From IMG/VR virus record IMGVR_UViG_3300045988_175246: 64,000 nucleotides of DNA; one strand, given 5' to 3'. Within the stretch, counting starts at the first letter, position 1. Each line of letters opens with the position of its first letter. This stretch comes from a virus. Positions 1 to 64,000 of the stretch are shown here, piece after piece. Both the position numbers and the translations under genes were made by a program. The notes below the pieces were generated by a model. The model did no database searches, was not told the DNA's origin, and saw only the letters and a list, made by a program, of their open reading frames with translations.

Positions 1-298
1 TTTCTTTTTTCTTTTTTTCTTTTCTTGGTTTTCTTAGTTCTTTCTTTTGATGTGATGGTGTTTTGTTTTTCTTTTTTCTGATTTTTGGTGGGGAGTGTTT
101 TCTATCTTTTTGTCTTTTTGGTTTTGGTTCTCTTTTCTTTTTTGAATCCGCTATTCATGTTGACCTACCGGCGCGGGGAATTGTTTTTCCCGTTTTCCCC
201 GTTTAGGGATGCTGTCGGGCGTTACACTCGTGAATTGAAAATACAGAACACCTCGTTCCGACTGTTAACAGCCTGTACGACCGGAGTGTTCGCTGGAT

Positions 299-1021
299 AT
301 GACGAAAGAAGGTATGATGCCAGACTTCACCAATTGGGGATTCAACAACAACCAGCAGTCGGAGCAGGACAATGGTTACGGTTCCGACAATTATGCTGAA
401 CCGGAGCAGTCTTCTGTCGAGGAGTCGCAGACGGAATCCGATTCTCTTAATCAGGAGAGTTCGGAGTCTGTCTCTGACGTGTCCGCACCGGCTGATGGTG
501 AGGATGTGAACGTGGACGCTGAGTCCACTGAAACCGAAGACAAGCCGAGGGGGAAGGGTAAGGGCCGTTCCAATCGCAAACCGCGTGAGAAGACCATGCC
601 GCACATCGAGGAACAGTTCGGCAAGAAGCTGATTCCTCTTGTCAAATCGTTGGATGACGAGCGTGTGGTTTCTCTCGCCAAGGCGTTGACCGATACGAAG
701 AAGAGCACTCCGGAAGCAGTGCTGGACGCATTGACCGAGCCGAAGAACCAACGTCGAATCTCTGAGTTCGCGTCCGCGTTGGAAGGGTTGGCTACAGCCG
801 AGCCGGGCATGATTGCCGCAGAGGTTACTCTGGTGTTCGCGCAGGGCAAGGATATGACCAACCTGCTGTTCTCCGTGCTGAACGCGGTCGCGCCGGAGAA
901 GAATTTCGGCCGTCCGGTTGACGACCAGTCTCCTGCCGGAATGCGTAAGAACCTGAGCAAGATTGTCGATAATTGGGGTGACGGTGTTGACCTTTCCGTT
1001 ATCGATGAGCTGAAAATCTGA
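299..1021 (+). CDS. hypothetical highly acidic protein
   Basis: 240-aa ORF; N-terminal half D/E/S-rich (SEQDNGYGSDNYAEPEQSSVEESQTESDS...), helical C-terminal half; hairpin at ~1040-1075 between convergent genes; antisense ORF 451..1080 rejected. Confidence 0.5.
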   Translation: MTKEGMMPDFTNWGFNNNQQSEQDNGYGSDNYAEPEQSSVEESQTESDSLNQESSESVSDVSAPADGEDVNVDAESTETEDKPRGKGKGRSNRKPREKTMPHIEEQFGKKLIPLVKSLDDERVVSLAKALTDTKKSTPEAVLDALTEPKNQRRISEFASALEGLATAEPGMIAAEVTLVFAQGKDMTNLLFSVLNAVAPEKNFGRPVDDQSPAGMRKNLSKIVDNWGDGVDLSVIDELKI

Positions 1022-1087
1022 GTTCCCATTCCGACATCATTGAGGGGAGTCGTCCTTACGGTCGGCTCCCCTCTGTTCATACTCGAA

Positions 1088-1852
1088 CTATTGTCTGCGA
1101 CGTAATCTCAAAGCGTCTTCGGACGAGTACACTCCGAACGGGCTGATGGTCACACTGTATTTCGTTATACGATACGTCCACTCGTTCTGACTGTCGTTTA
1201 ACTCCTTGAATCTATTTAGAAGATTCTGCTTGGAGAGGCTTTGCCTGCTTGCTGGAAGCAGTGATGGAAGGTCTGCCCGTTCGATGATGAGCCTATGGTC
1301 GTTCGGACAATACAATGCCGCCAATGCGAGCAGGTCTATCGCTATGGCGCTACCCGCGTTGGGGTACAGACACTTCAACGGCATCTGCCGGACGTTCCTT
1401 GTCATCATTTTTACGAACGGTTCCGTGAACGTGATTTTCCGATGCTCGATAGTGAGACTGTCGGCGGTGATTTCGGTGTGTTCGACCGGCGTGACTTTGA
1501 CTCCGTCCGCTCCGGTGAACTGGATTGACGAGAGCATGAGAAGCTGGTTCCGGACGGTAGTGCGTCCGTCTCCTCCACTGTTCAAACCGCATTTGTTGGC
1601 GAGGAAGAAGAAGTCGTCGCCGATGGTGAGCGTGCGGGTTTCCGCATCCCATTCGCGGCTTGGCGTGTTGATGAGAGTGGTGATGATTATGCTTAACAGT
1701 CTCGGTACTCTACCGGAGAAACTGTTCTTGGTTTTCGCACGATAGGGTGCGAACAGCGGATAGGATTCCGCGGTGAGATAGCCGATATCGTAGCCGAGTA
1801 TCGTATGATAGTCGGCTTTCAGGGTCTCCAGCCCATAGGTTCCTTCGTTCAT
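1088..1852 (-). CDS. hypothetical protein (possibly replication/DNA-associated; no diagnostic motif recognised)
   Basis: 254-aa ORF with ordinary amino-acid composition; overlapping plus-strand ORF 1206..1745 is S/R/C-rich junk. Confidence 0.45.
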   Translation of the reverse strand: MNEGTYGLETLKADYHTILGYDIGYLTAESYPLFAPYRAKTKNSFSGRVPRLLSIIITTLINTPSREWDAETRTLTIGDDFFFLANKCGLNSGGDGRTTVRNQLLMLSSIQFTGADGVKVTPVEHTEITADSLTIEHRKITFTEPFVKMMTRNVRQMPLKCLYPNAGSAIAIDLLALAALYCPNDHRLIIERADLPSLLPASRQSLSKQNLLNRFKELNDSQNEWTYRITKYSVTISPFGVYSSEDALRLRRRQ

Positions 1853-1976
1853 TGTGTCTCCTTATAAAAATGACGGGCGTGTGGTTCCGTCGATAACACA
1901 ATGATACCCCCAGTATTGTGAGGTCGGATACCAAAAGGTGCCGGTTGACAGCACCGTCCACCGGCACCCTGATGGG

Positions 1977-2285
1977 TTACAAGTCTTTCCTATCCGGCTT
2001 TGAACCGTTCCCATCCGTATCGGGTTTTTTATCCCTACCCACAGGTCTACGAAGTCCAGAGCCGGATTGTCCGGCCACACGACGTTCCAATCGAAGCTGG
2101 TACCGAATCTTCTCCAAGGTCTTCGACGTGTCAGTGATGTTCCCTTTACGGGCTTCACGAATCCACAGTTGACAACCCCGGTCGAGCATGACGACGTCGG
2201 ATAGTTTCGGTTGCCTTCCGGAACGTTTCAGTGACTTCGCCGGTGTCTGGTTTTGGTGTTGCTCATCGTCGCACATTCCGCCCAC
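1977..2285 (-). CDS. hypothetical small basic protein (gene model uncertain)
   Basis: One of three mutually overlapping minus-strand ORFs between the AAA ATPase gene and 1088..1852 (alternatives 1862..2158 and 2228..2443); charged K/R-rich composition favours this frame. Confidence 0.25.
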   Translation of the reverse strand: MGGMCDDEQHQNQTPAKSLKRSGRQPKLSDVVMLDRGCQLWIREARKGNITDTSKTLEKIRYQLRLERRVAGQSGSGLRRPVGRDKKPDTDGNGSKPDRKDL

Positions 2286-2490
2286 CTTTCCTTTTCACTG
2301 GGGTGGGCGAGCTGGTGTTGCGCCCACTTTCTCGCTTGTTTCATAGCGGCTTTCTTGCCGCCGTTGAGAGTGTGGGCAGTACCGTTCGCAATGGGAGTGA
2401 AGAATCCTTCATCTTCCACTTCGGCGCTCCACAGATATGACATGAAACCGTTTCTGCGGACATTGATATCGAACTTGTATCCGTCACGGT

Positions 2491-3447
2491 TCACTGGTTG
2501 GAAACCTCCATCTTCAGAGAGTTGAAAGCATTGACGAACAGGTCGGTCGGAATGGTTTCCGAACCGGAAATCAAAGTCTTGCGGGCCAGATTGTCCACTG
2601 TTTGGACGATAAGGGCTGGACTTATGTTCTCCACATTGATGTCGCATGGTCGAACGTCGGCTTGGATATTCAACTCCTTAAGCCGGTGCATGATAATAAG
2701 CCTTGTCGTAGTCTTGTCGGGAAGTGTCATGCGAACTCGAACGTCGAACCGACGCCATGCGGCACGGTCGATGAGACCGTCCATGTTGGTCGCGCAGATG
2801 AGAATGCAATCCTCCGGAAGCAGGTCTATTTTCTGTAACATGAGATTGGTTGCCCGACGCATTTCGGCAACGTCATGGGAGTTGTCGCGCCGTGCCAGAA
2901 GCATGTCGCATTCGTCTATGAACAGGAGCTTTCGTTCCATGTGGAGCCGGTCGAACACCAAGGCGATATTGGTTAACGTCTTACCGAGCTGACTGCTGAT
3001 AACACGGTCTGCACGAAGGATGACCCCATCCAGCCCAAGCCTCTCCGACAGGATGGAAGCGAAGGTGGTCTTACCCGTGCCGGGCGCTCCAGTGAGCATG
3101 ATTCGATTACGGGGAGCGAGATTATGCGCGGTCAGGACATCCAGTTTCCCATATTCGGCAACCAGCCCATCCAACAATCCCCGCACGGTCTTATCCCATA
3201 CGGGCTTATGAGTCCCGTCCGGTGGGAGCAACGGTTCGGTCAACCCGTCAACCGGTGCCAGACTCGCATTGACAGCCAGTCCCTTCTCTCGTTCCGACTC
3301 CGCCAGCCGACGTAGATTCGTAGTGTAGGCGGTCGGCTTGGCTTTCTCCACCGAGTCGGCCAGCAAGTCGATTTGCTGGGACAGTTTCAAATGGTCTCCG
3401 TTGCATGCGGCTCTGACCAGTCGAAGCATTTCCGTGCTGTTTAACAT
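2491..3447 (-). CDS. AAA+ family ATPase
   Basis: Walker A LTGAPGTGKTT, Walker B LLFIDECD, sensor region and C-terminal helical lid; 318 aa. Confidence 0.8.
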   Translation of the reverse strand: MLNSTEMLRLVRAACNGDHLKLSQQIDLLADSVEKAKPTAYTTNLRRLAESEREKGLAVNASLAPVDGLTEPLLPPDGTHKPVWDKTVRGLLDGLVAEYGKLDVLTAHNLAPRNRIMLTGAPGTGKTTFASILSERLGLDGVILRADRVISSQLGKTLTNIALVFDRLHMERKLLFIDECDMLLARRDNSHDVAEMRRATNLMLQKIDLLPEDCILICATNMDGLIDRAAWRRFDVRVRMTLPDKTTTRLIIMHRLKELNIQADVRPCDINVENISPALIVQTVDNLARKTLISGSETIPTDLFVNAFNSLKMEVSNQ

Positions 3448-3549
3448 ACTGACCTTCCTGCTTTCTGAAAATGATTTTTGTCAATAAACGTTATGGTCAA
3501 TGTTTGAGAAGTAGAAGGAAGTATAAATACGGCAGTCTTCCAATCTAAT

Positions 3550-3780
3550 CTATTTGAGAGAGGAACCGTAGACGATGATGGAACCCACCGAAACCGACAA
3601 CACCAGCAGTGACACGACGGTCATCAGCCGATAGTTGAACAGGTCTGAACGGGATTTCTCGTCAGGCATCCGACTCATTCTTCCTATCGACAGTCGAGCG
3701 TAATGCACCAGCGCGGTCAAGCTCAACGCCGACAATATTATGAGAGAAACCATGCAACATATCTGCTCTTTGGAATACAT
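3550..3780 (-). CDS. small membrane protein
   Basis: 76 aa with two hydrophobic segments (MVSLIILSALSLTALV..., LMTVVSLLVLSVSVGSIIVY). Confidence 0.4.
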   Translation of the reverse strand: MYSKEQICCMVSLIILSALSLTALVHYARLSIGRMSRMPDEKSRSDLFNYRLMTVVSLLVLSVSVGSIIVYGSSLK

Positions 3781-4121
3781 CAGACGCCTTTACGAAGCCA
3801 CAAATCTGGATGGTCGAGATACGGGTACAGTTCGGGAATCTTTCGCACAGCTTCCTGAATCCAACCGTTCTCGCAGATACGTTCTAAATAATCTAATGGC
3901 TTGCGTTGCAGGGACTTCGACTTGGTGTTCCGTGCCTTGTGGATTGCTTCCACAGCCTTCTTGTTCGCCTGTTGGAATGTGATTTTTCCTTTGGCCTTAT
4001 CGTCCGAAATGGTTTGCAACCTTGCTATCAGACGGTTGATGGTAGCCATATCCTTGGCGTATGGGCGTGCCGGAATGGCTGTTCTGCTTATGTTTTCCTT
4101 GCCGAATCCGTTGCCGCTCAA
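3780..4121 (-). CDS. hypothetical protein, paralog of 4118..4573
   Basis: Shares ...ISDDKAKGKITFQQANKKAVEAIHKA... and ENGWIQEAVRKIPELYPYLDHPDLW with its neighbour (TISYEEANHLAVDAVATA / TNGWIREAANEMGLVYPDLDYPERW); probable true start at internal Met (MATINRL...). Confidence 0.5.
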   Translation of the reverse strand: MSGNGFGKENISRTAIPARPYAKDMATINRLIARLQTISDDKAKGKITFQQANKKAVEAIHKARNTKSKSLQRKPLDYLERICENGWIQEAVRKIPELYPYLDHPDLWLRKGV

Positions 4122-4573
4122 ACCGTTGCCTTCCTTTCCTTTTTACGGCTATGGTCTCGATGTTTGCCCCACCGTTCCGGATAGTCCAAGTCCGGGTAAA
4201 CCAAGCCCATCTCGTTTGCCGCTTCACGAATCCAACCGTTGGTGCAAAGCTTGCAGAGTCGTACCATGGGGCCGCTCGTGGCGCGTGGCATTCCTCCGTT
4301 GGCGGTCGCCACCGCGTCCACGGCGAGATGGTTCGCCTCCTCATATGAGATTGTTCCGTCGCTTTTACCGTCGGCTATCTCCCACAATCTTTTACGCAGG
4401 TTGAAGAGCTTCTTGGCCTTCTCGAACGTTGGATGGTATGTCTGTATGGTTTCCGGCATTGTCCTGTCCGAATACTCCTTTCGTGTTGTCCACTGTGCTC
4501 GGATTGCGTTTTTCAGGTCAGAGTCCGGCCTGTTGGAAACGGCCAATCCAATATTTGTAGTCGGCGTCCGCAT
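4118..4573 (-). CDS. hypothetical protein, paralog of 3780..4121
   Basis: Tandem duplicate; stop/start overlap with downstream paralog; probable true start at internal Met (MPETIQTY...). Confidence 0.5.
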   Translation of the reverse strand: MRTPTTNIGLAVSNRPDSDLKNAIRAQWTTRKEYSDRTMPETIQTYHPTFEKAKKLFNLRKRLWEIADGKSDGTISYEEANHLAVDAVATANGGMPRATSGPMVRLCKLCTNGWIREAANEMGLVYPDLDYPERWGKHRDHSRKKERKATV

Positions 4574-4898
4574 ACGCTTTGTTGCATGTGGTGAGGATTT
4601 CCTGATATCGGACTTGAAGGTCGGGTTGGTATCGTTCAGTGGACTTCGGGAGCACTGTGGTCATGGCCCCATGGTTGAACAGCAACACCTCACGGTCGGC
4701 GGCTTCGTGTTCGAGTTTGCGGTCGATTCCCTCAAACCATTGGTGTACCTCGTCGTCGTTTGGCAGTCGGCCTTCGCCAATCATTCTGCTCATGGTGTCC
4801 TTGAGGTCGAGCAGCGCGTCCTGCATGCGTTCGTTCTTGAACAGGAGTCGTTCCACTTCGGTTCTCGGCTCTCGTTCGGTGTTGTTTTTATCGTCCAT
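4518..4898 (-). CDS. hypothetical protein
   Basis: 126-aa charged helical ORF (ERLLFKNERMQDALLDLKDTMSRM...). Confidence 0.45.
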   Translation of the reverse strand: MDDKNNTEREPRTEVERLLFKNERMQDALLDLKDTMSRMIGEGRLPNDDEVHQWFEGIDRKLEHEAADREVLLFNHGAMTTVLPKSTERYQPDLQVRYQEILTTCNKAYADADYKYWIGRFQQAGL

Positions 4899-4974
4899 TG
4901 GTTTCCTTCGTTCCTGCGAACATGCCTATGCCCCAGTCCGTTCGGGCTGGGGCATTCCTGTTTGTTTTAGGCGT

Positions 4975-5140
4975 CGAGTTTCTTGATGAAGTGAGCGAAC
5001 AGTGCGGTGGAGCTGAGTAGGAATGTGATGCTGGTGATTGCCATTACCACGTGGCCGTAATCCTGTCTCCACATGAGGAGTGCGCTGACGATTGTGATGA
5101 GTGTCAGTGTCAGGTTGATGTTGTTTTCCGTCTGTTTGCT
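4975..5140 (-). CDS. small membrane protein (55 aa), driven by a minus-strand copy of the conserved array promoter
   Basis: Own translation of minus strand: MSKQTENNINLTLTLITIVSALLMWRQDYGHVVMAITSITFLLSSTALFAHFIKKLDA; hairpin+T-rich 3' of stop (4931-4954); promoter motif copy at 5190-5212. Confidence 0.4.
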
Positions 5141-5189
5141 CATGGTTTCTTCTTTTTGTTCTGGCGTGTTGGGGAGTGTGTGGCTCCCT

Positions 5190-5212
5190 TTTTTGTGGAC
5201 GTTTCCAGTATA
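5190..5212 (-). promoter_or_regulatory. conserved promoter/leader motif, minus-strand copy (TATACTGGAAACGTCCACAAAAA)
   Basis: Reverse complement of 5190-5212 matches the motif repeated about 25 times at 25.9-52.5 kb; lies ~50 nt upstream of the ATG at 5140. Confidence 0.45.
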
Positions 5213-5342
5213 ACAAAGGGTGTGGTCGAACGCAAATCATCCGACCGCGAATCTCCGAACGCTTGCATACCCCCACCTAGTGTGTTAAGCTGACCTCGCC
5301 CACACAAAACATTCCACAGGAACGGAAAAGACCACAGAAACA

Positions 5343-5567
5343 ATGAGCGCAACCGAATACGACAACGGCAACACATCCGCACTCCAAGTCATCGGCAACG
5401 AGGGAACCAACAAACTCACCATCCTCCAATCCCCCAGCTTCGGGAAGGAACTCATGTTCACCATCACCGACAGCGACACCGCGACCAGCGTCGTCGTCAA
5501 CGATATAGAAACCCTCCGCAAAATCAGAGACTTCCTCAACGAAAGCATCCGCTGGATGGAAGCGTGA
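5343..5567 (+). CDS. hypothetical small protein
   Basis: 74-aa ORF; opposite-strand ORFs 5277..5879 and 5285..5638 are G/D/V-rich antisense artefacts. Confidence 0.4.
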   Translation: MSATEYDNGNTSALQVIGNEGTNKLTILQSPSFGKELMFTITDSDTATSVVVNDIETLRKIRDFLNESIRWMEA

Positions 5568-5570
5568 ACC

Positions 5571-6122
5571 ATGGTCGAAGACACTGTCTGCACCATCGGC
5601 GTATATGGTGGCCGACAACCGTCCATACTCGTCAACAACCATCTCGTCTACGGTCGGATGCCCGACTCCGAAACCCAGCCGGACATCATCGCGGACGTTC
5701 CGAAGAACAGGCTCGTCGCCAACCTCAACCCAGCCTCCGACGGCATGACGGACAGTCCCAGACTTCCGTTGGAACTGTTCGCCGCATGGCTCGCCAACGG
5801 TGACGTGGGCATCAGCTCGCTCGCCATCGTCCAACGGCTCACCGGAATCACAATGACCGTGAACGGCACGCGCAAACATGGTTGCGAGGACACTCCGAAA
5901 GACCCCGGAGACCTACGTCGGATACTCGGAATGTTCGACATGGTGCCATCCGCACGTGCCTATCTGAGTCTCATGCGCGACGTGTCGGACGATTGGAAAA
6001 CCATCATCGACCATTGGGACGAACTCGAAAAACAGTATCGGAAAGAGGAACACAATCCATCCGGTTGCGCCCCCAAAACCTACCGGATACTGAAACGATT
6101 GAAGGAAGGAAACCATGCCTAA
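5571..6122 (+). CDS. hypothetical protein
   Basis: 183-aa ORF; 8-nt overlap with the following ParB-like gene. Confidence 0.45.
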   Translation: MVEDTVCTIGVYGGRQPSILVNNHLVYGRMPDSETQPDIIADVPKNRLVANLNPASDGMTDSPRLPLELFAAWLANGDVGISSLAIVQRLTGITMTVNGTRKHGCEDTPKDPGDLRRILGMFDMVPSARAYLSLMRDVSDDWKTIIDHWDELEKQYRKEEHNPSGCAPKTYRILKRLKEGNHA

Positions 6123-7878
6123 CAAAGACATCAAAACCGAACCACGGTTCATGACCATGATTCAGAAAGACCTCCTCCCGACATGCAAGGCGTTGAATCT
6201 CGACGTTGACCCGTTCGCCAACGCGCGAACCGTGTTCATCGACCGTGACAGCGTGGGACGGATTCTCTCCTACATGAGCGACCATGAAATCAACCCCGAA
6301 TGGTACGGCCTCCTGCCTGATAATCTGTTCGTCGGAACCGGACTGCCGGTACTCACCGGCGTCGAAGGAGAATACTTCGCCCGTATGACCGGACGGAACC
6401 TCACCAAGAAAGTCGCGGCGAAAACATTCATCGCGGACATGGAAGCCTACTGGCTGAGCAAGGACAATCTGAAACGGACTGACGGTACGAAAGGCAACGG
6501 AACCACGCTCGGTTTCGGACGTTGCCCCGGACTACGCGAAGCCAGCCGATACAACGAACGCATCTTCAAAAGCAACGAATACGAGTACACGAATCCCGTG
6601 GACGAGTATGGCATCGACACTGTTTCACGTTACCGTCAGGTTGGTGAAATCTACAATGAGGTCGGACAATGCTTCAAGGGAATGGCACAGGCGAGTACTC
6701 CCCTCGCACCATTCGTCTTCCTCACCCATAAGGAATACGAGGGCGGACTGGACACGGTTGTGAACCACTGCCCATACATCACCCATTCGGACGCCACCCG
6801 CATCATCGACGGGATGAGACAGTTCCCTCCGAAACGAAGCGTGGACAGGTTCATGCTCGCGTTCACCATGACCGCGTTCGCGTTCGCCATGAATCAGGTC
6901 GAGGAATCCGAACAGTACGAGACGGTCGAAGTGAAACCACCGAAAACCGAAATCAGACGGCATTCCGGCGCTCCGAAAACCACGTTGCTCATCCATTTGA
7001 AACCGGAAGAGCCAGCACCCAAGGCCACGCCATCCTACGCCGGTGAAACCGACGAATACGATTGGGACAGCATCACCGGACGGGTCGAAACCATCACCCC
7101 GGACGTTGCCAAGGAAATGCTCGGCGTGAACACCAACAACCGCAACGTGAGCCGCACACAGGTCGAACTGTTCGCCCGAACCATGGCGCAGAAGGCTTGG
7201 AAAATGAACGGCGAAGCCATCAAATTCAGCAACGCGGGACGCTTGTTGGACGGACAGCACAGGCTCCTCGCATGCGTCGAATCCGGTGTTCCGTTCCGCA
7301 CTCTGGTCATTCGCGGACTGCCCGAAGACACGCAGGAGACCATGGATGCAGGCAAGAGCCGCACCATGGCTAACGTGCTCGAACTGAAAGGCCGCAACAA
7401 CGCCAAACAGCTTTCCACCGTGGCCCGTTCCATCTATCTGAGCGAACAGTTGGGTGTGGAAGCCGCATGCGTCAACAACATGTCACCGACCCGAAATGAA
7501 CTGCTGACGTTCATCGAAAGCACTCCGCAATTGGAGGATACGCTACGACAGGCCAGCACGTTCTACACGAAAAGCAACCATCTCATGTCCACCAGCATGG
7601 CCGCGCTCCTCTACTGGACGTTCAACGAAATCGACAGTGAGGCGTGCGAACGGTTCTTCGACATGCTCGCCACCGGCGCGAATCTTAACGAGGGAAGCCC
7701 CATCCTCGTACTCCGCAACACGCTGTTCGACATCAACAAGCGTGGAGCGCACAGCGACAGGACAAGCCGCCGACGCATCGTCGGAATCACCATCAAAGCG
7801 TGGAACAAATGGCGTGAGGGAGCGACTGTGAAACTCCTCAAATTCTCTCCGAACGAACAGTTCCCGGACGCAATCTGA
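6115..7878 (+). CDS. ParB/Srx-like nuclease-domain protein
   Basis: ParB N-terminal domain signature KFSNAGRLLDGQHRLLACVESG in the C-terminal third; 587 aa. Confidence 0.7.
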   Translation: MPNKDIKTEPRFMTMIQKDLLPTCKALNLDVDPFANARTVFIDRDSVGRILSYMSDHEINPEWYGLLPDNLFVGTGLPVLTGVEGEYFARMTGRNLTKKVAAKTFIADMEAYWLSKDNLKRTDGTKGNGTTLGFGRCPGLREASRYNERIFKSNEYEYTNPVDEYGIDTVSRYRQVGEIYNEVGQCFKGMAQASTPLAPFVFLTHKEYEGGLDTVVNHCPYITHSDATRIIDGMRQFPPKRSVDRFMLAFTMTAFAFAMNQVEESEQYETVEVKPPKTEIRRHSGAPKTTLLIHLKPEEPAPKATPSYAGETDEYDWDSITGRVETITPDVAKEMLGVNTNNRNVSRTQVELFARTMAQKAWKMNGEAIKFSNAGRLLDGQHRLLACVESGVPFRTLVIRGLPEDTQETMDAGKSRTMANVLELKGRNNAKQLSTVARSIYLSEQLGVEAACVNNMSPTRNELLTFIESTPQLEDTLRQASTFYTKSNHLMSTSMAALLYWTFNEIDSEACERFFDMLATGANLNEGSPILVLRNTLFDINKRGAHSDRTSRRRIVGITIKAWNKWREGATVKLLKFSPNEQFPDAI

Positions 7879-7900
7879 CCTTGGAAAGGACAAACAAAGC

Positions 7901-8269
7901 ATGGTCGAAAAACCGAACACATCCCCGGCGAAGCTTCTGACCGCAGACGAGGCTTTGGCCTTGGGAAGACGACCGGAAGTCGTCAACGTCTTGAAAAACA
8001 AGCACGGATGGTGGATAATCTTCACCACCCAATTCCAAGACGAAGTGACCCTCCGCTACCTGCAAGGGGAACGCCCCTCGGAGATATTCCGCAGTCACAA
8101 TCTCGGGCCGGAAATCCTCGGATACAAGCGCATAGAACGTTGCATATACCGGTGGGTCAACCATCCCAGCAACACCCGTATCAGACGTTGGCAAGCGGAA
8201 CACCGCCTATATGAGACGTTGAACAACAAGCAAACCAATCCTGACAAGAAGGAGAACGGCGACAAGTGA
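7901..8269 (+). CDS. small HTH-like DNA-binding protein
   Basis: 122 aa; segment RYLQGERPSEIFRSHNLGPEILGYKRIERCIYRW resembles transposase-type/sigma-like HTH; sits between ParB-like and DnaB genes. Confidence 0.35.
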   Translation: MVEKPNTSPAKLLTADEALALGRRPEVVNVLKNKHGWWIIFTTQFQDEVTLRYLQGERPSEIFRSHNLGPEILGYKRIERCIYRWVNHPSNTRIRRWQAEHRLYETLNNKQTNPDKKENGDK

Positions 8270-9606
8270 GCGTCCCCACACCAATCCACAAGGACATGGC
8301 CGAACAAGTATTGTTGGGGGCCATGCTTCAAGACTCGGAAACGTTGGACAAGGTCATCAGCCAGCTTTCCGAAGAGGACTTCTACCAGCCGACCAACCAG
8401 ACCATCTTCCATAATATAAAGGAACTGGCCGCAGACAATAACCGTGTGGACGCGCAAATGCTGTCCTCGCACATGATGGACAACGGACAGTTGGAACAGG
8501 TCGGCGGCATCGACTACATCGCCCAGCTTGTCGGCTCCGCGCCCACGTCGAACAACAGTGACTATTTCATCAAGCAGATTCGTGACGCGGCCATCCTCCG
8601 CCACATCAACGTGGTCGGACAGCAGTTGCAACAGATGAGCAACGTATCCGACGCGTCAGCCGAAGACGTGCTCAGCAAATCGTTGGAGGCCGCGTTCTCG
8701 TTGGAGGATTCAAGCCGTTCCGAAGACGACGAGTTGAAGACCGCATACCGCCTGTCCGACGAAATGCTCCAACAGTTGGATGAAATGTCACAGAATCCGA
8801 ACGAGTTCGGAACACCCACCGGCTTCCGTGACATCGACGCGTTGACGCACGGATTGCAAGCCGGACAAATGGTCATAGTCGCGGGCCGTCCGGGCATGGG
8901 CAAGAGTACTCTCGGCATGGATTTCGCGCGTAACGCCGCACTGCACAAGGGTCTGCCGACTGTGATTTTCAGTCTGGAAATGGGCGGTCACGAACTCATG
9001 CAACGCATGTTCGCAGCCGAAACAGGCATCCGTCTCGCATCGTTCCAACATCCCGAGAATCTGAACTCGAATGATTGGAACAAACTCAACGCGCTTTGCC
9101 ATCAGGTCGAGAAGGCACCATTGTGGGTTGATGATTCCGCCATCATCAACATGAGCACCATCCGTGCGAAATGCCGTGCTCTCAGCCGCAAGGTCAACGG
9201 GTTGAAGCTTATCGTCATCGACTACCTGCAACTCATGTCCTCCGGTAAAACCGTCGAGAACCGTCAGCAGGAAGTGTCGAACTTCTCCCGCCAATGCAAA
9301 ATGCTCGCCAAGGAACTGCAATGCCCCGTGGTCGTGCTCTCCCAGTTGAACCGTAATGCGGAACAGCGTGCCGACAAGAAGCCGGAACTGTCCGACCTGC
9401 GAGAGTCCGGTTCCATCGAACAGGACGCCGACATGGTGTTTCTCGTGCATCGTCCCGAATACTACGACCGTGAGGAACGTCCGGGCGAAGCCGACGTGAT
9501 TCTCGCCAAACATCGTAACGGGCCTACCGAAACGTTCAATCTCGCGTTCATGGGCGAATGCTCCAAATTCGCGGACATGGCCGCAGGTTTCGAAAACGAG
9601 TTCTGA
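8266..9606 (+). CDS. dnaB: replicative DNA helicase DnaB
   Basis: DnaB N-terminal domain (VLLGAMLQDSETLDKV), Walker A AGRPGMGKST, Walker B LIVIDYLQLM, arginine-finger region SQLNR...LSDLRESGSIEQDADMV; GTG start overlapping the upstream stop. Confidence 0.9.
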   Translation: MSVPTPIHKDMAEQVLLGAMLQDSETLDKVISQLSEEDFYQPTNQTIFHNIKELAADNNRVDAQMLSSHMMDNGQLEQVGGIDYIAQLVGSAPTSNNSDYFIKQIRDAAILRHINVVGQQLQQMSNVSDASAEDVLSKSLEAAFSLEDSSRSEDDELKTAYRLSDEMLQQLDEMSQNPNEFGTPTGFRDIDALTHGLQAGQMVIVAGRPGMGKSTLGMDFARNAALHKGLPTVIFSLEMGGHELMQRMFAAETGIRLASFQHPENLNSNDWNKLNALCHQVEKAPLWVDDSAIINMSTIRAKCRALSRKVNGLKLIVIDYLQLMSSGKTVENRQQEVSNFSRQCKMLAKELQCPVVVLSQLNRNAEQRADKKPELSDLRESGSIEQDADMVFLVHRPEYYDREERPGEADVILAKHRNGPTETFNLAFMGECSKFADMAAGFENEF

Positions 9607-9656
9607 AACAAGTTCTGTCATAGTGGGTACGCCCACAAAAAGAAAGGAAAAAGTCA

Positions 9657-11054
9657 ATGCCAACAACATTGATAATCGTCGCGGCAGTGGCGATACTCAT
9701 CATCCTGCTCGCAACCGCAAGCTACAAGGTCTGCCCCGCCGACCGAGTCATGGTCATCACCGGGCCGGGTGGACGACGCTTCGTCTCCGGCGGAAGCGCG
9801 TTCATCATACCCTTCATCATGCGCGTGGACTGACTCTCCCTCGGAGCGGTGCAGTCGCTCCTGAGAACCGACACGCCGATTCCGACGAAGGACGCAATCC
9901 TCATCGACGTGAACGCCGTCGCCAACTTCCAAATCGCATCCGAGACCATGACCGTGGATGAGAACGGTAAACAGGTGAAGGCATTAGAAAACGCCGCCAA
10001 GAACTATCTGAACCAGTCAAAGGAGCGCATGGAGAAGGACGTGACCCAAGTGCTCCTAGGCAAGCTGCGCGAGGTCATCGGCAGGACCGAGTTGAAGGCA
10101 CTCATGGAGAACAGGGACACGTTCGCCGCGACCGTGGCCGAATCCGCCCGCGTGGACATGGAACGGCTTGGCCTTCAATTGACCACGTTCAACATTCAAG
10201 ACTTCACCGACCGTCAGAACGTCATCGCCAACATGGGCGCTGAAATGGCCGCCGAAATCAGCCGGAATGCGAAGCTCGCGTCCATCAACGCGGAACAGGA
10301 CGTGGCCGTCCGTCAGAACCAGCTCGACCTGAAACGAGCCGAACTCCAATCCATCTCCGACAAGGCGCAGGCCGAGGCCGACGCGGTGAAGGGCATCACC
10401 GCCGCCGAACAGTCCAAGACTCTCAAGGTCAAGGAGCAGGAGGCGGAAATCGCCGCCGCCGAAAAGAAGGCAGTCCTCGAACAGAAGAACGCCGAAATCG
10501 AAGAGCAGAAACTGAACGCGACCATCCGCAAGAAGGCCGACGCCGACAGATACGCCGCCGAACAGCAGGCCGACGCGCAAGTGTACACGACCCGCAAGCA
10601 TGCGGATGCGGAACTGTATCTACGCCAGCAGGAGGCTCAGGCCACCCAATCCACCGCCGACGCGGACGCGCACGCGACCGAAGTCAAAGGCAAGGCCGAG
10701 GGTTCCGCCGCACAGGCCAAGGGTGTAGGCGAAGCCGAGGCAATCCGCGCCCAAGGCCGAGCCTACAATGCGATGAACAACACGTACATCCTCGCCCAAC
10801 AGTACATTCAGATTCTCCCCGACATGGTTCGAGCCGCCGCCGAACCGCTCACCAAGGTTGACCACATCACCATGTATGGCGACGGAAACAGCACGAAGCT
10901 CGTGGGCGACACGGTGAACAGTGTGAGCCAGTTGAGCGAAGGCTTGTCGCAATCCTTGGGCATCGATTTGAAAGCGTTGCTGAACAGTATGGTGTCCGGT
11001 CATGCCGCCGGTTCCGCACTAAGTGGGAAAGGTTCCGAACAGTCCGGAAACTAA
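9657..11054 (+). pseudogene. flotillin/band-7 (SPFH) family gene interrupted by a single in-frame TGA at 9831-9833
   Basis: 9657..9830 encodes the TM helix + YKVCPADRVMVITGPGGRRFVSGGSAFIIPFIMRVD; after TGA the same frame continues LSLGAVQSLLRTDTPIPTKDAILIDVNAVANFQI... through the coiled-coil flotillin body (ORF 9849..11054 in the same frame). Confidence 0.7.
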
Positions 11055-11072
11055 CCTGTTCAGGGACATGTT

Positions 11073-11108
11073 GGAGGGTAGGGGAAGCCATGCCCTCCTT
11101 ATTTTTAA
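11073..11108 (+). terminator. rho-independent terminator after flotillin gene
   Basis: GGAGGG-tagggga agccatg-CCCTCC followed by TTATTTTT. Confidence 0.5.
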
Positions 11109-11233
11109 GGGCTGAAAGCGTTCTTTCAAGGTTTTTAATGAGGGTGCGTGCGGTATATTAGGAATGTAATCCGATATTGACCCCGTTCGATGAATGAACG
11201 CGCGCCGGGTCTAGTAAGGAAAGGAAAACAAAG

Positions 11234-12937
11234 GTGAAAACCAAAAACCTGTTGAAGGCAACGGTCGCCACGCTTGTGGCCGGTGCCATGGGTTTGGCTG
11301 GAGTCGGCTCCGCCATGGCGGCTGATACTCGTGTTGACGAGTCCAAGCTTGGTGATGGTGCGGCTGCTCGTCAGACGTTGACCGTCGCTGCTAATGGTGA
11401 TATTAGCAATCGCACGTTGAAGGCTGTGCCGCTCGCCTACTATTCGTATGCGCAGACTGATGGCACTAATATTACCGGCTTTGACCTGATTGACGCGGGC
11501 AAGGCTTCTGCTATTGCTGACGCACTGACGAAAGCCCATATTGACACCCAGTCCAAGAAAGACCAGACTGCCGGATACCGATATAATGCGTCCAATCCGA
11601 TGGTGTGGGTCGTGCAGAATCTCCTTGATTCCGAGAACAGTCCGTGGGCTGGCAAGCTTCGTGACTTCATCGACCAGTTGAAGAACGAGGACGCCGTCAC
11701 CGGCGACAAGGGCACCGCGTTCGCCAAGGGCGCCGACGCCAAGCATATGACCGCATCCGTCCGTCCGGGCGTGTATGCGGTCGTGGACGCCACCAAGACC
11801 GGTCAGGCGTCCATCGTCATGTTCAACGGCACCGGCATCGACGGCAAGACCACGTTGAAGAACGGTGAAAAGACCTACACGCTGGGCACCGTGGACTATA
11901 AGGTGCATGACGCTGAAGTGACCAAGGGTATTACCGGTGTTGAGGATGGTGCTACGGATGAGAAAATCAGTAGGGAGAAGGAATACGCGGTAGCCAAGAC
12001 CTCCATCGGCAAGAAGGTCTCTTTCAAGATGACCAGCAAGGTGCCTGTTTGGACTGGCTACGACCACTACTATTATGCGCTCAACGATACGTATACTAAT
12101 GGCCTGACTTTCAACCCGGATAGTGTGAAGGTCACTGTCGGCGGTAAGGCTTTGACTGCTGGCAAGGATTACAAGGTGACGACCGAGACGGGCAAGTTCC
12201 ATATCCTGTTCGCCCCGACCGCTGACAATTCTTCCGACATCATCGCCGCCAAGACCACGTTCCCGGTCGGTACGCCCGTGCTTGTCACTTATGACATGAC
12301 CGTGAACAAGAACGCCCACGTGGACGGTGTTGACACCAACACGAGCGAAGTCGAATACTCCCACAATCCGAACAACGTCACCGACCATCAGAAGACTCCG
12401 GGCGACACCACTTACGTGTACGTCGGCAAGTTCACTCTGACCAAGACCGATACGAACAACGCTCCGCTCGCGGGTGCCATGTTCCACATCAAGGACGCCA
12501 AGAACAATATCGTCAAGTTCGTCAAGGTGAATGATAACGAGTATCGTGTCGCCGACTCGACTGAGGCCGCTACCGCAAGCGCCGACATCACCACCACCGA
12601 TAAGAACCATGGCGTCATCACCTTGAAGGGCCTGTACGGTGACTACACGGTGACCGAAACCAAGAGTCCGTTCGGTGGCAGCATTCTGCCGGAGTTCACT
12701 CTGACCGTTGGCGTGGCCCAGTCCCAAGACCATAACACCAGCACTTCGTCCCTCACCGCATTCGGACAAGATTCGAACAAGCTGGCCTCCAAGAGCAGTG
12801 ACGATGGAGTGACCGTCATCAACGCCCGCAACATCGCTGACATGCCGAAGACCGGTGCGGTCTGGCTGTCCATCTTCGGCGTGATGACCGTCCTGTTGGC
12901 TGGCGCTTCCGCCCTGCTGCTTCGTCGCAAGGCGTGA
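11234..12937 (+). CDS. sortase-dependent pilin / LPXTG-type surface protein (sorting motif MPKTG)
   Basis: Signal peptide MKTKNLLKATVATLVAGAMGLAGVGSAMAAD; E-box-like YTVTETKSPFGG; C-terminal MPKTG + hydrophobic helix + RRKA tail; GTG start. Confidence 0.8.
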   Translation: MKTKNLLKATVATLVAGAMGLAGVGSAMAADTRVDESKLGDGAAARQTLTVAANGDISNRTLKAVPLAYYSYAQTDGTNITGFDLIDAGKASAIADALTKAHIDTQSKKDQTAGYRYNASNPMVWVVQNLLDSENSPWAGKLRDFIDQLKNEDAVTGDKGTAFAKGADAKHMTASVRPGVYAVVDATKTGQASIVMFNGTGIDGKTTLKNGEKTYTLGTVDYKVHDAEVTKGITGVEDGATDEKISREKEYAVAKTSIGKKVSFKMTSKVPVWTGYDHYYYALNDTYTNGLTFNPDSVKVTVGGKALTAGKDYKVTTETGKFHILFAPTADNSSDIIAAKTTFPVGTPVLVTYDMTVNKNAHVDGVDTNTSEVEYSHNPNNVTDHQKTPGDTTYVYVGKFTLTKTDTNNAPLAGAMFHIKDAKNNIVKFVKVNDNEYRVADSTEAATASADITTTDKNHGVITLKGLYGDYTVTETKSPFGGSILPEFTLTVGVAQSQDHNTSTSSLTAFGQDSNKLASKSSDDGVTVINARNIADMPKTGAVWLSIFGVMTVLLAGASALLLRRKA

Positions 12938-13071
12938 GATTGGAGATTGGAATACTGCCGTATGAGAAAACTTTTCTGACCGTTTGACGGTTGGAAAAGC
13001 ATGAAATGTTCCGCTTGGCGTGTCGGGAACCCAAATATCGACACGCCACCTTTTAGATTCTTTATAACCGC

Positions 13072-13977
13072 ATGGGAGGGGTTTTGGGAAAACATACGGC
13101 GAAACCGAAAGGCTTGGGAAATCGAGCCATAGCGGGACTTCTCTGCCTAATCCTATCCGCCCTGTCCGGAACCATCCCATTCATTCTCATGATTTCGAAC
13201 AGCAGCCAATCCAACCGGTTGACCGACTCTCACGCGCAAGCCGTGGGAAACACTGACGTGAAACGAATCGCCCAAGAGTATGCGGACGCGCAAGCCTACA
13301 ATCAACGCCTATACGAGGAAGGCCAGCCTATTCTTGGTGAGGCGGAAGACCCTTGGACGGGCGTCAACAAGTCCGAATCGGACAACACGTATCGGAAGCA
13401 ACTATCCACCCCCAAGGATGGGGTCATGGCTACCATCAAATATCCACGCTTGGGCATCAACCTGCCCATCCGGCATGGCACGTCGCAAAACGTGTTGGCC
13501 GCTGGAGCCGGACACTTATATGGTTCCAGTCTCCCCGTCGGTGGCAAGAACACGCATACTGTCATATCCGCGCACACGGGTTTGGCCGACCAGCTCATGT
13601 TCGACAAGCTGCGAGGCTTCGGCAGTGAAGCCAAAAAGGGAGACGTCTTCTATCTGATAACCGCCGGACATATGCTCGCCTACAAGGTCACGGATATTAG
13701 CGTGGTAGACCCATCCGATTTCACCAAACTGAAAATCGTCGCCGGAAAAGACCTCGCCACACTTCTAACCTGCACGCCATACGGCATCAACAACAAGCGG
13801 CTCCTAGTGACCGGCACGCGCACCAGCATGCCGCACCCTGCACCCAGACCCGAAAACGCGCCGAAAGACCACACGAACCAATGGCTCATGCTGTACGTCG
13901 GCGGATTCTGGCTTGCGGTAATCATCATCACCATTCTCATCATCCGTAGAAAAAACCACGCAAAGAAGGAACACTAA
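13072..13977 (+). CDS. srtC: class C (pilus-associated) sortase
   Basis: N-terminal TM, VISAHTG histidine motif, TLLTCTPYG cysteine motif, C-terminal TM lid; stop overlaps start of next gene (TAATGA). Confidence 0.85.
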   Translation: MGGVLGKHTAKPKGLGNRAIAGLLCLILSALSGTIPFILMISNSSQSNRLTDSHAQAVGNTDVKRIAQEYADAQAYNQRLYEEGQPILGEAEDPWTGVNKSESDNTYRKQLSTPKDGVMATIKYPRLGINLPIRHGTSQNVLAAGAGHLYGSSLPVGGKNTHTVISAHTGLADQLMFDKLRGFGSEAKKGDVFYLITAGHMLAYKVTDISVVDPSDFTKLKIVAGKDLATLLTCTPYGINNKRLLVTGTRTSMPHPAPRPENAPKDHTNQWLMLYVGGFWLAVIIITILIIRRKNHAKKEH

Positions 13978-16900
13978 TGAGTATTCTCAAAAAGCATGTG
14001 GCACATCCGGTAGCATTATTGGCCGCAATCGCCACACTGGCATCCGGCCTGACATGCATGACCAATTCGGTAGCCTCTCCGAAAGCGCATGCGGACGAGT
14101 TGAAGCCCGCATATGCTACTGCGAAAATCGTTAAGAAAGCCGACGGTACGGGGCATGGCACGAGTTCGCAAACGTTCGTGAATTCGAAGAACGGGTTCGC
14201 CACGGGCGATGATTCCCCTACCGATGGCGTGGTCGCATCCGGTGATACGGTCGAATATTCTCTCACGTTGAACTTCAACGCGGCGGGCAAGCGTACCATC
14301 AACGTGAAGTTCGACTTGGATGACGCGCCGTATTTGCAGACTGCTGACGGTGGTGGCTTCTGCCAGCCGGGACAACTCGTCACCGCGAAGAAAAACAGTG
14401 ACGGCTCCTGCTCCTACACGGTTCCAGCCGGTGGCGTGGAAACCATGACCCAAACCTTCTATCTGAAAGCAAAAGACACGGGAGGCTTGGTCAAGCCGGG
14501 TCAGATTCCGAAAATCGTCGTCGCCCGCGAAGGTGGAACGTCAACCACGTATCGTACGGATGAGCTGACTGTAGTATCCGCTCCGGCGGCTGACTTGGTC
14601 ATTGACAATGGTGGCAATCCGGTGAAAGGTCAATACTCGTATGAGCATCGTACTTATTGGAGTCAGAACACCGATGCGACCGGCGATTTCACTATTCGTG
14701 CCGACGCGTTGACCTATCCGGGTTATTCGTCCACGAAGGGCGCGTCCACCAGCATCGATTGGACTACCAAAGTGGATATTTCCGACTTCCCGCAGGGCAC
14801 CGTGTGGACTGTAGGCGGTCAGCGGATTACCCGTAACAGTGATAAAGAACAGTATCTGACCGTATCCAGTGGCAAGAACGGTGCGGCGGTGACAATCAGC
14901 TACAGGATTCCCGCCGGAACCGACGCGCTCAAAAACATGAAAGAAGGAGACGTCAAATATTACGATGTCCACCTTGTTCCCGACGAAACCGTGTTCAGCG
15001 TCAAAGACGATAACGGCGACGCACTGTTGAACATGGGCAAAGGTGGAGAACCCGGCTGGAACATTGGACGGGACAAGAGCACCTACAACAAGGATACGGG
15101 TGCCCGCGTCGGCTACCCGTATGCGAACAATGACTGGTCACGAGCCATCATCCAACGGCTCAAGCCGACTCCAGCTGGCAAGATTCCACTGTTCGGCAAA
15201 GGACTGCAACGGCCTAACACTGCGTCCAAGACCATGTTCGACAAGGAGAATCTGACGTTCGACGCCGCCGAAGGCAAAGCCGACATCTACCATTACTATT
15301 CCGACGGTTCCGGCGACACCGTGTCCCGTGGAACGCAAGTCAAAACCATTTTGGAAATGTATGCGGCGAACGTTACGGCGGACAAGCTTAAAAACACTAC
15401 GCCGACCATGCAGGACGAGTGGGATAATACGCGCATGCGGTGGGATGGAAGCTTGGAAGTCACCCAGAACGGCGCTCCGGTTTCCGACTACAAAGTTCAA
15501 TGGGCTGATAGCAAAGACAATTGGCATGACGGGGAACCATCCGACACGGACGCTCCGAACGTCAAGAAGATTCGGGTGACGTTCAACCCCGACACTTTGA
15601 CTTTGGGAAAGGATGCGCCGAACGTTCAGGTCACGTTCAACACGCTCGCCATAGCCGACGTGTCCAAAGGCAATGTGGAAGCTTTGGATACGCTGACCGC
15701 ATGGCTTACCGAAGACGATAAGGCAAGCGTCACCAATTGGGTGTGGATTGCCAAGCCGGTAGACCCGACCACCAGTATCGACATCAGTCTGAAAGCCTAC
15801 GATGGTGAAGGCAATCAAGTGTATGCGAACAACAGTTCCAATCACCCGTCCGGAAGCGCAGTCGATTTGACTCCCGGCATGCGAGTGGATTATACGGTCA
15901 CGGAACAGTTGCGCACCATTCTCCTGTCCAATACAAGCATGACGCCGACCATCACGGTGCCGAAACCGAAAGGCTTGTACAATCCGACCTGTGATGATTC
16001 GTTCTGGCAGATGAAAGTGGACGGGAATAATCTCGTGTTCACGCCACGTTCCGGCAAAGTCACGCCGGAAGTAGACCGTATAGGGTCGGCCACTTTGCCT
16101 GACCTGCATTTCAGTGGCATCGTATCCAATCTCGCCACCGGGACTGTGACCGCCAGTGCGAATATGAGCGTGGACGTTGACGAGAACGGCGCATTGCAAG
16201 CCCAAACCATCAAAAGCAATACGCCCAGCGTCCCATTCCCTGTCTCCAATGCGGAAACCAACAGTGGCATCATGCGTGTGAAGACCACGAAGGCTGAAAT
16301 CAGTGACCCGCTTACTTGGGAGTTCAACGTGTACGGCAAGGGCGACGGCCATACCGGCACCATGGATAGCATGCTACTGCTTCCTGCGAATGGTGATGAG
16401 AAGTACGTGCAGGACAAGCTGGTCGAATATGAGCGTGGATACAGCAACTATCATGGCTCCTACGAACTGACCCAGCCCGTCACGGTCAATATGGACAATT
16501 CGACCAGTACGACCGTCTACTATTCAACCACCACCGGAAAGAAGTCGGATAATCCGGCTGACTACGAGTGGAAGACATGGGATGAATTGTCCGCCACCGA
16601 GAAGAAGAACATCACCGCCATCCGACTGACCAGCACTGTCGTCGCGTCCGACGATAAACTGTCCTATTCGGCGGTGAACGGCACCATCACGCTCACCCCA
16701 TCCGACAATGTGAAAGACGACAAGTACACGCTGTGGCTTGGTCGCAACTATTATTCCGACGCTTCCGACAAACCGGCGGGCAACCAGCCGTGGCCTGACG
16801 TGGCGAAGGTAGTGGCCGGTAGTATCAGCGGTACCGTCTGGTGGGATAAGGATGAGAACACGCTCATCGGAGACGGTGAGGAGCACATCGAAGGAGTGGA

Positions 16901-19367
16901 AGTCACCCTCGGCAAGCAGGATTCAAGCGGAGGCTGGCAGACCGTCAAAACGGTGAAGACTGACAAGGACGGCCATTACGAGTTCGACCTGCTCCACTCC
17001 GGCACCTACCGCACTTCGGTGAAACGCAACACTGGCACCAGTACGGGTGATGGCGTGCAGACGCAGGTCAAAACCTACTACAACAAGCTGGAAGACGTGG
17101 TGAACACGCGCAGCTGGTCGGACAAAATCAAGTCCAACGCGAAAGACACGTCCGACGACATCCACCTAGGCATCGGCGCAGACCAGAAGAACGTGGATTA
17201 CGGTTACGCGAAACCAGACCCGAAAGCCACCGTGGACAAAACCGTCACCGGCACCAGTTGCACTGATACGAAATGCGTTATCAACTGGGATGTCAAAGTA
17301 CAGAATTCTGGCACTAGTCGTTTTGACACGTCCAGTGTCGTTTCTGACCGTATGAGCGCTGATGTGCATGATGTTTCCGCTACCGCCGGTACGGTTTCCA
17401 TCGAGTCTGGTGGCGCGAAGCAGGTTGCGACGAGTGGCGACCATAAGTTTGTGTTGACGAGTGAGGGCTTGTTGTATGCGTGGGGTAACAACCAGTATGG
17501 TCAATTGGGTTTCAAGCCTGACTCCACGAACACGAGTACTCCGGTGAACGTGAACAAGCCGACCATCATCAACGGTAGTTGGCTGAAAGTCGCCGCCGGA
17601 GGCAAGCATTCCGCCGCCATCAGCACGGACGGACACTTGTATACGACTGGTTGGAATGGTAGCGGCCAATTGGGTACGGGTGATACGGATAATCGTGACC
17701 AGTGGACTCTAGTCGCAGAAGATAAGACGTTTGTTGACGTGGCGTGCGGCAACCAGTTCACTGTGGCGATAGCAAGTGACGGCACCTTGTGGGTGGTCGG
17801 AAAAGTCAGTTCCACCTCGTATTCAACGTGGACGCAAATCCAGTCGGGTAAGACGTTCACGCAGGTCAGCGCCAGCACGTACAGGTGGGTCGCGTTGACG
17901 TCCTACGGCGGTTGTGTGGTGGACGGCGACGAGTTTTTCTCTATTGGTTTCACGCAAGTTGTCGCCTCATTCGGCAACGCCTACGGGTTGACTGACGCGG
18001 GTACAGTGATAGTGCTCGTCGGCGGAGGTGATAGCGGTATCGACCAGTCCAATGTGTCTAATCTGAGGTACATCACCCGTATCGGTGGCGGATACAACAC
18101 TTTCTACGCCATCGACAAGAACCAACACTTGTGGGCGGCTGGCTGGAATGGTGACGGCCAATTAGCGAACGGTAAGACCGGTACAGGCAGGTATTGGACC
18201 AACGGCAGTACGAGCGGCAACGCGGATATTGTTTCCACGCCAATCGATACGGGCATTACCGCATCCGACGTTGCGGGCGGCGACCGTGACGTGCTCATTG
18301 TCGGCAAGCAGGTCATGATTGCGGGCTTCGACCCGTATGGTGACGGCAAGACGGGTGGCGCACGTTCCACCGGTTTGAAGGGAATGGTCGTATCGTCCGA
18401 CCCGACCGCCGTACCGGTCGAACCGTTGAGCGAGTCCACGGAGAAGGGGTTGACGACCCGCACGTACAATCTGCCGTATGCGATTGAGTCGGGCGGCTAT
18501 GTCATCTACCATTTCACTGGCACCGTTGACCGTGAAACTGCGGATACTACCAAGTGGTCTCCAACTGAGAAAGACGAGTGGGTCAAGAAGAATACGAAGA
18601 CCATTCTCAACCAAGCATGGTTCACCTCCGAACACACGCCATACTCAGGCACGCCACATGCAAGCGGCAAAACCAAGCCGGACCCTCCGAACGCATCCAA
18701 ACTGGATACGAACACGAATGACGTGACCGGCAATCCGACATGCCGCACCGACACCGACTATACGGAGGAAGGACACCAACACTGGTTCAGCACCAGCGAC
18801 GAAGACTCCTGCGACCAAGTCGGCACCATCATCACACCAACCACCAGCGCGAAGAAACTCGGCACCATCAGCGGCCTGTATTGGGAGGACACGGACAAGG
18901 ACGGTATTCGAAGCGACAACGAGTCGAACCGGTTCGCCAACCAGACCGTAATCCTGTACGACAAGAACGGCAAGCAGGTGGCATCCACCAAGACCGACAA
19001 GGACGGCAAGTACAAGTTCGAACACTTGGACGCGGACGGCGACCAGTACACCATCCAATTCAGCCGCGTCGCCCACCAAGAGTTCACCAAGCCGGATGCG
19101 AACGACATGGACATTCCGAATGACGCGAGTTCCACCGACTCCGACGCGAACACGAGCGACGACAAGTACGGTGAATCCACGTTCACCATCATCCTCACAC
19201 AGGATAAGCCGGACAAGGAGAATGTGGACGCGGGCGTCCTACCAGAAACATGGATGATGAGCATGCCCCACACCGGCATGGGCTTACTGTTGCCAATCCT
19301 CATACTCGTCAGCATTCTGGGACTCGTCACCGCAATCATCCTGTTGAGAAAGGAAGACCGTAAGTGA
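13977..19367 (+). CDS. large cell-wall-anchored adhesin (1796 aa) with RCC1-like beta-propeller repeats and Cna-B/SdrD-like domains; sorting motif MPHTG
   Basis: Signal peptide; RCC1-type repeats (LYAWGNNQYGQLG, HLYTTGWNGSGQLGTG, HLWAAGWNGDGQLANG) at ~17.4-18.2 kb; Cna-B-like GTVWWDKDENTLIGDGEEHIEGVEVTL and GLYWEDTDKDGIRSDNESNRFANQTVILYDKNGK; C-terminal MPHTG + TM + RKEDRK. Confidence 0.8.
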   Translation: MSILKKHVAHPVALLAAIATLASGLTCMTNSVASPKAHADELKPAYATAKIVKKADGTGHGTSSQTFVNSKNGFATGDDSPTDGVVASGDTVEYSLTLNFNAAGKRTINVKFDLDDAPYLQTADGGGFCQPGQLVTAKKNSDGSCSYTVPAGGVETMTQTFYLKAKDTGGLVKPGQIPKIVVAREGGTSTTYRTDELTVVSAPAADLVIDNGGNPVKGQYSYEHRTYWSQNTDATGDFTIRADALTYPGYSSTKGASTSIDWTTKVDISDFPQGTVWTVGGQRITRNSDKEQYLTVSSGKNGAAVTISYRIPAGTDALKNMKEGDVKYYDVHLVPDETVFSVKDDNGDALLNMGKGGEPGWNIGRDKSTYNKDTGARVGYPYANNDWSRAIIQRLKPTPAGKIPLFGKGLQRPNTASKTMFDKENLTFDAAEGKADIYHYYSDGSGDTVSRGTQVKTILEMYAANVTADKLKNTTPTMQDEWDNTRMRWDGSLEVTQNGAPVSDYKVQWADSKDNWHDGEPSDTDAPNVKKIRVTFNPDTLTLGKDAPNVQVTFNTLAIADVSKGNVEALDTLTAWLTEDDKASVTNWVWIAKPVDPTTSIDISLKAYDGEGNQVYANNSSNHPSGSAVDLTPGMRVDYTVTEQLRTILLSNTSMTPTITVPKPKGLYNPTCDDSFWQMKVDGNNLVFTPRSGKVTPEVDRIGSATLPDLHFSGIVSNLATGTVTASANMSVDVDENGALQAQTIKSNTPSVPFPVSNAETNSGIMRVKTTKAEISDPLTWEFNVYGKGDGHTGTMDSMLLLPANGDEKYVQDKLVEYERGYSNYHGSYELTQPVTVNMDNSTSTTVYYSTTTGKKSDNPADYEWKTWDELSATEKKNITAIRLTSTVVASDDKLSYSAVNGTITLTPSDNVKDDKYTLWLGRNYYSDASDKPAGNQPWPDVAKVVAGSISGTVWWDKDENTLIGDGEEHIEGVEVTLGKQDSSGGWQTVKTVKTDKDGHYEFDLLHSGTYRTSVKRNTGTSTGDGVQTQVKTYYNKLEDVVNTRSWSDKIKSNAKDTSDDIHLGIGADQKNVDYGYAKPDPKATVDKTVTGTSCTDTKCVINWDVKVQNSGTSRFDTSSVVSDRMSADVHDVSATAGTVSIESGGAKQVATSGDHKFVLTSEGLLYAWGNNQYGQLGFKPDSTNTSTPVNVNKPTIINGSWLKVAAGGKHSAAISTDGHLYTTGWNGSGQLGTGDTDNRDQWTLVAEDKTFVDVACGNQFTVAIASDGTLWVVGKVSSTSYSTWTQIQSGKTFTQVSASTYRWVALTSYGGCVVDGDEFFSIGFTQVVASFGNAYGLTDAGTVIVLVGGGDSGIDQSNVSNLRYITRIGGGYNTFYAIDKNQHLWAAGWNGDGQLANGKTGTGRYWTNGSTSGNADIVSTPIDTGITASDVAGGDRDVLIVGKQVMIAGFDPYGDGKTGGARSTGLKGMVVSSDPTAVPVEPLSESTEKGLTTRTYNLPYAIESGGYVIYHFTGTVDRETADTTKWSPTEKDEWVKKNTKTILNQAWFTSEHTPYSGTPHASGKTKPDPPNASKLDTNTNDVTGNPTCRTDTDYTEEGHQHWFSTSDEDSCDQVGTIITPTTSAKKLGTISGLYWEDTDKDGIRSDNESNRFANQTVILYDKNGKQVASTKTDKDGKYKFEHLDADGDQYTIQFSRVAHQEFTKPDANDMDIPNDASSTDSDANTSDDKYGESTFTIILTQDKPDKENVDAGVLPETWMMSMPHTGMGLLLPILILVSILGLVTAIILLRKEDRK

Positions 19368-19378
19368 AAGGAACAAAA

Positions 19379-20344
19379 ATGGGCATGCACGCCAGTAACC
19401 GTGTGAACCGCCACTTGGGACAACGAATCCTCGCCACCCTCGCCATCGTGGCGGCGGTCTGCGGCGGACTCATCACCGGTAGCGCCATCGCTTCGGAACC
19501 GGCCAAATGTTCGACCGGCGTGGACAAGGTCTGCTATGCGGGCTACAACGCCGCAGGATTGAAGCAGATTGCCGACGATTTGAGCGACAAGGGCAAGGGA
19601 AGCGCTTACTATGCGGAAATGGAGGATAATCTGACTAAGGGCACGCAAGGCTCGCTCACACTGTCGGACGGTTCCAATCTTCCATTCCGGCTCATCGGCA
19701 TCCTCCACGACGACAAGGCTGATGGTAGCGGCAAAAAGGCTGGCTTGACGTTCATGGCATGGAACGCGTTACCGAAAGCGTACTGCATAAACGGCGTCAT
19801 GCCAACCGACAACACGACCACCTGCACGAACGGCTACACCAACAAGGGCGGATGGCGCGACAGTAATCTCCGTCAATGGATGAACAATGGGGAAATCTGG
19901 AACCAATTCCCCACCGACTTCCAAAACAACGTGACCACCGTATTGAAACAAACCAACAACATGGACTACGGAAACACTTCCGGCTCCGCCGCATCCGCCA
20001 CAGCAGACAAGGTATGGCTCGTATCCTACAGGGAACTCGTACCAACCATATACGACGGGTGGAAAAGCTCTAATGGATTCCAAGCGTTAAGTCAGGAGGG
20101 AAGCCAATACGAGTATTTCCAAGGCAAGGTGATGCACAACTATTCAAACAATAATATTCTGTCTGGAATCTACGGAACCGTTTCCGGTTCAGCACTCTCC
20201 GGTGCCAACAGCCTCAGTTGGTGGGAGCGTTCGCCCGACCCGAGCTACAACTACGATTTCCTCCTAGTGTACTCGGGCGGCGACCCCAGCTGCGACTACT
20301 TTGCTGGCTATCGCTACTCCGTTGTCCCCGCTTTCTCCTTCTAA
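19379..20344 (+). CDS. DGR target (variable) protein, secreted; variable region at C-terminus
   Basis: Signal peptide (ILATLAIVAAVCGGLITGSAIAS); last ~50 codons are the VR homologous to the TR at 20965-21117; ORF track start 19364 (GTG), probable ATG 19379. Confidence 0.75.
   Translation: MGMHASNRVNRHLGQRILATLAIVAAVCGGLITGSAIASEPAKCSTGVDKVCYAGYNAAGLKQIADDLSDKGKGSAYYAEMEDNLTKGTQGSLTLSDGSNLPFRLIGILHDDKADGSGKKAGLTFMAWNALPKAYCINGVMPTDNTTTCTNGYTNKGGWRDSNLRQWMNNGEIWNQFPTDFQNNVTTVLKQTNNMDYGNTSGSAASATADKVWLVSYRELVPTIYDGWKSSNGFQALSQEGSQYEYFQGKVMHNYSNNNILSGIYGTVSGSALSGANSLSWWERSPDPSYNYDFLLVYSGGDPSCDYFAGYRYSVVPAFSF
20178..20330 (+). repeat. DGR variable region (VR)
   Basis: ~150 nt near-identical to 20965-21117; almost all mismatches fall where the TR has A (aac->agc/ctc/tac/gac/ggc etc.). 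Confidence 0.8.
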
Positions 20345-20357
20345 TCCCCCATCTTTA

Positions 20358-20379
20358 GGGGTGGGGTTCATCCCACCCC
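20358..20379 (+). promoter_or_regulatory. GC-rich hairpin immediately 3' of VR/stop codon (DGR homing-associated hairpin candidate)
   Basis: GGGGTGGG-gttcat-CCCACCCC, 8-bp perfect stem, 14 nt after the stop codon. Confidence 0.5.
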
Positions 20380-20450
20380 GCTAAAACATCACACGAAAGA
20401 AGCCCCTATGACAGTACCCACCAGCAAGCGGACAAAAGCAAAAAGCGAAT

Positions 20451-20930
20451 ATGCGAACCAAGCGAGAATCGTACTCTACGCCACCAGAAACCTCTTCCGG
20501 AAAATGGCCCAAAAGCCGAGACAACATCGAAACCATACACGTCATGCACATCGCCTACGACATGTACACAGCCGCCTACAGCGCCGACACCATCTACGCG
20601 AGCACCCTCGAAGAGCATAAGATGAAACTGCAACTCTTATGCAAGGCCCAAGGAATGCTGAACGCACTCTCCGGCCTCGTAGACGACTGGATAGACTATC
20701 CACCACGAGAACGCGACATGAAAGCCTACCAGAACAGTCAGGAAGGCGACCCCACCTACAATCCCGTAATCAAGGAGAAGAAATTTGTCAACTATGCGGG
20801 CACACTCTACAAAGCCATGGGGGTGTTCACGGGGGCAGTCCGATACGAGCGAGACCAGTTGAAGAAAGCCAAAACCGTCGAGTCAAAGACCACCACTAGA
20901 ATGGACACTTGGGTTCAACCCCAAATATAA
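20451..20930 (+). CDS. avd: Avd-like accessory variability determinant (helical bundle protein); possible frameshift near 5' end
   Basis: Located between VR and TR as in canonical DGRs; helical basic protein; an upstream overlapping frame (20408..) encodes a more Avd-like N-terminal helix (SEYANQARIVLYATRNLFRKMAQKPRQH). Confidence 0.55.
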   Translation: MRTKRESYSTPPETSSGKWPKSRDNIETIHVMHIAYDMYTAAYSADTIYASTLEEHKMKLQLLCKAQGMLNALSGLVDDWIDYPPRERDMKAYQNSQEGDPTYNPVIKEKKFVNYAGTLYKAMGVFTGAVRYERDQLKKAKTVESKTTTRMDTWVQPQI

Positions 20931-20964
20931 CTAAACAAAACCGGCCATATCCAAAATGGTGTTT

Positions 20965-21117
20965 CCGTTTCCGGTTCAGCACCCTCCGGTGCCAACAACA
21001 ACAATTGGTGGGAGCGTTCGCCCAACCCGAACAACAACAACAATTTCCTCCAAGTGAACTCGAACGGCGACCCCAGCTACAACAACAATGCTAACAATCG
21101 CTACTCCGTTGTCCCCG
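20965..21117 (+). repeat. DGR template region (TR)
   Basis: AAC/AAT-rich copy of the VR (ggtgccaacaacaacaattggtgggagcgttcgcccaacccgaacaacaacaacaat...); ORFs 20909..21094 and 21054..21239 over it are non-coding. Confidence 0.8.
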
Positions 21118-21311
21118 ATTCCTCTTACCAAAAACTAACATCAGATAGGCCAGTAGCCCAATGGGTGAAAGCCTCCCGAAGGGGAAGGGGATATGGTCGA
21201 ATGCGCTGCCCCTCGAAAAATGGGTTGCGCGTGAAATAGGTTGAGGGAGATATTAAGACTGTCGGAAACGACGGATACTCGCCCCTTAAGCTGGGCGTCC
21301 AACATCATTGC

Positions 21312-22541
21312 ATGTCTTGGGTTGTTGCCGACGACCTGCCCTCAACCATTCTTTTCTCTTTCCCTAGTGAAGGAAGCATTAAAATCGTGAATGCGAGTCA
21401 AAGACGTAGAAGACGCCAACGCAGACTGCAACAACGCTCGGATGATAAGTACAGGAAGCTCCACCGTTACATCGACTTCCAACAAACATTCGGATTCGAC
21501 GCGCTCTACCAAGCCGCAAGAAAATGCAAACGCGGCGTCACGTGGAAAAACACAGTGTTGAACTTCGACAATAGGCGTGCCGTCAACTGTTGGAAACTCG
21601 CCCAAGAATTAGAGGACGGCACATACAAGAAGAGAGCGCCAATCCGATTCGACATTTCCGAACGAGGCAAACTCCGCCACATCAGCGCGGTATCCTTCCG
21701 AGACCGGGTGGTGCAACGCGCCTTATGCGACAACAGTCTCGTCCCCATCGTGGAAAGCCAACTGATATACGATAATGCGGCAAGCCTACCGAAACGTGGA
21801 ACATCGTTCGCCCGAAAACGGTTCGAACTACACTATAAGCGGGCTTTGGGCAAATGGGAGCATCCGTATGCTGTCATCTTCGACTGTTCCAACTATTTCG
21901 GAAGTATCAGCTCCCAACGAGCGTTCGATATGATTTCCACCCTGTACCGGAGCATCGCCCGCACCGGACGGGAGAAGCAGGATGTGGAACGGATTCTAAC
22001 CGTATTGAGAATCTTCGTATTGGACGAACCACACTTAGGGTTAGGTAATCAGACGAGCCAAACCATGGCTATCTGGTATTTGAACAAGGTTGACCACTGG
22101 TGCATGTCGCAAGGATTCTACGGACGGTATATGGATGATGCCTACTGTTTCTGCGAGAATCGTGAACAGGCCGAACGTGTGTTGGCCGGTTATGAGCGGC
22201 GTGTCAACCAATTGGGATTGCGGTTGAACAAGCATAAGACCCGCATAGTGGACTGTCATACCGGTCAACTCACATTCCTGAAACGCGTATACAGTGTACA
22301 GGATGACGGCAGTATTCTTATCCGCATGCACCATAAGGCGTTGCGTGCAAGCCGACGGCATGCGTGTAACCTTATCTGCTCATATGATGGCGTGCATGTG
22401 GGATTGAGGACAGTTCAGGATTCTTGGACGAGCCATGAGAGCACACTGTCGGGTCTAACTCACCGTCGTGGACTGTGCGCTCGGGAGAAAGCGTGGTATC
22501 GGAGGCATTGTGAAATGCGGAAGCTGGCTTTTCACCCGTGA
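21312..22541 (+). CDS. DGR reverse transcriptase
   Basis: RT motifs: HISAVSFRDRVVQRAL, AVIFDCSNYFGSI, YGRYMDDAYCF (YMDD catalytic box), LNKHKTRIV. Confidence 0.85.
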   Translation: MSWVVADDLPSTILFSFPSEGSIKIVNASQRRRRRQRRLQQRSDDKYRKLHRYIDFQQTFGFDALYQAARKCKRGVTWKNTVLNFDNRRAVNCWKLAQELEDGTYKKRAPIRFDISERGKLRHISAVSFRDRVVQRALCDNSLVPIVESQLIYDNAASLPKRGTSFARKRFELHYKRALGKWEHPYAVIFDCSNYFGSISSQRAFDMISTLYRSIARTGREKQDVERILTVLRIFVLDEPHLGLGNQTSQTMAIWYLNKVDHWCMSQGFYGRYMDDAYCFCENREQAERVLAGYERRVNQLGLRLNKHKTRIVDCHTGQLTFLKRVYSVQDDGSILIRMHHKALRASRRHACNLICSYDGVHVGLRTVQDSWTSHESTLSGLTHRRGLCAREKAWYRRHCEMRKLAFHP

Positions 22542-22865
22542 TATTCCGGACTTTCCAGATTGTGTGGTGGAGGGGCGCAATCTGCTGGAAGCTTTGGATG
22601 GGACGAGAAAAAGATTGGCCGTCCGATTAGCAGAAATGGTGGCGCAGAATCTTCCGCTTCCTCAAGAGAGTCTTTTGGATGAGATTTCGTGAGGCTTGGA
22701 TTGTATCGTATTTCACTCGGCATGCTTGTCGGCTAGTTTTTCTTCCCGGCTTGGTGTTACACTGGGTTTACTTGCATTTCCTTCCTCGGGACTTCGCCCA
22801 TGTGGGGCTTTAGAGGTTATCAGCGCATTGGTCAGAGTATGCCGTTTGAGTGAAAGGAAACTGTC

Positions 22866-23495
22866 ATGGCAGGTTTTGATGATATTACGGTCACTCGCAG
22901 TGATGGCCGTTTGAAGGTTAAGGCTCCGTATAATCCGTTGTTCGCCCGTCGCTCCCGCGCGTTGGGCGGAACGTTTGATGACAAGTTGAAGACTTGGACG
23001 TTCAATGTTCGTGTGGAAAGGCTGGTGTTCGAAGCTTTAGACAAATACTTCTGGTGGCATAAGGGCGTGGACGCTGAAAAGCGCGTCACTCTAACCATTG
23101 ACCCCTACGACTACTTGTACGCGTACTCCAAGCAGGATAGCGACATTATCTGGTTCGCTGGTCGAATCCTAGTCGAAAAATATCAGCCCGACCGTCCACC
23201 GCGCATGATGCCGAATGTGGCTCTCGTGGATGGCATGTGGCCTAAAACCGGCTTGTATACGGGGTTGAATCTCAGTCCCGACAAACTCCGATTATTGGTA
23301 TGGGATGTTCCCACCAGTTTTCTGGAACGATTGTCGTCCGGCAAGTATGAGTTGTCTGAGCCGGATGGTGACACGTTGACTGCGGTTGACGTTCGTATTC
23401 AGGCTGTGGAGGAACGGTTAGGCCGGTTGAGGGAACTCCGAACCCGACTCGCCTCTAATAGTGAGGATGTGAATGATGCTCTCCGTGCCGATTGA
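22866..23495 (+). CDS. hypothetical protein
   Basis: 209-aa ORF downstream of the RT. Confidence 0.45.
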   Translation: MAGFDDITVTRSDGRLKVKAPYNPLFARRSRALGGTFDDKLKTWTFNVRVERLVFEALDKYFWWHKGVDAEKRVTLTIDPYDYLYAYSKQDSDIIWFAGRILVEKYQPDRPPRMMPNVALVDGMWPKTGLYTGLNLSPDKLRLLVWDVPTSFLERLSSGKYELSEPDGDTLTAVDVRIQAVEERLGRLRELRTRLASNSEDVNDALRAD

Positions 23496-24480
23496 TGGTC
23501 AAGTCCAGTCGCGTCTCATTCCGCCCACGTTCGTGGAAGACAACATCAGCGACATGTTCAAGGCTGTGGACGCCGGACACAATATCGTCGTGACGGCAGT
23601 GGACGAGTACGGTAATCGAACCAGTATTACCACGCCGGATAATGTGAATCATGACATGCTGGGGCGTTCTCTCGAATTCGCGTCCCATCCCGTACTGATG
23701 CGGAATGTGCGCCGTTGGATGGTTTGGCTGTTGCAAGCGCAATACTGCAAGGATTACAAGTGGGATACGAACAGGCTTGGAGGTTGGATGGAAGTGTTGG
23801 GTTTACCAGCCGACCTTGATGTTCCCGTAACGGAGGAACATTTACGCGTGTTGAAGCCTGTGTTTAACAAGGATGATGCCGACCCGTATCGGCTTGTCGC
23901 ACGATACGACAAGCAACATTATGCTTCATGCACCCTCGGCACTCTCATACGGTTAGCTGAACAAACCACGCCGAACTATGCCTTGAACAATCCCACCCGC
24001 TGGTGTCAAACCGACCGATACCGCAAACTCAGCATCCAACCCAATCCGAAAGAAAACTGGGACGGAATGGACAGGGTACGTGACTGTTGGAGCGGATGCG
24101 AATGGGCATACCCCGCATTGGAACGCTACTATAATCCGATTCGACTATTACGCGACGAATACCGGCGGGGAGGACTACCTGAAACCTTCCACTATCCAAT
24201 ACACACGACAAGAGGCGAATACCGGTTGGCGAAAGGACAAATCAGCCCCCACGCAACAATCCTCCTCAACGGCAAGCCGGTAGGACTCATGTTCAGCGAC
24301 GATTGCGAGGAACCATTCACCGACCGGATACCACCCGAATGGTGTGCCACACCCTTACCGGAAAACTATAAGACCACGCCACTCAACCGAAACATTCCCG
24401 TAAACGGCGAATTCAAACCATCATTCCAGCAAGCCATGCTGGGATTCGTGGAATGGTATGAGAAAACGCACAAGGGATAG
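23473..24480 (+). CDS. hypothetical protein
   Basis: 335-aa ORF, start overlaps previous gene. Confidence 0.45.
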   Translation: MMLSVPIDGQVQSRLIPPTFVEDNISDMFKAVDAGHNIVVTAVDEYGNRTSITTPDNVNHDMLGRSLEFASHPVLMRNVRRWMVWLLQAQYCKDYKWDTNRLGGWMEVLGLPADLDVPVTEEHLRVLKPVFNKDDADPYRLVARYDKQHYASCTLGTLIRLAEQTTPNYALNNPTRWCQTDRYRKLSIQPNPKENWDGMDRVRDCWSGCEWAYPALERYYNPIRLLRDEYRRGGLPETFHYPIHTTRGEYRLAKGQISPHATILLNGKPVGLMFSDDCEEPFTDRIPPEWCATPLPENYKTTPLNRNIPVNGEFKPSFQQAMLGFVEWYEKTHKG

Positions 24481-24587
24481 CAAAAGAGGAAAGCCCCTTA
24501 GTTGAGGGGCTTTCTGGTAAATGTCAAATGGTGGCAAGCTTGAATTCTTCCAGCTTGTCCATGCTAAACCGCCCAGAACAACAAAAC

Positions 24588-25745
24588 CTAGTTCTCCGAG
24601 CGTTCGCTGATATTCTCCCGCATCTGCAAATAAGCCCCATGCTCACGCAAGTAATCCCGCAAATACGGCATTTTGAAAGCGACTTCACCGTAACCGACCG
24701 GCTCAATCAAATCGTTCTCAATCAGCTTGGTTCTATACACGTTGGCGAACTGTGGCGAACGGTTCAACCGACGGGCGATTTCACCTGTATTCGACACCGT
24801 ATCATCCACCGACATGGCAAGCAGATAGTTCACCGCATGGGATGGCAAGCCATGCAATGCTGGGGCGTGAACCATATCCCCTAGTTTGGCTTGGGCTTTT
24901 TCGATACCCTTGACCGCGTCCTCCTCGGTCACTTGATTCACATGGCCGTTGGTTTCGGAAACCCTCCAAGCCCAATAACCCACCAGCTGAATCATGAACG
25001 GATAACCATGAGTGGCATTGGTCAACCGTATCAACGTTTCCATCCCGGCTTTCTTCTCCCCGCTGAAAGACTCCTCGAATGCTTTCAGAACCTTCTCCGT
25101 TGGCACGGAACCCAAATGATACCGTTCTGCCCGTTGAAGGAAGGTGATGGCATTATCCGACAGCACGTCGTTCACGGCGGACGGTAACCCAGCGAAAATG
25201 AACGCGATGTTCCGTCCTTCGCGGATAAGATGTTGCACGGCAGTGGACAAAGCTCTGATTTCGTCCATGGAACCGGATTGCACTTCGTCCAATGTGATGA
25301 GAATGCCCTGCTTGCTTTCATTCATCTTGTCCAAACGTTTGCCGACCGCTTGACGTAGCGTCAAGGAACGTTCCTCATTGTGTTCGAGTTCGATTCTCCC
25401 CAAACTCAGTTCCAGATTCCCTACATCACCTTTCAACCCGACGCTAGGCATGTCGTAGGCGGATATGCGAGTCGTGTCCTTGCCGGTAAGTGCGTCCACC
25501 AGTCTTTGGGTGAAACCTCTATCGGCGCTTTCGTTATAGACTTTCCAGCCTTGCTTCTGCGCGTGTGTTCCTAACGTGTCCAGCATGACTGTTTTCCCTA
25601 CACCTCTGGCTCCGGTGAGGAACATCAGCCGTCCGGGGCTTCCTACACCGTCTTTCAGCGCATAGTCGAAGTCTTCGATGATTTCTTCTCGTCCGACGAG
25701 TATCGGCGGGATACGTCCGGCGGTTGGTTTGAACGGATTGGTCAT
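24588..25745 (-). CDS. ATP-binding protein (AAA-type ATPase domain + C-terminal winged-helix-like region)
   Basis: Walker A FLTGARGVGKTVML, Walker B ILITLDEVQ; probable start MTNPF (internal Met of ORF 24588..25808). Confidence 0.7.
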   Translation of the reverse strand: MTNPFKPTAGRIPPILVGREEIIEDFDYALKDGVGSPGRLMFLTGARGVGKTVMLDTLGTHAQKQGWKVYNESADRGFTQRLVDALTGKDTTRISAYDMPSVGLKGDVGNLELSLGRIELEHNEERSLTLRQAVGKRLDKMNESKQGILITLDEVQSGSMDEIRALSTAVQHLIREGRNIAFIFAGLPSAVNDVLSDNAITFLQRAERYHLGSVPTEKVLKAFEESFSGEKKAGMETLIRLTNATHGYPFMIQLVGYWAWRVSETNGHVNQVTEEDAVKGIEKAQAKLGDMVHAPALHGLPSHAVNYLLAMSVDDTVSNTGEIARRLNRSPQFANVYRTKLIENDLIEPVGYGEVAFKMPYLRDYLREHGAYLQMRENISERSEN

Positions 25746-25981
25746 GTCTGTTTCCTTGATTTTATAATAATTATAATAAGTATAATACTTTAAAAAAGCA
25801 TGTACCAAGGGGTTAAGTTCGATAATAGGCAGCTTTGTCGAGAGTAGAGGTTGACGACCTAAACGGAAGTGGTTTAAAATAGATTCTTGTTTGAGATAAG
25901 GTCACTTTTCTAAAAGGCATTGAGGGACGGTTTCCGTTTTGGTCTCCGTCCCTCTTTTTTGTATTGTTTCCACGCTTGAAG

Positions 25982-26004
25982 TATACTGGAATCGTTCACA
26001 TAAA
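25982..26004 (+). promoter_or_regulatory. conserved promoter/leader motif copy 1
   Basis: TATACTGGAATCGTTCACATAAA; RBS+ATG 26 nt downstream. Confidence 0.5.
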
Positions 26005-26029
26005 AAAGTTGAAAAACCAAGGAGAAAAA

Positions 26030-26344
26030 ATGAATAAGCCCGCATACTTCAAGCAGTTCGGCGCAGATGACTACAACATTTTCGCAGTCAAGGACAAGTC
26101 GTATGTCATGAGTCGTTTCACAGACGACCCCGAGGGCGTCTACTACATGCTTTTCGAGCATGTCGAGGGTCAGACCGGCGTCAGCTATTACATGTTGGAC
26201 AATATTCCCGAGACTGTTTTGGACGGTGTTTCCGACGGTGGATATACCGATAGGGAGTTTGCTTCGAGGCTTGCCGGTCAGGATAGGTTTGTCCACAATA
26301 TCAATGTTCGTAGGCTTCTGCATCATTCCCACTTGGACGCCTGA
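26030..26344 (+). CDS. hypothetical protein, family F1 (paralog of 36056..36364)
   Basis: MNKPAYFKQFGADDYNIF...MLFEHVEGQTGV...VHNINVRRLL aligns with MNEYFARFGAEDYNIF...ALFEHIEGHAGV...VHSINIRRIL. Confidence 0.55.
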   Translation: MNKPAYFKQFGADDYNIFAVKDKSYVMSRFTDDPEGVYYMLFEHVEGQTGVSYYMLDNIPETVLDGVSDGGYTDREFASRLAGQDRFVHNINVRRLLHHSHLDA

Positions 26345-26446
26345 ACGATTCCGTAACAGTACTCTTCCTTCCCTTATAGGTTGGAGGGGTTTGTTTTTTC
26401 AGAGGTTGTTTATAGTTTTTTGGGTGTGTCGTTTTTTCGCACGCTG

Positions 26447-26469
26447 TATACTGGGATTGTTCACACAAA
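26447..26469 (+). promoter_or_regulatory. conserved promoter/leader motif copy 2
   Basis: TATACTGGGATTGTTCACACAAA; ATG at 26497. Confidence 0.5.
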
Positions 26470-26496
26470 AGATAAAAGAAAACCAAGGAGCAAAAA

Positions 26497-27321
26497 ATGA
26501 ACAACATCGACAGCATCATCGAACGCATCAACAACCTCATGGCAATAGCCGAAAACGAAGCATCCAGCGACAATGAGGCGCAAATGGCGTTCGAGCGGGC
26601 ACAGAAACTCATCAACGAATATCGTATCGAAGACTGGAAACGCGACCGCACCCGCACGAACAAGCCAATCATCGAACGTGGCGTGAACGTAAGCAAAACC
26701 ACCATCTACCATCAGCAAGGCTACCTTGCGACCATCATCGCCCAAGCTAACGAATGCCGCGCCTACATTCACGAAAGCCGGTGTGGCGGAAGGATTGAGG
26801 AACGTGCCGTCATGTTCGTAGGCGAGGAGGACGATGTGAACGCCGCAGTCCTTCTCTTCCAAAGCATCGACCTATACTGCTCAGTCCACGCCCGCACTAG
26901 CTACGCGGACATGATTGACCAGCACGCCAAAGCGTACTATGAGGACAACAAGGAATACGTCGAAACGCATTACGGACGTGAATCCTATCCGACGCTGACG
27001 GAATGCAAACAGTACATGCGTCGTGATTATCCACGCGCCAAGTTCTACTATGGTTATCGCGGTGGATTCAACGAACGTTTGAGCGAACGTTTCGAGGAGC
27101 TTCGCAAGCAGAGTCTCGCCATTCCTTCCGGTCGTGAGCTGGTGTCATGCAAGAGTCAGCGTCTGAACGAGTATTTTGACAAGCTTGAGCTGGTGCCGGG
27201 TCGTGCGGCCACTGCTCGTGGTAGCAAGGATGGTTTTGCTCGTGGTGTGAGTGACGCGAACAATGTGGGTTTGGGTTTGTCTGAAATGGGTGTTTCGTCC
27301 CATGCTTTGCTGAATGCCTGA
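26497..27321 (+). CDS. DUF2786-like protein
   Basis: N-terminus IIERINNLMAIAENEASSDNEAQMAFERAQKLINEYRI typical of DUF2786 plasmid/phage proteins (recalled, not searched); 274 aa. Confidence 0.45.
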   Translation: MNNIDSIIERINNLMAIAENEASSDNEAQMAFERAQKLINEYRIEDWKRDRTRTNKPIIERGVNVSKTTIYHQQGYLATIIAQANECRAYIHESRCGGRIEERAVMFVGEEDDVNAAVLLFQSIDLYCSVHARTSYADMIDQHAKAYYEDNKEYVETHYGRESYPTLTECKQYMRRDYPRAKFYYGYRGGFNERLSERFEELRKQSLAIPSGRELVSCKSQRLNEYFDKLELVPGRAATARGSKDGFARGVSDANNVGLGLSEMGVSSHALLNA

Positions 27322-27383
27322 CTTTTCAGCCCGCTTCCTTGCTTTGGGGAGTGGGCTGTTTTTGTTTTTTCCTACAAACATGG

Positions 27384-27406
27384 TATACTGGGATTGTTCA
27401 CACAAA
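27384..27406 (+). promoter_or_regulatory. conserved promoter/leader motif copy 3
   Basis: TATACTGGGATTGTTCACACAAA; preceded by hairpin CAGCCCGC...GGGCTG+T-tract; ATG at 27435. Confidence 0.5.
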
Positions 27407-27434
27407 AGATAGATTCCAACAAGGAGGAACAAAA

Positions 27435-27929
27435 ATGATTAAGACAATCACCAACCTCAAAATCACCAAACTACGCGAACTCTCCACACTGTCAGTGGAT
27501 AGTGAATATCTCACAATAGACTACTTGGACGAGGATGGCGAAGAACAGCGAATCGAAAAACTCACCCACGAGGAAGACCTTGGCGAATACAACGTCAAGA
27601 CCGACCTTTGGGAGGACATTCTCGAAGATTGGCGGCTCACCAAGCCGATTCCAGTACCCTCTGCCGAAAAAGAAGACTGGAAACTGCTGGAAGACTATGT
27701 TTGGAACCTCACCGACTCGAAGTATCAAGAACTGTCGGACAATCGCAATAAACTATACGAAGCCGACGACGTGGCGAATATCCTCCGCAGCATCAGTCGT
27801 CTCAGCGACGTAGGACGAGCCACGTTGAACAAACTGCTGGACAATGGTTCCAAGGATGTGGAGAATGAATACACGGAACAGTGGAACCGTATCGTTCCGC
27901 TCCGTCAGGCGGACGGCGAGGAAGAATAG
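27435..27929 (+). CDS. hypothetical acidic protein (164 aa)
   Basis: D/E-rich (LDEDGEEQRIEKLTHEEDLGEY...WEDILEDW...); size and charge compatible with a DNA-mimic (Ard-like) protein, unproven. Confidence 0.45.
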   Translation: MIKTITNLKITKLRELSTLSVDSEYLTIDYLDEDGEEQRIEKLTHEEDLGEYNVKTDLWEDILEDWRLTKPIPVPSAEKEDWKLLEDYVWNLTDSKYQELSDNRNKLYEADDVANILRSISRLSDVGRATLNKLLDNGSKDVENEYTEQWNRIVPLRQADGEEE

Positions 27930-27943
27930 GAGGAACGGGGAAA

Positions 27944-28321
27944 ATGAAGGCACGAGACGTTAGCTTCTTCAAGAAGAACGCTTGGAAGGGCACGTATTCC
28001 AGCATCCTCACCATTCCGGTTGAATCGTTGGCCGACAAGTGTTTCGGCGCTTGGTTGGATATAGAGGACACGAATTTTGCGGAAGCGACACTGCCGGACG
28101 AGAAGCTTGCCGGACGGTTCCGTGAGCTGGTCGATTCCGACGCCGAACAGGCGGAATGGGATGAATTCTATGCTTCCGTTGGCAAGGCTTTTTCCGCCAT
28201 GTCGGTGGATGAACTGGCGTCCAAGTTCGTTGAGCTGAACGACCCTGCGACCATCCGTCGTGTTCTTTGGGGTTACGGGAACAAATGGTATCTCGATTCC
28301 GATTGCGAGTATGAGTTCTGA
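27944..28321 (+). CDS. hypothetical protein, family F2 (paralog of frameshifted 29155..29543)
   Basis: MKARDVSFFKKNAWKGT...LADKCFGAWLDIEDTNF...DSDCEYEF; ATG 27944 inside ORF 27881..28321. Confidence 0.5.
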   Translation: MKARDVSFFKKNAWKGTYSSILTIPVESLADKCFGAWLDIEDTNFAEATLPDEKLAGRFRELVDSDAEQAEWDEFYASVGKAFSAMSVDELASKFVELNDPATIRRVLWGYGNKWYLDSDCEYEF

Positions 28322-28394
28322 CCGTCGGATTTTAGCGCCTCTCCCTTGGATGGGTGGGGCGCTTTTTGTTTGGCGTGTCGTACCCAACATGATG

Positions 28395-28417
28395 TATACT
28401 GGAATTGTTCACACAAA
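28395..28417 (+). promoter_or_regulatory. conserved promoter/leader motif copy 4
   Basis: TATACTGGAATTGTTCACACAAA; preceded by hairpin AGCGCC...GGCGCT+TTTTTG; ATG 28455. Confidence 0.5.
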
Positions 28418-28454
28418 CAAGGGTTCGTAAAACCCATCACCAAAAGGAGAAAAA

Positions 28455-28655
28455 ATGCATATCAAGGATGTTCTGCTTATGACGCTTGTCACCATCGCTT
28501 TCGGTGGGGTGGCAACCGCAGTCGCGTTCGGCATCTACTCGTTCGGCACTTGGCTGTTCACGTTTGGCCGCACGTTCGGTATCGTATCCGTGTGCGCCAT
28601 TACGGTGGTGTTGCTGACCGTCGCGGTTGAGGTTCGTTTGAGCATGAATCGTTAG
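28455..28655 (+). CDS. small membrane protein (2 TM)
   Basis: 66 aa, LLMTLVTIAFGGVATAVAFGIY and FGIVSVCAITVVLLTVAV. Confidence 0.45.
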   Translation: MHIKDVLLMTLVTIAFGGVATAVAFGIYSFGTWLFTFGRTFGIVSVCAITVVLLTVAVEVRLSMNR

Positions 28656-28735
28656 TTTTCAGGATTGTGGCCTCGTCGTTTTGGCGGGGCTTTTGTTTTT
28701 TGGCGTGTCCGTGTTGCCTGTTTTACAAAGTGCGC

Positions 28736-28758
28736 TATACTGGAATTGTTCACACAAA
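28736..28758 (+). promoter_or_regulatory. conserved promoter/leader motif copy 5
   Basis: TATACTGGAATTGTTCACACAAA; ATG 28824. Confidence 0.5.
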
Positions 28759-28823
28759 ACATTGGAACCGTATTACGTCGCATCGTTCAGACAACGGGGA
28801 AGACTGAGAAAAAAGGAGGAAGC

Positions 28824-29039
28824 ATGAATGTCAAGTTCACCGGATTCGACTACATCAGCGACAACGACGGCATGGGCATTCACGTCGTCGCGGGAGCCGA
28901 CGACATCTGGTTGCCGGTCGATGACCGTGAGCGTGTGAGGTTCGCACTCGCCGTGCTGGACGGGTTGGAACCCAAGGAACTGGATGAAGTCGCCTATCAG
29001 TTCGCCTTGGAGAGGACACGCGGACATGGTTCGCTTTGA
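28824..29039 (+). CDS. hypothetical small protein
   Basis: MNVKFTGFDYISDNDGMGIHVV...; 71 aa. Confidence 0.4.
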   Translation: MNVKFTGFDYISDNDGMGIHVVAGADDIWLPVDDRERVRFALAVLDGLEPKELDEVAYQFALERTRGHGSL

Positions 29040-29101
29040 CGCCTTAATGCATTGAAAACGCGCTTGGCTGGAAGCTGGTTTGACGTTCTTGTGCATTCAT
29101 G

Positions 29102-29124
29102 TATACTGGAATCGTTCACACAAA
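29102..29124 (+). promoter_or_regulatory. conserved promoter/leader motif copy 6
   Basis: TATACTGGAATCGTTCACACAAA; ATG 29155. Confidence 0.5.
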
Positions 29125-29154
29125 AACAGAAAGCCATTGAATAGGAGTTAGACC

Positions 29155-29543
29155 ATGGAACACAAGACCAAGGCCGTAGAAGTCAGTTTTCTAAAAACCA
29201 AAAGTGGACGGGCACCGCCACGAGAATGCTGACCTTCCCGGTCGGAGAACTGGCCGACAGGTGCTTGAATGCATGGCTCGATATCACGGATGAAGGCTTC
29301 TCCCATGCCATACTCCCATCCACGCAACTGGCGGAACGGTTCTCCACGCTCATGGAATCGGACGCCGACCAAGCCGCTTGGGACGAATTCTATAAAGCCG
29401 TGGGCGAGGAGTTCTCCCGCTTGTCGGCGGACGAGCTTGCCGCGTTTTTCATCGACCTGAACGACCCTTCGACCATAGAGGCCGTGCTGTGGAGCGACGG
29501 CGAACACGAGTTTTTGGATTCCGGTTGCGAATGCCGGTATTAA
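29155..29543 (+). pseudogene. frameshifted family-F2 paralog
   Basis: ATG 29155 frame gives MEHKTKAVEVSFLKTKSGRAPPREC-stop; frame of ORF 29226..29543 continues ...FSKNQKWTGTATRMLTFPVGELADRCLNAWLDITDEGF matching 27944..28321; shift maps to the ttttctaaaaacc run. Confidence 0.5.
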
Positions 29544-29560
29544 CGAAAGAGGACTTGACA

Positions 29561-29740
29561 ATGAGAACCAAAGCCAAGGAACTGCCAGCCATCCTCACTA
29601 TAGCTGACACGATGGCCTACCTCTCCTGCTCACGCCAGCACGTGTACGACCTGCTGAAGGCCGGTCGCATACGCACCTACAAAATCGGACGACGCCGGTA
29701 CATCGACGCCGATTCGCTCGCCCACCTGTTCTGGAGGTAA
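29561..29740 (+). CDS. excisionase/Xis-family HTH DNA-binding protein
   Basis: LPAILTIADTMAYLSCSRQHVYDLLKAGRIRTYKIGRRRYIDADSLAHL; RBS aaagagga upstream of ATG 29561. Confidence 0.55.
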   Translation: MRTKAKELPAILTIADTMAYLSCSRQHVYDLLKAGRIRTYKIGRRRYIDADSLAHLFWR

Positions 29741-29744
29741 CGCG

Positions 29745-29903
29745 ATGCCGAACGTGAACCGTGTGGTCATGTTGCCCGCCGACCTGTACCGGCTGACCAT
29801 GCAGTACGCCGACGATAACGAACTCACGTGGAACGCGGCGGTGAGAGCACTGGTCGAACGGGGGCTGAGGCAAACCGTCGAACCATGTGGGGAGCTGTCA
29901 TGA
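29745..29903 (+). CDS. small protein (52 aa), possible ribbon-helix-helix
   Basis: Own translation MPNVNRVVMLPADLYRLTMQYADDNELTWNAAVRALVERGLRQTVEPCGELS; stop overlaps next ATG (ATGA). Confidence 0.3.
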   Translation: MPNVNRVVMLPADLYRLTMQYADDNELTWNAAVRALVERGLRQTVEPCGELS

Positions 29904-30223
29904 CCGGGGACAGGCTACCCGCGTTCTTTCTCAAGGGCGTGTGGCAGGGGTTGAAAATAGCCCTCATACCGCACGCCCGTCTGCGTGACCCGTTGGGTCC
30001 CATGCCGACCGTGCGCGATTGGCTCGACATGTACGGAGGCACCCGCATGGACGCGGACATGTTCGACCGTTGCGAGAGCGAATGGTACGCACTGCTGGAG
30101 CAACGGAAACGTCGGATGAGCGCGTTCCTCGCGGGCGGATACGCGGGCACGTGGATGTATGCGATTGGGGTGCTCGTACTGTTGGGGTTGGTCGGCTGGC
30201 GGATTTGGCAGCTGATTCCCTGA
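29900..30223 (+). CDS. membrane protein (C-terminal TM)
   Basis: MTGDRLPAFFLKGVWQGL...WMYAIGVLVLLGLVGWRIWQLIP. Confidence 0.4.
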   Translation: MTGDRLPAFFLKGVWQGLKIALIPHARLRDPLGPMPTVRDWLDMYGGTRMDADMFDRCESEWYALLEQRKRRMSAFLAGGYAGTWMYAIGVLVLLGLVGWRIWQLIP

Positions 30224-30302
30224 GATTCTAAACCCGTCGGATTCGACGGGTTTAGCTTTTTGCGGCTGTGCAGTGAGGGATTTTTGCATTATCCCTCTGT
30301 GG

Positions 30303-30325
30303 TATACTGGAATCGTCCACACAAA
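30303..30325 (+). promoter_or_regulatory. conserved promoter/leader motif copy 7
   Basis: TATACTGGAATCGTCCACACAAA; ATG 30350. Confidence 0.5.
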
Positions 30326-30349
30326 AACCATTTTAAAAAGGAGAACAAC

Positions 30350-30541
30350 ATGTATATAGAACACGCCTACCAGCAGACACAGCAGGTGTGGCCGGTCGAA
30401 TACGAAGACCAGCTCACACTCTTAACTTCGCTTGAGAGCGCCGAACAGTACACCCACGAACACGGGGGAACTATCCTCGACCCCCCCCCGAAGGCTCTGA
30501 GGTCTTTCGTCAGGGCGCAGGGCTTGGTCTTCCGCTTCTAG
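30350..30541 (+). CDS. hypothetical small protein (63 aa)
   Basis: MYIEHAYQQTQQVWPVEYEDQ...; note C8 homopolymer at ~30481. Confidence 0.4.
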   Translation: MYIEHAYQQTQQVWPVEYEDQLTLLTSLESAEQYTHEHGGTILDPPPKALRSFVRAQGLVFRF

Positions 30542-30592
30542 GCGCTGGTCGGCATTTTTGTTTTTCGTATTGTGATATTTCAGACCATGTGT

Positions 30593-30615
30593 TATAGTGG
30601 TCATGTCCACACAAA
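30593..30615 (+). promoter_or_regulatory. conserved promoter/leader motif copy 8 (variant TATAGTGGTCATGTCCACACAAA)
   Basis: ATG 30651. Confidence 0.45.
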
Positions 30616-30650
30616 AAGGGTTCGGCCTCACAACAACAAAAGGAGAAAAC

Positions 30651-30947
30651 ATGAACACCATCCAGCCAATCGCATTCGACAACGGCACCATCAGCATCGT
30701 CGCAAGCGACAACACCTACGACCACACCTACGCAGACAAGCCCATGAACGAAGCCATCGTGGAAACCTCCCACAGCAAGCCCAACCCAACCAACTGGAAG
30801 CACGTCGTATCCAACTGCGACGAACGCTGGAACCTCATCAAAGGCGACGCATGCTTGGCAGTCCTGAGCGGCAACTGGGACGTTTTCGAGAACCGCCACG
30901 AAAACAGAATCATGCTCGTCACCCGCAAGGGAACCCGAATCCTCTGA
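30651..30947 (+). CDS. hypothetical protein (98 aa)
   Basis: MNTIQPIAFDNGTISIVASDNTYDH... Confidence 0.45.
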   Translation: MNTIQPIAFDNGTISIVASDNTYDHTYADKPMNEAIVETSHSKPNPTNWKHVVSNCDERWNLIKGDACLAVLSGNWDVFENRHENRIMLVTRKGTRIL

Positions 30948-31032
30948 CCCATGCTAAAAGCCTCGGGGAGAAGCGTCATCCAGACCGCTTCTCCCCTCTC
31001 TCATATCCGACAAAAAAGAAAGGAAGCCTTGC

Positions 31033-31755
31033 ATGAAAGAACGGGATATCTCGCTGGAAAACGACCTCATGATGTTAGGTCAGGAACCGATGGACGAACC
31101 CGACTCGTCCACCACCATCGAACTGCAAAGAGTAGTCAAAGAGACGGAACGGAAAATGTTGAAACCACCGGCACCGCCCATGGAAGCCGAAAAGAAGAAC
31201 GTTCCTAAGCCCGTCGAACCGAAGAACGACCCTACAGTCAAGACGAAACCTAAAGCAAAGACCGAAACCGTGTCCACGAAAGAACCGAAGACCTACAGGC
31301 CGACCATCTCACGCAAACAGTCAAAACCCGTCAAAATCGCTCCGACCCTCACCAATCCCTATGCTCCCGTCGAATACGATTGCAACGGCAATTGGCGCCA
31401 GCTCGTGGCCGGAATCGCCATCATCGGCGTTCTCGTGGCGGTAATCGCCCTACTGGTAGGGGCCAAAACATATTGGCGGTTCATCACCGTAGGAGTATTA
31501 GCCGCTTTCGCCATGCTCCCACTTTACGGTTGGTTTGATGAACTCGAACGGGATATGGCCGTCAAAGCCGTGGAAAAGGATTACAGGATTCGTATTCTGC
31601 AAGCGAACGGTGGCGGTGGACTGGTGGAAGTTTATTACACGTTCCAGCAGAATCCGACCGTCAAAGCTGGTGTTGTTTCCTATGGTCACGGCTTGGCATG
31701 GTTGCGGAACGCGGACGGTAAGAAGATTGTCGGACGCGGCAAACCGTTGGACTGA
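31033..31755 (+). CDS. membrane protein with K/P/E-rich N-terminal region and two TM helices
   Basis: 240 aa; QLVAGIAIIGVLVAVIALLVGA and FITVGVLAAFAMLPLYGWF. Confidence 0.5.
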   Translation: MKERDISLENDLMMLGQEPMDEPDSSTTIELQRVVKETERKMLKPPAPPMEAEKKNVPKPVEPKNDPTVKTKPKAKTETVSTKEPKTYRPTISRKQSKPVKIAPTLTNPYAPVEYDCNGNWRQLVAGIAIIGVLVAVIALLVGAKTYWRFITVGVLAAFAMLPLYGWFDELERDMAVKAVEKDYRIRILQANGGGGLVEVYYTFQQNPTVKAGVVSYGHGLAWLRNADGKKIVGRGKPLD

Positions 31756-31799
31756 TTGAGTTAATCTGGAAGCAATCACACCCACTACGGTAAGGAGCA

Positions 31800-33480
31800 T
31801 TTGACGTGCTGAACAACGGAATCTGCGCAATCTGCAAAAAGAACAAGTGGACTATCCTCTGCCCCGAATGCTCCCGACCGTTATGTTCCGACTGTTTGAC
31901 GTCCTCCCGGTGTTGAAACACCGGGATTCCAACACTTATCGTGTTGAGGTTTTGCACGTCATGGTGGAAGCGTTCTTCCCGCGATAAGCGGGTTGGACGG
32001 CTGATTCCGTTTCGGCGTGCTCGGCTTCGTCCAAGCCGATAAGATGGTCCAATCCCCGTTTGAGGATGTTGTTGGCCGCGTTCAAGTCGGCGTTCATGCT
32101 CATGTGGCATTGCTTGCATTCGAAGTCCGCTTGGCTTTCACGGTTTCGACTGTCGCAATAACCGCATTCACTGCATGTCTGGCTTGTGTACGCGGGGTTG
32201 ACGAGTATGAGACGGTTTCGTCCGGTCAACTGTGTTTTGTATTCGAGTTTGCCGACGATTCCGCCAAGGCTTGCCGCACGTAGACCACGGTTGAGTCCAC
32301 GTTTTGCCGACTGGCTGTTATGCAGGTACGCGCCCGGCCTTTCCGGGTCTGGTTTGGCTTTCGCCTTGCGGCTCATGTCTTGCAGGTTGAGGTTTTCCAA
32401 TACGATGAGGTCGTATTGTTTGACGAGACTGGTGGTGGTCTTGTGTTGCCAATCGTCTATGATTCGGTGGGCTTTCGCGTACAGTCGGCCGATTTCCCTG
32501 CCGGTGCGCTCATAGGTGCGGCTTGCATGCTGACGGTATTGTTTTAATGTTTTGCCGGACATGCTCACGCGTCTCGCCTGTGCTTTCTGACGGCGGCGTA
32601 TCTCCCTGTCGATACGGTTCAACCGTTCCTTGGGAAGGTCGATGAAAGTGTTGTCGGACGTGGCGAGCGTGTGGACGCAACCCCTGTCCAAGCCGACCAT
32701 GGCTCCCGTGCGCTCACGGCCTATCGGCAGCGGGTCGTTGACGAACACGAGCGTGCGTCGTGTCCAGTTCACCCCGATGCTCGTATAGTCGCGTATGGAC
32801 TGGCTGACCCGGACACGGATATGGATGCTGTAACGGCATGATTGCCCGTCCAGACGATATGCGCCCGGATTCTGTCCGGTGATGACGACCTCGCCGTGAT
32901 TCCGGTTCAACTGCCGGTAGTTCGCGTTCGCGCCCTTATTGTGCCAGCAGACGAAATACAGGTCGTCATGACGTGATTTGAACCGTGGCATCATGCCCGG
33001 ATTCCTATGCTTTTTCTTCAACGTCCTACGACGCTTGTTCGCACTCCACCAGTCCGTGTTCTCTATCCTGTTCGGGGATTGCAACACCATGGAGGGGATG
33101 GCCGCAAGCCAAGAGCATTCCAATCTAACCTGACGGTCGGAACGCATGTCCGGCCTCCCGTTCAACGGGACGGCCGTCTGGGATTCCCTGTCCCACTTGG
33201 TGCGACGGGAGCGCAGCTGATTGTACCTGCAACGCCATCCGTCGCACAGCCAGCGCATCACGATGTCCGGGTTGGTCGAATACAAGGGGGCCTGCTGCCC
33301 GTCTGGGGTCGCACTCATGCCGAGATATGGTGCGGCACCCCGCACCTGCACTCGTTCTATCACGACCTTCTGGGACATGATTCCGATTATATCACTACGC
33401 GCGTATAATGAAAGAAAACTTAGACCGAAAGGAGGGGGCGGTTCCTCCCGGCATTGAAATACCGGGCATCCCCGCCCGGA
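31800..33480 (-). mobile_element. IS200/IS605-family tnpB-only (IS1341-like) insertion within the gene array
   Basis: TnpB ORF with no tnpA; hairpin-rich sequence at 33420-33480 (CCCGG-cattgaaata-CCGGG and flanking GC dyads) resembling IS605 end structures; interrupts the otherwise regular cassette array. Confidence 0.5.
31936..33378 (-). CDS. tnpB: TnpB (IS605 OrfB family RNA-guided endonuclease-like transposase accessory protein)
   Basis: RuvC-like motifs and zinc finger: LVNPAYTSQTCSECGYC...FECKQCHMSMNADLNAANNILKRG; 480 aa. Confidence 0.85.
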   Translation of the reverse strand: MSQKVVIERVQVRGAAPYLGMSATPDGQQAPLYSTNPDIVMRWLCDGWRCRYNQLRSRRTKWDRESQTAVPLNGRPDMRSDRQVRLECSWLAAIPSMVLQSPNRIENTDWWSANKRRRTLKKKHRNPGMMPRFKSRHDDLYFVCWHNKGANANYRQLNRNHGEVVITGQNPGAYRLDGQSCRYSIHIRVRVSQSIRDYTSIGVNWTRRTLVFVNDPLPIGRERTGAMVGLDRGCVHTLATSDNTFIDLPKERLNRIDREIRRRQKAQARRVSMSGKTLKQYRQHASRTYERTGREIGRLYAKAHRIIDDWQHKTTTSLVKQYDLIVLENLNLQDMSRKAKAKPDPERPGAYLHNSQSAKRGLNRGLRAASLGGIVGKLEYKTQLTGRNRLILVNPAYTSQTCSECGYCDSRNRESQADFECKQCHMSMNADLNAANNILKRGLDHLIGLDEAEHAETESAVQPAYRGKNASTMTCKTSTR

Positions 33481-33712
33481 AACTGGTGAGGATAGGTGAG
33501 CCGTTAACCTTTTAGATAGGAGTGAGAAATGGAAGAGGTCGGTAGGGAAAATGATTTTCGCGTATCGGCTTGGGGATGGGGTTTGCTGGTCGGATTGTCC
33601 CTTATGGTTCTGGCATATCTGTCTATTATTGCATTGATGAGCTTGCTGGTTTTTTGTGTGATTGGGTAGTTTGTTTTGACGTGCCGACTTGCGTAATTGC
33701 TATTCTTGAATA

Positions 33713-33735
33713 TATACTGGGATTGTTCACACAAA
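33713..33735 (+). promoter_or_regulatory. conserved promoter/leader motif copy 9
   Basis: TATACTGGGATTGTTCACACAAA; ATG 33762. Confidence 0.5.
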
Positions 33736-33761
33736 AACTTGGTCTACAAAAGGAGCAACCC

Positions 33762-34139
33762 ATGAACACCTACTACGCCGCCATCGTCAACCACCCCAAC
33801 CAGAAGCTTGACCCCGACAACAACATTCCACTAATCCAAATTTTCCACAGCGCCACCGAACGCAATAACTGGGTGAAAGCCTACGCTGATAATCCCCACG
33901 TGAAGACCATCGACTCGAAACAGGCGATTCGTTGGCTCCGCTTCACCTACCGCCAGTATCGAAACCAGAAGATTCCCTCCCGCATGAGCAGAGACGGCGT
34001 GGTCACGAAGTTCCTCCGCACCTGCTCGTTCCAACCCCTGCTCCACACGAAGAGAATCAGTCTCACGCCGGAAGAGGTCATCAAGCGTCTCTCCAGCCCC
34101 GAAGACCATGTGCTGAGGAAAATCGGATACACTCGCTGA
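33762..34139 (+). CDS. hypothetical protein (125 aa)
   Basis: MNTYYAAIVNHPNQKLDPDNNIPLIQIFHSATERNNW... Confidence 0.45.
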   Translation: MNTYYAAIVNHPNQKLDPDNNIPLIQIFHSATERNNWVKAYADNPHVKTIDSKQAIRWLRFTYRQYRNQKIPSRMSRDGVVTKFLRTCSFQPLLHTKRISLTPEEVIKRLSSPEDHVLRKIGYTR

Positions 34140-34150
34140 AAGGACAAAAA

Positions 34151-34564
34151 ATGAGTGACATTATCGAAAACGCCAAGACCGAACCCCGTCCGACTTGGAC
34201 GAAGCTAAAGGACGGTTGGAAAGTCCGAATCCCGAAAGAATGGTGGGATAACTGGAGTGAGGCTGGTGAAACCGACGAGTTCCCGGTATTCAAAGCCAAC
34301 GGCGAGGTGTCCCATGTAAACATCGTCAAGGTCAGCAAGCCGTTCGTGTTGGACGGTGTGGAATACGTCATAGGCACGCCAAGGAAGGAAACCTACCGTC
34401 GTGGGTCTGCCCCCTCCCGCACTTCCACTACCGCTCGTAAGCGCAGTGGCATTCGTTGTGAGGAGTGCGGCTCCACCAAGGGCGTGCATCTGACAAGGGA
34501 TATTAACGGCATCGGTTGCCTGTTATGCTCTCTTTGCGATGATGGTTCCGCGAGCGTCTGCTGA
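34151..34564 (+). CDS. hypothetical protein with C-terminal Cys cluster (zinc-ribbon-like)
   Basis: RCEECGSTKGVHLTRDINGIGCLLCSLCDDG; RBS aaaggacaaaaa + ATG 34151. Confidence 0.45.
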   Translation: MSDIIENAKTEPRPTWTKLKDGWKVRIPKEWWDNWSEAGETDEFPVFKANGEVSHVNIVKVSKPFVLDGVEYVIGTPRKETYRRGSAPSRTSTTARKRSGIRCEECGSTKGVHLTRDINGIGCLLCSLCDDGSASVC

Positions 34565-34644
34565 TTGGGTTTGCGGGGATTATTGGTCTTGTTGCTGTAG
34601 TTCCCGCTTTTTTGTTTTGTGGCGTGTTTTGTCCAAGCAAATTG

Positions 34645-34667
34645 TATACTGGAATTGTTCACACAAA
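34645..34667 (+). promoter_or_regulatory. conserved promoter/leader motif copy 10
   Basis: TATACTGGAATTGTTCACACAAA; preceded by hairpin GCGGGGA...TCCCGC+TTTTTTG; ATG 34691. Confidence 0.5.
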
Positions 34668-34690
34668 AATATGGAAGCCAAGGAACAAAA

Positions 34691-35611
34691 ATGAGCAACA
34701 TCAACTGGAACGAAACCGCAGTCTACGAATTCATGCGATTCGAGCGCGAACCCGAACGCCGAGTATTCCCCGACCGCGACATCACCAAACTCGCCAAAGC
34801 TGGACTCATTCAGGAAAACGAGACGGGCGACTGGACTCTCACCCAAACAGGCGAAGACGAACTCGCCAACATCAGACAGCATTTCAACTCCGGCAAACTC
34901 TCCGAACTACCCCTGAAAGTCCGTAACTACTACTTCGACTGGCGCGTATACGACGAAAAGAAACTACCCGTCAAGGAACTATCCAAAGTGGCCCTACATG
35001 ACAGGAGCGCCGAGATTCGCAAGAAAGCGGCCACAATGCTCAACAAGTTCAGCAAGCTCGACAAGGAAACGTCGAACGGTTTGGCCCACGACGAGGATTA
35101 TCAGATTCGACTCATGGCGGCAAAGAACGCAGACCCTCACCTCTTCTTCGAGGAGTCGGACGAGCGTGTGGTCAAAACCCTTATCTATAACCATAACTTC
35201 GATAAGGAATGCGTCGAACATTGGCTGGACAATCCCAACAGTCAGATTCGCGTTCAGGCGGCTCTCCTGACCGAAGACGGCAAGGTGGATGAAGTGTTGG
35301 CCCGTCTTAACCCGCAGGATGTGGCGCATGTGCTGGCCGACGAGCCGCAGTGGGCCACTTGTGAGCGTGTCATGAACGCTTGGGAGAACGCGGACGAGGT
35401 GGGACGTTACAGACTGGTCAAGGTCATGCGCGACATGCCGGACTCGTTCATCAATCAGGCGTTCAAGAGCGACGCGTACATGGCCTTGCATGACCGTTTG
35501 GAGGAATACCGAGAAGCCGTCCGTCAAGTGTTGGAGCTTGGCTTCATGTTTTCCGAGGACAGTGAGATTCGCCGGAAGATTTGGGAGCGTGCCGAGCACG
35601 AGATTGGCTGA
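34691..35611 (+). CDS. alpha-helical repeat (HEAT/LRV-like) protein, family F3 (paralog of 36519..37484)
   Basis: Repeats HDRSAEIRKKAATML / DEDYQIRLMAAKNA / NPNSQIRVQAALLT; alignable end-to-end with 36519..37484. Confidence 0.5.
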   Translation: MSNINWNETAVYEFMRFEREPERRVFPDRDITKLAKAGLIQENETGDWTLTQTGEDELANIRQHFNSGKLSELPLKVRNYYFDWRVYDEKKLPVKELSKVALHDRSAEIRKKAATMLNKFSKLDKETSNGLAHDEDYQIRLMAAKNADPHLFFEESDERVVKTLIYNHNFDKECVEHWLDNPNSQIRVQAALLTEDGKVDEVLARLNPQDVAHVLADEPQWATCERVMNAWENADEVGRYRLVKVMRDMPDSFINQAFKSDAYMALHDRLEEYREAVRQVLELGFMFSEDSEIRRKIWERAEHEIG

Positions 35612-35622
35612 AAGGGGCAGCA

Positions 35623-35919
35623 ATGCGAAAAGCGACATTCATTAGGAAATACTACGGGCACGGATATGACGCACATATGGTCTATCTTGTCTACAGCTAT
35701 CGTGGGCACGAATACACGGTGTATGAGAACCTAGCCCAAGGCAACCGGCCTCTCGCGTGGCAACACCGCAATGAGCAAAGTCGAATAGACCAGTTAATAG
35801 AACAGGAAGAGAAAGAAAAGAACGCACAGCCGAAGCCATGCCGTTATGAAGACACCGCGCAGTATGCCCTCGACCAGCTTTATAACTTTCTCGATGGTAA
35901 ACCGTCGGACTTCGACTAA
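35623..35919 (+). CDS. hypothetical protein (98 aa)
   Basis: MRKATFIRKYYGHGYDAHMVYLVYSYRGHEYTVYENL...; no own promoter, co-transcribed with 34691. Confidence 0.4.
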   Translation: MRKATFIRKYYGHGYDAHMVYLVYSYRGHEYTVYENLAQGNRPLAWQHRNEQSRIDQLIEQEEKEKNAQPKPCRYEDTAQYALDQLYNFLDGKPSDFD

Positions 35920-36013
35920 CTAATAGTGGTAAAAATTTCCGAGTCGTGTGAATGCTTTTTGTATTTGCACGGCTTTTTGTTTTTTGCGCTTTTGCGCTTT
36001 CTCTTAAATATGA

Positions 36014-36036
36014 TATACTGGAATTGTTCACACAAA
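36014..36036 (+). promoter_or_regulatory. conserved promoter/leader motif copy 11
   Basis: TATACTGGAATTGTTCACACAAA; ATG 36056. Confidence 0.5.
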
Positions 36037-36055
36037 TATGAGAGAAAGAGCCACA

Positions 36056-36364
36056 ATGAACGAGTATTTCGCACGATTCGGAGCAGAGGACTACAACATC
36101 TTCCACAACGGCAATGCCTCCTATGTCATGTTGCGCGTTGCGGACGAGAACATGACCTACTTCGCCTTGTTTGAGCACATCGAGGGTCATGCTGGCGTCG
36201 GCTGTAGGATGTTCGACTCTCCGACTGAGGTGTTTTTGGATGCCGCCGTTGACGAGACGTGCTCCGACGAGCAGCTTGCCGACTTCGTTGGACAGCCTGA
36301 CACCGCTTTCGTCCACAGTATCAATATCCGCAGGATTCTGTATCGCTCCGGACTTCTGAACTAA
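36056..36364 (+). CDS. hypothetical protein, family F1 paralog
   Basis: See 26030..26344. Confidence 0.55.
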   Translation: MNEYFARFGAEDYNIFHNGNASYVMLRVADENMTYFALFEHIEGHAGVGCRMFDSPTEVFLDAAVDETCSDEQLADFVGQPDTAFVHSINIRRILYRSGLLN

Positions 36365-36474
36365 CACGGGGATGCGCCCGCAGGGCAACCGGTGGGCACA
36401 TCCCTTTTTCGTGTGCGCGGGGATTGCCCTTCGTTTTGGCTTGGTTGCGTGTTGTGTTTTTACCTCACTTACGC

Positions 36475-36497
36475 TATACTGGAATTGTTCACACAAG
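36475..36497 (+). promoter_or_regulatory. conserved promoter/leader motif copy 12
   Basis: TATACTGGAATTGTTCACACAAG; preceded by imperfect hairpin GGGATGCGCCC...GGGCACATCCC+TTTTTCG; ATG 36519. Confidence 0.5.
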
Positions 36498-36518
36498 ATA
36501 TGCTGAGAAGGAGAAACC

Positions 36519-37484
36519 ATGGACAACGACGCAATCAACACTCTCACCAAAAAGTGGAACGCCAACCTCGTCTACTACTTCGAGGACTTCGACAACGAAA
36601 CCCACTCGCAACGACTGAGCGCATACATCGACCAGAAGCCCTTAGACAAAATCAAGGAAGCCAACCTAATCGAACTGACCAAGGAACGCGACCGTTGGAA
36701 GCTTACCAACAAGGGAATCGACCTGCTGGAAAGCATCAAGAACATCTACCGGAGTGGAAGAATATTTCTGCTCCCCCTACCATTCCGTCACTACTACATC
36801 AACTGCAAGTTGAAGTACAACATGAAAATCGAGGACGGAAAAATATACGACGGACTGCGTGAAACCGTGTTGAAAGACCGGAGTCGTGACGTTCGCCGCA
36901 AAGTGGCCGACTATCTGGAATACAAGGGAAAACTCAACTACAAGACCGCGACCAGCCTCGCCAAGGACAAAGACCCCGAACTACGCAAGCTCGCCGCAAA
37001 GCATACCGTTGCAAGCATATACTGGGAGGAAACGGATTACGACGTTATCCGCTACATGGTGGAAAACAAGCTGGCCGATAGGCTCTGCTTCGAGCATTGG
37101 GTGAAAAGCGAAGACGAAACCATCCGCGCCCTATCGGCACCGTTGGCGGAAGAAAAGGACATAGACCCATTGCTGGACTCCCTCTCCGACGAATCCGCCA
37201 TCCAAGTCTTGTTTAATAATCCGGAATGGGTCAAAGGTGAGCGTGCCGTGCGCTTGTGGCGTCGCATGGGCGGGGAAAACCGCCGTTGGATTATGTCCTT
37301 TATGTGGAATGTTCCCGATTCTCTGATTGAGGAGTCGTTGGCTGAACCTCGTAATTGGCAAATCTCTTCTCGATTGGAGGAGTATAAGAAGGCGTTGCAG
37401 ACCGTGTCCCGTATGGAGCGCTTGTTTGCCAAGGGTAGTGAGATTAAACGCAAGATGCGTGCCCGTGCCGGTTTGTCCGATTGA
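36519..37484 (+). CDS. alpha-helical repeat protein, family F3 paralog
   Basis: 321 aa; RSRDVRRKVADYL / DPELRKLAAKH repeats; paralog of 34691..35611. Confidence 0.5.
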   Translation: MDNDAINTLTKKWNANLVYYFEDFDNETHSQRLSAYIDQKPLDKIKEANLIELTKERDRWKLTNKGIDLLESIKNIYRSGRIFLLPLPFRHYYINCKLKYNMKIEDGKIYDGLRETVLKDRSRDVRRKVADYLEYKGKLNYKTATSLAKDKDPELRKLAAKHTVASIYWEETDYDVIRYMVENKLADRLCFEHWVKSEDETIRALSAPLAEEKDIDPLLDSLSDESAIQVLFNNPEWVKGERAVRLWRRMGGENRRWIMSFMWNVPDSLIEESLAEPRNWQISSRLEEYKKALQTVSRMERLFAKGSEIKRKMRARAGLSD

Positions 37485-37566
37485 GGTTTGACGGAGGAGA
37501 AGCGGGACGCTGTTTTTGGTGTCCTGCTTCTTGTTTTTGGGGTTTTGCGGTTTCTCTCAAGTGTGC

Positions 37567-37589
37567 TATAGTGGAATTGTTCACACAAA
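37567..37589 (+). promoter_or_regulatory. conserved promoter/leader motif copy 13 (TATAGTGGAATTGTTCACACAAA)
   Basis: ATG 37618. Confidence 0.5.
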
Positions 37590-37617
37590 GAGCGATAGGC
37601 AAAAAGGAGCACATAAC

Positions 37618-37875
37618 ATGTACGCAATCCACTACATCGGCGGCGCAATCAACGTCAGGAAAATGCCCAAAGCCCAAGCCATCGAATACGCCAAACAAAT
37701 CAACGACAACCCCACAGGCACATTCCCCGAAAGCGTGAAACTCGCACAAAGCGCCGAAGCCCGAGACATCATGCAAAACAGACTCTTCGCAAAAGATATC
37801 TACCCCCGCCACAGCGACGTATACAGCATGAGCATGGCTGAACTCGTCAACGCAGTCAACGAATACTGTTGCTGA
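37618..37875 (+). CDS. hypothetical small protein (85 aa)
   Basis: MYAIHYIGGAINVRKMPKAQAIEYAKQINDNPTG... Confidence 0.4.
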   Translation: MYAIHYIGGAINVRKMPKAQAIEYAKQINDNPTGTFPESVKLAQSAEARDIMQNRLFAKDIYPRHSDVYSMSMAELVNAVNEYCC

Positions 37876-37922
37876 AAAAACAATCGCCACAAAAACCAAC
37901 CACACGAAAAAGGACAATCAGA

Positions 37923-38285
37923 ATGTACTCGAAAATCAGCGAAGACACCTATCGGAAACTCATCGACAAACTCGTCAGAATCCCCTACGTGACCGGCGCA
38001 CACGCAACCCGAGCCATCTTCGGAGACGGAATCGAAGTCGCATTCCAACACCGTTACATGGGCAAGCAGGTCGAATACTATCTGGTAGCCGACTCACAAC
38101 GAGACGGCAGACGCTCCTACCGTTGGCGTGGCGGAGTATACACGGTTCCGTCCGCACACTGGATTTTCGATGACGGGGAATGCACTCCCGTGGATTTGCC
38201 GTCGCATAAGCTGGAATCGTTGGATGTTGACGGACTGTATGACGCGATTGTGTCCGATTTAGACAAGGCCATGAGGGAATTGTAG
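37923..38285 (+). CDS. hypothetical protein (120 aa)
   Basis: MYSKISEDTYRKLIDKLVRIPYVTGAHATRAIF...; ATG 37923 inside ORF 37869..38285. Confidence 0.4.
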   Translation: MYSKISEDTYRKLIDKLVRIPYVTGAHATRAIFGDGIEVAFQHRYMGKQVEYYLVADSQRDGRRSYRWRGGVYTVPSAHWIFDDGECTPVDLPSHKLESLDVDGLYDAIVSDLDKAMREL

Positions 38286-38295
38286 GAAAACGAAA

Positions 38296-38670
38296 ATGCG
38301 ATTCACGGACGGCAAGGAAAAGCTGGAAATTAAAATCCACGAAGGTCAGCATTCGTGGGATACGACGGTAGAATTCTTCGACCATTTGACGGCTCCCATT
38401 GTGAATGGGACTCGTCAGGTGGGAAACGTTCGCACTCTACTGACGAACGTGTACAACAGGATTCTAGGCATGTCCGGCTATCCCGCACCGGAAGCCGACA
38501 CTCGGGCAATCTACACCATCACCGACTTGGCTGGAAACATTGTCAAGGAAGGTTCTTTCACTTCGTCCGACAATCCAGCCAACATGTATTGCAGCGGTTG
38601 CGGTTGCCTTCTCAGCGAGGAGAACGAGAACCTTTGCGGTGATACCAGCTGGTGCGATAACTGCTATTGA
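38296..38670 (+). CDS. hypothetical protein with C-terminal Cys cluster
   Basis: MYCSGCGCLLSEENENLCGDTSWCDNCY. Confidence 0.45.
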   Translation: MRFTDGKEKLEIKIHEGQHSWDTTVEFFDHLTAPIVNGTRQVGNVRTLLTNVYNRILGMSGYPAPEADTRAIYTITDLAGNIVKEGSFTSSDNPANMYCSGCGCLLSEENENLCGDTSWCDNCY

Positions 38671-38740
38671 GAAATTGGAAGACTACCGTTTCTACGCTTC
38701 CTTATTGTTCTATCGGATTGTGTTTTGCGCTAATATCATA

Positions 38741-38763
38741 TATACTGGAATTGTTCACACAGC
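38741..38763 (+). promoter_or_regulatory. conserved promoter/leader motif copy 14
   Basis: TATACTGGAATTGTTCACACAGC; ATG 38792. Confidence 0.5.
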
Positions 38764-38791
38764 AAGAAGTTGCATCCTACTAAGGAGAAAA

Positions 38792-39046
38792 ATGAGCAAC
38801 ACCACCACAGAAATCAACTGGCACAACACTCTCCCCCAAAACTTGGAAGGCCACAAGTGCATCGCAGTCACCAAAACCGGTGAAACCATCGAAGGCATAC
38901 TGGAATATCGCACGGCACAACCCGACATGTACGTGAGAATCGATAGCCTCCACCTCCCCGGCGTCAAACCATGGGTTATTGTCAACCAATGCGAATCCGG
39001 CAACGAAATGGGCGAAGAATTCCAGTCCGTGAAAGTGTTCGCCTGA
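38792..39046 (+). CDS. hypothetical small protein (84 aa)
   Basis: MSNTTTEINWHNTLPQNLEGHKCIAVTKTGETIEG... Confidence 0.4.
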   Translation: MSNTTTEINWHNTLPQNLEGHKCIAVTKTGETIEGILEYRTAQPDMYVRIDSLHLPGVKPWVIVNQCESGNEMGEEFQSVKVFA

Positions 39047-39057
39047 AAGGTTCACGA

Positions 39058-39222
39058 ATGAGTAACCACGACTGGGTAGCAACCGACAGTCCCAATAAAA
39101 ACAACACTCACAAGAACAACCGTTCCACTCATAACGGATGGGACGCCGGTAGCGCTTGGAACCCGCAATCCACGAAACGAAACGAATTCGGCATACGCAA
39201 TACCGACTGGAGCAATGACTAG
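39058..39222 (+). CDS. hypothetical N/T/W-rich small protein (54 aa)
   Basis: ATG 39058 in ORF 38971..39222. Confidence 0.25.
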   Translation: MSNHDWVATDSPNKNNTHKNNRSTHNGWDAGSAWNPQSTKRNEFGIRNTDWSND

Positions 39223-39259
39223 CTCCCACGTCAAAAAACGTTAGACCAAAAGGAGAAAA

Positions 39260-39582
39260 ATGAACAGCGACTACATGAGTATCTGACCACCTCAGCCAAA
39301 AACGACCCTGAACTGAACGAGCATGACAAGGAAACCGTATTGGCTTTCCTGAAACGACTCGACACCAACCCCGACAAGTATGCGGTAGCCCCAAGAACAA
39401 TCGCCTATTTGGACGAGGAGTCTTTGGCGGATGCTGACATCACAGCCGAAACCCTCAAGAAGTTCGACATGAGCGTGCCACAATTCTTGGACGAGTGGTG
39501 GGAAAACGTCTGGGGTAGCACTACTATTGAGGACGATTGCCTTGAGGGACTACGAAGTTCTAGAACTTCACGAAGTCAGTAG
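39260..39582 (+). pseudogene. small gene with apparent frameshift near its 5' end
   Basis: RBS aaaaggagaaaa + ATG 39260 gives MNSDYMSI-stop; the protein-like frame (HEYLTTSAKNDPELNEHDKETVLAFLKRLDTNPDK..., ORF 39340..39582) has no ATG start and overlaps by one nt. Confidence 0.3.
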
Positions 39583-39652
39583 ATGATACCAGAATGCCCG
39601 TGGAAAACGACTTCCACGGGCATTCTCGTCTCAATTTTTGGAAGGAGCGCGA

Positions 39653-39868
39653 ATGCCCCACTACTTGTTGGACGCGGCTAATGACGCGACTGAACTCCCA
39701 TCCGCAGACTTGGATAACATCCAGTCGATTCTGCGTACCACGCCTACTCTTGATTCGGAAGCGCCCGTGTTGGCTTGCGAGATTCTGGATGCTTGGGACG
39801 AGGATTGTAGGATTCTTCGCCGCCGCCCTAGACTGGTGTTGCTGAATGTTGAGGAGCCGGAATTCTAA
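39653..39868 (+). CDS. hypothetical small acidic protein (71 aa)
   Basis: RBS ggaagga + ATG 39653; MPHYLLDAANDATELPSADLDNIQSIL... Confidence 0.4.
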   Translation: MPHYLLDAANDATELPSADLDNIQSILRTTPTLDSEAPVLACEILDAWDEDCRILRRRPRLVLLNVEEPEF

Positions 39869-39910
39869 GTGTGGGAAGGTGGTTTTTCGTTCTTTGCACT
39901 ACCCTGTTGT

Positions 39911-39940
39911 GTTAGAGTGAGATAGCCCACACCAAAAAAG
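39911..39940 (+). promoter_or_regulatory. degenerate copy of the conserved promoter/leader motif (copy 15)
   Basis: GTTAGAGTGAGATAGCCCACACCAAAAAA; ATG 39949. Confidence 0.3.
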
Positions 39941-39948
39941 GAAAACCA

Positions 39949-40194
39949 ATGGCCTTAAAAGAACTTCCCTATCAAGACGGAATCAACTGGAAAGAATTCG
40001 AAGGCAAGTCCGCGATATTCAAATGGAACGGCAAACCCATGGCCGGAACCCTCTACTTGGACGGTTTCAGCAATCTCGCAGTTCGTGAACTGTCCGGTTA
40101 CATGCCGGTCTTATATATTTGGCCGGATGATACGAGTCATGTCAACGTCGAGCGTGTGACGGATTTTCATGTGTTCGAGTTCGTTGAGGATTAG
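39949..40194 (+). CDS. hypothetical small protein (81 aa)
   Basis: MALKELPYQDGINWKEFEGKSAIFKWNGKPMAG... Confidence 0.4.
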   Translation: MALKELPYQDGINWKEFEGKSAIFKWNGKPMAGTLYLDGFSNLAVRELSGYMPVLYIWPDDTSHVNVERVTDFHVFEFVED

Positions 40195-40624
40195 TGTAGT
40201 TCGGGACGCTGGCACTGCGGCTTCTATTCCCATTCCGGGGACAATCCGAACGTATTATCCCGGCTTCGATATTTGGTTCAACCGCACGGTTCTCCCCTCA
40301 TTAGGGAAAGGCCGTGCGATTCTTTTAGCCCGCATAAACGGTGAGTTGGCGGGGTTTTGCGTTCTCAAGAGAAATCCGTCTGAACGGAAGATTTGCACCT
40401 TGTATGTTTTCAAGGCTTTCCGAAATCGAGGGGTCGGTTCCTCGCTGGTCGAATATGCATTGAAATTGCTGGACGAACGGTTCCCTCTGGTGACAGTGCC
40501 GGAAGAGTTGTTGCCGCTGTATGAGGGTTTCTTCCGTCGTTTTGGTTTTCGTCTGTCCGGCTCGCGTGTGGGTTTGTATCGGGTTGGGAAGAGGGAGTTC
40601 TTTTTTAATCGAACGCTGGCTTAG
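40169..40624 (+). CDS. GNAT-family N-acetyltransferase
   Basis: Motif A region CTLYVFKAFRNRGVGSSLVEYAL; 151 aa. Confidence 0.6.
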   Translation: MCSSSLRISVVRDAGTAASIPIPGTIRTYYPGFDIWFNRTVLPSLGKGRAILLARINGELAGFCVLKRNPSERKICTLYVFKAFRNRGVGSSLVEYALKLLDERFPLVTVPEELLPLYEGFFRRFGFRLSGSRVGLYRVGKREFFFNRTLA

Positions 40625-40657
40625 GTTTGCGTGTTGCGTTTTTCTACCCCCTTGTGT

Positions 40658-40680
40658 TATAGTGGGATTGTTCACAACAA
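40658..40680 (+). promoter_or_regulatory. conserved promoter/leader motif copy 16 (TATAGTGGGATTGTTCACAACAA)
   Basis: gene start 40714 (TTG). Confidence 0.45.
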
Positions 40681-40713
40681 AAAACAAAGACAAAACCCAA
40701 AAAGAAGGACGCA

Positions 40714-41085
40714 TTGAATCAAGCAACTGGCATCGGCAAACGAATCCTCTTCGATGACCACCCAACTCGCGCGGTATACGACACTGAGGAACTGCCAGCA
40801 TATGACTCCTATGCGCTTTACCGCGTATACCTGCGTTCTTGGCAACGACATTCCTGCCGACCGGGAACCGAGGATACTCCCATGTTCGACGTAATATGCC
40901 CGGCAAGATGGTGCCGTTGGATTGCTCACGTCAGCATTCTGAACTATTTGGACGGCATAAGCTGGTTGGCTTGGCCGGTGGAAGGTGGCGTCAGTTGGCG
41001 GCATAGGACAATCGACCCTTATTCCGTCCACTATTCCACCGATACACATATTCCGGTAATCGACTTGCGCGAAAGCGAAGAATAG
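40714..41085 (+). CDS. hypothetical protein (123 aa)
   Basis: W/C-containing; ...VICPARWCRWIAHVSILNYLDGISWLAWPVEGGVSW... Confidence 0.4.
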   Translation: MNQATGIGKRILFDDHPTRAVYDTEELPAYDSYALYRVYLRSWQRHSCRPGTEDTPMFDVICPARWCRWIAHVSILNYLDGISWLAWPVEGGVSWRHRTIDPYSVHYSTDTHIPVIDLRESEE

Positions 41086-41093
41086 GAGAGAAC

Positions 41094-41489
41094 ATGTCCG
41101 ACACTCAGAACACGTCCCGATTCTCAAACGAAGGCGTCACCTACACGAAGCATCAGAACAATGCGGCGCTTAGCATGAGTCCCGCCGAAGATTCGACCAT
41201 GCGCCGACTGGGATTCACCGACCACCGTGAGGAGTATTGGTACCTCTGCCGTTCAGTCTCCCCCGACCATGACATGACATTGAATGTCGAGATTGCCAAG
41301 GACGGTAGCGACTGGCAGATAGACGTGTTGGACGAGAACTTCTGCCAACCCTACGACTACCAGTATTTACTCAACGTGAACCCGACGTTGGATTATCCCA
41401 ACAAGGTGGCTGACGAATGCGAGAAATGGTTCCGGAAACTATCCGAATGGGGTTTGCTACACGGCTGGCATGAGGGAATGTACGTCTGA
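41094..41489 (+). CDS. hypothetical protein (131 aa)
   Basis: MSDTQNTSRFSNEGVTYTKHQNNAALSMSPAED... Confidence 0.45.
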   Translation: MSDTQNTSRFSNEGVTYTKHQNNAALSMSPAEDSTMRRLGFTDHREEYWYLCRSVSPDHDMTLNVEIAKDGSDWQIDVLDENFCQPYDYQYLLNVNPTLDYPNKVADECEKWFRKLSEWGLLHGWHEGMYV

Positions 41490-41512
41490 AAAAACAGAAA
41501 GGAAAACAAAAA

Positions 41513-41782
41513 ATGAGCATTCTCAACGAAGAACTGGAAGAACGGTATCCCATCGAGGAAGGCGACTGCATCACGCTCACACGGGAACAGTTGGCGTTAC
41601 AGTTGCGTCGCGCATACAAGGCGGGTGCGACCCGCGACTATAAGCGCACTCCGCACGGGCATACGGAACTGGTGGAGATTATCGGAAACCTCCAAGACTC
41701 CCACTTATTGCCTGATGGCACGGACTTCGAGGATGTCGTAAGAACAGTTCTGGACGGGCGTGTCAAGGCCATCACCAAATAG
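41513..41782 (+). CDS. hypothetical small protein (89 aa)
   Basis: MSILNEELEERYPIEEGDCITLTREQLALQLRRAYKAG... Confidence 0.45.
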   Translation: MSILNEELEERYPIEEGDCITLTREQLALQLRRAYKAGATRDYKRTPHGHTELVEIIGNLQDSHLLPDGTDFEDVVRTVLDGRVKAITK

Positions 41783-41786
41783 GCGT

Positions 41787-41809
41787 TATACTAGAAACGT
41801 CCACACATT
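41787..41809 (+). promoter_or_regulatory. conserved promoter/leader motif copy 17 (TATACTAGAAACGTCCACACATT)
   Basis: ATG 41833. Confidence 0.45.
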
Positions 41810-41832
41810 CACTTATCCAAGGAGACCACACC

Positions 41833-42417
41833 ATGAGCTGGGACAAATACCAAAGTCGAGACCCCAGAAGAATCGACCCAATGAAAACACCACTCTACGA
41901 TTACGTGGTCTTGGATACCGAAACCACCGGCTTCAAACCCGAAAACGGGGCTAAACTCATCGAAATCGGAGCCGTGAAAATCCATGACGGAAAACTCGTA
42001 GACCGATACGAGCAACTGATTGACCCACACCAGCCAATCCCCGAATACATCACCTCGCTCACCGGAATCAACGACAGCATGGTCATCGGACAACCCGACG
42101 TAAGCCAAGCCATCATCCGATTCGACAAGTGGCTTGGCCCGCGAACCATCATCATGGCGCATAACGCGTCATTCGATTTAAGTTTCTTGGACGCGGCCAT
42201 GAAAACCGTGAACGGTGGAATGTTCTTCTTTCCACACCGGTTCGTGGACACGTTGGAAATGAGCCGGAAAATCCATCCCGAAAAGCCAAGCCATAAGGTT
42301 GCCGTGCTTATCCGCGACTATGGTATCGGTGACGTGGAAGAGCATCGCGCCTTGTCCGACGCGACTCAGGAAAACATGCTGTATGAAGCCATGCGCAGAG
42401 AGGAATTTGGCCGCTAA
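41833..42417 (+). CDS. DnaQ-like (DNA polymerase III epsilon family) DEDDh 3'-5' exonuclease
   Basis: Exo I VVLDTETTG, Exo II AHNASFDLSFL, Exo III HRALSDA. Confidence 0.8.
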   Translation: MSWDKYQSRDPRRIDPMKTPLYDYVVLDTETTGFKPENGAKLIEIGAVKIHDGKLVDRYEQLIDPHQPIPEYITSLTGINDSMVIGQPDVSQAIIRFDKWLGPRTIIMAHNASFDLSFLDAAMKTVNGGMFFFPHRFVDTLEMSRKIHPEKPSHKVAVLIRDYGIGDVEEHRALSDATQENMLYEAMRREEFGR

Positions 42418-42675
42418 ATGGGATACGAGGACATGTTCAGTCCCGAATGCAGGGACTATCTGAAATCACGCAAGCCGTCGCAACGGGAGCGGGAGATAGC
42501 GAAGCTTGAGAAACAGGCCGACAAGAAGCATGACATGTATGGCAACAAAACCCTCTACGAAGTCTCAGGAGAGGTTGCGGCCATCTACGAAAGCCAGAAG
42601 GCGTTGCGCTTGAGGTTGGAAAGCATCGAGGAAAAACTGGACGAACTCTTAAGGACTCAGAAAGGACTGGGGTGA
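42418..42675 (+). CDS. hypothetical small coiled-coil protein (85 aa)
   Basis: ...EREIAKLEKQADKKHDMYGNK...LRLRLESIEEKLDELLRTQ. Confidence 0.4.
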   Translation: MGYEDMFSPECRDYLKSRKPSQREREIAKLEKQADKKHDMYGNKTLYEVSGEVAAIYESQKALRLRLESIEEKLDELLRTQKGLG

Positions 42676-43241
42676 GAAACCTTCTTACATGCCCATGCTG
42701 TAACAGCATTCCCGAATTTAAGTATCGGGCTAAATCTGAACTCCACTGCACTTGGGACGACGAGCAATATTTTCTGCCGAAAGGTTGGGGATACTCCCAC
42801 TTTTGTCCAGTGGATAATGGTTTGCAAACATCTGGCGGAGTCGGCTTCCAAACCTTGCACGACGCACAGCGCGACTGGAACTGTAAGGTTGGAAGTTTTC
42901 TCCGTAACCCGCTGAACAGTTTCCACTCGTCCATCGAGACCGGTGCGGAACTGCTGACCGAATTAGATGATTGTTTCGTTGGGCAGCGAATTCAGCTTGG
43001 CGACCGGATATTATTGAGTCGGCGTTCTCTAACCGTTCGAGGTATCGTGCAGTTCATCCAACGGGACAGTGTTGGCGAAATCAGCGTCATCCTGCGGGAT
43101 ACGGACACCATCAAGTATGTGATTTATTCGCCGGTCTGGGAGCGTCGGAAGTACATGTTCTCGTATTATATCGAAAGGCGAATGCATTGGATAAAAAAGC
43201 CGAAAGGCTCCTCTGCGACGCATACCATCGTGGACGCTTAG
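42672..43241 (+). CDS. hypothetical Cys-containing protein (gene model uncertain)
   Basis: MRNLLTCPCCNSIPEFKYRAKSELHCTWDDEQYF...; an overlapping frame 42971..43390 ends with a protein-like segment (MSLIDNGYADYWRTLLGHEAIRLTDHGLGAARKLESDY), so a frameshift or second short gene is possible. Confidence 0.3.
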   Translation: MRNLLTCPCCNSIPEFKYRAKSELHCTWDDEQYFLPKGWGYSHFCPVDNGLQTSGGVGFQTLHDAQRDWNCKVGSFLRNPLNSFHSSIETGAELLTELDDCFVGQRIQLGDRILLSRRSLTVRGIVQFIQRDSVGEISVILRDTDTIKYVIYSPVWERRKYMFSYYIERRMHWIKKPKGSSATHTIVDA

Positions 43242-43419
43242 CGGAGGTTAACGAACATAATCAGGACGCGGCTATGTCCCTTATCGATAACGGGTATGCC
43301 GACTATTGGCGTACTCTGTTGGGACACGAGGCCATCAGGCTGACCGACCACGGGCTTGGTGCCGCACGGAAACTGGAGTCGGATTACTGATTTTCCAGCG
43401 TTTTTAAAGACTGGATTGT

Positions 43420-43442
43420 TATACTGGAACAGTGGGCACAAT
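43420..43442 (+). promoter_or_regulatory. conserved promoter motif copy 18 (TATACTGGAAC...) followed by a perfect hairpin in the leader
   Basis: TATACTGG then CAGTGGGCAC-aatact-GTGCCCACTG + TTTTCTT at 43429-43465, before RBS aggagga and ATG 43482. Confidence 0.45.
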
Positions 43443-43481
43443 ACTGTGCCCACTGTTTTCTTATTCTCAGGAGGAACCGGG

Positions 43482-43742
43482 ATGACCCAGCATAGCGACA
43501 AAAGCCACAAGAACAAGAAGGTCGTGGTCATTGAGAAGGTGCGGGACAAGTATGGTTCCGTCATCGCTTTGAAGGTTGTATTGTATCGTCGGCATGATAG
43601 TGAGAATGGGAAGGTTTGGGACATGAAGCGTTCTCATACGTTCAGTGCGGCTTTCAGTCGTCGTGCTTGTAGGGAACAGGCGAAGACGTTGGCTCGTCAG
43701 TGGGCCGATAAGTATGGTGCGAAGGTTGTGAAGAGGGGGTAG
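43482..43742 (+). CDS. hypothetical small basic protein (86 aa)
   Basis: MTQHSDKSHKNKKVVVIEKVRDKYGSVIALKVVLYRRHD... Confidence 0.45.
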   Translation: MTQHSDKSHKNKKVVVIEKVRDKYGSVIALKVVLYRRHDSENGKVWDMKRSHTFSAAFSRRACREQAKTLARQWADKYGAKVVKRG

Positions 43743-43765
43743 TTGTCCTCTCTGATGGTTTATGT

Positions 43766-43788
43766 TATACTGGGGGTGTTCACATAAA
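43766..43788 (+). promoter_or_regulatory. conserved promoter/leader motif copy 19 (TATACTGGGGGTGTTCACATAAA)
   Basis: followed by 27-aa ORF 43814..43897 (MKNIDPYELMHDWDWNTAVLLLPFAEQ), then gene 43913. Confidence 0.45.
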
Positions 43789-43912
43789 AACCATTCCAAA
43801 AAAGGAGAACACCATGAAAAACATCGACCCATACGAACTCATGCACGATTGGGATTGGAATACTGCCGTATTACTACTTCCTTTTGCTGAACAGTAAGAG
43901 GAGACGGACATC

Positions 43913-44539
43913 ATGCACAGCTTATACAAGACCGCAGGTAAATGCACTCTGAACCGAAGCAAAGTCCGCTACCCCAACAAAAGGGAAGCCCAACTCGCAT
44001 TGGCTGTCATCAAAGGACGAGGAAATCCGAAACACACTGAGAAACGCGCATACCATTGCCCCATATGCCACGGATGGCATCTGACCAGCGCCGAAACCGT
44101 TAATGATACAGTCCTGTCCGGGAGCGTGCTCCAACACACCAATCCAGACGCGTTCGACACAGGAATGAAAGCGTTCCTCTCTGGTTCCAAACGCGGCAAA
44201 TATTCCGCAAGCAAAGCCAGCCTGACCCGACGTGTCCGACATTTGCTCCACTTGTTCGCGGCTAACGATATTCCGAATGACTCTTGGGACAATCCATGGT
44301 TGTGGGCAACTCTTAGATTCCAAATCATGTGGAGGGGTGGAGACCAGAAGGCCGAACAGCTTCTATCCACTTCGAAGAAAACGGTCAAAATGGCGGGCGA
44401 CATGCTCGCCGAAGACAAGGAGCCGTTCCTTCGCGTGGCTGAAACCCGGAAGGAAGCACAGAAATTACAGAATACACCGCTACCGGCATGGTTGGCCGTC
44501 GCACTGATGGCCGACAAGGGAAAGGAGCAGAAAGTTTGA
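43913..44539 (+). CDS. hypothetical protein (208 aa) with CPICHGWH motif
   Basis: EKRAYHCPICHGWHLTSAETVNDTVL...; RBS gaggagacgg. Confidence 0.45.
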   Translation: MHSLYKTAGKCTLNRSKVRYPNKREAQLALAVIKGRGNPKHTEKRAYHCPICHGWHLTSAETVNDTVLSGSVLQHTNPDAFDTGMKAFLSGSKRGKYSASKASLTRRVRHLLHLFAANDIPNDSWDNPWLWATLRFQIMWRGGDQKAEQLLSTSKKTVKMAGDMLAEDKEPFLRVAETRKEAQKLQNTPLPAWLAVALMADKGKEQKV

Positions 44540-44715
44540 ACGAAAACGAACTGAAAGAAAGGGCCGTACACTCATTGCTCCAATCGAAGCTTGGTAAAGT
44601 CGCTCCGGCGGAAGCGTTTGTCATCGGATGGCGGAAAGGCTGGGACGAGGCTATCGACATGGCTTTGGAAATCCTTCGCAATGAACTCGATAAAGATGGC
44701 GAGAACGAATCGTGA
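44536..44715 (+). CDS. hypothetical small protein (59 aa, TTG start)
   Basis: (M)NENELKERAVHSLLQSKLGKVAPAEAFVIGWRKGWDEAIDMALEIL... Confidence 0.3.
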   Translation: MNENELKERAVHSLLQSKLGKVAPAEAFVIGWRKGWDEAIDMALEILRNELDKDGENES

Positions 44716-44984
44716 TTTGTTCCAAATACACATGCATGTTGTGCGGAAGAGTCACCGACTTGGACACCGGCTACAAGTACATCATCTCCGTCGTCCAAAC
44801 AGGCGGTCACGGTCGATGCTCATACGCTCGAACATTGGTCATCTGCCAGCATTGCATGCGCACGCATAAAACCGTCATGACCTTGCAACGCAAATCCTTG
44901 AATGAGGAAAACGTTCTTGAATTCCACAGGCCACCGAAAACCCGAAAAACGTCCACCAAGAAAACCAGCGAGAAGAAAGGCTGA
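44712..44984 (+). CDS. hypothetical Cys-rich small protein (zinc-ribbon-like)
   Basis: CSKYTCMLCGRVTDLD...GGHGRCSYARTLVICQHCMRTH. Confidence 0.4.
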   Translation: MICSKYTCMLCGRVTDLDTGYKYIISVVQTGGHGRCSYARTLVICQHCMRTHKTVMTLQRKSLNEENVLEFHRPPKTRKTSTKKTSEKKG

Positions 44985-44992
44985 ACCGTTTT

Positions 44993-45877
44993 ATGGACAC
45001 TAGTGAAAAGCAGATTATCGGAGAGAACGCCAAATACGTTTCCGACACCATCCCGCAGGAAACCAAGGATGGGCTTCGCGCCCATTTGAAGCCCGGATAC
45101 GCCATGCCGGACGGCACCCATTATGCGACAGGCATGGATTACACGGAACTTATGCGCAATCTGCGCAACATCCAATACTGTGGCTGTCCGCTCTGCCACG
45201 ACACGCAGTCCGGATTGGAAACCATTCTCGCGACCAGCGGCATGACCGTCCGTGAGCTTGCCGAGGAAATCGCATGCGACGAATACGATTCGTATTCTGT
45301 CTCTGAAATCCGCGACCTTGACCCGGAACAGTTGAAGCCAGTGGACGAGATTATCGAGGATATCAACCGTTGGAGCCACGACCAGCATGCGCTCGAACAC
45401 GCTTCCTTCGGCACTGTCAGGCTTCTGTCCGTCTACTTGAACGTCAGCCTCGACCAGATGTACGACGAATTGGATTATCAGACGCTCATCTACACGCCAT
45501 GGGAGGAGGACTCCCACATTCACGGCTATGTGACGGTCATCCGTTACAAGGACGGAAAGTATGAGGTGGATGTTCCGGAATGCCGATACCAGTGCGACGA
45601 AATGTATTGGAACGCGCGTCGCAAGATGGAAGAATCCAACACTCCCATCACGTTGGATGTTCTGCGTAGCGAACCGTGGAGCAAGGAGCATCGCACTCCC
45701 GTGGCATTGCCGGAACAGTATCGTGGCAAACAGTATCATCTGGGAGACCCTTACAGCCTGTCATTGCTGGACAAGCTGGCCTCACATGATGTTCCGGTGG
45801 ACGAGAGAGTTCTTATCGCCCTCGAACTGGAGGAACAGTTCCCGTTGCGGTTGACTCCACTGTCCGAAAAGGACTGA
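44993..45877 (+). CDS. hypothetical protein (294 aa)
   Basis: Contains CGCPLCHD and CRYQCDEMYW Cys pairs; 310-aa antisense ORF 44807..45739 rejected. Confidence 0.5.
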   Translation: MDTSEKQIIGENAKYVSDTIPQETKDGLRAHLKPGYAMPDGTHYATGMDYTELMRNLRNIQYCGCPLCHDTQSGLETILATSGMTVRELAEEIACDEYDSYSVSEIRDLDPEQLKPVDEIIEDINRWSHDQHALEHASFGTVRLLSVYLNVSLDQMYDELDYQTLIYTPWEEDSHIHGYVTVIRYKDGKYEVDVPECRYQCDEMYWNARRKMEESNTPITLDVLRSEPWSKEHRTPVALPEQYRGKQYHLGDPYSLSLLDKLASHDVPVDERVLIALELEEQFPLRLTPLSEKD

Positions 45878-45937
45878 CATTTTCTAGGGAGAAGCCGATA
45901 GCAGCCTCTCCCTCTCTTAGTCAAGAAAGGAAACCCG

Positions 45938-46993
45938 ATGGTTAGAAAAATGGTGAGCGTTCAAAAGATTGAGAGAGTGTATCCCATTGAGAACGCAGAC
46001 CGTATCGAGAAGATTCGCATTGGCGGTTGGATTGTCGTAGTAGGCAAGGACATGGGATTAAAGCCCGGCGACCATGTGGCCTATTACGAAATCGACTCCA
46101 TGCTGCCCGCCGACGACCCACGCTATACGGACTTGCAGAAGCGTGGTCAGCGTACCGTTCCCGTGTCCAACACGATTACCGGCGAAGAGAAGGAAATCAC
46201 CGGACACGTGCTACGTACCGCGCGACTGCGCGGAGTGTACAGTCAAGGACTAGTCATGCCGCTTTCAACGATTGGCGTACCGGAGGACACTCCCATCGGC
46301 ACTGATATCACCTTACAGGCGGACGTATGGAAGTATGAGGAACTGCCACCATTGAAAGGCGGTGACATGGTTGGTGCTTTCAACGCGCCATGCTCCAAGT
46401 CCGACGCCACGCGAGTGCAGAATCTCACCGCGTATTGGGATGAAATCAAACGGATTGCGTGGACGCCAACCGTGAAAGTGGATGGTACCAGCACCACAAT
46501 CTACCGTGATATGGATGATATGGTTCACGTCTACTCTCGCAATTGGGAGTTGAAGCCGGAATGCGCGAACATGCAGGTGGCGGTGAAAACCGGATTGGTT
46601 GACGCGTTGGAGAAGGGCATGGTCTGCCAGTTCGAGCTGTGCGGCCCAAGTGTCAACGGCAACAGGTTGAAGCTGGCGTCCTATCGTCCATTCGTGTTCG
46701 CCGTATGGCGTGACAATATGAAACTCGACCGTAGGGATTGGCCGAAAGCCATGCTTGACAACGCCGTCCCACTCTTGGATGAAACCGAGTGGAAGCCGAC
46801 CGGCGATGTGATGGACATGATTGCCAAAGTGGACGGTCTGCGCGGCAACGTGACCCGCGACTTGTTGGACGAAGGAATCGTCTGGCATGCGAAAGCGGGC
46901 GAACGGTTGAGCGACGGCCTGTACAACGAGCTTGGCAGCAACCGTTGCTTTAAAATCATCAACAACAAGTATCTGACCAAGCATGGTCTTTGA
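45938..46993 (+). CDS. ATP-dependent RNA ligase-like nucleotidyltransferase
   Basis: N-terminal VSVQKIERVYPIENADRIEKIRIGGWIVVVGK segment; nucleotidyltransferase motif I WTPTVKVDGTS (KxDG, presumptive adenylated lysine); 351 aa. Confidence 0.55.
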   Translation: MVRKMVSVQKIERVYPIENADRIEKIRIGGWIVVVGKDMGLKPGDHVAYYEIDSMLPADDPRYTDLQKRGQRTVPVSNTITGEEKEITGHVLRTARLRGVYSQGLVMPLSTIGVPEDTPIGTDITLQADVWKYEELPPLKGGDMVGAFNAPCSKSDATRVQNLTAYWDEIKRIAWTPTVKVDGTSTTIYRDMDDMVHVYSRNWELKPECANMQVAVKTGLVDALEKGMVCQFELCGPSVNGNRLKLASYRPFVFAVWRDNMKLDRRDWPKAMLDNAVPLLDETEWKPTGDVMDMIAKVDGLRGNVTRDLLDEGIVWHAKAGERLSDGLYNELGSNRCFKIINNKYLTKHGL

Positions 46994-47065
46994 TGTCGAA
47001 TAGGGGTCTGGGCTTACTTTTGTGTTCAGACCCCTGTTTCGTCTTTCATATCATTCCTGTCTTGT

Positions 47066-47088
47066 TATACTGGGGATGTTTGCAAATG
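47066..47088 (+). promoter_or_regulatory. conserved promoter/leader motif copy 20 (TATACTGGGGATGTTTGCAAATG)
   Basis: preceded by hairpin GGGTCTG...CAGACCC; first gene 47093. Confidence 0.4.
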
Positions 47089-47092
47089 CCGG

Positions 47093-47290
47093 ATGAAACA
47101 AAGAAGTGGCGAATTGAATATCTCCAACATGTCGGAAGAGACGATAGAAGAAAACCTACCCGACCTGTCCCCGCATTTAGAGGATGGGTTCAGTCTGAAA
47201 CAGCTTGAAACACTCCACGATTATGCCATGGAAGCTTTCAAGGCCGGAATCGAATACGCCAACAACAATCAAAAAGGAGCCACAAATTGA
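47093..47290 (+). CDS. hypothetical small acidic protein (65 aa)
   Basis: MKQRSGELNISNMSEETIEENLPDLSPHLEDGFSLKQLETLHDYAMEAF... Confidence 0.35.
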   Translation: MKQRSGELNISNMSEETIEENLPDLSPHLEDGFSLKQLETLHDYAMEAFKAGIEYANNNQKGATN

Positions 47291-48285
47291 CCAAGAGGAA
47301 ACCGTGGGTCATTTCCGTTTCACCAGTCAAATGCCCCGACGATATGACCGGAATCCCCGACGTTTACATCCAAGCATGGAAGAAATACGTCGGCAAGGTA
47401 GAACCGCAGGGTGGAGACCGTGAGGATTGGATTGAAACCTGTTCCCGACTCTACTGGGGTGTCCGTAATCTAGGTGAGGACGCCATAGTCCGAGTGCATG
47501 GGAAAACCGACATCGACTCGAAACAGCTAATCGGATTACCGCACTTCGGACAAGTGTTGGACATGCCGCCAATCGACCAGTATGCGGACCCGTCTCATGC
47601 CGACCGTTACGCCATCAATTCCAACGTGCGTATGCTCATGCATCGGAAGACGAAACTCAGTTCCATCTACGAGGATGACATCAAACATGCGTTCGCTTCT
47701 CTTATTAGGGACGGTGTCTCGTCGTTCTTCATCAAATTCATGAACCAAGCCAAATGGCTACCGAATTTGAAAATCTCCGGAACTAATCTTGACGAGCTTG
47801 AACAGCAGGTGCAGGAGTGGGGAGATTGGGCGTTTGTTCATGCGGATGATGACCCGAATGCTCTGCTTATTCAGGAGAATGTCGATATCCAATACGAGTA
47901 TCGCATGTTCATGGTTGGCAACCAGCCTGTCTGCGGCGCGGGCAATATCGGATTGAAAACACCAATCGACAACATGCATACGAGATTCGACCCTCAAATG
48001 CAGAAGATTCGTGACGACACCACCGTTAAGAATGTTGAACTCAGACCGGAATTGGCAGAACAATACCGTGAGTTCGCCACGCGAGCCGGACGAATGTTCT
48101 CACACTGCGGTTACGGCGCGTACACGCTCGACCTGTGTCTTATCAACGGTGAAGTGTCAATCGTGGAATTGAACGGTTTGATGAATTCCGGACTGTTCGC
48201 ATTGAACATGAACGATTTGACGAGCGCGTTGCGAGTCAATTGGAAAGAGTGCCTTCCCCCGGTTCTGCTCGAACCGGCTATCTAA
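47287..48285 (+). CDS. ATP-grasp-like enzyme (tentative)
   Basis: C-terminal YEYRMFMVGNQPVCGAGN...YGAYTLDLCLINGEVSIVELNGLMNSG resembles ATP-grasp C-terminal fold; start codon uncertain (TTG 47287 / ATG 47345). Confidence 0.35.
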   Translation: MTKRKPWVISVSPVKCPDDMTGIPDVYIQAWKKYVGKVEPQGGDREDWIETCSRLYWGVRNLGEDAIVRVHGKTDIDSKQLIGLPHFGQVLDMPPIDQYADPSHADRYAINSNVRMLMHRKTKLSSIYEDDIKHAFASLIRDGVSSFFIKFMNQAKWLPNLKISGTNLDELEQQVQEWGDWAFVHADDDPNALLIQENVDIQYEYRMFMVGNQPVCGAGNIGLKTPIDNMHTRFDPQMQKIRDDTTVKNVELRPELAEQYREFATRAGRMFSHCGYGAYTLDLCLINGEVSIVELNGLMNSGLFALNMNDLTSALRVNWKECLPPVLLEPAI

Positions 48286-48298
48286 GAAAGGGACGATA

Positions 48299-48796
48299 TT
48301 GGAAAACGAAGAAAAATGTCTCACATGCACCAAACGCGAGGTGACACTTTCGGATTATCCGAACTGGTGTCGATGCAACTTGGGCGTACTCCGCGATTGC
48401 GTGAACAGGCTCAACAATTCCGATGCCGGAATAGACTTCGGAATGCATTTCGGAAACCCGGACTTCGTACTGGAAGGCGACCCTAATCCAGCAAAAGAGA
48501 ACATTCTTTTCTGCAAAGAGGACAAAAAGTACGTCTATCTGGAAGTCCTCACCATGGGAGACGAGAACACTCCGAAAGAGCATATTCCAATAGTCCGAAT
48601 GTGCAAACCTTGCATGGCTCTTATGGGGGAATATTTTTGGAGCGAATATCTTCCGAAAGAGTTTTGGGAAGGATACGAGCAAAATGTGTTGCACACTCTG
48701 AAAAGACTGGTGGACGACCCCAGTGTCGAATCAGACGCCGACCTGATTAAGTATGCGAGAGAAATCGTCCACGGCGACATGCTCATCGACTGGTAG
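48299..48796 (+). CDS. hypothetical Cys-rich protein (165 aa)
   Basis: CLTCTKREVTLSDYPNWCRCNLG...MCKPCMALMGEY. Confidence 0.45.
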   Translation: MENEEKCLTCTKREVTLSDYPNWCRCNLGVLRDCVNRLNNSDAGIDFGMHFGNPDFVLEGDPNPAKENILFCKEDKKYVYLEVLTMGDENTPKEHIPIVRMCKPCMALMGEYFWSEYLPKEFWEGYEQNVLHTLKRLVDDPSVESDADLIKYAREIVHGDMLIDW

Positions 48797-48907
48797 TGTC
48801 TGTTGGCTTGTTTTTAAGGAGCGCGTTTTTGGACACGCTCCTTTCTGTTATCGACTTTGACTATCCGTTTTGTGATGCGCGAGAAAAAACTATGTACTAT
48901 CACGTAC

Positions 48908-48930
48908 TATACTGGGATTATCTACATAGA
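48908..48930 (+). promoter_or_regulatory. conserved promoter/leader motif copy 21 (TATACTGGGATTATCTACATAGA)
   Basis: preceded by hairpin AGGAGCG...CGCTCCT; gene start TTG 48943. Confidence 0.4.
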
Positions 48931-48942
48931 GAGGGAGTATTT

Positions 48943-49347
48943 TTGAGACCACAATCAGAAGACACCGGGGAACTCACCACCGTCATCGACCCCGCGTCCA
49001 TCACACGCATGGCGTCCAGCCATCCAGACAACAGGGAGACCACCATGTATGGCAGACATGGCAAGCATGACGGTAAGCCGCCAAAAATCAAAAGGTCGCG
49101 GACTAAAACAGATAAACCCAAACATCCCATAGAACAGGTCATGCTATTCGTCATGCTCGCCGTAAGTATTGTTTTCTTGGCTGGAACGGTGCCGCTTCTC
49201 TGGTTCATGCCGGTTTCGGAACCAGAGGATATGATTGTCCGACCTATTCTGACTGGCTTGATTGGTGTGGCGGCGGTTTCCGCCGACATTCCGGCTTGGA
49301 TATATTTCGCCCGTTGGCGTCGGAATTTATGTAAAAGCCAAATTTGA
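48943..49347 (+). CDS. membrane protein (2 TM)
   Basis: VMLFVMLAVSIVFLAGTVPLLWFM and ILTGLIGVAAVSADIPAWIYF; start inferred downstream of promoter copy 21 (ORF track 48796..49347). Confidence 0.4.
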   Translation: MRPQSEDTGELTTVIDPASITRMASSHPDNRETTMYGRHGKHDGKPPKIKRSRTKTDKPKHPIEQVMLFVMLAVSIVFLAGTVPLLWFMPVSEPEDMIVRPILTGLIGVAAVSADIPAWIYFARWRRNLCKSQI

Positions 49348-49360
49348 AACATTTCCTTGT

Positions 49361-49383
49361 TATACTGGAATCAACCACATTCA
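49361..49383 (+). promoter_or_regulatory. conserved promoter/leader motif copy 22 (TATACTGGAATCAACCACATTCA)
   Basis: ATG 49404. Confidence 0.45.
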
Positions 49384-49403
49384 AGCAAAAGCAAGGAAAA
49401 CAC

Positions 49404-49673
49404 ATGCCTAGAACCACACTGGCCGATGTCGCATCCGACTACGTGCGCAAACACCAGCACGAGCGACAATGCCGACAACTCGACTCCAACAGCCGGGTCA
49501 CGCTCACCGTCATCCAAAACCAGTGGGCGAAACTTGCAGGACAGGAACCCATGACCATTTTCGACGCGCCGGAAGTCGTAATCAGAAGCATCGAAACCAC
49601 ACAACGCGGCCACGAACTGTTCGACCGCACAAAAGAAACAAACGGGGTCGTCTACTACGGCCTGAAAAACTGA
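49404..49673 (+). CDS. hypothetical small protein (89 aa)
   Basis: MPRTTLADVASDYVRKHQHERQCRQLDSNSRVTLTVIQNQW... Confidence 0.45.
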   Translation: MPRTTLADVASDYVRKHQHERQCRQLDSNSRVTLTVIQNQWAKLAGQEPMTIFDAPEVVIRSIETTQRGHELFDRTKETNGVVYYGLKN

Positions 49674-49690
49674 AAGGAAACAAAAACATA

Positions 49691-50080
49691 ATGTCGGAAC
49701 TCGCAGAGGACACCAGAAGGGTAACGCTTCTACTGGGAGACAATCCGGAAGGAAAAACTCAATGGCATACATGCTTGGACTTGTCCCACAACGAGTATGC
49801 CATCCAAAAACTGCGTGAGACCGGAAGACTGGAAGCGGGGAAGGCCACTTCGCTGACCGTCGGACAGTTGCAGAACCTTCTCACCAAGGCACAGAAGGAC
49901 GCCCACGGGTTCCAAGACACTCCCGCCAGCAAATGCTTGCGGGGCAGTGAGCCTGAACGGAGACTACAGGCATACAAGTTCGCTGAAAACCTCAACCGTG
50001 CCCTCTGTGAAGGCTCTCCCGTGTATTGTTCGGAGTTTGAGCCGAGGCTGGACTTATCTTTCCCGAGTTTCAAGGACTGA
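49691..50080 (+). CDS. hypothetical protein (129 aa)
   Basis: RBS aggaaacaaaaa + ATG 49691 inside ORF 49469..50080; MSELAEDTRRVTLLLGDNPEGKTQWHTC... Confidence 0.45.
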   Translation: MSELAEDTRRVTLLLGDNPEGKTQWHTCLDLSHNEYAIQKLRETGRLEAGKATSLTVGQLQNLLTKAQKDAHGFQDTPASKCLRGSEPERRLQAYKFAENLNRALCEGSPVYCSEFEPRLDLSFPSFKD

Positions 50081-50086
50081 CCATAA

Positions 50087-50593
50087 TTGGGAAGGCATTC
50101 AAACAGACAAGCCCGACCGACGACGATAGGCGAGACGCCTTCTTTTGATAGTCTTATCGCCGCCGGGGTGAGGGATGGTGAGGAATGGGTGAGACAGCGT
50201 GTGCAGAAAAGGATAGCCGCCGTACTGTCCGTTCTTGTCGCCCTGTCCTTGTGTTGTGGCGGCGGATACTATTGGTGGGATACCCAAGGCAAGGCGAAGC
50301 GTGCCCATGCCGAAGCTGAGGACGCCTGTTTCCAACAAGTCAGCAGGATGACGGAATCGTATAATAAGTCGCTCCGACTGTATGCTCAGGTGTCTTCCAA
50401 GTTCAACGAATTGGACGAATCATATGATTTGGACACGTTGGCCGCTTTGCAGGATAAGAAACCGAAGGAATATGAGAATCTGCATTGCTCCACGGATTTG
50501 GATGGCGACAATCGGAGGGCTAGGTCTTTGAAACGTTCGTATGATGAGCTTTCGAAGGAGTATCGCAAGGCTCTTACCCCCATTAGAAAATAG
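50087..50593 (+). CDS. membrane-anchored protein (1 TM)
   Basis: RIAAVLSVLVALSLCCGGGYYWW followed by charged helical region. Confidence 0.4.
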   Translation: MGRHSNRQARPTTIGETPSFDSLIAAGVRDGEEWVRQRVQKRIAAVLSVLVALSLCCGGGYYWWDTQGKAKRAHAEAEDACFQQVSRMTESYNKSLRLYAQVSSKFNELDESYDLDTLAALQDKKPKEYENLHCSTDLDGDNRRARSLKRSYDELSKEYRKALTPIRK

Positions 50594-50598
50594 TATGC

Positions 50599-50621
50599 TA
50601 TACTGGAAACGTTCACATACA
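50599..50621 (+). promoter_or_regulatory. conserved promoter/leader motif copy 23 (TATACTGGAAACGTTCACATACA)
   Basis: gene start TTG 50644. Confidence 0.45.
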
Positions 50622-50643
50622 GCCTATCGTTTAGGAGAAAAAC

Positions 50644-51216
50644 TTGCACAACGATAACGTCAACCACCCCAACCACTACACGTCAGGCCCCTTCGAATGC
50701 ATCGAACTGACATCACGATACCCGTTCCTAGGAGGCAACGCAATCAAATACGTGTACCGCTGGCAGGGCAAGAACGGTCTGGAAGACTTAAGGAAAGCCC
50801 TCTGGTATCTGAACCGAGCGAAAGAGGAAAGCCCCTACGAGCCTCTTGGACTCTATCCGCTCGACTCGTTTGTTCCACCCTACTGTTACTTCCACATGGA
50901 CGACGAATCAGTGCATATGCTGAGGAAACTCGCCCGACTCAACTGGCAGAACATGCGAGGATTCTGGAAGGGCATGGCCGAACTCGCTTGCGACCACAAG
51001 TCCGGCTACACCCGCGCCAAGAAGACGTTGGAGCGTCGAATCCGACTGCTGGAATCCATGCTGACCGACGAGGAGCAGACCGTCCTGTCCGCCATCTGGC
51101 AGGACAAGGAGCTGACCGAATCGCAGAATCGAATCGCCTACCGTCTGCAAGCCCGTGGTCTTGCGAAACTGGACAAGTCCGATGGCGTGTGGAACCCGAC
51201 CGGAAAGGAGCGCTGA
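50644..51216 (+). CDS. DUF3310-like protein (NHPxHY motif)
   Basis: N-terminus NDNVNHPNHYTSGPFECIELTSRYPFLGGNAIKYVYRWQGKNGLEDLRKA recalled as typical of phage DUF3310 family. Confidence 0.4.
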   Translation: MHNDNVNHPNHYTSGPFECIELTSRYPFLGGNAIKYVYRWQGKNGLEDLRKALWYLNRAKEESPYEPLGLYPLDSFVPPYCYFHMDDESVHMLRKLARLNWQNMRGFWKGMAELACDHKSGYTRAKKTLERRIRLLESMLTDEEQTVLSAIWQDKELTESQNRIAYRLQARGLAKLDKSDGVWNPTGKER

Positions 51217-51217
51217 C

Positions 51218-51487
51218 ATGAAGGAGGAGAACGAAACGTTCCTTGAGCGAGTGTCCTATGCTATGTTCCGGTATGGTCTGGGTTTGTACTTGCTGTCCGG
51301 AATGGTGTCCCTGTTGGGGCTTGTCGGCTCTTTTTTGCTGAAACGATTTTCTTGGTATTGGGGTTTGCCTTTCGTCGTATGCGGCATACTGTTTCTAGTC
51401 GTGTTTCCACTGGCGTTGTTTCTCCTGTCGGTGGATGATTGGAGACAGAAAAAACATGTCGGAGAAAACGAGATTAAGGTTTCGTAG
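51218..51487 (+). CDS. small membrane protein
   Basis: MKEENETFLERVSYAMFRYGLGLYLLSGMVSLLGLVGSFLL...FVVCGILFLVVFPLALFLL. Confidence 0.4.
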   Translation: MKEENETFLERVSYAMFRYGLGLYLLSGMVSLLGLVGSFLLKRFSWYWGLPFVVCGILFLVVFPLALFLLSVDDWRQKKHVGENEIKVS

Positions 51488-51845
51488 AATCGAAGCCGGA
51501 TTGTTGAAAGCCTTCCATCGGGGTTTCAGTCTGTTGCTGGCGGTGTTTATTTTTACCTTGCTGGCGATTGTGGTGCTTCATGTCCTGTACAGCACGTATG
51601 CCGTGGGTCTTCTGGTAATCCCATCCGTCGTGGTGATTATAGAAGCCCTGTTGGCTGGGTTTGATTTTCTGTTTGAGTTCCTTGCAGGGGATACCACTTA
51701 TGAACAGGCTGGTGTAGAACCCCCCGAAGGAACTTTTTCCAAAAAATCCGAAAATTCTTCCGTGATGGATGACGCTCGTATGTTTGCCGCCGTTTTGAAG
51801 GCTTCTCGCAAGGCTGGCAAGTCGAAGAAGGGTGACGCGCACTGA
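51456..51845 (+). CDS. membrane protein (2 TM)
   Basis: MSEKTRLRFRRIEAGLLKAFHRGFSLLLAVFIFTLLAIVVLHVLY...LLVIPSVVVIIEALLAGF. Confidence 0.4.
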   Translation: MSEKTRLRFRRIEAGLLKAFHRGFSLLLAVFIFTLLAIVVLHVLYSTYAVGLLVIPSVVVIIEALLAGFDFLFEFLAGDTTYEQAGVEPPEGTFSKKSENSSVMDDARMFAAVLKASRKAGKSKKGDAH

Positions 51846-51876
51846 GTTTAGGTTGTCCCCCTAAGATGGTACAAGT

Positions 51877-51899
51877 TATATTGGAATTGTCCACATATG
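51877..51899 (+). promoter_or_regulatory. conserved promoter/leader motif copy 24 (TATATTGGAATTGTCCACATATG)
   Basis: ATG 51913. Confidence 0.45.
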
Positions 51900-51912
51900 G
51901 TAATATGGGGGC

Positions 51913-52446
51913 ATGACTGGTACAACACACTCAAAAGAAATCCTGATGATACGAATCGGATACGCACCCCGACAAGGCCGCGTATACTTCCAACCACACA
52001 CCGTGATGCAGGAATACCTCCGATTCAGCAAAGAACACGACAACCACGTCCTATGGAAATGCGGAATCATCGGCGTCATGAAAAACGTGGAGCAGGTAAT
52101 CCTGTACGCGCACGACGAAGACCTCATGCTCATAGGCGAAGTGACTGGCTTCGGAAGCCCATACAATCCAAGGACATGGGACGAAGGAAGCTTCTACCAA
52201 TGTCCCAAACCATGGTCTAAAGAACCAGCCAAATACTGGATAGCGTTGGACGACCTGAGACCATTGGAAGGTTTCAACCCAGACCTGTATGAACTCGCCG
52301 CAGGTAAAGACAAGGGCAAACCATTGTCCTTGGTGTTCGAACGCAAGGTACCCATGCTGACCATGGCCGACGCCGATGGCAAACGCAAGTCCGCTACCAC
52401 TTCCCGACGTTCGGGGCTTACCCGTATTCGACTACGTGAGGTGTGA
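51913..52446 (+). CDS. hypothetical protein (177 aa)
   Basis: MTGTTHSKEILMIRIGYAPRQGRVYFQPHTVMQEYLRF... Confidence 0.45.
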   Translation: MTGTTHSKEILMIRIGYAPRQGRVYFQPHTVMQEYLRFSKEHDNHVLWKCGIIGVMKNVEQVILYAHDEDLMLIGEVTGFGSPYNPRTWDEGSFYQCPKPWSKEPAKYWIALDDLRPLEGFNPDLYELAAGKDKGKPLSLVFERKVPMLTMADADGKRKSATTSRRSGLTRIRLREV

Positions 52447-52482
52447 ATGGTTCCAGTATTGGACACATTCGCAAAAACACCC

Positions 52483-52505
52483 TATACTGGAAGTAGTCAC
52501 ATAAG
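52483..52505 (+). promoter_or_regulatory. conserved promoter/leader motif copy 25 (TATACTGGAAGTAGTCACATAAG)
   Basis: ATG 52521. Confidence 0.45.
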
Positions 52506-52520
52506 AGTAAGGATAACACC

Positions 52521-53060
52521 ATGACCGAAACACTCATGGACAGACGCGCAGTATTCATGCGCATCAGTTCGGAATCAGACCTCATTGGAAAAGCCAGCGT
52601 CAAACCCGACGAAGACACCATCATCCGCTACAACTGGCGACAGGCGGAAAGCATGATGGATGAAATCATCAACCATGCGGAACAGAACGATGGCAAAGCC
52701 ATCATCCCGTTCGACAGCATCGTTTCAGTCCGCTCGCTCGACACCTGCTCCCAGTTCATCCTCTGGCGCACCGACGGCAGATATCTCATCGGCAAACTGT
52801 ACGAGTCCGGAGAGGACTACAAGTACGGTATGGACGACCGTGACGGCTACACCGCACCGACCGCACTGCGGGCGAAAACCGCGTCCCGCTGGGTGAAGGT
52901 CAAGAACATCAAAAGCGGAGACGACTTCCCGTTCGAGAAATGGTATATCGAAGCATACCGTCATCGCGCTCGTAGCAAAACACCATTGGATGCGGCCTTG
53001 AAGAACAGCCACATGAACGTCATGTTCGTATATAAGGAGGAAGGTAAGGAAGATGCCTAA
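52521..53060 (+). CDS. hypothetical protein (179 aa)
   Basis: MTETLMDRRAVFMRISSESDLIGKASVKPDEDTIIRYNW... Confidence 0.45.
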   Translation: MTETLMDRRAVFMRISSESDLIGKASVKPDEDTIIRYNWRQAESMMDEIINHAEQNDGKAIIPFDSIVSVRSLDTCSQFILWRTDGRYLIGKLYESGEDYKYGMDDRDGYTAPTALRAKTASRWVKVKNIKSGDDFPFEKWYIEAYRHRARSKTPLDAALKNSHMNVMFVYKEEGKEDA

Positions 53061-53370
53061 AATCATCGTGCCGGGCAAACGTCTCACGGCGGATGTCACC
53101 CATAAGATTCAGCCCATGATTACAGTCAAGGATACGACCGGCAAGGAATGGTTCGCCCGAGCCATGTTCCTTAATCTGAACCGTGGGACAGGCGACAATT
53201 GGAAGGTCGAGGATTTCAGCCTGTCCATCGCCGCCAAGGAAAACTATGCGTTCTACAAGAACACCAAGCTTGGAGTGGAAGTCCGTCTCGACCAGAATCC
53301 TGAACTCAAGAAACTGGTAAACGAATACGTGTCCATAGTCAAAAAAGACACCACTCAAGCCGGAGTCTGA
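53053..53370 (+). CDS. hypothetical protein (105 aa)
   Basis: MPKIIVPGKRLTADVTHKIQPMITVKDTTGKEWFARAMFLNL... Confidence 0.45.
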   Translation: MPKIIVPGKRLTADVTHKIQPMITVKDTTGKEWFARAMFLNLNRGTGDNWKVEDFSLSIAAKENYAFYKNTKLGVEVRLDQNPELKKLVNEYVSIVKKDTTQAGV

Positions 53371-53444
53371 TTTTTCCCAAAACAGCAAGAATAGAACCTC
53401 CCTTTCGCGTAAGGTTGTTTACAGCGAAAAGGAGGTTTTCTTCT

Positions 53445-54239
53445 ATGGCATATAATCCGTCAGAACCGCGCGACCCGCTGGGCAAGTGGATGAAAGCGCA
53501 TGGCGGCAATCCGAAGGCGAGTCTTGCCGATAATGTCAAAAGTCTCAACTATGCGGAAGAGCATGGGGCGGCTGTCGATACCAAAAACACGCCGACAGCG
53601 GTAATTGACCAGATAGCCAAGACCGGCAAAGACGAGGACAACCGGCTGGAGGCGCTGATGAACCCGAACATCGGCGACGAGACACTTGACTCGTTCAAGT
53701 ACAGCGACGATGTGAGGGAGCGCACGGCAGTCGCGTCCAATCCGAAACTGGATGGCAAGACGCTCGACATGATGGCGGACGATGACAACTTCTATGTGAA
53801 ACGTGCCGTGGACCTCAACCGCAACACCCCGACCAACACTCTGGAACGGCTCGAAGGCGATGCCGACAAGGACATTGCCGACTACGCTCTCATGGCATGG
53901 TGTCGGAACCGTTCGCTGGAATACTGCAAGGAAGGCGATTACGGTAATCCCAGCGTCCTGCTCGGGCAGAACAGATACCATCAAACACTGAGGCTCGAAG
54001 AGCTTATGGACTACGACGATGTGAGAGACCCCATGCCGCTACCGGGGCAGGACGGTTACAACGACTATATCGAGACCAACGAGAAACTGCATGTCTGCGA
54101 CATATACACGTCGGAGATAGCCACGGAGGCGGCTAGGAACGGCGACTACGACGCAGCCTTGCAAATCTTCGAGGCCGGTCACAGCGAATGGACGGACGAC
54201 AGGGCGGGAACCACCTTCCCCTTAGCAAAGGCAGGATGA
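53445..54239 (+). CDS. LRV/HEAT-like repeat protein, family F4
   Basis: N-terminus MAYNPSEPRDPLGKWMKAHGGNPKAS shared with 54685..55866; repeats of type D..VR..VA.NP.L....L..L (e.g. SDDVRERTAVASNPKLDGKTLDMMADDDNFYVKRAVDLNRNTPTNTLERL). Confidence 0.55.
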   Translation: MAYNPSEPRDPLGKWMKAHGGNPKASLADNVKSLNYAEEHGAAVDTKNTPTAVIDQIAKTGKDEDNRLEALMNPNIGDETLDSFKYSDDVRERTAVASNPKLDGKTLDMMADDDNFYVKRAVDLNRNTPTNTLERLEGDADKDIADYALMAWCRNRSLEYCKEGDYGNPSVLLGQNRYHQTLRLEELMDYDDVRDPMPLPGQDGYNDYIETNEKLHVCDIYTSEIATEAARNGDYDAALQIFEAGHSEWTDDRAGTTFPLAKAG

Positions 54240-54667
54240 AATGCCCCGCCATGGCTATCGACGCGGAGACGAAATTGGCTGACCAGTTCCTCTACCACGC
54301 CTCGTCCGAGCAGTGCGAAAAACTCCATGAGCTAGGCTACGATTCGTCGGCGCAGGGCATACTGAACCGTTTCGACATGACCAACACCATCAGCACCCGC
54401 CCCATGGCGGAACACTGCACGGTGCCGGACAGGCTCGACAGGCTCTCCCAGTCGAAGGACTCAGAGACGAGACTTCATGTGGCGGGCAATCCGAACACCA
54501 GCCTTCACACGTTGGAGACGCTAAGCGAAGACAAGGACGAGAAAGTCAGCCGTAGGGCCGTCATGAATCTTGAACATCGCCGTGAGAATCAAAGACTCTC
54601 GGACGAATACGCGGGAGTCGATTTCAACGACGATAGCGGATACGACGATATCCAATTCGAATACTAA
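54236..54667 (+). CDS. LRV/HEAT-like repeat protein, family F4
   Basis: SETRLHVAGNPNTSLHTLETLSEDKDEKVSRRAVMNLE repeat units; ATG 54236 overlaps upstream stop. Confidence 0.45.
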   Translation: MKCPAMAIDAETKLADQFLYHASSEQCEKLHELGYDSSAQGILNRFDMTNTISTRPMAEHCTVPDRLDRLSQSKDSETRLHVAGNPNTSLHTLETLSEDKDEKVSRRAVMNLEHRRENQRLSDEYAGVDFNDDSGYDDIQFEY

Positions 54668-54684
54668 AAGAAAGTGGAGGAGGA

Positions 54685-55866
54685 ATGTACAATCCTTTAC
54701 AAGCAAGAGACCCGCTAGGCAAATGGGTCAAGGAGCATGGCGGCGCTTCGATTGAGGACGTAGTCTCCAAGACCAGCATGGTCGATTTGGAGAACATGGC
54801 CTTGGATGATAGGACGCCTACCGCCGTGTTGAACAATCTCGCCACGACCGAATACGGGTTCAACCATCCGTTCGATGAGGACAAGACTTATCCGAATGCG
54901 AACGGCGAACCACCGAAGGACGCGAGGGAGAACCGGTACAATTACGAGCAACAGTTGGTCAGATATGACGCCAAGGTTCGTTGCACGGCAATCGAACGTG
55001 GCGCTGATGATACCGCGTTGAGCGTATGCCGGTTCGACTACAATCCCCAAATCCGTAATGCGGTAGCACGCAACACAGATGACGCCCGCACATTGGATGT
55101 GCTCTCGTCCGACGAGTCTTGGAAGGTTCGTGGTGCCGTGGCTGGCAATCCACATACTCCGAAGAACGCTACGGAACGACTGTTGAACGATGATGAGGCC
55201 ATCGTCCGTGCGGAAGCGTTGAAACGTTCGGATTTGAGTTCCGAACAGATTCGGAAAGCCGTGGATGATAGTTTGGAACCGGCCCTTCATGGTGATGGTG
55301 CCGTGACCGATGATATGACGAAAATAACCCGTGCCGCGTCCGACAATTGGCAGGCCGACGCCGATACTCTTCACGAATGCCTTCGTGTGGACGATTATGA
55401 GACTCAACGAAACGTCGCGGAGCATGAGCATACGTCTCAGGAGGATTTGCACCGGCTGGCTTCCAGCGAGGATAACGCTGTCCGCGAGCAGGTGGCGTTC
55501 AACCCCCATGCGTCATCGGCTACGTTGAGCTTTTTGGCCTACGACGATTGGGCTCAGACCCGCGTCAACGTGGCGGGCAATCCCAACACGACTCCCGATA
55601 CGTTGGAGTACATGTCGAACCAGTGGAGTCCGCATGTGAAGCGTGCTATCGCCGTGAACTCAAACGCCTCCGTGGATACGTTGAGAAAGCTGTCCCACGA
55701 TTCAGATAAGACCGTGAGACGATTGGCTTATTCCGGACTGAAGCAAAAAGGTGAGAAACCCATCGACAAGCCATTTAAACCAGCCAAGCCGGTCGAAGAC
55801 GACAATCCCGGAAAATACATGAGCGCCGACTTCAACCCCGTGGAGTTCTTCGGTTTGGATGACTGA
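54685..55866 (+). CDS. LRV/HEAT-like repeat protein, family F4 (393 aa)
   Basis: N-terminus MYNPLQARDPLGKWVKEHGG; many repeats (ESWKVRGAVAGNPHTPKNATERLLNDDEAIVRAEAL; DNAVREQVAFNPHASSATLSFLAYDDWAQTRVNVAGNPNTTPDTLEYM; SPHVKRAIAVNSNASVDTLRKLSHDSDKTVRRLAYS). Confidence 0.55.
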   Translation: MYNPLQARDPLGKWVKEHGGASIEDVVSKTSMVDLENMALDDRTPTAVLNNLATTEYGFNHPFDEDKTYPNANGEPPKDARENRYNYEQQLVRYDAKVRCTAIERGADDTALSVCRFDYNPQIRNAVARNTDDARTLDVLSSDESWKVRGAVAGNPHTPKNATERLLNDDEAIVRAEALKRSDLSSEQIRKAVDDSLEPALHGDGAVTDDMTKITRAASDNWQADADTLHECLRVDDYETQRNVAEHEHTSQEDLHRLASSEDNAVREQVAFNPHASSATLSFLAYDDWAQTRVNVAGNPNTTPDTLEYMSNQWSPHVKRAIAVNSNASVDTLRKLSHDSDKTVRRLAYSGLKQKGEKPIDKPFKPAKPVEDDNPGKYMSADFNPVEFFGLDD

Positions 55867-55877
55867 AATCACGTTCT

Positions 55878-55918
55878 AAAAATCCCTCCTCAAACATCCA
55901 TTCCAGAGGAGGGATTTT
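55878..55918 (+). terminator. strong rho-independent terminator closing the gene array
   Basis: AAATCCCTCCT-caaacatccattccag-AGGAGGGATTT + TTCCGTTTTT. Confidence 0.6.
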
Positions 55919-56011
55919 TCCGTTTTTAGAAGGTTTATAACATTTGGAGCCATTAGAGTCGAAACCAGCAATGTAGAAAAATTCCACAAAATCGAAAGCG
56001 ATTGACCCGAA

Positions 56012-58672
56012 ATGGCAAGAGACGGTTTCTATCGTCCGGAAAGCTTCATTAGTCCCGGCAGTGAATACGGTCTGCTTCGAGCGGCCACGCCGGACAGGAC
56101 TGTATGGCTGTATGCGAAGATTCCTTGGACGAGCGCACTATTGGATGGTGCCGGTGATTCCAAGAGAAAGGAAGCCGAGCAAAGCTTCATGGCTTTCTTC
56201 GACGGGCTGGCCGGTGAGGTCAGCGTGGCGGGCATGCGCTACAGGGATTTGCTGAAAAGCGAATACCGTGAATTCCATCTGCTTACGGGTTCCATGCCTA
56301 TCCCCTACCGTCCGCCGGTAATGCAACAGGATGATTTGAAAAGCTATCAGGCTTACTATTACCGCAATCTGAACGTGTGCAAGCAGTTCGCTGTCATCGG
56401 AGTCCCGTTGAAACTGGGTGGCGAAGCCGGTAGGAAAGGCCGTAAACAGTCGCTTCTTCGGAAAGTCACCACGAAGTTCAATCAGCTTAGCTTCTCCATG
56501 GCGAACGGTTACGCCATGTTCGAGGAGTATCTGCCGGACGCGCATCGTATCGAACGCATCATGTTGAACGCCGGTCTTATCCCGTTCACCATCATGGAGG
56601 AAAGCGAACGCGAGCAGATGGTTGCGATGATGGAGACTTGGTGGGTGAGCCGCGCGTCCGCGTCCGCCCTTCCCATCATTGCCGAGAACGACCACCTGCA
56701 TTTCTTCCCGAACAGTAAGGTCTGCCAGAACGCGAAACGACTATACGATGAGGGAATCGACTGCGACCAGTGGAACATCGACAGCGAGTATCCGGCGTCC
56801 ATCTGCTTCGCCCGAACAACCCAGTTCGCACAATCGGACATCACCGACCCGTCCAACCTGTGGATTGCGAAACTGATGGAAGTCGCTACGGCGGGTGGCG
56901 CGAACGCCGTCGGAACGTCCATTCGCGGCAAGGTCGAACCCGGCAAGGTGACGGCTGACACGATTCGCCGTAACGCCCGCACGATTGACGAGAACATCAA
57001 GGAACGTTATCAGCATGGCCGTGAGGCTTCCGCCGATATGACCGATTTGAAATATCGTCTGGACTATAAGAAGGCCATTTACAATTCTCCCGAAATGCCG
57101 CCGAGCATCATCGATTTGAGTGTCGCCACCTGTGTGGCAGGTAACGCTCAGATTGCCGTGGACTCGTTGCAGAACATCCAGAATTTCGAGTTCACGAATC
57201 TGACCACGGCCAACGAACAGTTGATGGCGTTCAAAAGCATGCAGGCGTGTTCTCCGGTGCGTATGACACCGTATGAGATTCACTGGTCTGCGACCTGCGT
57301 GGCTGGTGGCGGCGTGAGTAGTTTCGCCAAGGCCGGTGATGATACTGGAGCACTGGTCGGATTGACCGAAGCGAACCGGCAACCCGTTTACGTGGGCACT
57401 ACCACCGTGCAGGATAAGGATACCCGACCGGGCATTCTGGTCATCGGTGAAACCGGTTCCGGAAAGTCCATGCTGTTGGTGAGCCTGTTCCTCCAGTGGA
57501 TGCTGATTGACTCCCGTAGCGGCAAGGGCAAAACGCCTTGTATTCTCGTCAATCCGAAGGAAGGCAACGACTTCGAGGATGCCGTCCTGTCCCGTAACGG
57601 AACAGTGCTCCGAATGGATTCCGACATCGCTGACGGAACATTCGACCCGTACAATGTGCTCCGAAGCGAGGAAGAGGCCAAGGATATGGCCGCTATCATG
57701 ATTTCCGATATTCTGAAACCTGACGGCGACACCTCCTATGAGCTTACCGTCAAGGCCATGCTGGATTACGGTTACAAGAAGGGTGGCCGCTGTTGCGGGA
57801 CCATCCTATACAAGGCGGCTACCGACTTCCGTGCTCTCCAGCAAGCAGGGAAAGACCCTTCGCAATACAACTTGTATCCGGACACGTTGGACGTGTTCAA
57901 ACTGATTACGATGAGCGTCAACACGAACCAGTCGTTGCGTCTTATCTTCGGTACGAACGATAACGTGGCCCCTTTGCGTGTCAGTCAGAACCTTACCCTT
58001 ATCAACGCTGGCAACCGTTCCATGATTCCGGAACCGGGAGCCGAGAACACCGTTACAGGACGTATCCAACGTTGGGTGCTTCGTATGATTGTGTTCGGCG
58101 CGGGTGCCGCAGTAAGCGAACGAGACGGAATGGTCGGCATCGATGAGGCTTGGGCAATCCTAGGCGAGGACAAGGGTGCCGCCAAGGTGAACGAGTGGAT
58201 GCGTACCGCACGTTCCCGCCGGTTCACCCCGGTGTTCGCCTCCCAGAAGGTCAAGGAGTTCATCAACGCCGGTATGACCGGCGGTATCGGCCGAGCGTTC
58301 CTGCTGGCTTTGGACGACCCGATTCAAGATTCTCCTGCCCGTGACGCTTTGCGACTGTTGCAGATTGAGGATTCCGGCAATCGTATCCGCTCCCGTATGA
58401 GCATGGGTGATACGAAGGAGAACGATGAGCCGAACTGGGCTGGCATGAGGCGTCTGCGTATCAAGGACAAGGAGACCGGCAAGGACAAGACCATTCGTGG
58501 TGCCGTCGCCTACTTCAAGGATTCCAGCAAACAGCCGGTACCCGTCGAAGTCATCATTCCGCCAGACCTGTTGAAGGAAATCTCCACGACCGCAACCGAT
58601 AAGATTCGCCGTGAAGAGGAAAAGAAGAAAGCAATGCAAGCGTCAGAAACGCAGGAAGGACAAGAACAGTGA
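56012..58672 (+). CDS. VirB4/TrbE-like type IV secretion (conjugative transfer) ATPase
   Basis: Walker A VIGETGSGKSMLL in the C-terminal half, Walker B GMVGIDEAWAIL (DEAW), downstream FASQ motif; no N-terminal TM; 886 aa. Confidence 0.55.
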   Translation: MARDGFYRPESFISPGSEYGLLRAATPDRTVWLYAKIPWTSALLDGAGDSKRKEAEQSFMAFFDGLAGEVSVAGMRYRDLLKSEYREFHLLTGSMPIPYRPPVMQQDDLKSYQAYYYRNLNVCKQFAVIGVPLKLGGEAGRKGRKQSLLRKVTTKFNQLSFSMANGYAMFEEYLPDAHRIERIMLNAGLIPFTIMEESEREQMVAMMETWWVSRASASALPIIAENDHLHFFPNSKVCQNAKRLYDEGIDCDQWNIDSEYPASICFARTTQFAQSDITDPSNLWIAKLMEVATAGGANAVGTSIRGKVEPGKVTADTIRRNARTIDENIKERYQHGREASADMTDLKYRLDYKKAIYNSPEMPPSIIDLSVATCVAGNAQIAVDSLQNIQNFEFTNLTTANEQLMAFKSMQACSPVRMTPYEIHWSATCVAGGGVSSFAKAGDDTGALVGLTEANRQPVYVGTTTVQDKDTRPGILVIGETGSGKSMLLVSLFLQWMLIDSRSGKGKTPCILVNPKEGNDFEDAVLSRNGTVLRMDSDIADGTFDPYNVLRSEEEAKDMAAIMISDILKPDGDTSYELTVKAMLDYGYKKGGRCCGTILYKAATDFRALQQAGKDPSQYNLYPDTLDVFKLITMSVNTNQSLRLIFGTNDNVAPLRVSQNLTLINAGNRSMIPEPGAENTVTGRIQRWVLRMIVFGAGAAVSERDGMVGIDEAWAILGEDKGAAKVNEWMRTARSRRFTPVFASQKVKEFINAGMTGGIGRAFLLALDDPIQDSPARDALRLLQIEDSGNRIRSRMSMGDTKENDEPNWAGMRRLRIKDKETGKDKTIRGAVAYFKDSSKQPVPVEVIIPPDLLKEISTTATDKIRREEEKKKAMQASETQEGQEQ

Positions 58673-59511
58673 GCTACAAGGATTTCTTCGGAGAGAACCG
58701 TCCGACGCCCCATAAGACGGAGGATGAGCAGAACATCACACCATTGTCTCCGCCGACGTTCGACACCACGCCGGTCGTTGAAAAATATGATGTGATGTCT
58801 TTCCAAGGCTTCTCCAGTGGAAGACCGTTGCTGTTGGAACGGCCCACCAAGTATGTGAATCGTATCGTCAATTCGATGAAGCAGATTATCGCCATTCCGG
58901 AGAACGACCAATATGGTGGGGTCGAGGGAAGGGTCTACCTGTCGCCTATCTTCACACTCCCCGTGGCACTGCTCCATGAGGGAGACAAAATCGGCAATGA
59001 GACAGTGAACCGTTATCCGTATCTGCATTTCCCGACGAACCATGACTGGAATGCGGACGAAATCAGTCTGGACGAGTATCTCCTCGCCATCGAATACATG
59101 TTCGTCATCCATGACATTGCTCAGGAAAGCACCGAAGGAGACCTGCTCACCTATGGTGTGGACGGAGATTATACGATGGACGATGACGCGTGGAAAACCG
59201 CTTGCGAATGGTCTAAGGAAATCAGCAAACCATTGTCCGACCTTAATCGTGGCCGACTATTGGGTTTTGCCATCAACAGTAAAAGCGAGAAGGAAGTCGA
59301 TACGGTCGTGAACCTGTTCGACCTTTGGGGGAGGAACGGGAACCGCAACAGATTCTATCCGACGCGCAGACTGCGGCGGGTGACGTGGAAGACCTTTACG
59401 ATATGGTGTTCAGTATCCCGTTTGAACCATTCCACTGATTTCCCCTTACTATCTAAAAAAATTCTGTTAACTTGGAAGAGATGGCAAAAATCTCTTCCAA
59501 GTTTTTTGTAA
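58669..59511 (+). CDS. hypothetical protein (conjugation-module associated)
   Basis: 280-aa ORF, GTG start overlapping the upstream stop. Confidence 0.4.
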   Translation: MSYKDFFGENRPTPHKTEDEQNITPLSPPTFDTTPVVEKYDVMSFQGFSSGRPLLLERPTKYVNRIVNSMKQIIAIPENDQYGGVEGRVYLSPIFTLPVALLHEGDKIGNETVNRYPYLHFPTNHDWNADEISLDEYLLAIEYMFVIHDIAQESTEGDLLTYGVDGDYTMDDDAWKTACEWSKEISKPLSDLNRGRLLGFAINSKSEKEVDTVVNLFDLWGRNGNRNRFYPTRRLRRVTWKTFTIWCSVSRLNHSTDFPLLSKKILLTWKRWQKSLPSFL

Positions 59512-59521
59512 GGCGGGTACA

Positions 59522-61858
59522 GTGCAAAGTTTTGGAAAAATGGCGGCGATGGGGATGGCTGGCCTACTCCTCTTCGACCTGACGCTGGCGGTCGGCGTGA
59601 CCAGTATGAGTACCGTGTCCGATACGACCATGATGTCCATTCGCTCCAACGGGTGCAAGAAAACCTCTGCTCAAAGCAGTTCGGACATTGGTGGCAGTCT
59701 CATAGACAAGTACATAGCCAAGGCCGAGGAAATGGCTAAGGATGATAAAATCGGCTACAGTCAGTCGAAACGAAAGCTCAATCCCGATGTTGACTGTTCG
59801 AGTTTCGTCTACTATGCGTTGACGAAAGGCGGTGTCAAGAATCTGGGTGACTCACCGTTCAACACGTCCAGTATGGACGGCCCGATGAGCAAGGCCGGTT
59901 TCACAAAAACCGACTTCGACGGTTCGGCGGACAAGCTCCAGAAAGGTGACGTGGTCTGGCGGGACGGTCATACGGAAATCTATATCGGTGACAGTAAGAC
60001 CGTGGGCGCTCACGAGGACACCGACGGCAAGGATGGAGACAGCAAGGGGGACGAAGTGTCGGAAGTCCCATTGGATTACGGTGGGGGCAAATACACCGCC
60101 TACTATCGTCTTTCCGACTCCTCAGCTTCCGACTCCTCCGATTCTTCCTCTTCGGACTCCGGTAGCGCCAGTTCCTCTTCGGATTTCAAGACCAATGACG
60201 TGGCAATCAAAATCGCCAAGGCGTTCGCGTCAGCGGGATTCTCCAAAGCGGCCACGGCTGGAGTATTGGGCAACGTGTATGCCGAATCCGGTTTCGTAGC
60301 GGACAGAAGCAGCCCCGACAATGGATACGGTCTCGGACAATGGACTCCCCGAAGCAAAATCCGCACTTGGATGGACGCCAACGGACTGGAGGGCACGCCT
60401 GATTCGGACGAGGACGGGCAGATAAAAATGCTTGTGGCAACCGCGAAAAGCTCCTTCAACAATCATTACTTGTCGGAAGCCAAGGCCGAGATAACCGTCA
60501 AGAACGACAGTCTGTATGATACTTGGCATGAAGCCAGCGACCCGGAAGTGGCCGCAGTCGCATGGATGGCCGGATGGGAAAGGCCAAATTGGGCATCCCG
60601 TAATGAGGATAACCGAAAACAGGTAGCCAAGAACTATTACGACAAAGGATTGAACGACATCTCCTTCAACGGCAAGAGTGGAGACTCCGATGATGACAGT
60701 TCCCAATGTTGCACACAATCCGACGATACGGACGGAACCACCGATACCGCGTCGGCCAATGTGACAGTAACCAATTCCGTTCAAGCATATACGGATAAGT
60801 ATGGTCAGGCCGCTTTCGATATCGGCAAGAAGTACGGTATCCCATATGAGGCGATTCTTGGACAGTCCGCAGTGGAAAGCGCTTGGGGCGCTTCCAGTCT
60901 GACGACCAAATATCATAACTTCTTTGGCATCAAGGCGGTCAATGGTCAAAAGTCGGTCAAGCTTGCCACCAAGGAATGCAATCAAGGTGGATGCTATGAC
61001 ACGACCGGTGATTTCGCGGTCTACGATTCCGACGAGGATGGTTTCGCCGGTTATGGCAAGTTCATCACCGAGAATTCCCGTTATGCGACGGCTTTGCAGA
61101 AGCGCACCGACCCACACGCGTATATTCAGGAGTTAAAGAATGCCGGATATGCCACGGATAATAATTACGTCTCGACCGTTTGGGGTGTGACCCAACAGTT
61201 CATCGCATATATTAAGCAGACCAACAAGTTCCCACCATCCTCTGAAGTGCAGTTTGATTCTGCGCCACCGGCTGACACGGGTGGTTCCTCCAATGATTCC
61301 TCTTCCGATAACGTTGTATGTCCGACCAGTAGTGACGGTGATGGGGATTCCGCCCAAAACGGTGAAATCGGTGGTGCGCCAACCAACACCGACAATTATG
61401 GGTGGATGTGCAGCGGCAAGGCGAAAGTCTGCAAGGATGGCGACACCGGTCCAAGCTTCCTCTGGTCTAATGGCCCTGATTACCAATGCTACTGGTATTG
61501 GCTGATGCGCTCCTATATGGTGTTCGGCAGTATGGAGAATCCCCATACTGCTACGGGCGGTGACTTGTATGCCGACCTTCAGGGTAAACAAGGTTGGACT
61601 ACGTCGAAGACTCCTAAGCCCGGTGCTGGTGTCTCATTCAAGGACGGTAGTGGTGCTATAACTCACGTCGCTTTTGTGGAAAAGGTCGAAACAGACTCCT
61701 CCGGTAAATGGAAGATATTTATCAGTGAGGGAAATTCGAGGGATAGTAGTGCCTACGGTCATTGGAATGAATACAATACCCGATGGGTTACTCCCGGAGA
61801 TAAATGGTATGGGTACATCCAAGGATTCTTCTGGCGTACGGAATGGAAGATGTCCTAA
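59522..61858 (+). CDS. secreted multi-domain peptidoglycan hydrolase (NlpC/P60-like + GH73 glucosaminidase/lysozyme-like + CHAP-like)
   Basis: Signal/TM N-terminus; Cys-His pair DCSSFVYYA...DGHTEIYIG; GNVYAESGF...GLGQWTP; GH73-like QSAVESAWGASSLTTKYHNFFGIKA; C-terminal QCYWYW...GAITHVAFVEK; Ser/Asp-rich linkers. Confidence 0.7.
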   Translation: MQSFGKMAAMGMAGLLLFDLTLAVGVTSMSTVSDTTMMSIRSNGCKKTSAQSSSDIGGSLIDKYIAKAEEMAKDDKIGYSQSKRKLNPDVDCSSFVYYALTKGGVKNLGDSPFNTSSMDGPMSKAGFTKTDFDGSADKLQKGDVVWRDGHTEIYIGDSKTVGAHEDTDGKDGDSKGDEVSEVPLDYGGGKYTAYYRLSDSSASDSSDSSSSDSGSASSSSDFKTNDVAIKIAKAFASAGFSKAATAGVLGNVYAESGFVADRSSPDNGYGLGQWTPRSKIRTWMDANGLEGTPDSDEDGQIKMLVATAKSSFNNHYLSEAKAEITVKNDSLYDTWHEASDPEVAAVAWMAGWERPNWASRNEDNRKQVAKNYYDKGLNDISFNGKSGDSDDDSSQCCTQSDDTDGTTDTASANVTVTNSVQAYTDKYGQAAFDIGKKYGIPYEAILGQSAVESAWGASSLTTKYHNFFGIKAVNGQKSVKLATKECNQGGCYDTTGDFAVYDSDEDGFAGYGKFITENSRYATALQKRTDPHAYIQELKNAGYATDNNYVSTVWGVTQQFIAYIKQTNKFPPSSEVQFDSAPPADTGGSSNDSSSDNVVCPTSSDGDGDSAQNGEIGGAPTNTDNYGWMCSGKAKVCKDGDTGPSFLWSNGPDYQCYWYWLMRSYMVFGSMENPHTATGGDLYADLQGKQGWTTSKTPKPGAGVSFKDGSGAITHVAFVEKVETDSSGKWKIFISEGNSRDSSAYGHWNEYNTRWVTPGDKWYGYIQGFFWRTEWKMS

Positions 61859-61897
61859 AAATTGACTTCCTCCCCCGGCTAAAGCCGGAGGTTTTAC

Positions 61898-61947
61898 GGC
61901 GCAACACATAAGTAGGGGCGAACGGTTAGGTTCGCCCCTACTTATTT
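61898..61947. terminator. bidirectional terminator between convergent genes
   Basis: AAGTAGGGGCGAAC-ggttag-GTTCGCCCCTACTT followed by TTTTTT; additional CCGGC-taaa-GCCGG hairpin at 61877-61890. Confidence 0.6.
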
Positions 61948-61953
61948 TTTCCG

Positions 61954-62907
61954 TCAGCTTGCGGGACAGTTCTGACAGCCGGTATTGGAGGAGAAGGACA
62001 CGTCGTCCCACATGCTCCAATCAACCTTGCCATCCAAATCACCTTTGCTTTCAGGCGCATTCAACACTCGTGTAATGCCGGTGGGATTCATACCGTTCCA
62101 GTTCAAACCGCCAGAAACCGGAATGGCGATTCTAGTTCCATACCCCAGACTGTCGGCCACTTTATCCGGAGTCCACTGTGATAGGAATGGGTTAATCCAC
62201 CAATACTGGGCTCCTTCGTATTCAATATCGGAGACCTTGCCGTTTTCAATGGTGAGCAAGTCATCGATTTGATAATCCCTCCACGCTGGGGTAAGGGCAT
62301 TGTAGTCACCCTCAGAATAAGTGTCTCCACTAGTCACGAGGATGGTACGAACTTTACCCTTCACCCGGACTTTACCATCATCGTACACTTTGGCCGTCGG
62401 GTCTTTGACCCATCTGGTTCCAGTGCCCCACACTTCGTTCTTCCACCATGCTTGGGATGTGGGCATGGTGTCGCACAAAGACTGGTAGTCGGAGGTGTTG
62501 CACACGTAGGAGGGGGCGTTGCTTCCCCATGATTGGTTCATTTTCATGGATGAGGGCATGTCGGCGGGGGCTGTGATATTGTCTGGTGTTCTTAATGCGG
62601 CCAATACTTGGTCGGCTGGCTGTTTGGCCCACTGGTGTGGGTCTGCGAGCGAGTCCACTCCCCAATTGCGCATGTCTTTTTCCATTTGGAGGGCGATGGT
62701 CTTGTTCTGTTCCTTTTGTTTGTCGGACAAGACTGGGGTTTTCTTCTTTTTGGCCTTGTTGGTGGAGCTGGAGGAGCTGGTGTTGGCGCTGGCTTGGGTC
62801 TCTTTGGTGGACGTGACGTGCTTGCGCCATGCGCACCATCCGATGACGAGCGCCAACACTAGGACGACTGCTGTGATTATGGTGATGGTTTTTTTGTTGT
62901 GGGACAT
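61954..62907 (-). CDS. membrane-anchored secreted protein (N-terminal TM, S/K-rich linker)
   Basis: IITAVVLVLALVIGWCAW then SSSSSTNKAKKKKTP; 317 aa. Confidence 0.5.
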   Translation of the reverse strand: MSHNKKTITIITAVVLVLALVIGWCAWRKHVTSTKETQASANTSSSSSTNKAKKKKTPVLSDKQKEQNKTIALQMEKDMRNWGVDSLADPHQWAKQPADQVLAALRTPDNITAPADMPSSMKMNQSWGSNAPSYVCNTSDYQSLCDTMPTSQAWWKNEVWGTGTRWVKDPTAKVYDDGKVRVKGKVRTILVTSGDTYSEGDYNALTPAWRDYQIDDLLTIENGKVSDIEYEGAQYWWINPFLSQWTPDKVADSLGYGTRIAIPVSGGLNWNGMNPTGITRVLNAPESKGDLDGKVDWSMWDDVSFSSNTGCQNCPAS

Positions 62908-62962
62908 GAGTTCAGCCTTTTGCTAGGAAGTTCGGACGGGTGTTCAAACATCTAGAAGAATC

Positions 62963-63430
62963 TTAGCGAGCAGCCCTGCCGTCAGCCTTCTTGTACTGGG
63001 ATTCCCTTCCGTCCAACCCGTTCTTTCCGAGGCGAAGCAGGATGGTGTTCATCCACATGACACCCGTGGGGATGAGGTATCCGATAAGTGCGAGCATGAG
63101 GCAGAAATTATCTCCGGGGTTCCAGTGAACGTAGAGCATTGGAACGATTGCCATGAGCACGCAGTCGATGGGGATGTCACGCAGTTTGCCCTCATGGAAT
63201 TCGATTCGGAAGCACCAGATGATGGTTTGGAGGATGGCAACGAAGATGAGGAACGTGAAGATGTCGAATGCTCCGACGGCTATTGAGGGGATGACTGTTC
63301 CGAAGAAGTTGTTGAACATCGTTTCGAACGTTTGTCCTGCACTGGTCATGGACAGTCCTCCGATTGCGAGGACGATGACGCAAATCGAGTAGACGATGAA
63401 CGTGCCGATTGAGATAAGTAGCGTTGCCAT
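62963..63430 (-). CDS. integral membrane protein (about 4 TM)
   Basis: 155 aa, multiple hydrophobic helices. Confidence 0.5.
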   Translation of the reverse strand: MATLLISIGTFIVYSICVIVLAIGGLSMTSAGQTFETMFNNFFGTVIPSIAVGAFDIFTFLIFVAILQTIIWCFRIEFHEGKLRDIPIDCVLMAIVPMLYVHWNPGDNFCLMLALIGYLIPTGVMWMNTILLRLGKNGLDGRESQYKKADGRAAR

Positions 63431-63691
63431 TTTGTTTTTTCTCCTTTTTCTTTAGGTCATAATTTGTTTCCTTATGGCGACTCTTTTTTTGTGGACAATC
63501 TCAGTATAGCACGAACCTAAACTTTCTACAATAACTCGCCACCCAAGACGACGACACGCCAAGAAAACACCCCAACTAGCCCCAACCTCCCCAAACAATT
63601 TTCCTGTTTTCAAAAGGTTTACAACAAACAGTCCGTTAGTGTCGTTAATAGATTTCCGACATTCAAAAACAGATAATGAATGGAGTCCTCG

Positions 63692-64000
63692 ATGGCACAG
63701 AATCGCGGTGGACGAAGCCGCAGTAGGAGCAAAGAGCCGACCCATATCTGGAGCGGCTTCTGGTGTGGACTCATAATCATCATCGGCGTAATCCTCTGGG
63801 CTTTACTGAGACTTCCGCTCATGCCGTTCATCTGGCTGGGAATCCTCGTAGGAGGAACCACGGCCACCTATCCGACGCCCGCACGTAAGACAGACCCCAT
63901 AGACCCGAAGAAACTCAACGTCTACTACCGTTGGAAGGATATGTTCTCCGGGCTGAAACCTTACTCCCGTCCCGAAAAGGACGACGAGTTCGATGAGAAC
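63692..64000 (+). CDS. membrane protein, 5' partial (runs off window end)
   Basis: ATG 63692: MAQNRGGRSRSRSKEPTHIWSGFWCGLIIIIGVILWALLRLPLMPFIWLGILVGG...; no stop before 64000. Confidence 0.3.
   Translation, partial: MAQNRGGRSRSRSKEPTHIWSGFWCGLIIIIGVILWALLRLPLMPFIWLGILVGGTTATYPTPARKTDPIDPKKLNVYYRWKDMFSGLKPYSRPEKDDEFDEN

What the first reader, a model, noticed from the sequence alone, without database searches (positions are those of the whole stretch)
4975..5212. A 26th copy of the array promoter, in reverse orientation 20 kb away, drives a 55-aa membrane mini-protein
The reverse complement of 5190-5212 reads TATACTGGAAACGTCCACAAAAA, closest to array copies 17 and 23. It precedes an unannotated minus-strand ORF (4975..5140) encoding MSKQTENNINLTLTLITIVSALLMWRQDYGHVVMAITSITFLLSSTALFAHFIKKLDA, with a hairpin plus T-rich tail after its stop. 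The promoter-defined regulon is therefore not confined to the 26-52 kb array.
Basis: seen in the sequence. Interest (0 to 1): 0.5.

Follow-up and report, generated by a model that had tools for sequence, protein, structure and literature searches.

The report
Known plasmid promoter heads small-membrane-protein operon
A real extra copy of a promoter box already published for Bifidobacterium megaplasmids sits at a conserved backbone site and heads an operon, whose first gene here encodes a conserved 58-residue two-helix membrane protein of unknown function.

Summary
The window is part of a Bifidobacterium conjugative megaplasmid distantly related to pMP7017. The motif at 5189-5212(-) is real. 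It scores 33 bits on a matrix built from 18 array copies, against 15 bits for the best random hit.

It is not the only off-array copy. A second minus-strand copy lies at 63485-63508, and degenerate copies lie at 5286 and 9619.

The box itself is already published. Dineen et al. 2024 (PMC10832533) describe a 34-bp motif overlapping the -10 at 19 sites spread over pMP7017. This site is the ortholog of one of them.

The ORF is 4967..5143(-) and encodes 58 aa, not 55. It keeps its length, its two hydrophobic helices and an upstream motif copy in every megaplasmid relative examined. pMP7017 lacks it: there the same promoter reads straight into the homolog of the next gene. So the promoter most likely drives an operon, with the mini-gene as a lineage-specific first cistron.

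The hairpin after the stop codon is conserved, with compensatory changes. It has no U-tail on the coding strand.

The protein's function is unknown, and nothing here supports a toxin or holin role. This is a new member of a known kind, of modest interest.

The parts
5230..5235 (-). -35-like hexamer TTGCGT, 17 nt upstream of the -10
   Evidence: Read from the sequence. TTGnnn at 16-17 nt spacing is kept in relatives L002, L004-L006 (A1) and in L008 and L010. The array copies show only a weak TTG signal at this position.
5189..5215 (-). Extended -10 (TGT + TATACT, 5207-5215) followed by the conserved downstream box GGAAACGTCCACAAAAAA. Together these are the pMP7017-family promoter motif.
   Evidence: Exact match. 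PWM score 33.2 bits against a null maximum of 14.9. The core is invariant in five aligned relatives. The motif is published in PMC10832533.
5171..5189 (-). Small stem-loop GGGAG-CCACACA-CUCCC at the predicted 5' end of the transcript
   Evidence: Detected as a 7-pair stem on the opposite strand. It is approximately kept in relatives (A1). Any role is inferred only.
5147..5153 (-). Weak purine-rich Shine-Dalgarno-like tract (AGAAGAA) before the ATG
   Evidence: GAAGAAACCATG is invariant in A1. Distant homologs have GGAG (L008) or GGGAAG (L010) at the same spacing.
4967..5143 (-). 58-aa mini-protein gene encoding a two-helix membrane hairpin; first cistron of the operon
   Evidence: - ORF present.
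- 41 homologous clusters at 75-100% identity.
- Distant members found by an exhaustive profile search.
- dN/dS is 0.4-0.65 overall and about 0.1-0.35 in the N-terminal half; the length of 58 codons is fixed.
- Two hydrophobic segments occur in all members.
- AlphaFold2 gives helices 3-25 and 30-57 at pLDDT 80.5.
4928..4955 (-). Conserved GC-rich hairpin between the mini-gene and the next gene. It has no U-tract on this strand; the T-run is on the plus-strand side.
   Evidence: The stem shows a compensatory swap (CCCCAG/CUGGGG to CCCCGA/UCGGGG) in L002 and L010. The hairpin is absent in L004.
4518..4898 (-). 126-aa gene, the conserved second cistron. It is homologous to the pMP7017 128-aa gene that follows the orthologous promoter directly.
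   Evidence: 39% identity, E = 1e-15. The family alignment includes L008 and L010.
3550..4459 (-). Three further tightly packed cistrons: two paralogous 113-aa genes (4118..4459 and 3780..4121) and a 76-aa two-TM gene (3550..3780)
   Evidence: ORFs. The same order and sizes occur in L002, L003, L005 and L006. Stop and start codons overlap. No Pfam, PHROG or PADLOC hits.
2491..3447 (-). IetA-like AAA+ ATPase downstream in the same orientation. It may have its own promoter-like site at 3500-3471.
   Evidence: Pfam AAA, 1.2e-20. PADLOC IetA, 2.7e-62. Promoter-like site.
5286..5309 (+). Degenerate divergent copy of the motif (TAAGCTGACCTCGCCCACACAAAA). It heads the 74-aa / 183-aa / ParB-like / DnaB operon.
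   Evidence: It is invariant in relatives (A1). pMP7017 has the equivalent divergent pair.
63485..63508 (-). Second off-array, reverse-orientation copy of the motif. It heads a 155-aa multi-TM ORF (62963..63430).
   Evidence: 30.3 bits. Leader and ORF. No Pfam family.

Best explanation
SHOWN BY SEQUENCE
- The site is a host-sigma-A-type promoter of extended -10 design: TTGCGT, 17 nt, TGT-TATACT.
- It carries the plasmid-family-specific box (G)GAAnnGTyCACAnAAAA directly downstream of the -10. This is the motif that marks about 20-25 transcription units on Bifidobacterium megaplasmids of the pMP7017 family.
- It lies in a conserved divergent intergenic region of the plasmid backbone. On one side are the ParB-like and DnaB genes. 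On the other is a leftward gene string.

INFERRED
- Transcription starts near G5200, about 7 nt after the -10.
- The transcript carries a leader of about 57 nt with a small 5' stem-loop. It is translated from ATG 5143 into a 58-residue protein that inserts into the membrane as a helical hairpin.
- Transcription then meets a conserved hairpin without a U-tract. This hairpin may attenuate read-through or stabilise the short upstream RNA.
- Transcription continues into the 126-aa gene, two 113-aa paralogs and a 76-aa two-TM gene. It may reach the IetA-like ATPase.
- The downstream box is most likely the operator of an unidentified plasmid-encoded regulator that co-ordinates the whole regulon, as Dineen et al. 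proposed.

THE MINI-GENE
- It is a lineage-specific first cistron. It is present in this lineage and in two more distant megaplasmid lineages, always between the motif and the 126-aa-family gene. It is absent from pMP7017.
- My best guess for its role is a non-lethal accessory membrane partner of the operon's products. That part is speculative.
For: MOTIF MEMBERSHIP AND STATISTICS
-.
- The information profile shows a 24-nt box plus a weak -35.
- Every copy is followed within 0-125 nt by a Shine-Dalgarno sequence and a start codon.

PUBLISHED MOTIF AND PROPOSED ROLE
- PMC10832533 describes the motif, RNA-seq-based promoter mapping, and a proposed transcription-factor binding site.

ORTHOLOGY
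- pMP7017 has a divergent pair of copies. Its minus copy lies upstream of a 128-aa gene that is 39% identical to the window's 126-aa gene.

CONSERVATION OF PROMOTER, ORF AND SYNTENY
- Seven loci show the same arrangement.
- More distant L010 and L008 keep a motif copy (31.2 and 19.4 bits) directly upstream of the mini-ORF, and the 126-aa-family gene directly downstream.

CODING STATUS
- dN/dS is below 1 and the length is fixed at 58 codons.
- Indels of 1-2 nt upstream of the ATG break the longer frame that some gene callers extend to 99-100 aa.
- Divergent 55-64 aa members have the same two-helix pattern.
- AlphaFold2 predicts a helical hairpin.

OPERON
- Downstream genes are short-spaced or overlapping, and no sigma-70-like or motif site lies between 5143 and 3550.

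HAIRPIN
- It is conserved with compensatory changes.
Against: - There is no transcript data for this plasmid, so the start site, operon extent and hairpin function are all inferred.
- The -35 matches only 3 of 6 consensus positions, and the generic sigma-70 scan did not call this site.
- The Shine-Dalgarno tract in this lineage is weak.
- The C-terminal half of the protein evolves fast, and overall dN/dS reaches 0.66.
- pMP7017 works without the mini-gene, so it is dispensable for the operon's core function.
- In L009 a family member sits in an unrelated element with no motif and a non-homologous downstream gene. This weakens the 'partner of the 126-aa protein' idea.
- No regulator candidate was found.
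Confidence: 0.7

Rival explanations
1. The mini-protein is a membrane-damaging toxin (type I toxin-like or holin-like). It would serve post-segregational killing, abortive defence or lysis.
For: - It is small and hydrophobic with a two-helix hairpin.
- It has a weak Shine-Dalgarno tract and a structured 5' leader.
- A terminator-like hairpin oriented for the opposite strand lies just beyond its stop codon, so an antisense transcript could end there.
- An IetA-like defence-type ATPase lies in the same gene string.
Against: - There is no match to any Pfam, PHROG, PADLOC or PDB family.
- No plus-strand promoter-like site was found in 3400-5700. An RNA ending at the plus-strand terminator would stop before reaching the ORF.
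- No endolysin or antitoxin gene is adjacent.
- It is the first cistron of a backbone operon under a promoter type reported as highly transcribed in pMP7017. That would be odd for an unprotected toxin.
- In L008 and L009 its stop codon overlaps the next gene's start, which is typical of co-produced partners.
Confidence: 0.12
2. The ORF is not translated. The 4967-5143 stretch is simply a long 5' leader, or a small RNA, of the 126-aa gene, comparable to the 133-nt leader in pMP7017.
For: - pMP7017 has an untranslated leader at the same place.
- The Shine-Dalgarno tract is weak.
- The C-terminal half has a high dN/dS.
- The conserved hairpin and the nucleotide-level conservation of the first 90 nt could reflect RNA function.
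Against: - The open frame of exactly 58 codons is kept across sequences that differ at 25% of residues.
- 55-64 codons are kept at only 37-60% identity, and the two hydrophobic segments are retained in every case.
- The frame is kept downstream of the ATG while indels break it upstream.
- Shine-Dalgarno-like purine tracts sit at the right spacing in all lineages, including a clean GGAG in L008.
Confidence: 0.07
3. The 24-nt box is not a promoter or operator. It would be a boundary or recombination site of mobile gene cassettes, and the off-array copies would be scars of cassette movement.
For: - The array consists of many short, unrelated gene units that each begin with the same box.
- An IS605/TnpB element sits inside the array.
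Against: - The box begins with a canonical TGn-TATACT extended -10 and has a TTG at -35 spacing.
- It is always upstream of, and in the same orientation as, a Shine-Dalgarno sequence and start codon.
- Published RNA-seq mapping places transcript starts at these boxes in pMP7017.
- The 5.2-kb copy is at a syntenic backbone position in all relatives, not at a variable cassette edge.
Confidence: 0.03

Closest known systems
The conserved 34-bp promoter-overlapping motif of pMP7017 (AWAYATGY-TATACT-GAATATGTCCACATAAAAWA; Dineen et al. 2024, PMC10832533)
   Same: - It has the same architecture and core: TATACT, 6 nt, GTCCACA-N-AAAA.
- It lies at the same distance from start codons.
- It has the same plasmid family and the same dispersal on both strands.
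- This site is orthologous to the pMP7017 copy at 56047-56070(-), ahead of the homologous 128-aa gene.
   Different: - The window's lineage has its own sub-consensus (GGAATTGTTCACACAAAA in the array, GGAAACGTCCACAAAAAA here).
- It concentrates about 20 copies in one 26-kb co-oriented array.
- At this site it has an extra 58-aa cistron that pMP7017 lacks.
Global plasmid regulons with a repeated operator at many promoters (KorA/KorB of IncP RK2; ArdK/StbA/KorA networks of IncW R388). From general knowledge, not tested here.
   Same: One short conserved sequence overlaps the core promoter of many backbone and accessory transcription units on a conjugative plasmid. This suggests co-ordinated control by a plasmid-encoded factor.
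   Different: - No regulator has been identified here.
- The box is not palindromic and lies downstream of the -10, across the predicted start site.
- The host is Gram-positive, and there is no sequence relationship.
Small hydrophobic toxins of type I toxin-antitoxin systems (Hok, Fst, TisB) and class II holins
   Same: Similar size (under 70 aa), hydrophobic helices and plasmid location.
   Different: - It has two helices rather than the single helix usual in type I toxins.
- There is no antisense RNA gene, no lysis cassette and no sequence similarity.
- It is the first cistron of a conserved operon.
Intrinsic (Rho-independent) terminators and attenuators
   Same: A stable, conserved GC-rich stem-loop lies directly after the stop codon and before the next gene.
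   Different: It lacks the 3' U-tract on the transcribed strand. The T-run is on the opposite-strand side.

Membership tests
pMP7017-family promoter motif (Dineen et al. 2024) | Core sequence TATACT followed by ...GTCCACA.AAAA, overlapping the -10 element | tested here: met
   Exact sequence at 5189-5212(-). It scores 33.2 bits on the array-trained matrix, against a null maximum of 14.9.
pMP7017-family promoter motif (Dineen et al. 2024) | Lies within about 60 bp upstream of a translation start, in the same orientation | tested here: met
   There are 45 nt from the motif end to ATG 5143.
pMP7017-family promoter motif (Dineen et al. 2024) | Present at comparable genes in related megaplasmids | tested here: met
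   It is invariant in L002-L007. It is present in L008 and L010. pMP7017 has a copy ahead of the homologous 128-aa gene.
pMP7017-family promoter motif (Dineen et al. 2024) | Restricted to these plasmids and absent from chromosomes | tested here: inconclusive
   - An exact-pattern scan of one genome per species gave multiple hits only in B. callitrichidarum TRI 5 (7 hits on 3 contigs).
- The 9 other hits were single hits in unrelated genomes. My estimate of the chance expectation is about 17, for 18 fixed bases in 596 Gb on both strands.
- Whether the TRI 5 contigs are plasmid was not checked.
pMP7017-family promoter motif (Dineen et al. 2024) | A transcript 5' end maps just downstream of the motif | not testable with these tools
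   No RNA data exist for this plasmid. The published mapping is for pMP7017 only.
Sigma-70/sigma-A extended -10 promoter | A -10 of form TAnnnT preceded by TGn | tested here: met
   TGT-TATACT at 5207-5215, invariant in relatives.
Sigma-70/sigma-A extended -10 promoter | A -35 hexamer resembling TTGACA at 16-18 nt spacing | tested here: inconclusive
   TTGCGT at 17 nt matches 3 of 6 positions. TTG is kept in relatives. The generic scan did not call the site, and the array copies show only a weak TTG signal.
Intrinsic terminator | GC-rich stem-loop directly after the gene | tested here: met
   4928-4955, -23.7 kcal/mol, z = -3.5, with compensatory changes in relatives.
Intrinsic terminator | U-rich tract immediately 3' of the stem on the transcribed strand | tested here: not met
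   The sense strand continues CAUAGGCAUGU in the window, L002 and L005, and CUUCGGCAUGC in L010. The scan finds a tail only on the plus strand.
Type I toxin-antitoxin | Small hydrophobic peptide (under about 60 aa) | tested here: met
   58 aa with two hydrophobic segments.
Type I toxin-antitoxin | Overlapping or adjacent antisense RNA gene with its own promoter | tested here: inconclusive
   No plus-strand promoter-like site was found in 3400-5700. The plus-strand terminator lies outside the ORF. A consensus scan cannot exclude a weak promoter.
Type I toxin-antitoxin | Toxicity on overexpression | not testable with these tools
   This needs an experiment.
Holin | Part of a lysis cassette next to an endolysin | tested here: not met
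   The neighbours are the 126-aa and 113-aa genes and an AAA ATPase. The only peptidoglycan hydrolase is at 59522-61858, in the transfer region. There is no PHROG hit.
Megaplasmid 2-TM mini-protein family (clusters P0032, P0042-P0049) | 55-64 aa; N-terminal M-x-K/R-x-T-E; first helix ending in MWR; short loop; second hydrophobic helix | tested here: met
   Alignments and profile search, hydropathy, structure model.

The most novel reading that the evidence does not exclude
The mini-gene plus its U-less hairpin is a self-contained regulatory or effector module that some megaplasmid lineages inserted between the regulon promoter and the backbone operon.

Two versions are possible:
- A membrane-active peptide whose burst of synthesis on plasmid entry, or on loss of the regulon's repressor, depolarises the cell. 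That would be post-segregational killing or abortive defence, perhaps working with the IetA-like ATPase.
- A cistron whose translation controls read-through past the hairpin into the downstream genes.
Probability: 0.1. Interest if true: 0.5.

Novelty: new member of a known kind. Interest (0 to 1): 0.25.

Why it matters
The result tidies the picture rather than changing it. The plasmid-specific promoter box that marks about a quarter of pMP7017's genes also governs the replication and partition backbone in a second, widespread and uncharacterised lineage of gut Bifidobacterium megaplasmids. The orthologous backbone site is conserved across lineages.

The new element is a narrow family of 55-64-residue two-helix membrane proteins. 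The profile search of 1.84 billion representative proteins gave nine hits, eight of them family members or fragments. In the megaplasmid lineages examined, the gene sits directly behind that box.

The regulator that reads the box is still unknown. A well-conserved, divergent pair of box-bearing promoters such as this one would make a convenient reporter and bait for finding it.

Tried and rejected
- Near-identity DNA searches of window 1-12000 against plasmid and phage collections found nothing. The lineage is not in those collections.
- A tblastn search of the mini-protein against 72,556 plasmids found nothing at E <= 1.
- Pfam, PHROG, PADLOC and PDB-sequence searches of the mini-protein and its four small neighbours found nothing usable.
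- I looked for a regulator among ten small motif-driven array proteins. No DNA-binding family turned up.
- An exact scan of species-representative genomes with the array consensus gave zero hits. A looser pattern gave one multi-hit genome plus singletons at about the chance level.
- I tested whether the gene downstream of the distant homolog in L009 belongs to the 126-aa family. It does not: hhalign probability is 0.1%.
- I rejected a single-subunit phage-type RNA polymerase promoter and an ECF-sigma promoter. The box starts with a canonical TGn-TATACT with TTG at -35 spacing. None of the ORFs I scanned against Pfam matched an RNA polymerase or sigma-factor family, though the scan did not cover every ORF in the window.
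- I rejected the 99-100-aa N-terminally extended gene calls, because 1-2-nt indels break that frame between relatives.
- I did not run a fold search on the 58-aa model. A two-helix hairpin would give meaningless matches.

Full report
WHAT THE WINDOW IS

The 64-kb window carries:
- a DnaB helicase, an SPFH/flotillin gene, an LPXTG pilin with a class C sortase, and a giant surface protein;
- a VirB4-like ATPase and a multi-domain cell-wall hydrolase;
- a long run of short, mostly uncharacterised genes.

Its 587-aa ParB-like protein is 47-54% identical, over its C-terminal half, to proteins of Bifidobacterium breve pMP7017 and four B. longum megaplasmids. Near-identity DNA searches of plasmid and phage collections found nothing. 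The window therefore comes from a Bifidobacterium conjugative megaplasmid that is a distant relative of pMP7017. Homologs of the mini-protein lie on metagenomic contigs of 175-230 kb and in an NCBI B. catenulatum record.

CHECKING THE OBSERVATION

The 23-mer is present exactly as stated at 5190-5212 on the minus strand. I trained a 24-nt weight matrix on 18 plus-strand array copies, leaving this site out. The site scores 33.2 bits. The training copies score 29-44 bits. The best score in 100 simulated 64-kb sequences was 14.9 bits. The site is a full member of the family.

The quoted peptide is correct, but the ORF is 4967..5143 including the stop codon, and it has 58 residues.

A stable hairpin does follow the stop codon. 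The 'T-rich tail' is not on the coding strand. The T-run lies on the other side, so the consensus scan calls a terminator only for the plus strand, at 4928-4955.

By mismatches the nearest array copy is the one at 30303.

The site is not the only copy outside the array:
- 63485-63508(-) scores 30.3 bits and heads a 155-aa multi-pass membrane ORF.
- Degenerate plus-strand copies lie at 5286-5309 and 9619-9642.

WHAT THE MOTIF IS

The information content of the array copies is concentrated in 24 nt, TATACTGGAATTGTTCACACAAAA. There is a frequent TG just upstream, a weak TTG at 16-17 nt spacing, and T-rich sequence further upstream. Each copy is followed by a Shine-Dalgarno sequence and a start codon in the same orientation. 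The element is therefore an extended -10 promoter with an unusually conserved 18-nt box running from the discriminator across the predicted start site.

At the site in question the full layout is TTGCGT (5230-5235), 17 nt, TGT-TATACT (5207-5215), then GGAAACGTCCACAAAAAA.

This element is already in the literature. Dineen et al. 2024 (PMC10832533) mapped transcripts of pMP7017. They described a 34-bp motif, AWAYATGY-TATACT-GAATATGTCCACATAAAAWA, overlapping the -10 of six highly expressed genes. They then found 13 more copies 'distributed throughout the plasmid'. They assigned 56 genes (24% of the coding capacity) to the presumed regulon, proposed a transcription-factor binding site, and noted that the motif is specific to these plasmids. 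Their regulon table runs from p0032 to p0223.

My own scan of the closed pMP7017 sequence finds 24 copies, 15 on the plus strand and 9 on the minus strand, between 28 and 186 kb. Simulated sequences gave 0-1 copies.

THE SITE IS AN ORTHOLOG OF A PUBLISHED ONE

pMP7017 has a divergent pair of copies at 56047-56070(-) and 56120-56143(+). The minus copy lies upstream of a 128-aa gene that is 39% identical (E = 1e-15) to the window's 126-aa gene at 4518..4898. Further along, a 259-aa gene matches the window's 254-aa gene (E = 1e-48).

I counted locus tags back from the cas genes. By that count, the 128-aa gene corresponds to p0067 or p0068, both of which are in the published regulon table. This correspondence is my inference.

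In pMP7017 the promoter is followed by a 133-nt leader with no small ORF. A tblastn search of the mini-protein against all plasmids in the collection found nothing.

THE MINI-GENE IS REAL AND CONSERVED

Forty-one protein clusters at 75-100% identity were found. In seven fetched loci the order is always the same: a divergent 74-aa gene, then the motif, the 58-aa gene, the 126-aa-family gene, more small genes, and the AAA ATPase.

In the DNA alignment, the -35 region, the TGT-TATACT, the box, the leader start and GAAGAAACCATG are invariant or nearly so.

Some gene callers extend the ORF to 99-100 aa. However, 1-2-nt indels in the A-rich leader shift that upstream frame between relatives, and in the window the upstream frame ends in a stop codon that overlaps the ATG. 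The conserved product is therefore the 58-aa form.

Pairwise dN/dS is 0.38-0.66 overall and about 0.1-0.35 in the first 31 codons. There are no indels or stop codons.

An exhaustive profile search of 1.84 billion representative proteins gave nine hits. Eight are family members or fragments, and the ninth is a short match inside an unrelated 3,239-aa protein. The full-length family members are 55-64 aa (one further hit is a 30-aa fragment and one a 94-aa N-terminally extended gene call) and share M-x-K-x-T-E, a first helix ending in MWR, a short loop and a second hydrophobic helix. AlphaFold2 gives two helices, residues 3-25 and 30-57, at mean pLDDT 80.5.

Two of the distant members are on megaplasmid-like contigs:
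- L010, 60% identical;
- L008, 42% identical.

Both keep a motif copy directly upstream, at 31.2 and 19.4 bits. Both keep a 126-aa-family gene directly downstream. In L008 the stop codon overlaps the next gene's start.

A third distant member, L009, is in a different actinobacterial element that carries Prim-Pol and WhiB genes. It has no motif, and its downstream gene is unrelated.

HOW IT MOST LIKELY WORKS

Shown:
- the promoter layout;
- the conserved linkage of motif, mini-gene and 126-aa-family gene;
- the tight packing of the next three cistrons (4118..4459, 3780..4121, 3550..3780);
- the absence of another promoter-like site before 3500.

Inferred:
- Transcription starts near 5200.
- The leader is about 57 nt and begins with a small stem-loop (5171-5189).
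- The two-helix membrane protein is translated.
- Transcription passes through, or is partly stopped at, the conserved hairpin and continues into the operon.

The hairpin shows compensatory stem changes in L002 and L010. It is missing in L004, where the next gene starts 15 nt after the stop codon. It is therefore useful but not essential. Since it has no U-tract, it is at best an attenuator or an RNA-stabilising end.

The box is most likely an operator for an unidentified plasmid factor. I found no candidate.

The protein's function is unknown. No family, defence-system or solved-structure match exists. A toxin or holin role cannot be excluded, but it lacks every supporting feature I could test.

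VERDICT

The promoter family and its dispersal are already known, and this site is the ortholog of a published one.

The new part is a narrow, conserved family of membrane mini-proteins. The gene has been inserted as a first cistron behind that promoter in some megaplasmid lineages. This is a new member of a known kind, of modest interest.

Noticed in passing
window 63485-63508 (-), ORF 62963..63430 (-): A second off-array, reverse-orientation copy of the promoter box (TATACTGAGATTGTCCACAAAAAA, 30.3 bits). It heads a 155-aa multi-pass membrane protein with no Pfam family.
   Followed up: partly
window 5286-5309 (+), genes 5343..9606 (+): A degenerate divergent copy (TAAGCTGACCTCGCCCACACAAAA), invariant in relatives. 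It heads the 74-aa / 183-aa / ParB-like 587-aa / 122-aa / DnaB string, so the replication-partition backbone appears to belong to the same regulon. pMP7017 has the equivalent divergent pair.
   Followed up: partly
window 9619-11054 (+): The SPFH/flotillin gene carries an in-frame stop at codon 59 (9831-9833); relatives have Trp there and an intact 459-aa gene. Its upstream motif copy has lost the first T of the -10 (CATAGT) and scores 8.3 bits, against 17-20 bits in relatives. The gene is possibly decaying, or this is a sequencing error.
   Followed up: partly
window 2491..3447 (-): The AAA+ ATPase in the same gene string matches IetA of the IetAS anti-phage system (PADLOC E = 2.7e-62). No IetS-type protease gene is nearby.
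   Followed up: no
window 4928-4955: The conserved hairpin after the mini-gene qualifies as an intrinsic terminator only for the plus strand, because the T-run is on that side. No plus-strand gene or promoter-like site that would need it was found within 3400-5700.
   Followed up: partly
window 28455..28655 (+): The array also encodes a 66-aa strongly hydrophobic mini-protein directly behind the motif copy at 28395. Small membrane proteins are therefore not unique to the 5.2-kb site.
   Followed up: no
window 31936..33378 (-): A TnpB / IS605-family ORF (OrfB_IS605 plus Cas12f1-like TNB domains) is inserted in the opposite orientation inside the co-oriented promoter array.
   Followed up: no
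window 20178-22541: A reverse transcriptase gene (RVT_1, 21312..22541) lies just downstream of two 167-nt direct repeats that are 84% identical (20178-20344 and 20965-21131).
   Followed up: no
loci L011-L013, L016, L022, L025 (Bifidobacterium callitrichidarum TRI 5): Among one genome per species, only this marmoset isolate has multiple exact matches to TATACTG-N5-GTCCACA-N-AAAA (7 on three contigs of 34-178 kb). This suggests a related megaplasmid in a non-human-primate Bifidobacterium.
   Followed up: no
pMP7017, NZ_KM406416.1 (loci L027-L030): A mismatch scan finds 24 motif copies (15 plus, 9 minus), against 19 reported. The five extra copies may be additional regulon members.
   Followed up: partly

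Follow-up and report, generated by a model that had tools for sequence, protein, structure and literature searches.

Bacterial FloT/YuaG (Bacillus subtilis) and eukaryotic flotillin-1 and flotillin-2 share an N-terminal anchor, an SPFH (Band_7) domain, a long Ala/Glu-rich coiled-coil and a conserved C-terminal block, and the same organisation is recognisable in a gene of the window, by which is meant the whole 64,000-nucleotide stretch of DNA analysed here (IMG/VR record IMGVR_UViG_3300045988_175246). Unlike FloT, however, this flotillin scores far below the equivalog cut-off, is carried by a mobile element beside DnaB and a pilus/adhesin cluster, and in the window breaks off at codon 59. The locus also resembles the parallel loss-of-function polymorphisms of host-associated bacteria and of plasmid cargo, in which many independent null alleles lie at the tips of the tree, long-term purifying selection is strong and the neighbouring genes are untouched; it differs from typical parallel loss in that one codon, that of Trp59 (W59), has been struck repeatedly by two different transitions. 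Read-through of UGA in E. coli, where the Trp-tRNATrp ternary complex competes with RF2 (PMC10570021), offers a further parallel, as the UGA of the window likewise stands where insertion of Trp would restore the native protein. Unlike the E. coli case, no conserved context or structure is found here and tRNATrp would be of no use to TAG alleles of this codon. Literature searches returned no description of the element, nor of flotillin nonsense alleles in bacteria. The TGA of the window is quite probably a recent natural loss-of-function allele, one instance of a recurrent inactivation of the gene in tip lineages.

The element itself is best compared with the pMP7017 family of megaplasmids of B. 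breve and B. longum, with which it shares its size class and a VirB4-like ATPase (63-66% identical) followed by a multi-domain cell-wall hydrolase. The 886-aa ATPase, which carries an AAA_10 domain and weak VirB4/TrbE matches, is 66.5% identical over 99% of its length to that of pMP7017 (NZ_KM406416.1) and about 63% identical to those of the B. longum megaplasmids, and the window also encodes TnpB, an RNA ligase and a reverse transcriptase. In contrast to the pMP7017 family, in which no match to the flotillin was found, the contigs are listed as viral in IMG/VR, and nucleotide searches with the flotillin region and with positions 1-25000 and 40000-64000 against phage and plasmid collections gave no DNA-level similarity to a deposited plasmid or phage. 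Related contigs reach 213-231 kb (up to 217 kb for the relatives listed as viral), and a 95%-identical protein is known from a B. adolescentis isolate. The element is extrachromosomal and approximately 220 kb in size, is probably a conjugative megaplasmid and distant relative of pMP7017, and has Bifidobacterium adolescentis as its probable host; the most fitting label is that of a so far undescribed megaplasmid-like element from the B. adolescentis group. Downstream of the flotillin cargo lies a diversity-generating retroelement (DGR), whose template repeat is 84% identical to the variable repeat at the 3' end of its target gene; in nearly all mismatches the template has A and the target has G, C or T. 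A second flotillin of 462 aa, 59% identical to the present one (L092, positions 8001-9389, and L093), is very abundant in gut assemblies and likewise lies among genes of mobile-element type (for a PemK toxin, UvrD and RecD2 helicases, a dUTPase and a GIY-YIG nuclease); flotillins may thus travel recurrently as cargo on mobile elements of Bifidobacterium. Across the pilin gene the longest ORF runs on the minus strand; it matches no family and is probably just a shadow, due to high G+C, of the plus-strand gene, in which the pilin domains are clear.

Table 1. Features of the window, with positions counted from its first nucleotide.
Feature	Position	Strand	Remarks
DnaB helicase	8266..9606	+	Control gene; ends on TGA; DnaB_C profile matches end to end
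Shine-Dalgarno-like AAAGGAA	9643..9649	+	Putative, read from the sequence; 7 nt 5' of the flotillin ATG
Flotillin (SPFH) frame	9657..11054	+	ATG 9657 to TAA 11052-11054
58-aa ORF of the ORF listing	9657..9833	+	Upstream piece
Flotillin codons 1-58	9657..9830	+	Hydrophobic N-terminal membrane anchor and start of SPFH; predicted sole product if TGA terminates
Premature stop TGA	9831..9833	+	Next base C; ancestral TGG (Trp59), G-to-A transition at 9833
Remaining flotillin frame, codons 60-465 and TAA	9834..11054	+	SPFH domain, Ala/Glu-rich coiled-coil; no further lesion
401-aa ORF from GTG	9849..11054	+	Downstream piece according to gene callers; GGAG at 9843-9846, only 2 nt before GTG
Terminator-like element	11073..11106	+	Hairpin, then UUAUUUUU, 3' of the flotillin TAA; MFE -19.5 kcal/mol, z-score only -1.2; no call by a consensus scan
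681-aa ORF	11135-13180	-	Lies across the pilin gene
SpaA-type pilin	11234-12937	+	Downstream cargo
Sortase	13072-13977	+	Downstream cargo
1796-aa adhesin	13977-19367	+	Downstream cargo
DGR	19364-22541		Whole retroelement
DGR target (DUF6273)	19364-20344
DGR variable repeat	about 20178-20344		At the 3' end of the target
Small ORF of the DGR	20451-20930		In Avd position
DGR template repeat	about 20965-21131
DGR reverse transcriptase	21312-22541
TnpB / IS605 OrfB-type gene	31936-33378	-	480 aa; Cas12f1-like TNB domain
VirB4-like 886-aa ATPase and the 778-aa protein after it	56012-61858		Interval for both; 778-aa protein with glucosaminidase, lysozyme, CHAP and NlpC/P60 domains

Translation of the flotillin frame revealed a single internal stop, TGA, with 58 sense codons before it and 406 between it and the terminal TAA, and the ORF listing gives the gene as two pieces of 58 and 401 residues. 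The joined frame matches the Pfam Band_7/SPFH family (PF01145) over residues 29-211 (E = 1.3e-10; 42 bits against a cut-off of 23.6), the solved human flotillin-2 and flotillin-1 align to residues 25-440 (E = 6e-30 and 1e-23, respectively), and PF15975 (Flot) is precomputed on many of its close homologs. A reading made from the sequence alone (hereafter the sequence-only reading) had already described a flotillin (SPFH) gene with a single in-frame TGA, and the translation, the Pfam match and the human flotillin alignment bear this out. Scored with the NCBIfam FloT model (NF058507), the joined frame reached 169.5 bits versus an equivalog cut-off of 700, which identifies the plasmid flotillin by profile as a member of the family and not as a FloT equivalog. 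The full-length frame is interrupted at codon 59 in the window and is whole in relatives. A frame arising by chance was ruled out because a search of 5.8 billion proteins identified a protein of 465 aa (P0001) that departs from the joined frame only by its W at position 59 and by a single V/M exchange.

The codon that preceded the stop was identified from eight syntenic loci that encode P0001 (L001-L008), the flotillin genes of which differ from that of the window at 7-12 nucleotides. Position 9833 is A in the window and G in all eight of these intact loci. The V/M difference stems from the adjacent pair 10580-10581 (CAA GTG versus CAG ATG), and all other differences between the window and the P0001 loci fall on third codon positions of genes whose proteins are otherwise identical. 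Trp59, encoded by the only Trp codon of the gene, occupies the same site in all Bifidobacterium homologs down to 57% identity, within the motif ..R(V/R/C)DWLSLG.., while distant homologs (35-40% identity) carry E, K or I at this position. Because the eight syntenic loci have G at 9833 and the Bifidobacterium orthologs have W, the event was a change of TGG to TGA. The sequence-only reading had proposed a CGA-to-TGA history, on the ground that the stop falls where flotillins usually have a basic residue; neither proposal holds for this lineage, in which orthologs carry TGG and eight intact contigs carry G at 9833. Among the groups compared, Arg at position 59 was found in the human flotillins only, and this residue probably explains the expectation of a basic residue.

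The reality of the TGA allele was assessed from further assemblies. Fourteen contigs encode precisely the same 401-aa downstream product as the window, and the 10 of these that were retrieved all have TGA and show zero differences from the window across the gene. These sister contigs come from ERZ5048xx assemblies and from DRR0423xx Logan assemblies, that is, from several samples and two assembly sources, and the two flanks that were compared are 99.90% (L083, over 21 kb) and 99.97% (L085, over 19.8 kb) identical to that of the window. Since ten contigs carry a zero-difference gene and near-identical flanks accompany it, the TGA allele of the window belongs to a clone that is present in several samples. 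An error of sequencing or assembly confined to the window record, which the sequence-only reading had listed among its options and which would need only the one base that separates the window from the intact allele, is refuted to the point of having next to no probability since 10 further contigs of different sample origin share this base, as do two other haplotypes. The frame 3' of the TGA is undamaged in the window clone, which fits a recent origin of the stop and would also fit continued use of the frame.

Among the loci compared, the closest relative of the window is L006, which is 99.5% identical over 20 kb and has an intact gene. Another locus, L009, diverges from the window a short way past its flotillin gene, where genes for an IS1595-type transposase, RelB and a methyltransferase follow. 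Within the window clone, four contigs of 3-5x coverage (L082, L084, L087 and L090) have a 1-bp insertion at 11582 that divides the 567-aa pilin into pieces of 117 and 445 aa, and L087 has a second pilin insertion at 12212; the pilin is intact in the window and in L083. These low-coverage contigs suggest that the pilus gene is also being lost within the window lineage.

Stops at codon 59 are not confined to the window clone. Across 67 loci, 18 of which came from searches that selected one allele or another, the codon is TGG in 51, TAG in 13 and TGA in three. The 58-aa N-terminal peptide, which is the product of the TGA and the TAG alleles alike, occurs in 489 blocks of the public collection, a figure that cannot be set against the 51 blocks of P0001, as a short peptide merges many downstream variants; the 10 contigs listed for the peptide comprise eight with TAG and two with TGA. 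Within 20-90 nt of the codon, TAG is found on four local haplotypes and TGA on two (the window with L015, and L011); among the loci compared, the TGA carriers other than the window are 97.5-98.2% identical to it. The TAG of L067 and L073 lies on the background of an allele lineage of approximately 87% protein identity, in which the intact sister locus L038 reads TGG. The codons next to this TAG, before and after it, are unlike those found elsewhere (GTC GAC TAG CTG TCG versus GTG GAC TAG CTC TCC). At a minimum, these haplotypes would require two origins of TAG and one of TGA, and at a maximum about seven hits on the codon. Recombination is evident from mosaic haplotypes, and some of the seemingly independent origins could be short conversion tracts.

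The opportunity for such stops was estimated by counting the single-transition routes to a stop codon in the gene. There are 39, of which 37 are C-to-T changes in Gln or Arg codons and two are G-to-A changes, both at W59. In the unselected loci (from IMG/VR and metagenome scans), W59 accounts for two or three of the six or seven nonsense events (binomial p of about 0.004-0.03 under equal transition rates). The excess is suggestive, and possible reasons for it are a G-to-A hot spot, for example at a methylated cytosine of the opposite strand, some preference for truncation very early in the gene, or a special outcome of a stop at exactly this codon.

Lesions were also found elsewhere in the flotillin gene. 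Further nonsense changes are CGA to TGA at R40 (L025, L028 and L059), Q214 to TAG (L036) and Q181 to TAG (L064, a low-coverage contig), and in L024 the start codon ATG is changed to CTG. The 5' end of the gene is replaced in L068, a deletion of 147 bp lies inside the flotillin gene of a related element, and there are at least eight different 1-bp indels (gene nucleotides 114, 203, 240, 310, 542, 832, 876 and 1044). Errors in the public assemblies could account for some of these indels, but the same contigs have intact DnaB, orf122 and pilin genes. Deletions of 6-20 kb that begin in the 3' half of the flotillin gene were seen among L035, L036, L041 and L075 (window positions 10715 to 16633, 10692 to approximately 19836 and 10156 to 29827). 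With them go the pilin and sortase genes and the adhesin gene, in whole or in part, so that in these related elements cargo of the interval 11234..19367 is lost together with the 3' part of the flotillin gene. Two fusion proteins in the protein database, P0020 and P0047, look like products of such deletions. A phase-variable contingency locus is not supported by the type and position of the lesions, which are point substitutions, indels at eight scattered positions and large deletions.

The frequency of these lesions was compared with that in neighbouring genes. Among 42 unselected loci, with four low-coverage contigs and partial genes set aside, the flotillin gene is disrupted in 15-17 (about 40%) versus none for DnaB (Fisher p of about 2e-6 to 1e-5). 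Over a larger set, 58 loci have an intact 446-aa DnaB, the only disruptions of which are in two contigs of about 1.5x coverage, orf122 is intact in 59/59 loci and the pilin gene is disrupted in three. Intact flotillin alleles, by contrast with this rate of disruption, give a dN/dS of 0.03-0.08 for every pair with a dS of at least 0.05 (dS up to 0.22), values that indicate strong long-term purifying selection on the gene. The lesions themselves, as judged from the allele comparisons, sit on terminal branches of the tree. Between the main TAG clade and the intact L022 and L056 there is 0-1 SNP per 1.3 kb, and the private SNPs of this clade are two nonsynonymous and zero synonymous; the stop lineages are too young for a dN/dS test. 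Second lesions have been acquired in L041/L075 and in L067/L073.

Several readings in which the TGA does not abolish the protein were weighed against inactivation. TGA would be harmless if it were reassigned or suppressed in the element or its host and read as selenocysteine or as Trp, the latter being its meaning in genetic code 4 and also the residue that it replaces here. However, no true stop is commoner in the window than TGA, which ends 38 of 75 crude ORFs at a coding density of 90% under code 11, and the upstream DnaB terminates on TGA exactly at the end of the DnaB_C profile. No tRNA gene was found within the 64-kb window, an Rfam search of the window gave no match, and the codon is polymorphic (TGG, TGA and TAG) and never fixed, all of which leaves reassignment with a vanishingly small probability. 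Programmed translational read-through is unsupported, given the same polymorphism and the RNA 3' of the stop, which folds no better than shuffled sequence (z = +0.64) and in which no SECIS-like or read-through element was found. A simpler form of read-through would be a leaky UGA, decoded at low frequency by Trp-tRNA(CCA) in competition with RF2, in which case the allele would be a hypomorph that turns native flotillin down. As the ancestral residue is Trp, the product of such read-through would be intact flotillin, and the undamaged downstream frame of the window clone agrees with this; the stop is moreover followed by C, and UGA-C is reportedly a weak termination context in E. coli. Yet the commoner allele of the same codon is TAG, which tRNATrp cannot read by the same wobble, frameshifts and deletions occur as well, so that the population pattern is one of inactivation, and the lack of a stimulatory structure in the downstream fold counts against leakiness too. 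A leaky stop is therefore unlikely, if still a reading with some modest chance of being correct, and inactivation remains the preferred reading.

A functional split gene was considered in the same way. Here the stops at W59 would have been selected because they yield a 58-aa membrane peptide and, from the GTG located 15 nt 3' of the stop with GGAG nearby, a 401-aa soluble protein. Both ORFs are annotated by gene callers on every stop-bearing contig, re-initiation at the GTG is possible in principle, and stops at W59 recur in excess of chance. However, the GGAG is separated from the GTG by only 2 nt (Table 1), both lie inside a predicted hairpin, and the 401-aa piece is devoid of the anchor and of the first part of the SPFH domain. 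Homologs at any distance include none that is split, which also leaves without support the natural two-gene arrangement raised in the sequence-only reading: the distant homologs are all single genes and the split is a tip polymorphism. In addition, the stop is combined with a frameshift in L067 and L073 (W59 TAG) and with a 19.7-kb deletion in L041 and L075, and further lesions are spread along the whole gene. A functional two-piece protein is consequently very doubtful. It is likewise improbable, though slightly less remote, that Trp59 serves as a preferred switch point at which recurrent stops are selected, either for a trickle of Trp read-through or for a two-piece form (58-aa anchor and 401-aa scaffold). 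Were this so, the locus would be a recurring natural polymorphism that tunes the expression of a membrane-microdomain scaffold carried by a megaplasmid of the gut. A same-frame ORF-pair scan of the window for other split genes was too noisy at its G+C content.

Several candidate causes of the stops or of their tolerance were tried and rejected. The DGR 9 kb downstream acts specifically on adenines and depends on homology to its template repeat; the stops, by contrast, result from G-to-A changes, and their site has no such repeat. Template switching at a quasi-palindrome was examined by inspection, and the inverted repeat near W59 predicts TGC rather than a stop. Escape from a restriction site or a CRISPR target was set aside by an argument of parsimony only, as a silent substitution in the adjacent GAC codon would be equally effective. 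Redundancy with a chromosomal paralog is not supported, since the abundant 59%-identical homolog lies in another mobile-looking context and plasmids of the pMP7017 family gave no match to the flotillin. With regard to a role in defence, PADLOC gave no match for the flotillin.

Of the four options offered by the sequence-only reading, a recent nonsense pseudogene is thus the best supported. A recent G-to-A transition turned TGG (W59) into TGA in a cargo flotillin gene, and in the mechanism favoured here termination at codon 59 would leave a 58-residue membrane peptide. The allele is called loss-of-function because a stop at this codon removes most of the SPFH domain and the entire coiled-coil; at best it would be a strong hypomorph, and full-length flotillin would not be expected from it. 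The pattern fits null alleles that emerge again and again in tip lineages and can spread as clones, from which we infer that loss of the flotillin may bring a local advantage or, at the least, be tolerated over short times.

Taken singly, the event is an ordinary nonsense allele, and annotators should mark the gene as disrupted and not as a case of recoding. Taken with the other lesions, it shows a strongly constrained flotillin on a widespread, undescribed element that is repeatedly knocked out in the human gut, often together with the neighbouring pilus/adhesin genes. The natural allelic series (intact, opal, amber, frameshift and deletion) could be used to probe the function of a plasmid flotillin in relation to pili, adhesins, the conjugation machinery and the cost of carriage, and could test why the gut repeatedly tolerates or favours its loss.

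Follow-up and report, generated by a model that had tools for sequence, protein, structure and literature searches.

The region at positions 11,234 to 19,367 of the window (the whole 64,000-nucleotide stretch of DNA that was analyzed) raises the question of whether a mobile element encodes a pilus whose subunits carry methionine in place of leucine at the first position of the sorting signal and, if so, whether the sortase encoded beside them has a matching specificity. The three genes, all on the plus strand, encode a pilin, a class C sortase, and a large adhesin, and their open reading frames match those described in the initial annotation (Table 1). It seems probable that they form an operon for a sortase-assembled, two-component pilus; this judgment applies jointly to the operon, the assembly mechanism, and the reading of sortase residue Phe217 set out below.

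Gene organization of the locus and the element that carries it

A terminator-like hairpin ends the SPFH/Band_7 gene upstream of the locus, so the pilus genes constitute a separate transcription unit. The hairpin in the spacer between the pilin and sortase genes (−18.6 kcal/mol; z = −3.7) was equaled in folding by 0 of 200 shuffled sequences, and it is possible that it functions as an attenuator that fixes the ratio of pilin to sortase. The start codon of the adhesin gene overlaps the stop codon of the sortase gene. The start of the DUF6273 gene overlaps the stop of the adhesin gene, so these two genes are probably cotranscribed.

Table 1. Coordinates of features in and around the pilus locus
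Feature	Position	Strand	Basis or remark
Terminator-like hairpin	11073..11106	+	−17.8 kcal/mol, z = −2.05; followed by UUAUUUUU
Major (shaft) pilin, SpaA type, 567 aa	11234..12937	+	ORF, family models, PDB sequence matches
Pilin motif TVDYK, aa 219-223	11888..11902	+	K223 conserved in 98% of 44 aligned relatives
E-box YTVTETKSPFGG, aa 471-482	12644..12679	+	Glu475 invariant among aligned relatives
Pilin sorting motif MPKTG, aa 537-541	12842..12856	+	Followed by 22-residue hydrophobic stretch, RRKA
GC-rich hairpin, 11 bp	13016..13048	+	In 134-nt spacer between pilin and sortase; U-rich stretch after
Class C (pilus-polymerizing) sortase, 301 aa	13072..13977	+	Has VISAHTG, TLLTCTPYG
Phe217 codon, β6/β7 loop (PSDF217TKL)	13720..13722	+	17 residues ahead of catalytic Cys
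Adhesin, 1796 aa, probable pilus tip subunit	13977..19367	+	ORF, domain models
Seven-bladed RCC1-like β-propeller, aa ~1140-1468	17394..18380	+	Pfam, PDB sequence matches, blade parsing
Adhesin sorting motif MPHTG, aa 1763-1767	19263..19277	+	Followed by hydrophobic stretch, RKEDRK
DUF6273 gene, context outside pilus	19364..20344	+	3' end is DGR variable region (VR 20178-20344)

The element is a megaplasmid of Bifidobacterium adolescentis of about 220 kb, predicted to be conjugative, and a distant relative of pMP7017. The DnaB and lysozyme clusters bear B. adolescentis names, on contigs of 196 to 224 kb, and contig sizes cluster at 217 to 226 kb. The VirB4-like ATPase (AAA_10, 886 aa) is 66.5% identical to the pMP7017 ATPase over 99% of its length, and in both elements the ATPase gene is followed by those for a small membrane protein and a lysozyme, which bears out the conjugative setting that had been proposed from the sequence. 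A phage origin, prompted by the lysozyme and by PHROG matches, was set aside in favor of a conjugative plasmid. Neither PLSDB nor INPHARED gave a megablast match to the locus. The neighboring DGR, also part of the earlier description, is genuine, with 23 of 27 TR-to-VR mismatches at TR adenines. The adhesin cluster has more than 1000 member sequences, and contigs of ∼220 kb were found in many gut metagenomes; the operon is carried by a very common B. adolescentis megaplasmid.

Pilin, sortase, and methionine-first sorting signals

The pilin has a signal peptide with cleavage at about AMA/A (aa 29/30) and two Cna-B-like/SpaA domains, and it ends with its sorting signal (NIAD-MPKTG-AVWLSIFGVMTVLLAGASALLL-RRKA). 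It scored above the curated cut-offs of GramPos_pilinBB (PF16569; 68.3 versus 30.5), SpaA (PF17802; 36.7 versus 23.1), and TIGR04226 (58.6 versus 30), and the matching PDB sequences were RrgB-type and EbpB pilins. The pilin motif fits the bifidobacterial consensus TVxxK (PMC3231923, Table 2), and Lys223 is predicted to be the nucleophile that accepts the threonine of the preceding subunit. The E-box deviates from the consensus YxxxETxAPxGY (PMC3231923) at the last two consensus positions.

The sortase scored 222.7 bits with the class C model NF033745 (cut-off, 160) and far under the cut-offs of the class D, E, and GN models. It has a membrane segment at the N terminus, a DPW lid (aa 93 to 95), and a C-terminal membrane anchor (aa 271 to 294) followed by RRK. 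The catalytic residues His168, Cys234 (TLLTC), and Arg243 are invariant in the sortase alignment, and among solved structures the best match is to A. oris SrtC-1 (2XWG; E = 8e-48, continuous alignment). Model score, triad, lid, and anchor place the enzyme in class C, and pilin transpeptidation is its predicted activity.

As initially annotated, both substrates end in MPxTG, the adhesin with MMS-MPHTG-MGLLLPILILVSILGLVTAIILL-RKEDRK. When all six frames of the full 64-kb window were scanned for a motif followed by a hydrophobic stretch, a basic tail, and a stop codon, only two genuine sorting signals were recovered, both Met-first; in each, 22 to 23 hydrophobic residues and a basic tail (RRKA or RKEDRK) directly precede the stop. 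Neither substrate has the canonical L-P-x-T-G pentapeptide, methionine being at the first position, and the NCBIfam LPXTG-anchor models gave no match at E ≤ 0.01 in the pilin or the adhesin. Because such models overlook Met-first proteins, sortase substrates are under-counted in inventories of bifidobacterial surface proteins; the B. pseudolongum orthologue is annotated merely as an "isopeptide-forming fimbrial protein." In a literature search the only Met-first anchor found was the "MPQTG anchor" of L. paracasei CnbB, and matches to MPKTG were unrelated.

MPHTG was kept in 134 of 134 adhesin homologues (at least ∼82% identity), and MPKTG was found in 39 of ∼138 complete pilin representatives. 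In a pilin tree computed without the sorting signal, the clade of this pilin comprises 33 representatives (50% identity), of which 30 carry MPKTG and 3 carry LPKTG, and every outgroup has LPxTG. On the evidence of this tree, one pilin clade had MPKTG as its ancestral signal and has conserved it. The ATG codon is retained among relatives with just 35 to 47% identity, and also in the unrelated second substrates that those loci encode. The Met clade of pilins is represented in chromosomal, integrated-element, and plasmid sequences alike, and the specificity of MPxTG for this element that the initial annotation implied did not hold, given the chromosomal-looking or integrated contexts of B. pseudolongum (L010) and of loci L011, L097, and L099. 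Nor is MPxTG a host-wide standard, the other arrangement that had been considered: published bifidobacterial major pilins, including that of B. adolescentis ATCC 15703, have LPxTG (PMC3231923), and LPxTG-type signals were found at ∼55 further loci.

Covariation of the sorting signal with sortase residue 217

The main new result of our study is that sortase residue 217 covaries with the amino acid that opens the sorting signal. Each substrate was paired with a sortase solely by proximity, and in these neighborhood statistics the signals beside F217 sortases were Met-first in 13 cases and Leu-first in 1, versus 0 of 86 Met-first beside sortases with Thr, Ser, or Val at this position (the remaining class C sortases, recovered from metagenomes); as the F217 sortases are approximately one lineage, the contrast of 13 to 0 does not amount to 13 independent events, and about two independent reversions bear on causality. 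Within the "VISAH...D" sortase lineage, the T217 members L094, L095, and L096 have LPKTG pilins and, by the pilin tree, represent two independent switches. The RCC1 adhesins of L094 and L095, the only two that were readable, are also Leu-first (LPYTG and LPHAG).

Loci L011 and L097 are Met-type loci that adjoin Leu/Val-type loci, each with a separate sortase, and on the L013 contig an MPKTG pilin is accompanied by an AgI/II adhesin with LPMTG. Judged from these arrangements, the signal type follows the sortase rather than the genome. Unrelated second substrates beside F217 sortases were Met-first as well (MPHTG, MPQAG, MPTTG, MPLSG, and MPVTG), and L100, a short contig from which no sortase was recovered, has MPHSG together with an MPKTG pilin. 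Since MPHTG is invariant among the adhesin homologues and no signal beside the other class C sortases is Met-first, the methionine is not due to chance, and the constancy of MPHTG together with the pilin tree indicates that it is under selection.

A scan of genome contigs with the sortase yielded one locus only, L007, in which an F217 sortase is beside an LPKTG pilin. This pairing suggests that F217 enzymes probably take leucine too, so that specificity was broadened rather than switched. Phe217 is a candidate determinant for the acceptance of methionine at the first position; further lineage-specific positions (S166, A167, D178, L228, and L232) varied along with residue 217 in the large comparison. 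The covariation supports, short of proof, both a matched sortase specificity and the adhesin as a part of the pilus. The presumption of matching specificity in the initial annotation has thus gained comparative support. What makes a sortase select a given first signal residue is known chiefly from engineered S. aureus SrtA; the lineage described here is a natural one that apparently moved from leucine to methionine together with one loop residue, which is a precise and cheaply testable hypothesis.

In the assembly route that we propose, the pilin and the adhesin would be exported by Sec and retained in the membrane by the C-terminal hydrophobic segment and basic tail. The sortase (Cys234, His168, Arg243) would cut MPxTG between threonine and glycine, yielding an acyl-enzyme intermediate that would be resolved by Lys223 of the next pilin. 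If the adhesin, like tip subunits, is without a nucleophile lysine, it could only initiate a fiber, which would place it at the tip and display its N-terminal region and RCC1 propeller. Phe217, in place of Thr, Ser, or Val in the β6/β7 loop, most likely forms a pocket that accepts, and perhaps prefers, methionine. Sequence features, domain families, the conserved methionine, and its covariation with residue 217 are observed here, whereas we infer the polymerization chemistry, a tip location for the adhesin, a causal part for Phe217, and a function in adhesion/colonization or mating aggregation.

Methionine could instead be a neutral, conservative substitute for leucine that any sortase tolerates, spread by common descent or hitch-hiking with no change in specificity. 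S. aureus SrtA keeps some activity with methionine at the first position, and class C substrates that begin with I, V, F, or Y are known (pneumococcal RrgA/B/C). One base change suffices, leucine and methionine interchange within the clade (3 of 33 representatives, plus L007), and the MPQTG anchor of L. paracasei CnbB was listed without comment (PMC3716772). However, neutrality does not sit well with an ATG that persists at 35 to 47% identity and across unrelated second substrates, with the lack of drift to methionine at adjoining Leu-type loci of the same genomes (0 of 86), or with L094 and L095, where a Thr217 sortase goes with Leu-first signals in pilin and adhesin alike; we consider it somewhat unlikely. 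The last of these observations also bears on whether the 1796-aa protein is an independent wall-anchored adhesin that is attached by the housekeeping sortase and merely adjoins a pilin-sortase pair. Its size and SdrD_B/RCC1 architecture resemble those of stand-alone MSCRAMM-like proteins and bee-gut RCC1 surface proteins (PMC4449606), and the order pilin-sortase-adhesin is atypical, as bifidobacteria usually have the tip and major pilin genes adjacent on one side of the sortase gene. Yet the adhesin start overlaps the sortase stop, the pilin-sortase-adhesin trio is conserved in L011, L094, and L095, and the adhesin signal changes from methionine to leucine precisely in the loci with a T217 class C sortase, which is unexpected for the substrate of another enzyme. 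Independence of the adhesin is therefore improbable.

The covariation might also be taken further, to strict orthogonality, in which the sortase refuses LPxTG, host sortases refuse MPxTG, and the plasmid pilus is insulated from host pili. Met-type and Leu-type loci are found side by side with private sortases (L011 and L097), and the module moves on mobile elements, both of which speak for such insulation. However, the F217 sortase of L007 is encoded beside an LPKTG pilin, and strict orthogonality would block the housekeeping sortase, which is normally needed to anchor the finished pilus to the wall; we think this arrangement unlikely. It is similarly doubtful that F217 sortases and MPxTG are an evolved, largely orthogonal pair in which one β6/β7-loop residue sets the preference for leucine or methionine. 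If they were, a mobile element would build its own pilus free of cross-talk with host LPxTG pili, and an orthogonal sortase/tag pair would be ready-made for protein ligation.

The RCC1-like adhesin and comparison with other systems

The adhesin consists of a signal peptide, an N-terminal region of ∼910 aa, an SdrD_B/SpaA-like stalk (aa ∼950 to 1040), the propeller, an SdrD_B domain (aa 1634 to 1753), and the sorting signal. The assignments to RCC1, SdrD_B, SpaA, and class C sortase all exceeded curated thresholds, in support of the initial annotation. Scores were 158.9 bits for WD40_RLD (PF25390; cut-off, 150), 79.5 for RCC1 (PF00415), 82.4 for RCC1_2 (PF13540), 80.3 for SdrD_B in two stretches (PF17210; cut-off, 29.7), and 34.6 for SpaA (PF17802; cut-off, 23.1). 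Blades parsed by eye from the sequence were canonical (WG.N..GQLG) in positions 1, 2, and 6 and degenerate in positions 3 to 5 and 7. PDB sequence matches of the propeller were UVR8, HERC2, RPGR, and RCC1, with E values down to 2e-32 (UVR8/RCC1/HERC2), and the top Foldseek matches of its low-confidence AlphaFold2 model (mean pLDDT, 48) were all RCC1-like. Pfam searches at E ≤ 1 gave nothing usable for three segments of the N-terminal region over aa 41 to 960 or for the segments flanking the propeller, joined by a linker, and the AlphaFold2 model of aa 36 to 960 was unusable (mean pLDDT, 38; pTM, 0.25).

That RCC1 repeats are uncommon in wall-anchored adhesins, as first thought, was an overstatement, since each genome of bee-gut bifidobacteria encodes 7 to 24 RCC1 proteins with LPxTG anchors (PMC4449606), and loci L011, L094, and L095 have the pilin-sortase-RCC1-adhesin trio as well. 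The honeybee-gut proteins are likewise wall-anchored Bifidobacterium RCC1 propellers with marked strain-to-strain diversity; they have Flg_new repeats, two to four propellers, LPxTG, and tandem chromosomal arrays (PMC4449606), whereas this adhesin has a single propeller, SdrD_B stalks, MPHTG, and a place in a pilus operon.

Known actinobacterial pili include C. diphtheriae SpaA, A. oris FimP/FimA with SrtC-1/2, and the Bifidobacterium fimA/fimB/srtC loci (Foroni 2011, PMC3231923). They share with this locus a three-domain isopeptide pilin with TVxxK and an E-box, a class C sortase with a DPW lid and TLxTC, and a large second subunit. Unlike them, this locus is Met-first in both substrates, has Phe217 where they have Thr, Val, or Ser, is ordered pilin-sortase-adhesin, and has a probable tip protein with an RCC1 propeller rather than vWFA or Cna-A. 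FimM of B. longum BBMN68, whose role as an adhesin was demonstrated experimentally, is also a SpaH/EbpB-type pilin of ∼600 aa with xPKTG, an E-box, and an adjoining class C sortase, but it has LPKTG and a sortase pseudogene and does not polymerize (PMC7719627).

Megaplasmid pMP7017 of B. breve and related B. longum megaplasmids have a related conjugative backbone (VirB4-like ATPase 63 to 66% identical) and also bear a pilin, a giant adhesin, and a class C sortase. Their pilus locus is nonorthologous, with sortases 39 to 48% identical, no pilin homologue found by tblastn, the signals LPQTG, LPFTG, and LSDTG, and T217. Other plasmid-borne sortase pili that are likewise transferable adhesion modules include the SpaH/EbpB loci of C. 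perfringens on pCW3-like plasmids and the pilus plasmids of Enterococcus and Lactococcus; these are Firmicutes systems annotated as LPXTG-anchored, and we know of no Met-first lineage among them. Class C sortases were found on 605 plasmid records, and the PLSDB matches to the pilin were C. perfringens pilins only (∼30% identity). L. paracasei CnbB has a Met-first anchor, MPQTG, like the pair described here, but is a Cna-B collagen-binding protein of a Firmicute for which no dedicated sortase or specificity was discussed (PMC3716772).

The hot spot of population-level variation in the adhesin is propeller blades 3 to 6. Allelic hypervariation restricted to the RCC1 propeller is the pattern expected for a surface in contact with the host or with other cells. 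The DGR was rejected as its cause because the adhesin has no TR-like sequence and the sole VR is in the DUF6273 gene. A near-miss motif, LPETW (19239-19253), 8 aa upstream of MPHTG, was likewise rejected as the true sorting motif: 131 of the 134 homologues have LPETW, 2 have LSETW, and 1 has LPETG, whereas MPHTG is invariant.

The pilus operon and its sorting signals

Three genes in one orientation occupy window 11234-19367 and encode a SpaA-type major pilin, a class C sortase, and an adhesin, the ATG of which overlaps the stop codon of the sortase gene. The C-termini of both the pilin and the adhesin read M-P-x-T-G, followed by a hydrophobic segment and a basic tail, and no further such sorting signals were found in the whole 64-kb window. 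The observation in the initial annotation that both sortase substrates carry MPxTG instead of LPxTG is therefore confirmed in full, as is the adjoining class C sortase, which scored above its model cut-off.

Features of the window, with coordinates along the whole stretch
Feature	Coordinates	Remarks
DnaB-type replicative helicase	8266-9606	
SPFH/Band_7 (flotillin-like) protein	9849-11054	
Major pilin, SpaA-type	11234-12937	567 aa; PF16569 68.3 bits, PF17802 36.7, TIGR04226 58.6
Hairpin in pilin-sortase spacer	13016-13048	-18.6 kcal/mol, z = -3.7
Class C sortase	13072-13977	301 aa; NF033745 222.7 bits (cut-off 160)
Adhesin	13977-19367	1796 aa; SdrD_B, SpaA-like domain, RCC1-like propeller
Adhesin aa 36-950	14082-16826	
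Adhesin aa 1251-1450 (blades 3-6)	17727-18326	
LPETW in adhesin	19239-19253	
Complete DGR	19364-22541	
DUF6273 target gene	19364-20344	VR at 3' end
VR	20178-20344	
Possible Avd ORF	20451-20930	
TR	20965-21131	
Reverse transcriptase	21312-22541	
TnpB/IS605 OrfB-family protein	31936-33378 (-)	Cas12f1-like TNB domain
RNA ligase, then ATP-grasp R2K-family protein	45938-48285	Ligase phage-type, PHROG 968, E = 1e-46
Conjugation-type trio, Gram-positive	56012-61858	886-aa AAA_10 (VirB4-like) ATPase, 280-aa small membrane protein, 778-aa peptidoglycan hydrolase

In an alignment of 44 relatives, Lys223 of the pilin was 98% conserved, and the sequence in which it lies, TVDYK, fits TVxxK, the pilin motif published for bifidobacteria (PMC3231923, Table 2). 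Glu475 of the E-box (YTVTETKSPFGG) was invariant, and Lys404/Asn530 and Lys231/Asn369/Asp285, also conserved, are likely, we infer, to be intramolecular isopeptide residues. The sortase has a DPW lid (aa 93-95), His168, Cys234, Arg243, and a C-terminal membrane anchor, and the solved structure that matches it best is A. oris SrtC-1 (2XWG; E = 8e-48). A terminator-like hairpin lies 5' of the operon, and the stable hairpin in the pilin-sortase spacer is a candidate attenuator that may set the stoichiometry of subunit to enzyme. The genes immediately upstream of the operon encode the helicase and the flotillin-like protein.

Distribution of the Met-first signal

MPxTG is neither specific to the element nor the standard of its host. 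All tabulated bifidobacterial major pilins are LPxTG proteins, including that of B. adolescentis ATCC 15703 (LPLTGA) (PMC3231923). A sortase alignment was used to retrieve 80 metagenomic loci, and among these MPxTG was present only at the three loci with a sortase at least 66% identical to that of the window; the remaining ∼55 unique loci had LPLTG, LPKTG, LPMTG, and similar motifs. The pilus locus of B. breve pMP7017 itself has LPQTG, LPFTG, and LSDTG signals. Thus, the possibility of a host-wide MPxTG standard, raised in the initial annotation, did not hold.

The specificity to the element that was implied instead fared no better. A full HMMER scan with the pilin over 1.8 billion representatives yielded ∼138 complete pilin C-termini, 39 of them MPKTG and 1 MPATG. 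In a neighbour-joining pilin tree from which the sorting signal was left out, MPKTG pilins fell in a single clade, whose 33 representatives comprise 30 MPKTG and 3 LPKTG pilins, with LPxTG in all outgroups. This clade spans chromosomal-looking regions (adjoining a TPP enzyme at locus L011, FTHFS and a C69 peptidase at L097, and ClpB at L099), a B. pseudolongum region flanked by an integrase and IS elements (L010; GCA_004155305.1, WP_129966811.1), and a contig with a type IV secretion system (L007). All three genes, for pilin, sortase, and RCC1 adhesin, are found together again in L011 (adhesin identity, 60%), L094, and L095. A literature search found no paper on MPXTG, the sole relevant mention being an 'MPQTG anchor' in L. 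paracasei, and Met-first sortase substrates are probably under-annotated.

Correspondence between sortase and signal

Four lines of evidence support the proposal that the sortase is matched to its signal. The signal goes with the locus, not with the genome: in L011 an MPKTG/MPHTG locus directly adjoins one with LPLTG on both substrates, and the two have separate sortases; in L097 MPLSG/MPKTG adjoins VPSTG/LPSTG; and on the L013 contig a pilin ends in MPKTG and an AgI/II adhesin in LPMTG. Unrelated second substrates beside these sortases are Met-first as well, namely the RCC1 adhesin (MPHTG), a 1371-aa SdrD_B protein (MPQAG), a small SpaA protein (MPTTG), a 1568-aa SpaA protein (MPLSG), and an FctA/DUF285 protein (MPVTG). 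An MPHSG protein accompanies an MPKTG pilin on a short contig from which no sortase was recovered (L100). The sortases of Met-type loci cluster apart from Leu-type sortases, and fixed in their lineage are, among others, S166/A167 (beside the catalytic His), D178, L228, L232, and F217.

The fourth line of evidence is that residue 217 (window sortase numbering) varies with the signal. This β6/β7-loop position, 17 residues N-terminal to the catalytic Cys, presumably corresponds to the part of the S. aureus SrtA loop (Val166-Leu169) where, in the SrtA-LPAT structure, the Leu of LPXTG is contacted. Signals were paired with sortases solely by proximity, with the nearest one on the same strand and no more than 9 kb away, and each unique sortase sequence was counted once. 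Phe217 sortases neighboured 13 Met signals and 1 Leu; Thr217 sortases, 61 Leu, 2 Ile, a spurious Lys-first match, and no Met; Ser217 sortases, 6 Leu; and Val217 sortases, 13 Leu, 1 Ile, and 2 Val. The 13:0 contrast is mostly inherited and not independent, because the F217 sortases are one lineage. Three loci with sortases of the Met-type lineage have Thr217, as in ordinary sortases, together with an LPKTG pilin; the adhesin signal, readable in two, is LPYTG (L094) or LPHAG (L095). In the pilin tree the Leu cases within the Met clade represent two independent reversions. The motif of the L094 adhesin is SM-LPYTG, which looks like the insertion of a Leu codon behind the old Met and not like a substitution.

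However, the matching specificity expected in the initial annotation is probably not exclusive: F217 enzymes probably accept both Met and Leu, because in L007 an F217 sortase is paired with an LPKTG pilin and a second protein on the contig ends in MPNTG. A candidate orthogonal sortase/tag pair set by Phe217 is the strongest further reading, and we consider it unlikely. Met-type (F217) and Leu/Val-type (S217 or V217) pilus loci adjoin in L011 (1038-15096) and L097 (3153-16700); these paired loci offer a natural test of whether sortase systems cross-talk.

The covariation makes the adhesin most likely a pilus subunit: were it handled by the housekeeping sortase, nothing would tie changes in its signal to changes in the class C sortase. 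Given how large it is and where it lies, it is the probable pilus tip. The system is of an ordinary kind, a predicted sortase-assembled pilus on a conjugative plasmid. Its one unusual and apparently undescribed feature is the Met-first signal, which marks out a pilin/sortase lineage and varies together with one residue of a sortase loop.

The adhesin propeller and the element

Domain searches bore out the stalk and propeller calls in the adhesin: SdrD_B scored 80.3 bits over two stretches, PF25390 158.9 (cut-off 150), RCC1 79.5, and RCC1_2 82.4. PDB matches of the propeller were UVR8/HERC2/RCC1 (E down to 2e-32), seven blades were made out by eye within aa ∼1140 to ∼1468, and Foldseek with a low-confidence AlphaFold2 model (mean pLDDT, 48) returned RCC1-like propellers only. 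The description of this fold as uncommon in wall-anchored adhesins was overstated, since bee-gut bifidobacteria have 7 to 24 LPxTG-anchored RCC1-repeat proteins per genome (PMC4449606) and the RCC1 adhesin recurs as a partner of the window pilin's family.

The first ∼910 mature residues (aa 36-950) had no Pfam or PDB sequence match and gave no usable AlphaFold2 model (pLDDT, 38). This region, likely the ligand-binding head, hardly varies within the population, and its L011 counterpart is about 75% identical. Among 112 full-length homologues, identity was 97 to 100%, mostly 99 to 100%, over the first ∼950 residues and 46 to 81% over aa 1251-1450, with the minimum at aa 1301-1350. Population-level hypervariation is confined to blades 3-6, where loops have indels and alleles fall into at least five discrete types, suggesting that the propeller face is under diversifying selection or allele exchange. 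The DGR is ruled out as the source, because the adhesin is without any TR-like sequence. The sequence LPETW, a near miss to a sorting motif, precedes MPHTG by 8 aa; 1 of 134 homologues has LPETG.

The DGR reported beside the pilus locus is complete, and 23 of 27 TR-to-VR mismatches are at TR adenines. Its DUF6273 target gene is probably in the pilus operon, because its start overlaps the adhesin stop codon; the product has no sorting signal. The gene is called at 516 aa in locus L004 and at 357 aa in L005.

The conjugative setting also stood. The VirB4-like ATPase shares 66.5% identity with its pMP7017 counterpart and about 63% with the ATPases of B. longum megaplasmids, and these plasmids have the local gene order of the trio in common with the window (B7017_RS00550-00560 in pMP7017). 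The hydrolase has Amidase_5/NlpC, phage-tail lysozyme, glucosaminidase, and CHAP domains, and the 280-aa protein matched no family. NCBI names in the DnaB and hydrolase clusters are Bifidobacterium adolescentis, on contigs of 196 to 224 kb. The trio, the ATPase identity and gene order, and these names together identify the element, on sequence grounds, as a megaplasmid of B. adolescentis and a distant relative of pMP7017. No nucleotide match was found in PLSDB and no description in the searchable literature. For the adhesin there are more than 100 cluster representatives (89 to 97% identity), its own 90% cluster has 1067 member sequences, and metagenomic contigs carrying them pile up at 217 to 226 kb; the element of ∼217 to 226 kb to which the window belongs is very common in gut metagenomes. 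The window encodes a TnpB protein, copies of which pMP7017 likewise has, and the RNA ligase gene with the ATP-grasp R2K gene after it is unusual plasmid cargo.
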